Below the pieces are notes generated by a model, which was given only the letters and a program-made list of their open reading frames with translations, had not been told where the DNA came from and did no database searches. Source: Alkanindiges sp. WGS2144 (GTDB lineage: Bacteria > Pseudomonadota > Gammaproteobacteria > Pseudomonadales > Moraxellaceae). From it: a stretch of DNA of 32,000 nucleotides. The position numbers and the translations under genes were made by a program. The stretch is taken from the NCBI RefSeq assembly GCF_043950625.1, contig NZ_CP171007.1. One strand, given 5' to 3'. Of this stretch, positions 1 through 32,000 are shown piece by piece. Each line of letters begins with the position of its first letter. The first letter of the stretch is position 1.

Positions 1-459
1 ATTTTCTACTAGTGCCCGTTGCGTCTGGCTTGCAGGGTTACGGACTGCCCTTCTCCAGTAGTAAACCGTAGCAAGGCTTGCACCATAGGGGCGGTGTAAA
101 TGGTAATGTTCGCCCACCAAGTCCAGGATATGATTATGTAAGAACTTGGGCGACTGGGTTATAAAAATTATGTCATGCCCGGTATGCCGATGCACTTCCA
201 TAGCCTGTACTATTTCATCCTGTGAACGCTGCCCACGGGTTGCTGCAAAGCGTTGATGCTGCTGGGCTTCGTCATAGACGACTATAGAGCCGTCCGGGGT
301 TTCACGCCAATCTTCCGGGCTTTTTTCTATACCCTGAATATTCAGGCCGTCAATATCAGAGTAAATTTCCCGCTTGTTTTCTTTTGCCCACTGAATGATT
401 TTGGATACAGCGAATAGGGTTTTGCCTGATCCGGGCGTGCCAGTAATCAAAATAATCAT
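1..459 (-). CDS. Zot / pI-family filamentous-phage assembly ATPase, N-terminal 153 aa (C-terminus off the left edge)
   Basis: My own translation of the reverse strand from ATG 459..457 gives MIILITGTPGSGKTLFAVSKIIQW...VVYDEAQQ...HRHTGHDIIFITQSP..., with no stop before position 1. It has Walker A GTPGSGKT, Walker B-like VVYDEAQ and the HRHxGxDxxxxTQ motif typical of the Zot family. It is absent from the ORF track because it is edge-truncated. Confidence 0.9.
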   Translation of the reverse strand, partial: MIILITGTPGSGKTLFAVSKIIQWAKENKREIYSDIDGLNIQGIEKSPEDWRETPDGSIVVYDEAQQHQRFAATRGQRSQDEIVQAMEVHRHTGHDIIFITQSPKFLHNHILDLVGEHYHLHRPYGASLATVYYWRRAVRNPASQTQRALVEN

Positions 460-460
460 A

Positions 461-739
461 TCAAACCTTTTTAAGCGTTAAGCCCATACTATTGATAGTT
501 GCCCTGGCAATCACCGCGCCAATAAGAACAGATAGGGCAACGTCACAACCTGATAAACCAAGAAATGACAAGACCACGCCACCATTAGAAAATAAACCAC
601 TTAAACCCTGATTAATGAACTGGCGGACTATAGTTAAGATGATTTGACTGGACATGAGGCCAAGACCAGCACCCAACAACATGCGCTTTACTGCCGAACC
701 TAGCAAAAGCTGACCCACTAAAAACAGTAGTTTTCCCAC
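461..739 (-). CDS. Small integral membrane protein (DUF2523-like / pVI-like minor virion or assembly protein)
   Basis: The ORF 461..808 is open. The likely start is GTG 739..737, preceded by GGAGG (745..749, reverse strand). The product VGKLLFLVGQLLLGS...GLGLMSSQIILTIV... is about 92 aa and very hydrophobic. Its stop lies 1 nt from the Zot ATG. Its position directly upstream of zot matches other inoviruses. Confidence 0.6.
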   Translation of the reverse strand: MGKLLFLVGQLLLGSAVKRMLLGAGLGLMSSQIILTIVRQFINQGLSGLFSNGGVVLSFLGLSGCDVALSVLIGAVIARATINSMGLTLKKV

Positions 740-823
740 GTTTAGGCCTCCTTTTTTTGCAATGGGTGCAGCGTGTGTCCTCGCACGGCTGCGGGCAGCA
801 CGCCGCACCCATTGCTATATTTT

Positions 824-2686
824 TTAGCCATCGGTTGCACCTCCCCGACCTGTACCAGCTACGATATAGGCGCCGAGAATGTAAGCGCTACCAATAACGA
901 AAGGCCGCAGGGACTGCATGAAAGAGCAAAGTGGCTGATAGCTAAATTCCATCGGTACAGCGTTATTCATAATCGTAACGGAAGTAGTAAAAGGGGCTGG
1001 GCACTGGGCACCAAAGTTAATATTTGGATTTTCTACTTCAATTTCTAAAGCTGAGACATTGACGAGCCCATCTTCAGCAGCTGGTGCTTCTTTTACCCAT
1101 TCCCGGTGAGCTTCATCTTTGGCAGTCTGTTCTTTAATAGCTTCTTTGGTCGCTGTTGCGTCAGAGTGGGCAATATCACCAATGCGCGTGTCATTTGCAG
1201 TGTTTTCTTCGGTGGCTTCTTTGTTTGCCACAGCGTCAGAATGTGCCTGTGTACCAATACGGGTATTTTCTGCTGTACCTTCGTTCACTGCGTCTTTTAC
1301 GCCTGTAATAGAGCCTGTAAGTGTATCAACGGCGGAGGTAATGGCATCTTTTATGCCTGTAATGGCATTGATTAAAGAATCAATAGCAGGGTTTACCAGA
1401 TCTTTTATGGCTTCTTTTGCATTGCTAATTGCATCAGAGATTGCAGAACCTTGGTTGACTAGCTCGCCTTTGATTTCAGTAGCAGCGTTATCTATTTTTG
1501 TTCCATTGTTGACCAATTCGCCCTTGATCTCGGTTTTTGCTTGATCGGTTTTTTGGCCGTTATTGACTAGCTCTCCTTTGATTTCAGTAGCTGTATTATT
1601 GAGAGTGTTCACAGCTGAAGCAGCATTAACAACAGCGCCTTTCATCTCATCCATTTTTTGGCCGTTGTTGACAAGCTCGCCTTTCATTTCTTGTGTTGCG
1701 GTAGCTACCCTGGCGGTTTGCTGAACATTTTGTTCAGATGCTGAAGCAGCCCGTCCACTATTCGCATTGCTGATATTCATTGCATTACAGATGAATGAAG
1801 CCCATGAGCAAAATGCGGGGAGCTTGAATTTTTCAGTAGGAGCGTTAGGGTTATTCGGGTCGGTTTTATCTATGTCACGGTCACCCGCTTGATCTTCAAC
1901 GCCTGTATTTGATTCTAATTCACGCGGCACAGATGGCGAAAACGGATAATTGCGCTCATTATCATAATTACGAGGATCAGCAACAGCCTCTATTGCCCTA
2001 CGTGCTGAATCTATTTGCCCTGAAGTCGGGGATTTGGTACCGCCATCTTTATAGTCGGTCACATCTTGCCCATTAGCAGCGTTAACAACATCACGGGCAA
2101 GCTGGTCATAGGGAACATACCTGTCTTTTGGCTCACCTTTAACAGGGTTTATGTCATATTCGGCAACAGAACCAGATTCATAATTTATCTTACACTTTCC
2201 ACCTGACACAACTCCACGACCAGGAGCACCCTGCACTCTTGCCCTAGCATTACAAGCATCCTGCTGTGTAGCAAACACACCAGCCCCAGCGTCATATCCT
2301 GAGACTGTATAATCCCTAATAATTGCCCTATTGTTAGCAGGATCTAATACATAATCAACGCCAGCAAGCAAAGCCTCTACAGCGGCAATAGCGGCAAAAC
2401 CAATAGCCCCACCTTTGCCCATACCATCTAAAATATTCGCAGCAGACACAGGAACACGAGCGAAAGACTTAACAGTTCGAGCAGAACCGTTGATAACCGC
2501 CTGTTTTGTAGCATTTATGACGGCAGTTGAGGACGAAGCAACAACATCCACAACAGTCCAACCACCAAAGGCTGCATTTGCATGAACATACACAGGAAAA
2601 AGAGCTATATAAAATGCCAGGATATAAGTTAAGGCTTTGGCAATAAAATTATTACCGCTAGAACCATTGTTAGAACTATTAGCCAT
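824..2686 (-). CDS. Adsorption / minor coat protein (pIII-like, TspB C-terminal-domain-like), 620 aa
   Basis: It has an N-terminal signal-like segment (ILAFYIALFPVYVHA|NAA), a Cys-containing N-terminal domain, a central helical region with tandem repeats, and a C-terminal segment CPAPF...FSYQPLCSFMQSLRPFVIGSAYILGAYIVAG ending in a TM anchor. It sits between the coat gene and the DUF2523-like/zot genes. The family assignment is by eye only. Confidence 0.75.
   Translation of the reverse strand: MANSSNNGSSGNNFIAKALTYILAFYIALFPVYVHANAAFGGWTVVDVVASSSTAVINATKQAVINGSARTVKSFARVPVSAANILDGMGKGGAIGFAAIAAVEALLAGVDYVLDPANNRAIIRDYTVSGYDAGAGVFATQQDACNARARVQGAPGRGVVSGGKCKINYESGSVAEYDINPVKGEPKDRYVPYDQLARDVVNAANGQDVTDYKDGGTKSPTSGQIDSARRAIEAVADPRNYDNERNYPFSPSVPRELESNTGVEDQAGDRDIDKTDPNNPNAPTEKFKLPAFCSWASFICNAMNISNANSGRAASASEQNVQQTARVATATQEMKGELVNNGQKMDEMKGAVVNAASAVNTLNNTATEIKGELVNNGQKTDQAKTEIKGELVNNGTKIDNAATEIKGELVNQGSAISDAISNAKEAIKDLVNPAIDSLINAITGIKDAITSAVDTLTGSITGVKDAVNEGTAENTRIGTQAHSDAVANKEATEENTANDTRIGDIAHSDATATKEAIKEQTAKDEAHREWVKEAPAAEDGLVNVSALEIEVENPNINFGAQCPAPFTTSVTIMNNAVPMEFSYQPLCSFMQSLRPFVIGSAYILGAYIVAGTGRGGATDG
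1130..1279 (-). repeat. In-frame 75-nt (25-aa) tandem duplication in the adsorption protein gene
   Basis: GTAENTRIGTQAHSDAVANKEATEE (1279..1205) is followed by NTANDTRIGDIAHSDATATKEAIKE (1204..1130). Confidence 0.7.
1427..1693 (-). repeat. In-frame tandem coding repeats: three 54-nt (18-aa) units TEIKGELVNNGxK... plus one degenerate copy
   Basis: The units lie at 1588..1535, 1534..1481 and 1480..1427, with peptides TEIKGELVNNGQKTDQAK / TEIKGELVNNGTKIDNAA / TEIKGELVNQGSAISDAI. A degenerate copy MKGELVNNGQKMDEMKG lies around 1640..1690. Confidence 0.8.
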
Positions 2687-2709
2687 TCCATTCCAAAACC
2701 TTAAATCTA

Positions 2710-2742
2710 ATGAAAAGATAGGGCAGTTTTTTAGACTGCCCT
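2710..2742 (-). terminator. Rho-independent terminator/attenuator downstream of the major coat gene
   Basis: An 8-bp stem AGGGCAGT (2720..2727) pairs with ACTGCCCT (2735..2742) across a 7-nt loop. On the minus strand it is followed by ATCTTTTCAT. It lies in the 71-bp gap between the coat gene stop (2758) and the adsorption gene start (2686). Confidence 0.55.
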
Positions 2743-2757
2743 GTTAGATGCACCCTA

Positions 2758-2997
2758 TTACAGAGCGCGGCGTACCACTTTCCAGCCCTTGATAACCACA
2801 TACAGGGTTAGCATTGCACCACCGATGGCAGCAACGGGTGCAGACAGCCCAGTGATAGAAGTTACAACGTCTCCAACGTCTACCTCACCAGCAGCGAATG
2901 CCGGAGCGGTTGCAGTACCTGCAAGAGCAAAGCCATACATGGCTTTTTGTTTGAGGGTCATCGGGGCTTTGCCCTGGGTTTGGTTTTGAGTGTTCAT
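2758..2997 (-). CDS. Major coat protein (pVIII-like) precursor, 79 aa
   Basis: It has a signal-like leader ending APAFA|AGE. The predicted 44-aa mature peptide has an acidic N-terminus (AGEVDVGDVV), a hydrophobic core (APVAAIGGAMLTLYVVI) and a basic C-terminus (KGWKVVRRAL), which is the classic inovirus coat layout. The RBS AAGGAAG lies 8 nt upstream of the ATG. Confidence 0.8.
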   Translation of the reverse strand: MNTQNQTQGKAPMTLKQKAMYGFALAGTATAPAFAAGEVDVGDVVTSITGLSAPVAAIGGAMLTLYVVIKGWKVVRRAL

Positions 2998-2999
2998 AG

Positions 3000-3194
3000 C
3001 TATGCTTCCTTAATAAATTTAGCTATTAGAGAAAAAAGCCAAGCAGTTACTAAAACGGTTACTATCGCTAGCCCTATTTGTTGTGCCTGCTCAACCGTGA
3101 TACTTGGAAAAAGCTGGGTTTGCTCCTTCCACTGGATACACGTCTGCAACCCGTTTACGTCAGGTACAGTTAGCTGATTACAGACATGAGCCAT
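3000..3194 (-). CDS. Small membrane protein, candidate minor coat protein (pVII/pIX-like position), 64 aa
   Basis: It has one C-terminal TM helix (IGLAIVTVLVTAWLFSLIAKFI) and is tightly packed between the 98-aa gene and the coat gene. No family was recognised. Confidence 0.45.
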   Translation of the reverse strand: MAHVCNQLTVPDVNGLQTCIQWKEQTQLFPSITVEQAQQIGLAIVTVLVTAWLFSLIAKFIKEA

Positions 3195-3197
3195 TCT

Positions 3198-3494
3198 TTA
3201 CGCCTTCACTTGTGGAACTGGTTGAAGGTCAATTAATATGGTTTTTTGGCTTTTGCCATTGGTGACCATTTCAAAGGTCGCTTGAGCTTGAAAGGGATAT
3301 TTCAAACTGGCAATTTTCAGGAAGTTGTCAGACAACCCCCAAGCATACTCAGACCCGGCAAAGCCGACAGCGTCCCCTTTGCTTGTATCCATACCCGTTT
3401 TAACGTAAACCTTTGTACTATCGTATGGCTTGCCCTCAATTTCGCCTTTGCTACGCTTAGCACCAGTCACCACTACGTCAGATTTAAATTGCAT
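3198..3494 (-). CDS. Candidate ssDNA-binding protein (pV-like by size and position), 98 aa
   Basis: This soluble 98-aa protein lies immediately downstream of Rep and upstream of the coat genes. It looks beta-rich (VVVTGAKRSKGEIEGKPYDSTKVYVKTG...). The function is assigned from position and size only. Confidence 0.45.
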   Translation of the reverse strand: MQFKSDVVVTGAKRSKGEIEGKPYDSTKVYVKTGMDTSKGDAVGFAGSEYAWGLSDNFLKIASLKYPFQAQATFEMVTNGKSQKTILIDLQPVPQVKA

Positions 3495-3505
3495 GTTGTT
3501 TCCCT

Positions 3506-4786
3506 CTATGAATAAACAGCGTCAAAATTTGAACGCTGGACAGCCTGAGCAAAGCGGGTATAGCTATACGCTTTGTCAAATTGTTTATTGCGTTCGATTG
3601 AAATAGCCAAGTGATCAATAATCTGTAACCGCTTAGGCACAGCATCAGGATCATTAGCAGTGATAAATTCCATAATCTCGGAATCTGAATAGACTTTTCT
3701 AAACAGGGCAAAGTATTTGCCAAACTGATGTTTAATGATTTCTTTTGCCCGTTGCTGGGTAATCACAGCAGTCTTTTTAACCGTGGCTATTTTTTCGGGT
3801 ATAGCGTACTGGTCAAAGTCAGCAAAACAGGGATAAGCACCCAGAAAATAGGGGCTAGGACTTAATAAAATGTCAAAAGGGATAAAACGGTCATGCCCTT
3901 TAAATTCGACCTCGGCACGTGTCCAGGGGTCATCCTTTGCCCCTTCTTTTTTGCCTTTCTCATAGATACGGCAGAACTTGCCGGATTCACGGGTTCCAAT
4001 GGTTAGGGTTCGACCTTTGCCAGTGATCCGCTTCCAGTTTCCGAGGTGTCCAATATTGGGCATAGTGCCACCGCACCAGAAGCCGCCTAGGCCGTCTTGC
4101 ATGTTTGCCCAATCTACATTGAGATGCCTTCCTTCAAAGTCATCATGTGCAAGGTCAACACGAGTAAGCTTAGGGCGTTGGGCATATTCAGTCAGGAATC
4201 TATAAAGGCGTTCCTGCCAACCACGAGCAGCCAGAGCACAACCAGTCCCGTTGAGCTGAACCGCAACCCGTTTAGAGCTATGCCCCATAAGTACCATGCC
4301 TAGATTGTCTTCTAGCTCCCATGAGTACTTGTAAAAATGCATTCCCTTGTCACGTTTCTTAGCAATGCCAAAGCCAAAAATCTCATGCAGTTCCTGGTTT
4401 AAGTCATCGGCTAATTCATCAAAGGCCTCGGAATCATTGATATCTAGGCCGTTGTAACAATTTCCAAAGGTTTCCACCCCTAAAGCAAAGGTAACCCAAT
4501 CCAGTTGAGCCACTTCACCAGTACAAGGAACGCTATGGATAATTGGTAAATCTGTTCCGTCTTCGGTTTTGACCATGCGAACGTTGTCAAGCTTACGCGG
4601 ATATTTCCAATGCTTTAGGTCGGCAGTTTTGCCAAAAATTTCCGGCTGGTTACCGTCCACTATCGCGGGGATTACGTCAGCTTGTGCCCCCTGTGGTGAT
4701 ACCGTTACCCCCATATTATAAAAGGGGGTAACTTCGGCCTTTACCGTGTGTTTTAACCGGGTCTTGTTTGTTTTTTGATCAGCCAT
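3506..4786 (-). CDS. Rolling-circle replication initiation protein (Rep_trans / RstA / pII-like), 426 aa
   Basis: Size and position fit, and it carries the motif LTRVDLAHDD typical of the Rep_trans family. It is the first large gene of the structural/replication operon. Confidence 0.8.
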   Translation of the reverse strand: MADQKTNKTRLKHTVKAEVTPFYNMGVTVSPQGAQADVIPAIVDGNQPEIFGKTADLKHWKYPRKLDNVRMVKTEDGTDLPIIHSVPCTGEVAQLDWVTFALGVETFGNCYNGLDINDSEAFDELADDLNQELHEIFGFGIAKKRDKGMHFYKYSWELEDNLGMVLMGHSSKRVAVQLNGTGCALAARGWQERLYRFLTEYAQRPKLTRVDLAHDDFEGRHLNVDWANMQDGLGGFWCGGTMPNIGHLGNWKRITGKGRTLTIGTRESGKFCRIYEKGKKEGAKDDPWTRAEVEFKGHDRFIPFDILLSPSPYFLGAYPCFADFDQYAIPEKIATVKKTAVITQQRAKEIIKHQFGKYFALFRKVYSDSEIMEFITANDPDAVPKRLQIIDHLAISIERNKQFDKAYSYTRFAQAVQRSNFDAVYS

Positions 4787-5042
4787 GATTTACCCCGTCA
4801 GACTTATTATCTACATCACCACGACACGCGCACCGCTCGGCCGCGCTCGCTTGCGTCAATCCCCGGTAATGCTTTCCGATCCTCTGCCGTTTGCCAGTCT
4901 TTACACTGGTTTGGCTTTCACTGCGTCCGCCTAAACTGGCGCTCCATTCCTTATCACTTCCCTTCGTCCTACAAGTCTTCCCCGCGCTTGTCTGGCTCGC
5001 GCGGCCTCGCTCTGCTTGGAGGGTTAGGGCGTTATCGTTCAT
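4779..5042 (-). CDS. Hypothetical highly basic low-complexity protein (87 aa); coding status uncertain
   Basis: Its ATG 5042..5040 overlaps the upstream gene's TGA (ATGA), and its stop overlaps the Rep ATG by 8 nt, which suggests translational coupling. However, the region is GC-rich and open in several frames, so it may instead be non-coding (ori/packaging). Confidence 0.3.
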   Translation of the reverse strand: MNDNALTLQAERGRASQTSAGKTCRTKGSDKEWSASLGGRSESQTSVKTGKRQRIGKHYRGLTQASAAERCACRGDVDNKSDGVNHG

Positions 5043-5317
5043 AGCCACGAGTCATCACCCTGTTGATGCAGAATTTCAATAAGAGAGGCATTTTCACTTT
5101 CAAATATGTCAGCCAAGGCCGCTATACGCGCTGGGGAGTAGCCCCAGGCTGCGCAAACAGTTTCTAGCTGCCGTAAACAATGCTCGGTATTTGGTGTAGG
5201 ATTGCCACCTATTACAATTTGCTCGCCATAATTGGCGACAATCTGGGCGACATGATCAAATGCCGCCTGTGCAAACTCATGCTGATCTATATAAACAAAT
5301 GCTTGCATGACATTCAC
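5039..5317 (-). CDS. Hypothetical phage early protein, 92 aa
   Basis: The product is an ordinary-looking soluble sequence (MNVMQAFVYIDQHEFAQAAFDHV...), on the same strand as Rep and immediately upstream. No family was recognised. Confidence 0.5.
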   Translation of the reverse strand: MNVMQAFVYIDQHEFAQAAFDHVAQIVANYGEQIVIGGNPTPNTEHCLRQLETVCAAWGYSPARIAALADIFESENASLIEILHQQGDDSWL

Positions 5318-5331
5318 CAGGGTTAGAAAAA

Positions 5332-5763
5332 ATGAGCCAGTTAGTTTTTTTAGTTATCGGTTTGGCTATAGGGTTTTGGCTTGGGAGAAATTCCAAAACC
5401 CCAGCCAATAAAAAGCCAGTACCGCCACGGGTTAGCTTGACGGCACTGGAAAGACACAAAGCGAAAGTCTTATATTCAAGTGATGCAGACCGAATAAGAG
5501 AGTTAAATTTGCTATCACCCAATGCAGGGCGATTTTTTGCAATGCTTAAAAGGGAAATGCAGCCATTTGACGTAGTGATTAAGGACAGGCGATTCTTTAT
5601 CGTTGATGCAGATAAATTCCCACTTGCCATATTTGAATATAGAGATGGCAAGCAGACACTACGCGCTACGGATACAGAGGACGGTTTGCCAGTGTTCTTG
5701 TATAAGAACCTGCCGCCCAGTAGACAACTGGCGGATGATAAAGAAGCCATTTTTAAACGGTGA
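5332..5763 (+). CDS. Membrane-anchored hypothetical protein, 143 aa, opposite in orientation to the phage early operon; faint DUF2726-like (nuclease-fold) resemblance
   Basis: It has an N-terminal TM helix (LVFLVIGLAIGFWLG) followed by a globular part, LLSPNAGRFFAMLKREMQPFDVV...FFIVDADKFPLAIFEYRDG...GLPVFLY. The competing minus-strand ORF 5277..5771 is Ser/Leu/Cys-rich and looks like antisense noise. The RBS is weak and the codons are AT-rich and rare (AGA/AGG/ATA). Confidence 0.5.
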   Translation: MSQLVFLVIGLAIGFWLGRNSKTPANKKPVPPRVSLTALERHKAKVLYSSDADRIRELNLLSPNAGRFFAMLKREMQPFDVVIKDRRFFIVDADKFPLAIFEYRDGKQTLRATDTEDGLPVFLYKNLPPSRQLADDKEAIFKR

Positions 5764-5770
5764 GCTAACA

Positions 5771-6052
5771 TTACTCAGCCACCAATTCTCTAACTTGAAT
5801 ATCAAGTCTATTAAGGCGCCCAAAGAATTCATGATATTCAAGGTATGAAATCTCGCCAACGTCTTTTAAAGCGTCTAAATAGCCCTGAATTTTAAAAGAG
5901 TGGAAATCTAGGCGGGCTTTACTAGCGAAACTGCCAGTATGTAGCGATATCCGATTTTCATAATCCAAAAAGCGCTGTTCAATCAGAGCCAGAACAGCAG
6001 CATCAGTTTTAAAGAAAATGCCTGATTTTTTAGGTCTTGATGTAACTACCAT
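5771..6052 (-). CDS. Hypothetical phage early protein, 93 aa (first gene downstream of the switch region)
   Basis: ATG 6052..6050 is preceded by AAGGGTGG. The track's start at 6061 is a GTG three codons upstream. The N-terminus KKSGIFFKTDAAVLALIEQRF could be a ribbon-helix-helix strand plus helix, but that is speculative. Confidence 0.5.
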   Translation of the reverse strand: MVVTSRPKKSGIFFKTDAAVLALIEQRFLDYENRISLHTGSFASKARLDFHSFKIQGYLDALKDVGEISYLEYHEFFGRLNRLDIQVRELVAE

Positions 6053-6065
6053 AGCTGCCACCCTT

Positions 6066-6157
6066 GAATTTCCCGATAATGAGAATTACATTCCGTTTTA
6101 GAAATTCCTGTTTATGGAAATTCCAATAAGTGGAAAATACTATTCCAATTTCTGGAA
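6066..6157. promoter_or_regulatory. Operator-like array of GGAA/TTCC half-sites in the divergent intergenic region
   Basis: TTCC occurs at 6070, 6091, 6105, 6121 and 6143. GGAA occurs at 6116, 6132 and 6154. They form the palindromic units GAATTTCC, GAAATTCC, GGAAATTCC, GGAA-N7-TTCC and TTCCA-N5-TGGAA. That is eight half-sites in 92 bp, against about 0.7 expected for a 4-mer plus its complement under uniform composition. Confidence 0.55.
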
Positions 6158-6173
6158 ATCAAGAGGTGCAAAA

Positions 6174-6461
6174 ATGCTTGTAGAATTGATTGATGCTGCT
6201 AAAGATAAGTTAGGAAGCTATGGCAAGGTAGCAAAATCATGCGACGTTAGACCGTCTAGAATATCGGAATGGAAATCAGGTGTAGTAAAACCCAGCCCAT
6301 ACCATATTTGCTTAATGGCTGATATTGCTGGTTTAAATGTAGCAGATACTTTATTTCAGGTATTAAAAAGCCTCGACACTGAACATGCCGAGGCTTTTGA
6401 AATATGGCGTCCCTACGGGGATTCGAACCCCGGTTACCGCCGTGAAAGGGCGATGTCCTAG
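6174..6461 (+). CDS. Cro/CI/YdaS-like helix-turn-helix regulator (candidate prophage repressor); the 3' end reads into tRNA-Glu
   Basis: The RBS AAGAGG (6161..6166) precedes ATG 6174. The product MLVELIDAAKDKLGSYGKVAKSCDVRPSRISEWKSGVVKPSPYHICLMADIAG resembles the xxISxWxxGxxxPS HTH pattern of Cro/YdaS-type regulators. The upstream ATG 6114 lies inside the operator array and is less likely. The last ~19 codons are antisense to the tRNA and are unlikely to be native. Confidence 0.65.
   Translation: MLVELIDAAKDKLGSYGKVAKSCDVRPSRISEWKSGVVKPSPYHICLMADIAGLNVADTLFQVLKSLDTEHAEAFEIWRPYGDSNPGYRRERAMS
6361..6400 (-). terminator. Bidirectional rho-independent terminator just 3' of tRNA-Glu
   Basis: The stem AAAAGCCTCG (6366..6375) pairs with CGAGGCTTTT (6389..6398). 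On the minus strand it is followed by TTTTTAATA, and on the plus strand by TTTTGAAAT. Confidence 0.6.
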
Positions 6462-6480
6462 GCCTCTAGACGATAGGGAC
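6405..6480 (-). tRNA. tRNA-Glu (anticodon UUC), 76 nt with encoded CCA
   Basis: The reverse complement is GTCCCTATCGTCTAGAGGCCTAGGACATCGCCCTTTCACGGCGGTAACCGGGGTTCGAATCCCCGTAGGGACGCCA. It has the cloverleaf arms, anticodon loop CU-UUC-AC and T-loop GGTTCGAATCC, and is near-identical in layout to enterobacterial tRNA-Glu. Confidence 0.95.
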
Positions 6481-6481
6481 T

Positions 6482-6557
6482 TGGTGGAGTTAAGCGGGAT
6501 CGAACCGCTGACCTCTACAATGCCATTGTAGCGCTCTACCAACTGAGCTATAACCCC
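6482..6557 (-). tRNA. tRNA-Ala (anticodon GGC), 76 nt with encoded CCA
   Basis: The reverse complement is GGGGTTATAGCTCAGTTGGTAGAGCGCTACAATGGCATTGTAGAGGTCAGCGGTTCGATCCCGCTTAACTCCACCA. The G3:U70 identity pair is present and the anticodon loop carries GGC. Only 1 nt separates its CCA end from the 5' end of tRNA-Glu. Confidence 0.95.
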
Positions 6558-6568
6558 ATGGGTTGCAA

Positions 6569-6597
6569 ATCTTAGTGATTGAAGCCTGGACTGTCAA
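6569..6597 (-). promoter_or_regulatory. Sigma-70-type promoter of the tRNA-Ala/tRNA-Glu operon
   Basis: On the minus strand, TTGACA (6597..6592) is followed by a 17-nt spacer and TAAGAT (6574..6569). An A/T-rich segment lies upstream, and the tRNA-Ala 5' end (6557) is about 12 nt downstream of the -10 element. Confidence 0.6.
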
Positions 6598-6612
6598 TCA
6601 AAAAATAGCAAA

Positions 6613-8118
6613 TTAGCTGTCATCTGCTGGATTTTTCGGCGCTTGCAGGCTGTCATTAAGCTTCTGCCAGGCCTTGGTTTCATTTTTACTGACTCCGCCC
6701 AGCACTTCCAGGGCATGGCGCAAGCGGGCAAAGCTTAAGTCAGCCCCTAGAGTCGCCATAGACTCCATCACAGGCGTACTGCTGGTAGACCCGGCAATAG
6801 CAATAAAAAACGCGGGCATAAAGTCACGCAGTTTAATGCCCATTTGCTCAGCCAGCGTCATCAGTGTCTGGCTAATAGTGTCCTTGTTCCAGTTGCTTAA
6901 GTTTTCCAGCCGCCATAAGGCCAGTTGCAGGCTCATGCGTACCTGTTCTTCACTTAATTTTTTGCTGGCAAACTGTTCCCTGCTAATATTGGGCAAACCA
7001 TTAAAGAAAAAGCCCGCCCAGTTAACGGCATCCGATAAGCGATTGATGCGTGGTTGAATGGCTGCTGCAACCTGCTCAAGTTTGTCGCGCGATCCCGCCC
7101 AGTTTAAAATTTTATCCAGCAATTGTGCCGGGCTTAAGCCTTTAATCCACTGACCATTGAGCCAGTTTAACTTTTCTACATCAAAAATTGGCCCACCCAG
7201 AGACACGCGCTTGATATCAAAATTGCCAATCATCTCATCTAGGGTAAATTGTTCGCGTTCATCCGGCATTGACCAGCCCATGCGACCTAAATAATTCAGC
7301 AGTGCTTCAGGCAAAATACCGATATCACGATAATAAGTAATGCTGGTGGGATTTTTGCGCTTGGATAGCTTGGATTTATCCGTGTTTCTTAGCAGCGGCA
7401 TATGGCACAGTACCGGCATATCCCAGCCAAAATACTGGTATAGCAGCTGGTGCTTGGGTGCGGATGGGATCCATTCTTCACCGCGGATCACATGAGTAAT
7501 CTGCATTAAGTGATCATCAACCACGTTGGCCAGATGATAAGTAGGCAGACCATCAGTTTTCAGCAGAATCTGCATATCCACCTGCTGCCAGGGAATTTCA
7601 ATCACGCCGCGTAGCATATCGTCAATTTGACAAATACCGTCTTCGGGGATTTTCATACGGATCACATGGGGTTCACCAGCTGCCAGACGCTGCTGTACTT
7701 CCTGTTCAGAGAGCTTGAGACCCCGGCCATCATATTTGGGTGTTTCGCCACGGGCCTGCTGTTCAGTCCGCATTTGGTCCAGTTCTTCACTGCTGGCAAA
7801 GCAATAAAACGCATGTCCTTTTTGTACCAGCTGTTCGGCGTATTGCCGATAAATGTGCATGCGTTCACTCTGACGATACGGTGCATGCGGCCCACCCACA
7901 TCTGGTCCTTCGCTCCAGCTTAAACCCAGCCAGCGCAGGGAGTTTAGGATCATTTGCTCAGATTCTGGGGTAGAGCGAAGCTGGTCGGTGTCTTCAATTC
8001 TTAAAATAAACTCACCGCCGTGCTGTTTGGCAAAGCACAGGTTAAACAGAGCAATATAGGCAGTACCAACATGCGGAAAGCCGGTTGGGGAAGGTGCAAT
8101 ACGGGTACGGACAGTCAT
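6613..8118 (-). CDS. gltX: Glutamate--tRNA ligase (glutamyl-tRNA synthetase)
   Basis: The 501-aa product has the class I HIGH-type motif [12 protein letters not shown] and the KMSKS-type motif KLSKR. The N-terminus RIAPSPTG...LRIEDTD is typical of GltX. Confidence 0.97.
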
Positions 8119-8391
8119 GGTCAGAATATAATAAATTTCAGGAGTTGGCTGGATTATAGCGAAAAAATAACGTCGCCGCTGAGCGATATGAATATGCTGC
8201 TAACAGACAGGCTGGCAGGAAAAAACAGGCTAAAAATGGTGAAACTATAGGCAACCAGTGTGACAGGATATTAAAATAATCCACCATGCTACAAAAAGTT
8301 GCTTTGCCTGCAAGCAATAGCGCATGATAATGTGCAGCGTTTTGACTGTGTATTTTCTTCGTTTATATTCTTTTTTTTAAAGTGTTATTGT

Positions 8392-9300
8392 ATGTCGCAT
8401 GTTTCGGTGCTACTTGATGAAACCATTGACGCCCTGCTAAATGGGCGTAGCACTGGCGTTTATGTCGATGCTACCTTTGGCCGTGGCGGGCATGCACAGG
8501 CTCTGCTACAACGCCTTGATTCATGCAGTCAGGTTATTGCTTTTGATAAGGATCCACAAGCGCAGGCGGCAGGTGCAGCGTTGCGGGCACAGGATGGGCG
8601 CTTGCTGATGGTACATGCCAGTTTTGGGCAGTTGCAGGAACAGCTTGGCTGTCTTGGTATCACGCAGGTAGATGGTGTGATGGCCGATCTGGGAGTGTCC
8701 TCGCCGCAGCTGGATCAGGCTGAGCGCGGTTTTAGCTTTATGCAGGATGGTCCGCTGGATATGCGTATGGACAATAGCAAAGGCCAGACCGCCGCAGAGT
8801 GGTTACAGGATATTGATGAAGAAGATCTGGCTAATGTGCTGTTTCAGTATGGCGAAGAACGCTATAGTCGCCGCATTGCCAGAGCGATTAAGCAGGTGGG
8901 ATGGATTGAAACCACTGGCCAGCTGGCACAAATTGTCAAGGACGCACATCCCAAATGGGAAAAACACAAGCATCCGGCAACACGCAGTTTTCAGGCCATT
9001 CGGATTGCGGTTAATCATGAGCTGGATGATTTACAGGTATTTTTACCACAGGCAGTACAAGTATTAAAGCCACAGGGAAGGTTGGCAGTGATAAGCTTTC
9101 ATTCACTTGAAGACCGGGCGGTCAAACAGTTTATTCAGCAGCAGTCGAGCCTGCCGGAGCAACAGGGCTGGCTACCGGATGCGCCGGATCAGCGCACCCT
9201 CAAAAAAATTGCCCGGGTTGCCCCTGACCCGCAGGAAGTAAAGGACAATCCCCGCGCCCGCAGTGCATGGTTGCGTGTGGCTGAGCGCTTGGAGCATTAG
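8392..9300 (+). CDS. rsmH: 16S rRNA (cytosine1402-N4)-methyltransferase RsmH (MraW)
   Basis: The product reads MSHVSVLLDETIDAL...DATFGRGGH...GVSSPQLD...RGFSF...DMRMD. The track ORF starts at TTG 8299, but the conserved N-terminus begins at ATG 8392. Confidence 0.95.
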   Translation: MSHVSVLLDETIDALLNGRSTGVYVDATFGRGGHAQALLQRLDSCSQVIAFDKDPQAQAAGAALRAQDGRLLMVHASFGQLQEQLGCLGITQVDGVMADLGVSSPQLDQAERGFSFMQDGPLDMRMDNSKGQTAAEWLQDIDEEDLANVLFQYGEERYSRRIARAIKQVGWIETTGQLAQIVKDAHPKWEKHKHPATRSFQAIRIAVNHELDDLQVFLPQAVQVLKPQGRLAVISFHSLEDRAVKQFIQQQSSLPEQQGWLPDAPDQRTLKKIARVAPDPQEVKDNPRARSAWLRVAERLEH

Positions 9301-9302
9301 GC

Positions 9303-9611
9303 ATGGCAGGCAAACGGCTTGTTCAAAACATAGCATTAAAACACTGGTTATTGCCTGGCTTGCTGGTGGTGGTGCTGGTTGGTAGTGCCATGAGCGTTGT
9401 GCATCAGGTATTCCTGTACCGGGAAGAGTTTAAACAGTTACAGAAGGTCAGGTCACAGCGTGAAAAACTGGATGTAGAGTGGAGCCGTTTGCTGATTGAA
9501 CAGCAGACCTTTGGCGCTACGCCGCAAATTGGCGGACGAGCTGTTATTTCACTACGCATGTATTCGCCGCCGCCATCACAAACGGTGGTGCTGGCTACAC
9601 CTTCCTCGTAG
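9303..9611 (+). CDS. ftsL: Cell division protein FtsL
   Basis: The 102-aa bitopic protein has one TM helix followed by a coiled-coil-like region (EFKQLQKVRSQREKLDVEWSRLLIEQ). It sits between rsmH and ftsI. Confidence 0.85.
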   Translation: MAGKRLVQNIALKHWLLPGLLVVVLVGSAMSVVHQVFLYREEFKQLQKVRSQREKLDVEWSRLLIEQQTFGATPQIGGRAVISLRMYSPPPSQTVVLATPSS

Positions 9612-9627
9612 CAGGGCTTGTGATTCA

Positions 9628-11463
9628 ATGAAAAAAAACATTCTTGCCCCCTTACAAAAAAAACGCACCCGGCAGCGTTCGGTCTCCCAAAAGCCCAGTC
9701 TTGCGGTGGATTTATGGCGCTTTAAGCTGCTATGGGTTGCAGTAGGGCTATTTTTTACCATTCTGGTGAGCCGGGCGTTTTATGTGCAGGTGCTGGATCA
9801 TCAGTTTTTGCAGAAAAAAGCCGATGCCATGATTTTGCGTACCGATACTTTGAAAGCGACCCGAGGTGTCATTAGCGACCGTAACGGGGTGCCGCTTGCC
9901 ATCAGTACACCGATGGTTAATTTGTGGATGGATCCCAAGGAGTATTTTGAGGCGCTGGACGAGCATCGTGAGATTGAGCAAAAACTCAAGCTTGACCCGG
10001 ACAATGCACGGTTAAAACGGCAACTGGCAAAAACCAATTTTGATCTGGATGCGCTGGCTGATGCGATTGGAGAAGATCGCAAAGCGATTAAGGCACAGGT
10101 TGAACAAAAAAGAAAGTCGCGCTATCTGGTACTTAAGCGGCAGTTGCCACCACCTACGGCCAAAGTAGTGCTTAGCCGCAAGTTTCAGTCGGTTTACCCG
10201 GAAAATGACTTTAAACGCTACTATCCGCAGGCACAGCCCAATGCGCAGATTCTTGGCATCACCAACCGTAATGGCATTGGGGTTGAAGGGCTGGAAATGG
10301 CCTGGAATAAAGCGCTGGCAGGTGAAGATGGCAAAATGCGTGTGATGCGTGACCGGCGCGGTAACCGGATCAAGGATGTTGAGCTCATCAAGGCAGAAAC
10401 ACCCGGTAAAGACATTGCCTTAAGTATTGATTCACGCCTGCAATACATTATGTATCGTGAGCTGACCGCCGCAGGAATTGCCAATAATGCCCGCTCGGCA
10501 ACTGCTGTGGCTGTCGATGTAAAAACTGGTGAAATTCTGGCCATGACCAGCTGGCCTTCATTTAATCCCAATGATCCACAAGGGTTAGACAACAAGGATG
10601 CCATGCGCAACCGTGCTGCTATTGATATGTTTGAGCCCGGTTCCACCATGAAACCCATTTCCATGATGGCTGCTTTGGAAACCGGCAAGTGGCAGATTAG
10701 CGATACAGTCAACACCCATCCCGGCAGCATGATGATCGGCAACCACCTGATTCGCGATACCCACAACTACGGTCTGCTGGATATGCGTGGCATTATTGTC
10801 AAATCATCCAACGTGGGAATTGCCAAAATTGCCCTGTCACTGCCATACAGCACCATGCCAACCTTTTTTAAGCGTTTGGGTTATGGACGGCGCACAGCAG
10901 TTAACTTCCCGGGTGAAAGTCCGGGACTGATTCTGCCCTCTTCAAAATGGAAAATCTCGGAAGTAGGCACCATGTCTTACGGCTATAGCTTAAATGCAAC
11001 TGCCATGCAGGTGGCGCAAGCTTATGCCACGGTTGCCAATCATGGAATTTTTCATCCGCTGAGCCTTAAAAAACTGGAACAGGTTCCCAAAGGGGAGCAG
11101 CTCATTGATCCCAAAATTGCCAATGAGGTGCTCAGTATGATGGAAGGAGTGGTTGAACCAGGGGGTACAGCTACACGGGCACAAATTCCGGGCTACCGGG
11201 TAGCAGGTAAAACCGGAACGGCACGTAAACTGGTCAATGGCCGCTACTCTACTACGGAGTACCGGGCGCTGTTTGCCGGTATTGCACCGGTGAGTGATCC
11301 GCGTATTGCCATGGTGGTGGTGGTTGAAAACCCGGTCACCAAGTACGGCGGACTGGCAGCAGCACCGGCTTTTAGTAAAATTATGCAGGAATCCCTGCGC
11401 CTGTTAAATGTACCGCTGGACAAGCCGCTGGATGCTGTATCCCAAGCGGCCAAGGCCTCCTGA
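9628..11463 (+). CDS. ftsI: Peptidoglycan D,D-transpeptidase FtsI (PBP3)
   Basis: It starts at ATG 9628 (MKKNILAPLQKK...), because the track's upstream extension overlaps ftsL. It carries the STMKP (SxxK), SSN and KTGT motifs. Confidence 0.95.
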   Translation: MKKNILAPLQKKRTRQRSVSQKPSLAVDLWRFKLLWVAVGLFFTILVSRAFYVQVLDHQFLQKKADAMILRTDTLKATRGVISDRNGVPLAISTPMVNLWMDPKEYFEALDEHREIEQKLKLDPDNARLKRQLAKTNFDLDALADAIGEDRKAIKAQVEQKRKSRYLVLKRQLPPPTAKVVLSRKFQSVYPENDFKRYYPQAQPNAQILGITNRNGIGVEGLEMAWNKALAGEDGKMRVMRDRRGNRIKDVELIKAETPGKDIALSIDSRLQYIMYRELTAAGIANNARSATAVAVDVKTGEILAMTSWPSFNPNDPQGLDNKDAMRNRAAIDMFEPGSTMKPISMMAALETGKWQISDTVNTHPGSMMIGNHLIRDTHNYGLLDMRGIIVKSSNVGIAKIALSLPYSTMPTFFKRLGYGRRTAVNFPGESPGLILPSSKWKISEVGTMSYGYSLNATAMQVAQAYATVANHGIFHPLSLKKLEQVPKGEQLIDPKIANEVLSMMEGVVEPGGTATRAQIPGYRVAGKTGTARKLVNGRYSTTEYRALFAGIAPVSDPRIAMVVVVENPVTKYGGLAAAPAFSKIMQESLRLLNVPLDKPLDAVSQAAKAS

Positions 11464-11480
11464 TCACCTTTGGATGCTAA

Positions 11481-12998
11481 ATGATCATGCCAATGACCTT
11501 ATCTGAGCTATGGCCTGAACAGGCTCAACCGACCTGGCCAGCGCAGCCTGTGCGTCAACTGGTTTTAGACAGTCGTCAGGTACAGCCGGGTGATGTATTT
11601 GTCGCCCTGAAAGGCAATACCCAGGCTGACCGTATCAGCGAATTTGTGCAGGCCGCTTTAAGCCAGGGTGCAATTGCGATATTGACTGAAGTGCCCCTGT
11701 CCGGTTTTAGCCAGCAAGCGGTGTTTTATTGTCCTGATGTGCGCCAGTGGATAGGAGTATTGACGCAACGCCTGCTACAGGCTCAGTCTGCATGCAGGCT
11801 GCCACAGATTGCTGCTGTGACCGGTACCAATGGTAAAACCACCATCAGCCGCTTACTGGCCGAACTACTGTGGCAAAGTGGTCATAGCAGTGCAGTCATG
11901 GGAACCACAGGCAACGGGATCCTGCCGCATATTGAGCCATCCAGCCATACCACAGTCGATGCGATCCAGTTACAGCAGCAGTTATACCAGTTTGCGTGCG
12001 GGGGTGCGCAATATGTGTGTCTGGAAGCCAGCTCACATGGACTGGATCAGGGCAGGCTGGCTGGCACGCCTGTCAAGCTTGCTATTTTTAGCAACCTGAC
12101 CCGTGATCATCTGGATTATCATGGCACACTGGAAAACTATGCTCAGGCCAAAGCCAAATTATTTGCGTTTGCTAGCCTGGAATATGCCATTTTAAATCAG
12201 GATGATCCGGCATGGCTGACCATGCAAAAGCAGGTCATGCAGCAGCAGAGGCTACCTTTGGTCTGGACCTATTCAGTGCAGCATTCACAGGCGGACTTTT
12301 ATGTACAGCAGGTGAAATATACGCTTGGCGGTGCCCAGCTTGAGCTTAAAACCCCGCTAGGTCTGTTAATGGTGCATAGCCCGCTACTGGGGCATTTTAA
12401 TGTATCCAACCTGATTGCAGTCATTGCCGCAGCCATGGCATTTGGCCTCAGCATCGCGCAAATTCAGCAGGCAGTGCCAAAATTACAGGGCGCACCGGGC
12501 CGTATGCAGGTGGTTCACGATAAATCACGGTTGTTTGTGGTGGATTATGCCCATACGCCTGATGCGCTGACTCAGGTGTTAAGTAGCCTCAGGCATCATC
12601 TGGCAGCCAAAGCCCGCTTATGGGTAGTGTTTGGTTGTGGAGGTAACCGCGATCGTGGCAAGCGCCCTTTAATGACTCAGACTGCGCTGGCACTGGCAGA
12701 CCATGTGGTGCTTACGGCAGATAATCCGCGTCATGAACAGGTCGAACAAATTCTGGTGGACATGATGCAGGGTATGAGTGCCGGCCAGCAGCAGAAACTG
12801 GTGGTACAGCCAGATCGGCGGCTGGCCATTGGCACAGTCGTAAAGCATGCCCAGCCGCAGGATATTGTGGTGATTGCTGGCAAGGGGCATGAGGATTATC
12901 AGGAAATTGATGGGGTGCGGCACTGGTTTGATGATGTGGTGGAATTAAAAGCCGCTTTAAGCTTAAATAATCCACCGCAAAACAGCTATCCGGCCTAG
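11481..12998 (+). CDS. murE: UDP-N-acetylmuramoyl-L-alanyl-D-glutamate--2,6-diaminopimelate ligase
   Basis: It has the Mur ligase P-loop GTNGKTT and the DNPR motif associated with meso-DAP specificity, and sits at the expected dcw position. Confidence 0.95.
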   Translation: MIMPMTLSELWPEQAQPTWPAQPVRQLVLDSRQVQPGDVFVALKGNTQADRISEFVQAALSQGAIAILTEVPLSGFSQQAVFYCPDVRQWIGVLTQRLLQAQSACRLPQIAAVTGTNGKTTISRLLAELLWQSGHSSAVMGTTGNGILPHIEPSSHTTVDAIQLQQQLYQFACGGAQYVCLEASSHGLDQGRLAGTPVKLAIFSNLTRDHLDYHGTLENYAQAKAKLFAFASLEYAILNQDDPAWLTMQKQVMQQQRLPLVWTYSVQHSQADFYVQQVKYTLGGAQLELKTPLGLLMVHSPLLGHFNVSNLIAVIAAAMAFGLSIAQIQQAVPKLQGAPGRMQVVHDKSRLFVVDYAHTPDALTQVLSSLRHHLAAKARLWVVFGCGGNRDRGKRPLMTQTALALADHVVLTADNPRHEQVEQILVDMMQGMSAGQQQKLVVQPDRRLAIGTVVKHAQPQDIVVIAGKGHEDYQEIDGVRHWFDDVVELKAALSLNNPPQNSYPA

Positions 12999-13030
12999 GC
13001 AATTATTTTAAGTATGACAATGAGTAATCC

Positions 13031-14479
13031 ATGAGCCATTCACAGCATCTACCGGATACGCAACCACTGCCGCCCTGGAGCAGTGAACAGCTGCAACAAG
13101 CTACGCAGGGAAGCTGGCTAAACCTGGCAAACGCGCAGCAATTTGCCCGCATTAGCACCGATACCCGTCAGGTTCAGCCACGGGATATTTTTCTGGCACT
13201 GGTCGGTGAGCGTTTTGATGGCCATGAGTTTGTGGCAGATGCAGTGGCAAAGGGTGCAAGTGCGGTAATTGTTTCCCATCCTGTTGCTTCACTTAACGTA
13301 CCACAGCTGGTGGTAGAAGATACCCGTCTGGCTCTGGGGCAGCTTGGTGCCTATCGCCGTCAGCAATATCCACACCTTACTGTGCTGGCTCTAACCGGCA
13401 GTAGTGGCAAAACTACTGTTAAAGAAATGCTGGGTAGTATTCTGAGTGAACTGGCACCTACTCTGGTAACACGTGGCAATTTAAATAACGATCTGGGTGT
13501 TCCCATGATGCTGCTGGAGCTACTGGCTGAGCACCGTTATGCCGTGATGGAACTGGGCGCCAACCATGTGGGGGAGATTGACTATACCTCAGGTCTGGTA
13601 CAGCCACAGGTGGCTGGTGTGCTCAATATTGGTACAGCACATATGGGCGAGTTTGGTGGTCGCGTAGGGATTGCCAAGGCCAAATCCGAGATTTTTAATC
13701 ATTTGCAAGCTTATGACCATAATAAAGCCATTGCCATTGTGCCAGCGCAGGGTGATTTTAGTGAGCTTGTACAGCAGGCCGCTGCCAGGCACCGTACCAT
13801 TACGTTTGGCGTAGGTGGACAAGTGCATGCCGAGCAGGTTGAGCTATATGCCAGTAGTAGCACTTTTAATCTGGTGACGCCGCAAGGGCAGGTTTTTATC
13901 CAGCTTCCGTTTGCCGGCCAGCATAATATTGACAACGCCCTGGCCGCAGCCAGCTTTGCGCTGGCTGTGAATGTCCCGTTATCCACTATTGCCCAGGGAT
14001 TGAGCAAAGCACAGGGAGCGCAGGGGCGTTTAAGTTTCAAACAACAGGGTAACTGGCTGATTATTGATGACACCTACAATGCCAACCCGCACTCCATGCG
14101 TGCAGCCGCGCAGGTACTGGCTGCACAGCCGGGCAGAAAAATTCTGGTACTTGGTGATATTGGCGAACTGGGCGATGCAGCGGTTGCTGAGCATGTTGCG
14201 CTGGGTAAAGATTTGGCCAGACTGCCGCTGAGTGCCGTATTTGCCGTGGGCGAGTTCGCCTCATATACCATTGCCGGATTGCAATCACAAGCCAGCAATA
14301 TCAATGCGCGGGCTTTTAGGCAAAAGACTGAGTTGCTTCAGCAGTTACAGCAGTTTTTGGCACAATTCGGGCAATCATCAGCCAGTTTATTATTCAAGGG
14401 CTCGCGCTCTACCAGAATGGAAAGCCTGATTGCCGATCTGCTTGCTGGTGCAGTTTCTGATTCGGGGGAAAATACATAA
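13031..14479 (+). CDS. murF: UDP-N-acetylmuramoyl-tripeptide--D-alanyl-D-alanine ligase
   Basis: It has the Mur ligase P-loop TGSSGKTT and DDTYNANP, and sits at the expected dcw position. Its stop overlaps the mraY ATG (TAATG). Confidence 0.95.
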
Positions 14480-15597
14480 TGTTATTATGGCTATCTGGGC
14501 TATTGGCTGAACATATCAGCTGGTTTCAGGTTTTTCGTTATTTGACCCTGCGGGCGCTACTTGGCGTATTAACTGCGCTAGGTATTGGCCTGCTGGTTGG
14601 CCCAGTAATGATTCGCAAATTACGTGCCCTCAAATACGGACAGGCGGTCAGTAACTTTGCCCCGGAAAATCATGCGGTCAAAATGGGTACACCGACCATG
14701 GGCGGCGTGTTGATCCTGATCAGTATCGGGGTCAGTACCTTGCTCTGGAGCGACCTAAGCAACCCTTATGTCTGGATTGTACTGGGCGTGATGGTGGTAT
14801 TCGGTGCCGTGGGCTGGGCAGATGACTGGATCAAAATCCGTTATAAGGACAACAAAGGCTTACCGGCATCTAAAAAGTTTTTCTGGACGTCGATTGCGTC
14901 ACTGGGTGCAGGTATTGCCCTGTATGTGATTGCTGCCCAGCAGGTCAATCCGGTGCATAGCGCGGGTATGATTGATTTACTGATTCCATTTTTTAAAAAT
15001 CTGAGCCTGCCATTTTCAGCTATTCCCTATGGTATTGCGTTTATTGCATTTACTTATTTGGTCATTAATGGTGCCAGTAACGCCGTTAACCTGACCGATG
15101 GCCTAGATGGTCTGGCGATTATGCCAGTGGTGATGGTGGCTGCGGCTTTGGGCGTATTTGCCTATTTATCCGGTGATGTACGTTTTGCTGACTACCTGCA
15201 TATTCCCTATGTGGTGTATTCCAGCGAACTGGTAGTCATTTGTAGTGCCATGGTCGGTGCTGGGTTGGCGTTTTTATGGTTTAACGCGCATCCGGCACAG
15301 GTGTTTATGGGTGATGTGGGTGCATTAGCCTTGGGCGCCATGCTAGGCACGATTGCAGTTATGGTACGGCAGGAAATAGTATTTGCCATTATGGGCGGCG
15401 TGTTTGTGATGGAAGCCGTATCGGTATTTTTGCAGATCGGTTCATTGCGCATGCGGCAAAAGCGGGTGTTTTTAATGGCACCGCTGCATCATCATTATGA
15501 AAAACAGGGATGGAAAGAAACCCAGGTCGTCATCCGTTTCTGGATTATTACCATTATTCTGGTGGTGGTTGGCTTAATGACCTTAAAGTTACGTTAA
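14479..15597 (+). CDS. mraY: Phospho-N-acetylmuramoyl-pentapeptide transferase
   Basis: The 372-aa polytopic membrane protein has [20 protein letters not shown] and the HHHYE-type C-terminal motif ([12 protein letters not shown]). Confidence 0.97.
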
Positions 15598-15641
15598 GCA
15601 AATATTGCTCAACATTACAGCCTATCAGTCAAAAAGCGTAT

Positions 15642-15671
15642 AAAAACAGCTGGTTCATCCAGCTTTTTTTA
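15642..15671 (+). terminator. Rho-independent (bidirectional-looking) terminator after mraY
   Basis: The sequence is AAAAAC-AGCTGG (15648..15653) TTCAT CCAGCT (15659..15664), followed by TTTTTTTAT. Confidence 0.65.
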
Positions 15672-15771
15672 TACCTTGTATTTAATCCTGCGGGATTTAG
15701 CAGTTTTAACAAACCTTTTACGGCAGGCTGTTTTACAATACCTGAGTCTTATTAAATCCAGAACTTCCTTA

Positions 15772-16593
15772 ATGCAAATTATCTGTCCACTTTGCCAGTC
15801 TGAACTCGTACAGCAAACGACCCGCTGGGTATGTGGTAATCAGCATAGCTTTGATGTGGCAAAACAGGGTTATGTCAATTTATTGCCCGTACAGCATAAA
15901 AAAAGCAAAAGCCCGGGCGATACCACGGAAGCAGTACTGGCGCGGCGTGAATTTTTGCAGGCCGGGTTTTATGAGCCCTTGCGTCAGTTGCTGATGCAGG
16001 AAATGGCTGCATTACAGCCTGGTGCGGTACTGGATCTGGGTTGTGGTGAAGGTTACTATACTCGCGGAATGGCGACGGTGGCGGATCAGGTCGTTGGATT
16101 GGATATTGCCAAAGCCGCTGTACAAATCGCGGCCAGACGCTACCCTGAGATGACCTGGCTGGTCGCCAGCGGTGCCCGATTGCCTATTGCCAGTACAACG
16201 CTGGATGTGGTCAGCAGTTTTTTTAGTCCCTTGCCTGTAGAGGAAATGGCGCGGGTATTAAAACCAGAGGGCTATGTATTTATGGTCACTCCGGCGCCAC
16301 AGCATTTATATGAGATGCGGGCTGCCCTGTTTGAGCAGGTCAACCTACATGAGCCGGACAAGTTTCTTGACATCCTTAGCCCATCGTTTAGCCTGATTAA
16401 GGCACAGGTATTAACCTATCCCTTGCAGCTTGAGCAGGCGGCATTACGACAATTGATTGCCATGACACCATATGCGTGGAAAGCCAAAGCTGAACGAAGA
16501 CAGCAACTGGAGCAGGTGGATAAGCTTATGACCCAGGCCAGTTTTCAGCTTTATGTACTACAAAAAAGCCCAGTGATAAACAGCTATCGTTAA
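15772..16593 (+). CDS. rlmA: 23S rRNA (guanine745-N1)-methyltransferase RlmA-like
   Basis: ATG 15772 gives MQIICPLCQSELVQQTTRWVCGNQHSFDVAKQGYVNLLPVQHKKSKSPGDT. This combines a Zn-ribbon CxxC...C..H with the signature YVNLLPVQHK..S..PGD, followed by the SAM-binding motif LDLGCGEGYY. Confidence 0.85.
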   Translation: MQIICPLCQSELVQQTTRWVCGNQHSFDVAKQGYVNLLPVQHKKSKSPGDTTEAVLARREFLQAGFYEPLRQLLMQEMAALQPGAVLDLGCGEGYYTRGMATVADQVVGLDIAKAAVQIAARRYPEMTWLVASGARLPIASTTLDVVSSFFSPLPVEEMARVLKPEGYVFMVTPAPQHLYEMRAALFEQVNLHEPDKFLDILSPSFSLIKAQVLTYPLQLEQAALRQLIAMTPYAWKAKAERRQQLEQVDKLMTQASFQLYVLQKSPVINSYR

Positions 16594-16618
16594 ATGTCCA
16601 GTAAGCCTTTTATACTGC

Positions 16619-19243
16619 CTAAAAAATTTCAGAGGGCAGCACTGGCCGGGTCGCCTGTTTATTAGCGGGTGGGCTTGATGGGGTAGCTGGTGTAGATGAT
16701 GAAGGCCCAGCTGGTTTTGCAGGTGCCGGGCTATCCGGAAGGCCAAAAGCGTCTGCATTAATACCCATATCCGGCAGATCAGCAAAATCATCTACCACTG
16801 TCACTTCAAGCGGTTTGGGTTTATACAGCGGTGTGGCCATCGGTGGAACACGGCGCTGCTTACGCTGTACGTCACTGCTTACCGGATCCAGCAAGTCCGG
16901 ATCATCAGCATTTCGATCCAGTGTGACCCATTTGCTGGGAGTATCCTTTAAGGCTGCGCCCATAAAATCAATCCAGATTGGCAGGGCGGCTATACCCCCG
17001 TATTCACGGCGTCCGAGTGTTTTGGGAGTATCAAAACCGACCCACGTGACGGTCACCAGATTGCCGTTAAACCCGGCAAACCAGGCGTCCTTGGCATCAT
17101 TGGTAGTCCCTGTTTTACCACCCAGGTCATCTCGCCCCAGCTTCAGCGCAGCACGACCTGTACCATGCATAATCACATCCTGCAAAATACTGGCCATATC
17201 AAAGGCTGAGCTGGATTTAATAATCCGTTCGGCTTGCCGATAGGTTTTTATTGCGGATGTAGACGCAACTTGAGACGGGTTTGCATCATTGGCAGGGGTG
17301 GTTGTGGTGGCCGCTGTGCTGGTTTTATTAATGGCCTGACCTGGTTTATTTGTTAGCTCAACGACGTCGTCTGTTGCGTCGGTCGCTGGCTTTTCATCAG
17401 TTGGCGTATCGGCTGGCTGATCATTACTGGTCTGGCAACTTGCACAGGCATAAGCCGGATCAACTTCAAATAGCAGGTTGTCGTCATTATCCAATACTTT
17501 TTCAATCACAAAAGGTTGAATACGAAAACCACCATTGGCAAAGGCGGCGTAACCCGTTGCCATTTGAATGGGTAATACCTGTGGCGTACCCAGGGCAATA
17601 GTCAGGTTGCGGGGGATTTTATTTTCAACCAGGCCAAAATTAACCAAAAAATGCCGTGCACGATCCAGTCCTACCGTTTGTAGCAGGCGAATAGAAACCA
17701 GATTGCGTGATAAATACAGTGCACGTCTTAATGTAATATTACCCAAAAAACGGCCATCCGAATTTTTGGGATGCCACTTTCCCACACTTAACGGGCTATC
17801 GCTCACGATACTGTAAGGTGTCATACCACGTTCAAGGGCCAGAGTATAAATAAAAGGCTTAATGGTAGAGCCCGGTTGGCGCCAGCCCTGAGTAGCACGG
17901 TTAAATTTACTCTGGGCAAAGTCATAACCACCCACAATCGCTTCAACTGCACCATTGTTGGGGTTTAATGCAATCAATTGTCCTTGTACCGCCGGAATCT
18001 GGGTGAGGCGCCAGCTGGTTTTTTTATTGTCATTGGGGCGCAGGCGTACAATGTCATTGAGCTTTACAATCTGGCTGGCTTTATCCGGTGCCCCACCAAT
18101 ACGATCCGCGCTATAATAGCGCCTGGCCCAGGACATTCCGCTCCAGGGGATAGTCACTTTTTTACCATCCACAAATTCGGCGTCAAAACTACGAGAATCA
18201 ACTTTTACTACTTTGGCTGGCCAGGTATTGGCATAAGGAAAAAACTGGCTTAGTGGCTTGTCATTGGCCTCGGCACCACGCCAGCCATGTCGTCGGTCAT
18301 AGGCTTCCAGTCCTTCTTTTACCGCAGTCTCAGCGCTGGCCTGACGCTTGCTATCTACTGTGGTATAGACCTTATAGCCTGAGTTGGTGACCTGTTCACC
18401 AAAGCGCTTAACCATCTCGGCACGGATCAGTTCTGCCAGATAGGGAAAACGGGTAGCTACCCGGTGTTCACGCATATTTAGCTTGATAGGTTCTGCCACT
18501 GCCTGCTGGTAAGTGGCCTGATCAATGGCAGCCAGTTGCAGCATCCGGGCTAGAATCCAGTTGCGGCGCTCCAGCGCCCGTTCTGGATTGGCAACCGGGT
18601 TATAGCGTGAAGGTGCCTTGGGCAATCCTGCAACCATGGCCATTTCGGCCACGGTTAAGTCTTTTAATTCCTTGTTGTAATAAATACGGGCAGCGGCAGC
18701 AATTCCATACGCATTTTTACCCAAAAAAATCTTGTTAACGTACAGGGTGAGAATATCTTCCTTACTCAGGGATTGCTCAATTTTTCGAGCCAGAAAAATT
18801 TCGGTCAGCTTGCGGCGCAAGGTGCGTTCAGGGGACAGGTAGTAATTTTTGGCGACCTGCATGGTAATGGTGGAGCCACCGGTTTGTGCACCGCCGCTGA
18901 TTGTTTCACTCACCGCCCGGCCCAGGCCTTTAAAACTGACTCCACTATGTTCAAAAAAAGAAGAATCTTCAGCAGCTAAAAAAGCCTGAACCAATGTTGG
19001 CGGAATATCTTCGTAAATTACAGGAATGGAAAGCTTCTCCCCAAACTCGGCAATCAGTTCATTATCCCGGGTATACACTTGCAAAGGCTGCTCCAGTGGC
19101 GCTTCTTTGAGTAGAGTCATATCTGGCAAGCTGGGGTAAATATATAAGTACATGCCATAAAAGCCCATCGGGATTGCCATAGCCATCACAATCACTAGCA
19201 AAAAAACTGGATGAATACGGCCTGAACAAGATAGCTTTTTCAT
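16619..19243 (-). CDS. ponA: Penicillin-binding protein 1A (bifunctional glycosyltransferase/transpeptidase)
   Basis: The 874-aa product has the GT51 motifs EDSSFFEHSG and GGSTITMQ, and the transpeptidase motifs STIKP, SRN and KTGTT. It is divergent from pilM, as in Pseudomonas/Acinetobacter-type genomes. Confidence 0.95.
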   Translation of the reverse strand: MKKLSCSGRIHPVFLLVIVMAMAIPMGFYGMYLYIYPSLPDMTLLKEAPLEQPLQVYTRDNELIAEFGEKLSIPVIYEDIPPTLVQAFLAAEDSSFFEHSGVSFKGLGRAVSETISGGAQTGGSTITMQVAKNYYLSPERTLRRKLTEIFLARKIEQSLSKEDILTLYVNKIFLGKNAYGIAAAARIYYNKELKDLTVAEMAMVAGLPKAPSRYNPVANPERALERRNWILARMLQLAAIDQATYQQAVAEPIKLNMREHRVATRFPYLAELIRAEMVKRFGEQVTNSGYKVYTTVDSKRQASAETAVKEGLEAYDRRHGWRGAEANDKPLSQFFPYANTWPAKVVKVDSRSFDAEFVDGKKVTIPWSGMSWARRYYSADRIGGAPDKASQIVKLNDIVRLRPNDNKKTSWRLTQIPAVQGQLIALNPNNGAVEAIVGGYDFAQSKFNRATQGWRQPGSTIKPFIYTLALERGMTPYSIVSDSPLSVGKWHPKNSDGRFLGNITLRRALYLSRNLVSIRLLQTVGLDRARHFLVNFGLVENKIPRNLTIALGTPQVLPIQMATGYAAFANGGFRIQPFVIEKVLDNDDNLLFEVDPAYACASCQTSNDQPADTPTDEKPATDATDDVVELTNKPGQAINKTSTAATTTTPANDANPSQVASTSAIKTYRQAERIIKSSSAFDMASILQDVIMHGTGRAALKLGRDDLGGKTGTTNDAKDAWFAGFNGNLVTVTWVGFDTPKTLGRREYGGIAALPIWIDFMGAALKDTPSKWVTLDRNADDPDLLDPVSSDVQRKQRRVPPMATPLYKPKPLEVTVVDDFADLPDMGINADAFGLPDSPAPAKPAGPSSSTPATPSSPPANKQATRPVLPSEIF

Positions 19244-19411
19244 AACAAGTGGGTTTTAATACCGGTCAGGGATCAGAATTGTCGCAGTATAGCGTCTCAG
19301 GTTCAGGATTGTTAGTTTTACTATTGTTATTTGGATAGGCACTATTAATCCTGGGTTTGCATACTGCTTGTGATATATTCTGGGTGTTTAGAACAATAAA
19401 AGGGAATAACA

Positions 19412-20470
19412 GTGCTTTCCTTTCAGCGTAAACAAAATAAAAGTCTGGTCGGGGTAGATATCAGTTCAACGTCAGTAAAGCTGCTTGAATTGAATATCCG
19501 TGATGGGCGTTATTGGGTGGAAAGCTATGGGATTTTGCCATTGCCTCCTCATGCGGTAGTAGAAAAAAATATTGCTGACCCTGAAAGCGTAGGGGATACC
19601 ATTGAGCGCCTGCTTGATCTGACTAACCCCAAAAGTAATGGGGCGGCCGCGGCGGTTGCTTCCTCGGCAGTCATCACCAAAGTCATCGAAATGGATGCCG
19701 ACATGACCGATGACGAACGTGAGGTACAAATCCGTCTGGATGCCGAACAATACATCCCTTATCCGCTGGATGAGGTCAGCCTTGATTTTGAAGTAGTGGA
19801 TATTTCACCAACCAATCCCAACCGAGTCAGTGTACTTCTTGTTGCCTCGCGTACAGAAAATGTAGATATGCGCAGCGAAGCCCTTGAGCTGGCAGGTTTG
19901 GTTCCGCGAGTGATCGATGTGGAGTCGTATGCCATTGAGCGTGCATTTTCCCTAATTGTTGATACCTTGCCGGGCTCTCCTGATATTGTGGCAATTTTTG
20001 ATATTGGTCACACCATGACTACCTTAAGCGTGCTTAAGGATGAAAAAATTGTTTATAGTCGTGAGCAGCTGTTTGGTGGCAAGCAGTTAACTGAAGATAT
20101 CCAGCGCCGCTATGGTTTGTCCTTCGATGAGGCGGGGCGTGCCAAAAAAGAAGGCAACCTGCCCGATGATTATGAGCCAGAAGTGCTTATGCCTTATATG
20201 GATGCCATTGTGCAGCAGGCAGCGCGTTCATTGCAGTTTTTCTATTCATCAACACAGTTTAACGATGTTGACCATATTTTATTGGCGGGGGGAAATGCCA
20301 ATATTCCAGGCCTTGCACGATTGCTTCAGGAAAAGCTGGGTCATCGGGTGACTATTGCCAATCCATTTATGCAGATGGGTTTTGCTTCCCAGATTGATAC
20401 CAGCCAGCTTGAAAATGATGCACCGTCGCTGCTAGTAGCTTGTGGCCTGGCGTTACGGAGTTTTGATTAA
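19412..20470 (+). CDS. pilM: Type IV pilus assembly protein PilM
   Basis: It has a GTG start at 19412 with AAGGGAA upstream. The N-terminus SLVGVDISSTSVKLLEL matches actin-like ATPase-fold PilM. Confidence 0.95.
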   Translation: MLSFQRKQNKSLVGVDISSTSVKLLELNIRDGRYWVESYGILPLPPHAVVEKNIADPESVGDTIERLLDLTNPKSNGAAAAVASSAVITKVIEMDADMTDDEREVQIRLDAEQYIPYPLDEVSLDFEVVDISPTNPNRVSVLLVASRTENVDMRSEALELAGLVPRVIDVESYAIERAFSLIVDTLPGSPDIVAIFDIGHTMTTLSVLKDEKIVYSREQLFGGKQLTEDIQRRYGLSFDEAGRAKKEGNLPDDYEPEVLMPYMDAIVQQAARSLQFFYSSTQFNDVDHILLAGGNANIPGLARLLQEKLGHRVTIANPFMQMGFASQIDTSQLENDAPSLLVACGLALRSFD

Positions 20471-21126
20471 TGGCAAAAATAAACTTACTGCCATGGCGCG
20501 AAGCGCTCCGTGAGCAGCGAAAAAAAGAATTTATCAGTATTAGTGTCGGTATGTTATTGCTGGGACTGGTACTTTCAGTATTGATGTGGGCATTTTTTCA
20601 TCAGCGCTTAAATGACCAGCAGCAGGCCAATCAATTAGTGCAGGAAGCCAATAGTCAGCTGGATGTACAGCTTAAATCTCTGGATGGCTTGCAGGCTCGT
20701 CGTGATGAAATTATTGAGCGCATGAAGCTGATTCAGGACTTGCAGGGTAAGCGTCCGGTAGTCGTGCGCCTGTTTGATGAAATCACCCGCTTGACTCCAA
20801 GCCAGATGTATCTGGACCGGTTTGAACGTAAAGACAATAAATTTACCTTGCAGGGGCGTGCCGAAAGTCCAAATACCGTATCAGAGTTTTTACGTAATCT
20901 GGAAGGATCGCCCTGGTTCAGAAATGCCTTTATGAACTCCTACCAGGGTCCGGATGCTCAGCAAAAACCACCTTCAGGGTCTGTATTGCCACGTCCGGAA
21001 GACAGTTATGGTTCTTTTGTGGTAACAGTCGATATTAGTGATGAGGCAGCCAGCCTGACGCCTGAAGTGCTACAGGAAACAGCGAATCCGGTAGATGCTG
21101 CCGCTACAGTGACAGGGGGGCAGTAA
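20470..21126 (+). CDS. pilN: Type IV pilus assembly protein PilN
   Basis: The product reads MAKINLLPWREALREQRKKEF followed by one TM helix. Its start overlaps the pilM stop. Confidence 0.9.
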   Translation: MAKINLLPWREALREQRKKEFISISVGMLLLGLVLSVLMWAFFHQRLNDQQQANQLVQEANSQLDVQLKSLDGLQARRDEIIERMKLIQDLQGKRPVVVRLFDEITRLTPSQMYLDRFERKDNKFTLQGRAESPNTVSEFLRNLEGSPWFRNAFMNSYQGPDAQQKPPSGSVLPRPEDSYGSFVVTVDISDEAASLTPEVLQETANPVDAAATVTGGQ

Positions 21127-21127
21127 C

Positions 21128-21835
21128 ATGGATGATCTGAATGACTCTATCATTGATAAGGACGATTTAAAGCCAAGGAAAAAGCCCTTTAATTTTCAGG
21201 ATTTTATTAATAGTTTTAATTCGCTTGATCCGCAAAATATGGGTAGCTGGCCAACACCAGTCAAAATCACAGTCTATATTTTTGTCCTGTTGCTGACTTT
21301 GGCGCTGGCCTATTTTGTGGTGGTGCGGCCTTTGCTCAATGATATTGATAATGCCCGGGCGCAAGAACAAAACCTGCTCAATGAGTATCGCGAGAAAGAC
21401 TCAAAACTCAGAAATCTGCGACTCTACCAGACCCAGGTCGAGCAAATGGAGCAAACCTTTGGCCAGCTTTTGCTGCAATTACCCAAGGAAACTGAAATTC
21501 CAGGGCTGGTAGAGGATATTAACTTTACCGGCGTCAGCAGTGGTCTACGGTTTGATAGCATTACTGTACAGCCGGAAATCAAGCAGGAGTTCTTTATTGA
21601 GCTGCCTATTTCCATTGTGTCAAAAGGCGATTACCATGCATTTGGTGCCTTTGTTAGTGGTCTTGCGGCCTTGCCCCGGATTGTGACTCTGCATGACTTT
21701 GTCATTGAAACCCTGCCAGCGTCTGAGACCAAGAGCGAGGTTCCAGTATTAAAAATGACGGTTCAGGCCAAAACCTACCGTTACAACGATCAAGCCACAG
21801 ATGAGGGATCAAAAACAAAAGGAGCCAAATCATGA
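21128..21835 (+). CDS. pilO: Type IV pilus assembly protein PilO
   Basis: It is a bitopic protein with a coiled-coil and a ferredoxin-like C-terminal region, and sits at the expected operon position. Confidence 0.9.
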   Translation: MDDLNDSIIDKDDLKPRKKPFNFQDFINSFNSLDPQNMGSWPTPVKITVYIFVLLLTLALAYFVVVRPLLNDIDNARAQEQNLLNEYREKDSKLRNLRLYQTQVEQMEQTFGQLLLQLPKETEIPGLVEDINFTGVSSGLRFDSITVQPEIKQEFFIELPISIVSKGDYHAFGAFVSGLAALPRIVTLHDFVIETLPASETKSEVPVLKMTVQAKTYRYNDQATDEGSKTKGAKS

Positions 21836-22374
21836 GAAATAATATCATGAATAACAAGCTTCTGTGTGCTGTGGTGTTTGCCAGTGTGGCTTTAACAGCC
21901 TGTAGTTCGCGTCTGGATGTAGTGAATGAGCAAATGCAGCAAATACGCAGCCAAGCACCGCAGCCTGTACCGCCAGCACCTGTGTTTTTGCCGGTTCCTT
22001 CTTTTGCTTATGCCGCCCAGCAGTTGAGAAGTCCCTTTATTCCGCCAAGTCTGGCCATGGAGCTTCGGATTATGGCAGGCAAGAAAATCATGCCTGACCT
22101 GTCACGACCCCCGCAGTTTCTGGAGCAGTTTCCCATTGAGGCTCTGGTAATGAAAGGCACCTTAAGGCGTACCAATGGTTCATTATATGCCTTGATTCAG
22201 GCACCTGAAGGCGGTGTGGTGCGGGTGGAAAAAGGCAATTATATGGGTAAAAATTATGGGCGCATTATTGATATCAGCCCGAGTCAAATTACAGTAGTAG
22301 AAATTGTTCCCAACGGTCGAGATGGCTTTGTTGAGCGTCCGCGTACTTTGGTCATGTCCGATGTTGGCGCATAG
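21832..22374 (+). CDS. pilP: Type IV pilus assembly lipoprotein PilP
   Basis: It has the lipobox VALTAC|S and an ATGA overlap with the pilO stop. The C-terminal beta-domain reads GSLYALIQAPEGGVVRVEKGNYMGKNYGRIIDI. Confidence 0.85.
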   Translation: MRNNIMNNKLLCAVVFASVALTACSSRLDVVNEQMQQIRSQAPQPVPPAPVFLPVPSFAYAAQQLRSPFIPPSLAMELRIMAGKKIMPDLSRPPQFLEQFPIEALVMKGTLRRTNGSLYALIQAPEGGVVRVEKGNYMGKNYGRIIDISPSQITVVEIVPNGRDGFVERPRTLVMSDVGA

Positions 22375-22393
22375 GGAATTTGAGGAAATAAAA

Positions 22394-24613
22394 ATGAGGA
22401 AACGAGTCAACCAGTTTTGTATGGGGGCAACACCAGCAATGACTTCTTTTATGCGTCAGTTAACCTTGGCCAGTGCCTGTGCGATTGTCATGCAGGGTGC
22501 CATGGCCGCACAAGTCAGCCTGAATCAAGTCATTCCCATGACCTTAGCTAATAATGATACTGAACTGCGTCTGGTATTTAGCAGTACTCCGCCTGAGCCA
22601 CAGGCCTATCAGATTGAACAGCCAACCCGTCTGGTACTGGATTTTCCCGATACCATCAGTGCTTTGACCAGCAACCGGATTAATGTTGCCAGTAGCAGTA
22701 CCCAGGATGTTACTGTAATGGATAATCAGGAGCGTACCCGCCTGGTTATTGGCCTTAATCAGCCAGGTAATTACAGCACCCGAGTCGAAGGCAACACGCT
22801 GGTCTTGAAAATTGGTACAGGTAGTAGCAGTAGTCTTGCCTCAACCCGTGCCACTGCACAGGTCACCAATACCAGTACAGTAATCGCCAGCCCTATTAGT
22901 GCGGATATCCGCAATATTGGTTTTCAGCGTGGAGCAGCTGGTGAAGGCCAGATCACTGTTGACTTGCTCAATCCATCGCTACCGGTTGATGTACAACAGC
23001 AGGGCAGCCGAATTGTAGTCCGGTTCCTGGGTGCGAAAATTCCAGCGAACCTGCGCCGCAGACTGGATGTGAATGACTTTGCTACACCGGTTTCATTTGT
23101 TGATGCCTACAACGAAGGCAGCAGCGGTATGGTCATTATTCAGCCACAAGGCGAATTTGAATACATGGCCTACCAGACTGATAACAAACTGACCATTAGC
23201 GTTAAGCCAGCTGCCAAACCTGAACAGAACAAGGCCAAAGCTCGTGCAGAGGAAGTATATACCGGGCAAAAACTGTCCCTGAACTTCCAAGATATTGATG
23301 TGCGTTCGGTGTTACAGCTGATTGCTGATTTTACCAATTTGAACCTGGTGGCTAGTGATAGCGTCAATGGCCGCATTACCATTCGCCTGCAAAACGTGCC
23401 ATGGGATCAGGCACTGGACATTATTTTGCGTACCAAAGGGCTGGATAAGCGCCGTACCGGTAACGTAATTATGGTAGCACCGGCTGAGGAAATTGCAGCC
23501 CGTGAAAAAATAGAGGCACAAGCACTTCAGCAGGTTGAACAACTGGCACCTCTGCAAACAGAGTACATTCAGCTGAGCTATGCCAAAGCTGCCGATATTC
23601 AAAATCTGATTACCTCTGGTCGCAATAACGGCGCTTCTGGCACGTCAGGGAGTAACTCTGGTAATGGACTGGAGACTAACGTCGGTAGCCTGCTATCCGC
23701 ACGTGGTACAATTTCCATTGACCCACGTACCAACACCTTGATTGTGCAGGATACTGCCAAAAAAATTGATGAAATTCGCGCGATGATCAGCCAGCTGGAT
23801 GTTCCGGTCAAGCAGGTGATGATTGAGGCACGTATTGTTAGTGCTACTAATAGCTTTAGCAAGGAAATGGGCGTTAAATGGGGTGTGCTCTCACAGGGCA
23901 TCACTAATAATAGAAACTTGCTGGTAGGTGGTAGTGACACGACCTTATGGAACCTGCGCGAACCAGAAAAAGATGATGATCTGGGCGGCTTTAAGTATAC
24001 TATTGATCGTCCTGATAACCTGAACGTTGATCTGGGCGTTTCTCGTATGAATAATTCAGCCAGTATCGCTTTTGGTCTGATTAGTTTATCTGATGTGATG
24101 CTGGATCTTGAGCTGTCTGCTTTACAGGCGGATGGGCGTGGTGAAGTGATTTCAACACCTAAGGTGCTGACTGGTGACAAGCAAAAAGCAAGAATCGCAG
24201 CAGGTGAGCAAATTCCTTACCAGAATGCGACATCCAGTGGTGCCACTGCGATACAGTTTGTTAATGCTGAGTTAAGTCTGGAGGTGACACCAAACATCAC
24301 GCCGGATGGTAAAATTGGTATGGAGCTATTTGTAAATAGCGATACACGCGGTGCCCCCGTTGAAGGTGGGGTTGCAATTAATACCAACCGGGTAGCGACC
24401 AATGTATTGGTAAATGATGGTGAAACAGTAGTGCTAGGTGGTATTTTCAAAAACACTACAGGCAATCAGGTAAGGAAAGTTCCTTTTCTGGGTGATTTAC
24501 CTGTTGTAGGTGGTTTATTTAGAAATACCTACAATATAGATGACAAGCAGGAGTTACTGATTTTTATAACCCCTCGCCTGGTCACCGACACTAGCTCACG
24601 CGCACCCAAATAA
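22394..24613 (+). CDS. pilQ: Type IV pilus secretin PilQ
   Basis: ATG 22394 is preceded by the RBS GAGGAA. The product has a signal peptide, two AMIN-like N-terminal modules, a secretin N domain and a secretin C domain (VLVNDGETVVLGGIF...VPFLGDLPVVGGLFR...ELLIFITPRLV). Confidence 0.95.
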   Translation: MRKRVNQFCMGATPAMTSFMRQLTLASACAIVMQGAMAAQVSLNQVIPMTLANNDTELRLVFSSTPPEPQAYQIEQPTRLVLDFPDTISALTSNRINVASSSTQDVTVMDNQERTRLVIGLNQPGNYSTRVEGNTLVLKIGTGSSSSLASTRATAQVTNTSTVIASPISADIRNIGFQRGAAGEGQITVDLLNPSLPVDVQQQGSRIVVRFLGAKIPANLRRRLDVNDFATPVSFVDAYNEGSSGMVIIQPQGEFEYMAYQTDNKLTISVKPAAKPEQNKAKARAEEVYTGQKLSLNFQDIDVRSVLQLIADFTNLNLVASDSVNGRITIRLQNVPWDQALDIILRTKGLDKRRTGNVIMVAPAEEIAAREKIEAQALQQVEQLAPLQTEYIQLSYAKAADIQNLITSGRNNGASGTSGSNSGNGLETNVGSLLSARGTISIDPRTNTLIVQDTAKKIDEIRAMISQLDVPVKQVMIEARIVSATNSFSKEMGVKWGVLSQGITNNRNLLVGGSDTTLWNLREPEKDDDLGGFKYTIDRPDNLNVDLGVSRMNNSASIAFGLISLSDVMLDLELSALQADGRGEVISTPKVLTGDKQKARIAAGEQIPYQNATSSGATAIQFVNAELSLEVTPNITPDGKIGMELFVNSDTRGAPVEGGVAINTNRVATNVLVNDGETVVLGGIFKNTTGNQVRKVPFLGDLPVVGGLFRNTYNIDDKQELLIFITPRLVTDTSSRAPK

Positions 24614-24636
24614 GCACGCGTTTATAAGGAAACATC

Positions 24637-25185
24637 TTGGCTTCAAAACGTTTGCAACCAACCCCGCGCCCCAATATTTATCTGGTGGGGCCGATGGGGG
24701 CAGGTAAAACGACCGTAGGACGGCACCTAGCAGATTTGCTGGGTCGTCCTTTTATGGATAGCGACCATGAAATTGAAGCCAAAACCGGAGCCAGTATCCC
24801 TTGGATTTTTGAAAAAGAGGGTGAGGAAGGCTTTCGTCAGCGTGAAGAAAATATTATTGACCAACTGACCCGGCAATCCGGCATTGTGCTGGCTACCGGT
24901 GGTGGTGCCATTACCCGCTTAAAAAACCGCGAGGCTTTGCAGCAACGTGGTGTGGTTGTCTATTTATATACGCCGGTTGAAATGCAGTTGGCACGTACCT
25001 ACCGTGACCGTAACCGTCCATTGCTACAAGTGGCTAACCCGGAAGCCAAACTAAAAGAACTGCTCGCCACCCGTGATCCCCTGTACCGGCAGACCGCACA
25101 TCATGTGGTGCCTACCTCCGATGGGTCAGCACGTGATTTAGCACAAAAAATCATTCAATTGATTGGCCTAAACACGTTAAGATAA
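24637..25185 (+). CDS. aroK: Shikimate kinase
   Basis: It has an apparent TTG start at 24637 with AAGGA upstream, the P-loop LVGPMGAGKTTVGR and the GGGA motif (LATGGGAI). Confidence 0.93.
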   Translation: MASKRLQPTPRPNIYLVGPMGAGKTTVGRHLADLLGRPFMDSDHEIEAKTGASIPWIFEKEGEEGFRQREENIIDQLTRQSGIVLATGGGAITRLKNREALQQRGVVVYLYTPVEMQLARTYRDRNRPLLQVANPEAKLKELLATRDPLYRQTAHHVVPTSDGSARDLAQKIIQLIGLNTLR

Positions 25186-25220
25186 CCATCAATTCTTTTT
25201 GGTTTATTGTTTAAGAGCTT

Positions 25221-26315
25221 ATGCAAACGCTACATGTTGAGCTGGGGTCACGTCGTTATCCAATTTTTATTGGCAGCCAGCTTTCTGTTACAGATTGCCT
25301 GCTACCGTATGTGAATGGGCAACAGGTGATGATTGTCAGCAATGACACGGTAGCACCACTGTATCTGGCCGAATACCAAACTGCACTTGAGCAGGCAGGC
25401 AAACAGGTAGCCACCTGTGTTTTGCCTGATGGCGAAGCCTATAAAAATATTGAAACCCTCAACCTTATTTTTGATGCGCTGCTTGGTGCTCGTTTTCACC
25501 GCGATTGCACCGTGCTAGCTTTGGGGGGTGGCGTGGTAGGAGATATGGCAGGTTTTGCCGCTGCCAGTTTTCAGCGCGGTGTGGATTTTGTTCAAGTACC
25601 AACTACTTTACTGTCGCAAGTGGATTCCAGCGTGGGTGGCAAAACCGGAATTAATCACCCATTAGGCAAAAACATGATTGGTGCATTCAAGCAGCCTAAA
25701 GTAGTCATGGCTGATATGGCACAATTGTCCACATTACCGGATCGTGAATTATCTGCTGGCTTGGCAGAAGTGATTAAATACGCCCTGTTGGGAGACGTTG
25801 AGTTTCTGACTTGGCTAGAAGCCAATATGCCTGCTCTAGTTACACGCGATGAGCAAGTACTGGCACAAGCAGTCTATCGCTCCTGTGCTCACAAGGCGCG
25901 TATTGTGGCGGCTGATGAGCATGAGCACGGGGATCGCGCTTTGCTGAATCTGGGCCATACCTTTGGTCATGCGATTGAGGCTTATCTGGGTTATGGTGAA
26001 TGGTTGCATGGCGAGGCAGTCGCGGCGGGTATGGTGATGGCCGCCGATTTGTCCTGCCGCTTAGGCTGGATTAAGCCGGTAGATGTTGAGCGGGTACGGG
26101 CAATTTTACAGCAAGCCAGTTTGCCCGTGGTTTGCCCGCCTATTCCGGTTGAGCAATTTTTGGCATTGATGGCTCAGGATAAAAAAGTACTGGCTGGACA
26201 ATTGCGCTTGGTTTTGTTTAAACAGCTGGGGCAGGCCGTGATTAGCCGTGATGTAAGTATTGCTTTAATTGAGCAGACCATTCTGGCCTGCCAACAACCG
26301 GGGCAGTGGGCATGA
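25221..26315 (+). CDS. aroB: 3-dehydroquinate synthase
   Basis: The 364-aa product has [55 protein letters not shown] and the metal-site motif [11 protein letters not shown]. Confidence 0.95.
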
Positions 26316-27346
26316 ACCGCAGTTTAGTCTGGCGCACTATTCAAAATAGCACATGGTTGCTCGGCGGCTTTGGCATGCTTGGAGTGGCCTTTTTTTTGTG
26401 GATCGGCGTGCAAATTCACCAGCGCATTGTGATAGAAAAACCGCCACAGGATGACGTACCGGTTGAACCTGAAAAAGTAAAGTTTTCTCCTACTTTGGGA
26501 ATGATGACTGATATTGTGCCGGTTCTGGATTTAACCCAGTCATCGACCCAAAGCTCACATGTTGCTGAGTTCCGAGGAGCTGATTTTATCAAGAGTCAGT
26601 CGGATCGCTGGTTTTTGCAGATTATGGATGTCACTCAGGAAGAAGTGATTAAAAGTTATCTGGCTAACCGTACTGACCGTAAGCAGTTTGCCTATTTTCG
26701 TTATGTAGAGCCACAACAGCCGGAGCGTTATTTACTCACTTACGGTAGTTTTAATTCGGTGACACAGGCGCTTGAAGCATCTAAAAAAGTCAGTTTTGAT
26801 TTGCCATCCAGCATTAAAATCCAGCCACAGCGTTTTTCCTCACTTAAAAAATTTGTTAAGGATGATGTAGGTGCTGAAGTTAAGATCACTAACCTAAGCG
26901 GTAGTAATAAAATTTATCAGGTAAAATTGCGTGCCGTTCCAGTACCGGTAGAAACGCCAGCAGTAACCGATCCAGTATCTAGTCCGGGATCCGATTCGCC
27001 GTCCATTGAACCTACTGATTTGACCAATAACGCTCAGGCAGGGAATACGTCTATCTCTGCAAATAATAGTATAGCCCCGAATAGACCGGGTAATACGACG
27101 GTGCCAACCAGTTCAGGATTGACTGCCAATAGGGCAACCAATAATGGAGCAGCGGGTTCTGTAGCCAATGCGGTTAACAGTACGACCAGCGCGAACCCAG
27201 CCAATAGCAATACCATAAATAACGGTGCTGGTAATCCCAATACTGTTCGGTCTGTCCCTGTCACACCTAACCGCTCAACCAGTACTTCGCAGGCATCAGC
27301 ACCTGCTACTGAAAGCCCGGCACCCATTGTTGACCCGTTCAATTAG
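26312..27346 (+). CDS. Inner-membrane SPOR-like (DamX-like) protein with a long S/T/N/P-rich C-terminal tail
   Basis: ATG 26312 overlaps the aroB TGA (ATGA). There is one TM helix ([19 protein letters not shown]) and a SPOR-like block, [20 protein letters not shown]...[35 protein letters not shown]. About 130 aa of low-complexity sequence follows. The position after aroB matches damX-like genes. Confidence 0.65.
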
Positions 27347-27850
27347 GCTGCGCATTTTTGGTGCACTTTGCGCAATGCTGGTGCAGGGATCAGCCTATTA
27401 TTTATATGCTTTGGAGATATGATTTTATAGGCGAAATAAGCAGGAGTTTATAAAAATATTTTTAATAATCAGTAACTTGAATTCTAATGATACAGCCGAC
27501 CTATTTTAATTAATTTCAAGCCAGTAAGAAACCAGTAAATTTTTTTGGACTAGTTACATTTTTTCCAGGCAAAAATATTTATTTTACCAATTTTGATCTG
27601 TAAAATAGCTGCCCGTTTTTTTGCATGAACAATTTTTTTGTCTTTTTTTTATGCACCATTGTGGAACACGTTGCTTGAGGGTGAATAGCTTTCATGGCGC
27701 ATCAACACTTGGATGGGTTAGCAAGGCAGATGAAAAGTGAAGTTAAAAGCGGTTGCTGGGCATAATTCTTTCACTGGCTTCCCTGTCCTGATAGTTATGC
27801 TCTAAGTTCTTTAAACCACGCTTAGGCTGGTATTTTTAAAAGGGTACGCT

Positions 27851-30800
27851 ATGCACATGTCGTCGCTTAATACTTTAGCTCCCAGTTTTGTTGCGTCCAA
27901 TCCGGTAGCTCCCGCTCCATCTGCTACACAGGGTTTATATCAACCAGATGAGTTTCGCGATAACTGCGGCTTTGGTTTGATTGCCCAGATGCAGGGTGAG
28001 GCGAGTCATCATTTGGTTCAAACCGCTATTCATAGTCTTAGCTGTATGACGCACCGCGGGGGTATTGCTGCTGACGGTAAGACGGGCGACGGCTGTGGTT
28101 TGTTGCTGGCAATGCCTAAAGCATTTTTTCGTGATGAAGCGCAAAAACTGGGCGTTACCCTAACGGATATTTTTGCGGTCGGTACTATATTTTTAAATAT
28201 TGATCCAGCTATTGCCCAGCATTCCCGTAAAATTTTAAATGCAGAAATACAGGCAGAAGGGCTTGAGGTCGCAAGCTGGCGTCAAGTACCAGTTGATGTC
28301 GGTATTTTAGGTGAAATTGCCCTGCGCTCCTTGCCTGCATTTGAGCAGGTTATGGTAAATAATCCGGAAAACCTGCCGGAAGCGGACTTTAACCGCAAGC
28401 TGTTTTTGGCGCGTCGTCGTGCAGAGCAAAAACTACAAAACGATCCGTTATTTTATGTCACTACGTTGGCAAGCACGGTCATTAGCTACAAAGGCTTAAT
28501 GATGCCTGCGGCAATTAGCGAATTTTATAAAGATCTGGCCAATGAACGTCTGGCATCGCATATTGTGGTGTTCCATCAGCGTTTTTCTACCAATACCTTG
28601 CCACGCTGGCCGCTGGCGCAGCCATTCCGTTATCTGGCACACAATGGTGAAATCAATACGATTACTGCCAACCGTAACTGGTCGGTTGCGCGTACACCAA
28701 AATTTGAAAATCCGTTATTGCCGGGCTTGCTGGATTTACAGCCACTGGTAAACCGTACGGGTTCAGACTCTTCCAGTATGGATAATATGCTGGAAATTCT
28801 AGTGGGTGGCGGTATGGACCTGTTCCGCGCCTTGCGCATGCTGGTGCCGCCAGCCTGGCAAAATGTGGAAACCATGGATTCTGATTTGCGTGCCTTTTAT
28901 GAGTTTAATTCCAAGCACATGGAAGCCTGGGATGGCCCGGCAGGTCTGGTGATTCAAAATGGTCGCTATGCCATTTGTATGCTGGATCGTAATGGTTTGC
29001 GTCCGGCACGCTGGGTGATTACCAATAATGGCTATATGACGCTGGCATCAGAAATTGGTGTCTGGAACTATAAACCCGAAGATGTGGTATCTAAAGGGCG
29101 TGTTGGCCCCGGGCAAATGCTGGTCATTGATACCCAGACTGGTGAATTGCTGGATACTGAGGCCATCAATAACCATTTAAAAGGTATGCGTCCTTACCGC
29201 CAGTGGCTACGTGAACATGCCTTAAAACTGCAAATTGATCCAGAGCAGGAAGAAGCCTTACTGGAAGATAGTCTGAAGGCGGACCCACTAAAAGCGGCAC
29301 AAAAAATGTTTTTGGTGTCATTTGAAGAGCGCGACCAGATCATTCGTCCGCTGGCCGAAAGTGGTCAGGAAGCCGTGGGCTCCATGGGGGATGACACGCC
29401 GATGGCTGTGCTATCCCGTCAGGTACGCCATGTGGCGGATTATTTCCGTCAGCAGTTTGCACAGGTCACCAATCCACCGATCGATCCGCTGCGTGAAGCG
29501 ATTGTGATGTCGCTGGAAACTTGTCTGGGCAGTGAACAAAATGTGTTTGAGCAAAGTCCAACCCATGCCAACCGCCTGATTATTTCCAGCCCGGTGCTGT
29601 CCAATGGCAAAATGGTACAGTTACGCAGCTTAAATCGGCCTGATTATGCGCTGGTTACGCTGGATTTAAACTATCCGGAAAGTGAAGGCTTGCAGGCAGC
29701 GCTACAGCGTATTTGTCAGGAAGCAGAACATGCAGTGCGTGATGGCCATAGCCTGCTGGTGCTGTCAGATAAAAACATTCGTGAAGGCTATTTACCTGCC
29801 AATGCTATTATGGCAACGGGCGCGGTGCACCATTATTTGATGCAGGTTGGTTTGCGTTGTGATGCCAATATTATTGTAGAAACTGGTCTGGCACGTGATC
29901 CACATCACTTTGCCGTGTTGCTGGGCTTTGGTGCGACTGCCGTTTATCCATATTTGGCTTATGACACCATTTACGAGCTGGTACAAAAAGGTGAACTGCT
30001 GGGTGATCCGGTGTATGCACAGTCCAATTTCCGTAAGGGCATTGAAAAGGGCCTGCTGAAAGTTCTATCCAAAATGGGCATTTCAACAGTTGCCTCTTAT
30101 CGTGGCGGACAGTTGTTTGAAGCTATTGGTTTATCTAGAGAAGTCGTAGAGCTGTGCTTTAAAGGAGTGCCAAGCCGTATTGCTGGCGCAAGCTTTACTG
30201 ATCTGGAAAACGACCAGAAAAAACTGGCACAACTGGCATGGCAGACCCGTAAGCCTTTGGATCAGGGTGGCTTACTCAAGTTTGTGTATAACAAGGAGTA
30301 TCATGCGTTTAATCCGGATGTGATTGCTGCCCTGCATAAAGCGGTTCGCTTTGGCAAATATGAAGATTTCCGCGAGTATGCCAATCTGGTCAATCATCGC
30401 CCGGTTGCCACGATTCGTGATCTGTTTAAGCTCAAAACTGACAACAGTATTACGCTGGATCAGGTAGAAAGCGTAGAAGATATCTTACCGCGCTTTGATT
30501 CTGCGGGTATGTCTTTGGGTGCACTGTCACCAGAAGCGCATGAATCGATTGCTATTGCCATGAACACCATTGGTGGTCGTTCCAACTCCGGTGAAGGTGG
30601 TGAAGACCCTGCGCGTTATGGCACGATACGTAACTCGAAAATCAAGCAAATTGCGTCTGGTCGCTTTGGGGTAACCCCGGCGTACCTGTGTTCTGCTGAA
30701 GTGTTGCAGATTAAGGTAGCGCAAGGTGCAAAACCGGGTGAAGGTGGACAATTGCCGGGTGGTAAGGTGAATGGCCTGATTGCGCGTCTGCGTTATTCGG

Positions 30801-32000
30801 TGCCGGGCGTGACCCTGATTTCGCCGCCACCCCATCACGATATTTATTCCATTGAAGATTTGTCGCAGTTAATTTTTGATCTAAAACAGGTCAATCCGCA
30901 GGCCATGGTATCGGTCAAGCTGGTGTCCGAGCCGGGCGTAGGTACGATTGCGGCAGGAGTTGCCAAAGCCTATGCCGATTTCATTACCATTTCTGGTTAT
31001 GATGGTGGCACAGCGGCTTCTCCTTTAAGTTCTATTCACTATGCTGGTTCTCCCTGGGAGTTAGGCTTGAGTGAAGCGCATCAGGCCCTACGCGTCAATG
31101 ATTTGCGTGGCAAGGTTCGCGTGCAAACTGACGGTGGCTTAAAAACCGGACTTGATGTGGTAAAAGCTGCCATTTTAGGTGCAGAAAGCTTTGGTTTTGG
31201 TTCAACCCCAATGATTGCGCTGGGCTGTAAATACCTGCGTATTTGTCACCTGAATAACTGCGCCACGGGCGTTGCGACCCAGCAAGATCACCTGCGTCAG
31301 GAACATTATATTGGCGAACCGGAAATGCTCATTAATTTCTTCCGCTTTATTGCTGAAGAAACCCGTGAATGGCTGGCTGCGCTGGGTGTGAGTTCATTAC
31401 GTGATCTGATTGGCCGTACCGATTTGCTGGAAGTGCTGCCGGGTGAAACCGATAAGCACGCCCATCTGGACTTAACTGCCTTACTGGCGACGCATCCAGC
31501 TGGTGAGGGCAAGGCGCAATATTGTGAAGTAAGCAGTAATGAGCCATTTGATAAAGGCTTGCTGGCTGAGCGCATGGTTGAAGTGATGTTGCCTGCGATT
31601 GAATCTGGTGAAGGCGGCAGTTTTGATTTCATTATTGGTAACTGTGACCGCTCAATTGGTGCCCGTGTTTCGGGTGAAATAGCCAGGCGTTATGGTAACT
31701 TGGGTATGGAAGTTGCTCCTGTCGTGGTTCACCTTAAGGGGACAGCAGGTCAGTCTTTAGGGGTCTGGAATGCGGGCGGCCTGCATTTGCGTCTGGAAGG
31801 TGATGCTAACGATTACGTTGGTAAAGGCATGGCTGGTGGACAAATTGCGATTTATCCGCCAAAAGGGTCGCCATTTAACACTCAGGACACCGCTATTATT
31901 GGGAATACCTGTCTGTATGGTGCGACAGGTGGCAAGCTATTTGCCGCAGGTACAGCAGGTGAGCGTTTTGCGGTGCGTAACTCAGGCAGCTTTGCGGTGA
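27851..32000 (+). CDS. gltB: Glutamate synthase (NADPH) large subunit, N-terminal ~1383 codons (continues beyond the right edge)
   Basis: My own translation from ATG 27851 (RBS AAGGG 6 nt upstream) gives [13 protein letters not shown]...[29 protein letters not shown]...[22 protein letters not shown]. The frame stays open to the window end (...[14 protein letters not shown]). It is absent from the ORF track because it is edge-truncated. Confidence 0.95.

Follow-up and report, generated by a model that had tools for sequence, protein, structure and literature searches.

CTXphi has a divergent repressor, after which come RstA (Rep_trans), RstB, Cep, OrfU (pIII), Ace (pVI) and Zot (pI); the phage carries no secretin gene and is integrated by host XerCD at dif. 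The Neisseria Nf/MDA phages also lack a secretin gene, the documented model being that they depend on the secretin of the host's type IV pilus, and they integrate by means of an IS110-family transposase (PivNM/Irg). The Pf phages (Pf1, Pf4, Pf5; Pf-tRNA-Gly/-Met/-Sec) are temperate and insert at the 3' ends of tRNA genes with their own XerC/D-like tyrosine integrases, which are matched to tRNA sites; integrase type tracks the site and not the structural lineage (PMC7549136). More generally, canonical att sites, meaning direct repeats that lie either within a tRNA or outside an integrase gene, were recorded for 582 inovirus prophages by Roux et al. (PMC6813254). For the Acinetobacter Af phages, a transposase or host machinery has been reported, with tandem copies, and the paper mentions neither 'integrase' nor 'tRNA' (PMC11209303). 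The closest named relative of the element described here is phage M02 (OQ693633), in whose description the words 'integrase', 'tRNA', 'transposase' and 'recombinase' are all absent (PMC12285184).

We analyzed a 32,000-nt stretch of the chromosome of Alkanindiges sp. WGS2144, hereafter the window. Positions 1-6404 very probably constitute about three quarters of an approximately 8.3-kb temperate filamentous (Inoviridae-type) prophage integrated in this chromosome. It lies in a tRNA-Glu gene beside gltX and appears to be intact, and it is a new phage of a well-known filamentous type. Of the original prediction, everything open to checking was confirmed. It had proposed an undescribed lineage; this holds for Alkanindiges, but related Acinetobacter filamentous phages (the Af phages and M02) were published in 2024-2025. 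The same prediction had called the element Nf/MDA- and CTXphi-like, a description that fits the gene order and the TspB C-terminal domain only, whereas the integration mechanism is Pf-like.

Gene content and order

A public contig of 8,315 bp (L001) is 100% identical to window positions 6431-1 and continues 1,884 nt leftwards. Together, window and contig give a reconstructed prophage unit of 8,307 nt. The features of the window portion and its host flank are as follows.

1-459, minus: zot/pI morphogenesis ATPase, codons 1-153 (5' part; phrog_197, 5.4e-49)
461-808, minus: pVI-like DUF2523 membrane protein, maximal ORF 115 aa (Pfam DUF2523, 2.7e-8; phrog_1242, 2.4e-15)
824-2686, minus: pIII-like adsorption/minor coat protein, 620 aa (NCBIfam VF_TspB_C_term, 3.1e-17; Pfam Neisseria_TspB at the C-terminus, 1.8e-5; phrog_7568 at the N-terminus, 2.5e-45)
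2720-2742, minus: terminator-like hairpin directly following the coat gene (L001 3690-3712; 8-bp stem, then T-rich tail; a consensus match only)
2758-2997, minus: major coat protein precursor (pVIII-like), 79 aa (Pfam Phage_Coat_B, 2.5e-15, 56.7 bits against a cutoff of 23.5)
3000-3194, minus: 64-aa single-pass membrane protein, TM at aa 40-58 (phrog_13391, 6e-10; phrog_4644 'tail protein', 2e-7)
3198-3494, minus: 98-aa protein immediately after rep (phrog_4994, 5.5e-31; weak match to RstB phrog_929, 0.0037)
3506-4786, minus: Rep_trans rolling-circle replication initiator, 426 aa (Pfam Rep_trans, 4.5e-19; phrog_453, 3e-86)
4779-5048, minus: 89-aa hypothetical ORF upstream of rep, putatively coding (ORF list)
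5039-5317, minus: 92-aa small protein (matched by a small ORF immediately upstream of rep both in L084 and in Acinetobacter inovirus loci)
5332-5763, plus: 143-aa membrane-anchored protein, ACF3NA_00775, antisense to the main phage operon (phrog_23897, 2.6e-43)
5771-6061, minus: 96-aa hypothetical protein (ORF), divergent from the HTH gene
6090-6124, no strand: direct repeat of about 16 nt, 2.4 copies (TRF score 45)
6114-6461, plus: HTH regulator, repressor-like (phrog_4441, 5e-10; phrog_638, 1e-9; weak Pfam HTH_3, 0.0057)
6363-6401, no strand: phage-borne hairpin with T-runs directly after the CCA end of tRNA-Glu (inverted repeat)
6402-6453, minus: attachment core, tRNA-Glu positions 28-76 plus 3 nt (6424-6453, 30 nt, exactly duplicated at the integrase end)
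6405-6480, minus: tRNA-Glu(UUC), intact, the integration target on the attL side (ARAGORN)
6482-6557, minus: tRNA-Ala(GGC), host flank (ARAGORN)
6613-8118, minus: gltX, host flank (100% identical to the Alkanindiges sp. WGS2144 glutamate--tRNA ligase)

Every ORF of the minus-strand module proposed earlier, from Rep_trans through the 98-aa, 64-aa, Coat_B, 620-aa and DUF2523 proteins to the start of Zot, was found in its predicted place, as was the divergent HTH gene, and HMM searches supported Rep, coat, DUF2523, the TspB C-terminus and Zot. The zot gene runs on to the left of the window; the complete protein (L001 5973-7103) has 376 aa, matches Pfam Zot at 4.4e-23, and shows a Walker A motif (GTPGSGKT, aa 7-14), the sequence VVYDEAQ (aa 60-66) and a TM segment (aa 183-201). 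Since an AAGGAGG ribosome-binding site precedes the GTG at position 739, the DUF2523 gene most likely starts there (461-739) and would encode 92 rather than 115 aa; its L084 homologue has 92 aa. The 620-aa protein displays a signal-like hydrophobic N-terminal segment, central KGELVN(N/Q)G repeats (aa ~335-420) and, at its C-terminus, a membrane anchor of the TspB type. As read from its sequence, the coat precursor has an apparent cleavage site (AFA|AGEVD), and its mature part is acidic at the N-terminus, hydrophobic in the core and basic at the C-terminus. The 64-aa protein, with a 77% identical counterpart in L084, probably belongs to the pVII/pIX class of minor coat proteins.

The 98-aa protein is kept in all relatives, including M02 (orf6). 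Its gV/RstB position suggests that it is probably an ssDNA-binding protein; structural and sequence checks gave no confirmation of this role. The 92-aa protein is 70% identical in L084 and 26-30% in L087 and L088-L090, the 89-aa ORF has a match in L084 only (47%), and the 96-aa protein has no family in profile searches and no homologue in the related loci. Homologues of the HTH protein occur in L087 (45%) and L084 (40%). The 143-aa gene has the same divergent placement in L084, L087 and L088-L090. Its AF2 model (pLDDT 85.6) has no fold match in PDB or BFVD, and its family comprises 230 homologues, mostly from Acinetobacter, with 25 invariant columns.

The order small ORF, Coat_B coat, pIII-like protein with TspB C-terminus, DUF2523 and Zot is shared with the Af phages and M02, as is the host family, Moraxellaceae; M02 likewise has a Rep gene, and the small ORF after it matches the 98-aa protein. 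The best M02 protein matches are Zot (48.8% aa identity), coat (44%), the pIII C-terminus (31%) and the 98-aa protein (24%), and tblastn found no match to M02 Rep. The Zot value falls below the 50% genus line of the M02 paper (PMC12285184). Unlike these phages, the WGS2144 element combines a tyrosine integrase with an att site in tRNA-Glu, and its host genus is Alkanindiges. Gene order and the Rep_trans and Zot matches, the latter including a CTXphi Zot-like PHROG at 2.2e-19, recall CTXphi; however, toxin genes are absent and the RstB match is marginal. Likeness to Nf/MDA lies in the missing secretin gene (no Secretin domain in any phage ORF scanned) and in the TspB domain, whose match covers only ~55 residues at the end of the 620-aa protein.

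Attachment site and related loci

The prediction that the far end and a recombinase would lie left of the window was borne out by L001. Its additional DNA holds the remainder of zot together with an ORF of 74 aa, a XerC/D-like tyrosine integrase of 294 aa (PF00589, 1.3e-28; catalytic-type residues R154, H240, R243, H266 and Y275 by motif search) and, as a direct repeat, the tRNA-Glu 3' portion once more. L001 8275-8315 is 92.7% identical to window 6463-6424, the last 30 nt, at the contig end, being identical; the full att core would be 52 nt. The recombination core reaches into the tRNA (6402-6453), beyond the earlier boundary at 6404. The tRNA-side junction is proven by the window itself. On the integrase side the evidence is L001, which extends 30 nt into the repeat, and the host junction would lie beyond that point; L001 alone is not proof of attR, since an episomal circle plus an empty attB would produce the same k-mer-graph contig end.

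The tRNA-Glu/tRNA-Ala pair lies directly downstream of gltX. In the closest GltX relatives (89% and 85%) tRNA-Glu is absent at the locus, so the best empty-site comparison comes from 86% relatives. These three syntenic loci (L097-L099) have a tRNA-Glu identical at 76/76 positions, followed by a terminator and a thioesterase (4HBT) gene without phage, and their site is an empty attB. The exact 49-nt core is also found beside gltX without a phage gene in 26 Acinetobacter loci. Unoccupied sites, which the original prediction had proposed to look for, are present in both groups.

In two relatives, L083 and L087, int lies beside the tRNA-Glu 3' part through CCA, and its product shares 62-64% identity with the L001 integrase; the L084 integrase is only 39% identical and sits in a different tRNA. 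This is the Pf-like pairing of integrase with site. tRNA-Glu is not among the five Pf insertion-site types (PMC7549136), and a distant-mode DNA search returned no Pf1/Pf4-type (tRNA-integrating) record, its sole Pseudomonas match being a 190-nt stretch of Pf3 zot. The A. baumannii relatives L088-L090 (51% identity in the 143-aa family, 52-53% in Rep) carry a DEDD_Tnp_IS110 transposase. The relatives share a common backbone with varying integration modules: a tRNA-Glu integrase, an other-tRNA integrase or an IS110-family transposase.

Alternative explanations

The element may be a cryptic or domesticated remnant, phage-derived but having lost excision, replication and virion production. The 96-aa and 89-aa ORFs, with few or no relatives, fit this possibility, and the HTH ORF crossing the att core and the terminator-like hairpin could reflect decay. 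We consider it unlikely, however: all hallmark genes are full length without frameshifts, both the Walker A motif and the catalytic-type motifs of the integrase are preserved, the visible att core is identical at 30/30 positions, and genome size and gene set are as in L084 and L087, two elements with tRNA repeats at their boundaries. Integration of the CTXphi type (host XerCD, dif-like site) or Nf/MDA type (IS110-type transposase), with tRNA adjacency a coincidence, might be suggested by the CTXphi-like order, the TspB domain at the pIII C-terminus and the transposase of L088-L090. It is highly improbable given that the 8.3-kb unit contains a tyrosine integrase and no transposase, that the repeat is the tRNA-Glu 3' part, and that related integrases segregate with their tRNAs as described above. 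That the element is instead a non-viral satellite or small integrative plasmid that acquired a few inovirus-like genes is scarcely credible: Rep_trans initiators do occur on rolling-circle plasmids and several small ORFs have no known function, but the morphogenesis set is full and in canonical order (Coat_B, pIII-like, DUF2523, Zot), and the best matches are isolated filamentous phages.

Proposed life cycle and non-coding elements

The element is probably still able to excise, replicate and form virions. A circular replicative form most likely recombined with the 3' part of tRNA-Glu(UUC) through the ~50-nt identical core, catalyzed by the integrase encoded just left of the window; this would have restored an intact tRNA and left a partial copy beside int. 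The repressor-like HTH gene adjoining att, divergent from the 96-aa ORF, may control the lysogeny switch. Rep_trans would initiate rolling-circle replication, the 98-aa protein would probably coat the single strand, and the Zot/pI ATPase would assemble virions at the membrane from Coat_B, two minor proteins (64-aa and DUF2523) and the pIII-like adsorption protein. As the phage genome encodes no secretin, export would need that of the host. A candidate is PilQ (22304-24613), part of the pilMNOPQ cluster previously noted in the window and confirmed at 19412-24613, which may also provide the receptor.

Several non-coding elements accompany these genes. A GC-rich 57-nt hairpin (759-815, minus strand) lies in the interval that separates the pIII-like from the pVI-like gene. 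Its ssDNA fold has an energy of -28.1 kcal/mol (z -6.8), against -24.1 kcal/mol (z -5.7) for the homologous L084 hairpin, with compensatory double changes at 4 of 25 pairs and none broken (0/25). It is a candidate packaging signal, minus-strand origin or expression attenuator. The hairpin after the coat gene has a parallel in the Ff phages, where an intrinsic terminator follows gene VIII. The 6090-6124 repeat covers the last part of the spacer between the HTH and 96-aa genes together with the opening codons of the HTH ORF, and may serve as an operator. At its other end this ORF crosses the att core, so that its last ~19 residues are encoded by tRNA-Glu antisense; the protein has 115 aa in the prophage and 125 aa in the reconstructed attP form. 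The phage hairpin at 6363-6401 takes the place held in the empty site of L097 by a different terminator-like hairpin of its own.

Gene content of the prophage

The first 6,404 nt of the window and their continuation beyond its left edge form a temperate inovirus prophage in tRNA-Glu, apparently intact. The original prediction of a filamentous prophage at the tRNA-Glu gene beside gltX was right overall: the gene set of an inovirus is complete, an integrase and an att repeat accompany it, the target tRNA is intact, and relatives have the site empty. The minus-strand module that it described was reproduced exactly by our ORF list, and this observation is real, far beyond chance. Profile searches matched Rep, the coat, DUF2523, the TspB C-terminus and Zot, as proposed.

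Genes of the prophage in the window, with profile matches (E-values)
6114-6461, plus strand: HTH ORF; phrog_4441 5e-10, phrog_638 1e-9
3506-4786, minus strand: Rep; Pfam Rep_trans 4.5e-19 (69.3 bits, cutoff 29.6), phrog_453 3e-86
3198-3494, minus strand: 98-aa ORF; phrog_4994 5.5e-31, marginal RstB match 0.0037
3000-3194, minus strand: 64-aa ORF; phrog_13391 6e-10, hydrophobic segment at aa 40-58
2758-2997, minus strand: coat, 79 aa; Phage_Coat_B 2.5e-15 (56.7 bits, cutoff 23.5)
824-2686, minus strand: pIII-like protein, 620 aa; TspB C-terminus by Pfam 1.8e-5 and NCBIfam VF_TspB_C_term 3.1e-17
461-808, minus strand: 115-aa ORF; DUF2523 2.7e-8, three hydrophobic stretches in the DUF2523 protein
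left edge-459, minus strand: 5' part of zot, ATG at 459, frame open off the left edge; phrog_197 'Zot-like toxin' 5.4e-49

Intergenic gaps are mostly 2-15 nt, with larger ones after the coat gene and before the probable DUF2523 start. The GC content of these 6.4 kb (41-51%) differs mildly from that over much of the remaining window (about 46-54%). A pI/Zot ATPase, a small coat protein and a rolling-circle initiator are all present, as in Inoviridae-type phages (Tubulavirales), and the compact unit of 8,307 nt, whose replication, structural and assembly modules all point the same way, falls within the expected 5-15 kb. The full 376-aa Zot/pI matches Pfam Zot (4.4e-23) and has a Walker A motif (aa 7-14) and a TM segment (aa 183-201). 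The coat protein is laid out like a classical pVIII: past an apparent signal-peptide cleavage site (AFA|AGEVD), the N-terminus is acidic, the core hydrophobic and the tail (KGWKVVRRAL) basic. The pIII-like protein begins with a signal-like hydrophobic segment; its N-terminal 300 residues match phrog_7568 (2.5e-45) and the TspB match covers the C-terminal ~55 residues only. Between these, at residues ~335-420, lie four repeats that contain KGELVN(N/Q)G and a long stretch rich in Ala, Thr, Asn and Glu. The repeats are visible in the protein, with no tandem repeat in the gene at the DNA level; the pIII of Ff phages has glycine-rich linkers at the matching position. The homologue in the related phage L083 gives weak coiled-coil-type Pfam matches.

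In established inovirus biology, the Rep_trans protein would initiate rolling-circle replication, the 98-aa protein would coat the single-stranded DNA, and Zot/pI would assemble virions at the membrane with the pVI-like, pIII-like and pVIII proteins and a small minor coat protein. The putative ssDNA-binding role of the 98-aa protein is assigned by gene position. As a gene V-type protein it found no support: neither phmmer nor a four-sequence profile matched it to PDB sequences, its single-sequence AF2 model was unusable (pLDDT 39.7), and hhalign to M13 gVp aligned the pentapeptide GKPY alone. Since the phage ORFs scanned contain no Secretin domain, export would use a host secretin. PilQ (22304-24613) is a candidate by analogy with Neisseria MDA phages; the pil genes are tied to the prophage by proximity alone.

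Integrase, att core and target locus

An exact look-up of the 620-aa protein returned a single Logan contig of 8,315 bp, SRR30887707_47 (L001), whose positions 1-6431 equal window 6431-1 at 100% identity and which runs on for another 1,884 nt to the left of the window. As expected for a prophage cut by that edge, this extension carries the rest of zot, a tyrosine integrase and a repeat of the tRNA-Glu 3' portion: it encodes the complete zot (376 aa), a 74-aa ORF and a 294-aa tyrosine recombinase. The recombinase is phage-encoded, as in tRNA-integrating temperate inoviruses. It matches PF00589 (1.3e-28) and, over its full length, the XerC/XerD models at scores far below their cutoffs; a motif search places catalytic-type residues at R154, H240, R243, H266 and Y275.

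The insertion site comprises the following host genes.

6405-6480, minus strand: tRNA-Glu(UUC), intact (ARAGORN)
6482-6557, minus strand: tRNA-Ala(GGC) (ARAGORN)
6613-8118, minus strand: gltX, upstream of both tRNAs

Thirty nucleotides past the integrase stop, L001 carries a 41-nt match (92.7%) to tRNA-Glu (window 6463-6424). The final 30 nt of this match, at the very end of the contig, are identical; the other 11 match imperfectly. A shared end of 30 nt is presumably the outcome of a k=31 assembly graph at a repeat, a value that we assume for the Logan assembler. By this logic, the first 30 nt of L001 are the other end of the repeat, which gives a putative identical core of 52 nt (window 6402-6453) and the unit length of 8,307 nt. 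The core would consist of tRNA positions 28-76 plus 3 nt. The 3' portion of the tRNA is directly repeated while the tRNA itself stays intact, the integrase-side repeat being read to the end of L001. Partial tRNA-Glu copies are full-length in the related phages L083 and L087.

Proteins 100% identical to Zot, GltX and the 143-aa protein of the prophage locus are assigned at NCBI to Alkanindiges sp. WGS2144, where they lie on a contig of 2.38 Mb. A scan of genome contigs with GltX gave, among the matches listed, none above 83% identity and no relative at the Alkanindiges level; closer host relatives (L097-L099, L091 and L092) came from a protein search. Among the matches listed, gltX-tRNA-Ala-tRNA-Glu is the usual arrangement in Acinetobacter, Aquirhabdus and Fluviicoccus, and none of the 14 phage proteins occurs in the 80 loci found with GltX; the exceptions are two weak integrase matches in Cellvibrionaceae-type loci and chance matches to the end of the HTH ORF that the tRNA encodes. 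The unoccupied target foreseen in related genomes is there. An exact 49-nt core lies about 200 nt after gltX in at least 26 Acinetobacter loci. In L097-L099, from wastewater metagenomes (GltX 86%, rsmH-gltX adjacent as in the window), tRNA-Ala is followed after 58 nt by a tRNA-Glu identical to the window's at 76/76 positions, a terminator hairpin of their own, a gene for a 4HBT thioesterase, and hemD and hemC in that order; the phage is absent, and the attB at this tRNA-Glu is empty.

In relatives, the gltX-tRNA locus is a hot spot for insertions. In L091 (GltX 89%) and L092 (85%), tRNA-Glu is missing from the locus and other cargo follows tRNA-Ala: a 394-aa integrase of the P4 type, accompanied by DUF2290 and a UvrD-like helicase, in L091 (3360-8892), and HamA with a DEAD helicase (Hachiman-like) in L092 (11573-15445). 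A mannitol dehydrogenase fusion gene lies between the two tRNAs in L094 (4088-7021). The spacer between tRNA-Ala and tRNA-Glu is 1 nt in the window (6480-6482), 58 nt in L097 and ~24 to ~118 nt in the Acinetobacter loci checked. In several Acinetobacter species (L004, L006, L011, L025, L030 and L032; at about 11.7 kb and 13.5-14.7 kb), gltX is followed by three complete tRNA-Glu genes, one following tRNA-Ala and two 1.8-2.8 kb further. The window from 8299 to 27346 is ordinary Moraxellaceae core genome: Pfam confirms rsmH, an RlmA-like methyltransferase, ponA and pilMNOPQ, and by order and size we take other ORFs to be ftsL/ftsI, murE, murF and mraY, and two more to be aroK and aroB.

Related phages and exchange of integration modules

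Temperate inoviruses in tRNA genes are a well-documented kind, the Pf phages being an example, and one more is no surprise to a specialist; 582 att-bounded inovirus prophages have been catalogued (PMC6813254). Descent from the Pf lineage itself is not indicated, as the distant DNA search returned no Pf1 or Pf4 record and only a 190-nt stretch of Pf3 zot. As to the likeness to Neisseria Nf/MDA phages in the original prediction, the match to their TspB-type adsorption protein covers the C-terminal ~55 residues, the N-terminal 300 matching phrog_7568 instead, and integration differs: Nf/MDA use an IS110-family (PivNM/Irg) transposase, which is absent from the ORFs of the 8.3-kb unit. The likeness to CTXphi did not extend to integration either: whereas that group integrates via host XerCD at a dif-like site, this phage would do so via its own integrase at the tRNA-Glu att core.

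The best match in the GenBank phage collection, and the sole Acinetobacter inovirus matched there, is the filamentous Acinetobacter phage M02 (Zot 48.8%, coat 44% over 41 aa, pIII C-terminus 31%). M02 has no match for Rep or Int, and DNA similarity is limited to ~300 nt of zot. It also ranks first in a Zot tblastn, which returned eight Pseudomonas records, all below 60% identity. Genera have been delimited by Zot and CoaB similarities of 50% or more (PMC11209303). Zot (48.8%) and the coat (44%) fall below this line for the Af and M02 genera, a comparison made with M02 among the Af groups. The prophage appears new for the host genus, with a Zot identity below the line used for genera, and our literature search on Alkanindiges and prophage found no description of an Alkanindiges inovirus. 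To our knowledge, the integration modes reported so far for filamentous phages of Moraxellaceae are transposases or host recombination; the prophage adds a mode based on a tyrosine integrase and tRNA-Glu. The Af phage paper mentions integration by a transposase or in a host XerCD-like manner, the words 'integrase' and 'tRNA' being absent from its text (PMC11209303), and the M02 paper mentions none of integrase, tRNA, transposase and recombinase (PMC12285184).

Relatives of the prophage (amino acid identity to the window phage)
L084, Logan, 8,201 bp: Zot 78%, Int 39%, 98-aa protein 73%, coat 72%, 143-aa protein 71%, Rep 55%
L083, IMG/VR, 8,467 bp: Zot 39%, Int 62%, Rep 47%; 3' part of tRNA-Glu, up to and including CCA, beside int
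L087, Logan, 8,580 bp: Zot 33%, Int 64%, Rep 40%; 3' part of tRNA-Glu, up to and including CCA, beside int
L088-L090, A. baumannii-type prophages: Zot 32-33%, Int none, Rep 52-53%, 143-aa protein 51%

In IMG/VR, Zot retrieved no relative and the integrase retrieved one, L083. L084, structurally a close relative, is bounded (1-30 and 8172-8201) by the 3' end of another tRNA (...GTGGGTTCGAATCCCGCCGGGCGCGCCA), and L088-L090 carry a DEDD_Tnp_IS110 transposase at the position of int, which the window phage does not. Across these phages, the Int and Zot identities indicate that the integrase tracks the target tRNA rather than the structural module. In Pf phages, too, integrase type goes with insertion site (PMC7549136). 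The four relatives compared show integration modules swapped on a common backbone, which helps in drawing prophage borders and in inovirus taxonomy. The 3' half of the boundary tRNA of L084 shows a long variable arm; it is possibly of the Ser or Sec type.

We tentatively read the whole as a new Alkanindiges inovirus genus on a Moraxellaceae backbone with interchangeable integration modules (tRNA-Glu integrase, other-tRNA integrase or IS110 transposase) and two uncharacterised conserved elements, a 143-aa protein and a 57-nt hairpin; that all these parts hold jointly is possible, if somewhat doubtful.

Conserved elements and regulation

The plus-strand 143-aa gene (5332-5763, ACF3NA_00775) is a true gene, with 230 homologues, 25 invariant columns and a confident AF2 model (pLDDT 85.6). 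Its product is membrane-anchored by an N-terminal TM helix. The gene lies antisense inside the early operon; Acinetobacter inoviruses keep it, in every case in divergent orientation to the rep operon. The protein matches no Pfam or NCBIfam family, and in Foldseek searches of PDB and BFVD no hit fell below E = 0.005 (TM about 0.3). A DUF2726 or PD-(D/E)xK-like nuclease, suggested by a D..E.R motif, found support in none of these searches. The protein sits at the divergent 'immunity' position and may be a factor of a new kind for superinfection exclusion or lysogeny control. Logan calls a 164-aa Ser/Leu-rich ORF on the opposite strand (5277-5771, minus strand), likely a mis-call, antisense as it is to the well-supported 143-aa gene.

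The second element is a 57-nt hairpin (window 759-815, L001 5617-5673; -28.1 kcal/mol, z -6.8) in a gap of ~84 nt between the pIII-like and DUF2523 genes. Its counterpart in L084 (5521-5574) differs by four compensatory pair changes with no broken pair; the gap is absent from L083, L087 and L088. Possible roles for the hairpin are those of packaging signal, minus-strand origin and attenuator; an Rfam scan of the 8.3-kb unit returned no match. On the hairpin's 3' side follow an A-run, AAGGAGG and a GTG that is likely the true start of a 92-aa DUF2523 protein. The 143-aa family and this conserved hairpin are cheap experimental leads.

The HTH gene beside att, the 96-aa ORF divergent from it and a direct repeat of 16 nt (6090-6124) may together form a lysogeny switch. 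The HTH ORF has no stop before the att core, and its last ~19 residues are antisense tRNA-Glu. Because it reads through the core, integration alters these last residues: the ORF encodes 115 aa in the integrated form and 125 aa in the reconstructed circular form. A 130-aa ORF across att in L083, considered as a homologue, translates to nonsense. The HTH ORF also passes through a terminator-like hairpin with T-runs (6363-6401), which directly follows tRNA-Glu and is phage DNA. As this hairpin occupies the place of L097's own terminator-like hairpin (9773-9815), the prophage may provide the terminator of the tRNA operon.
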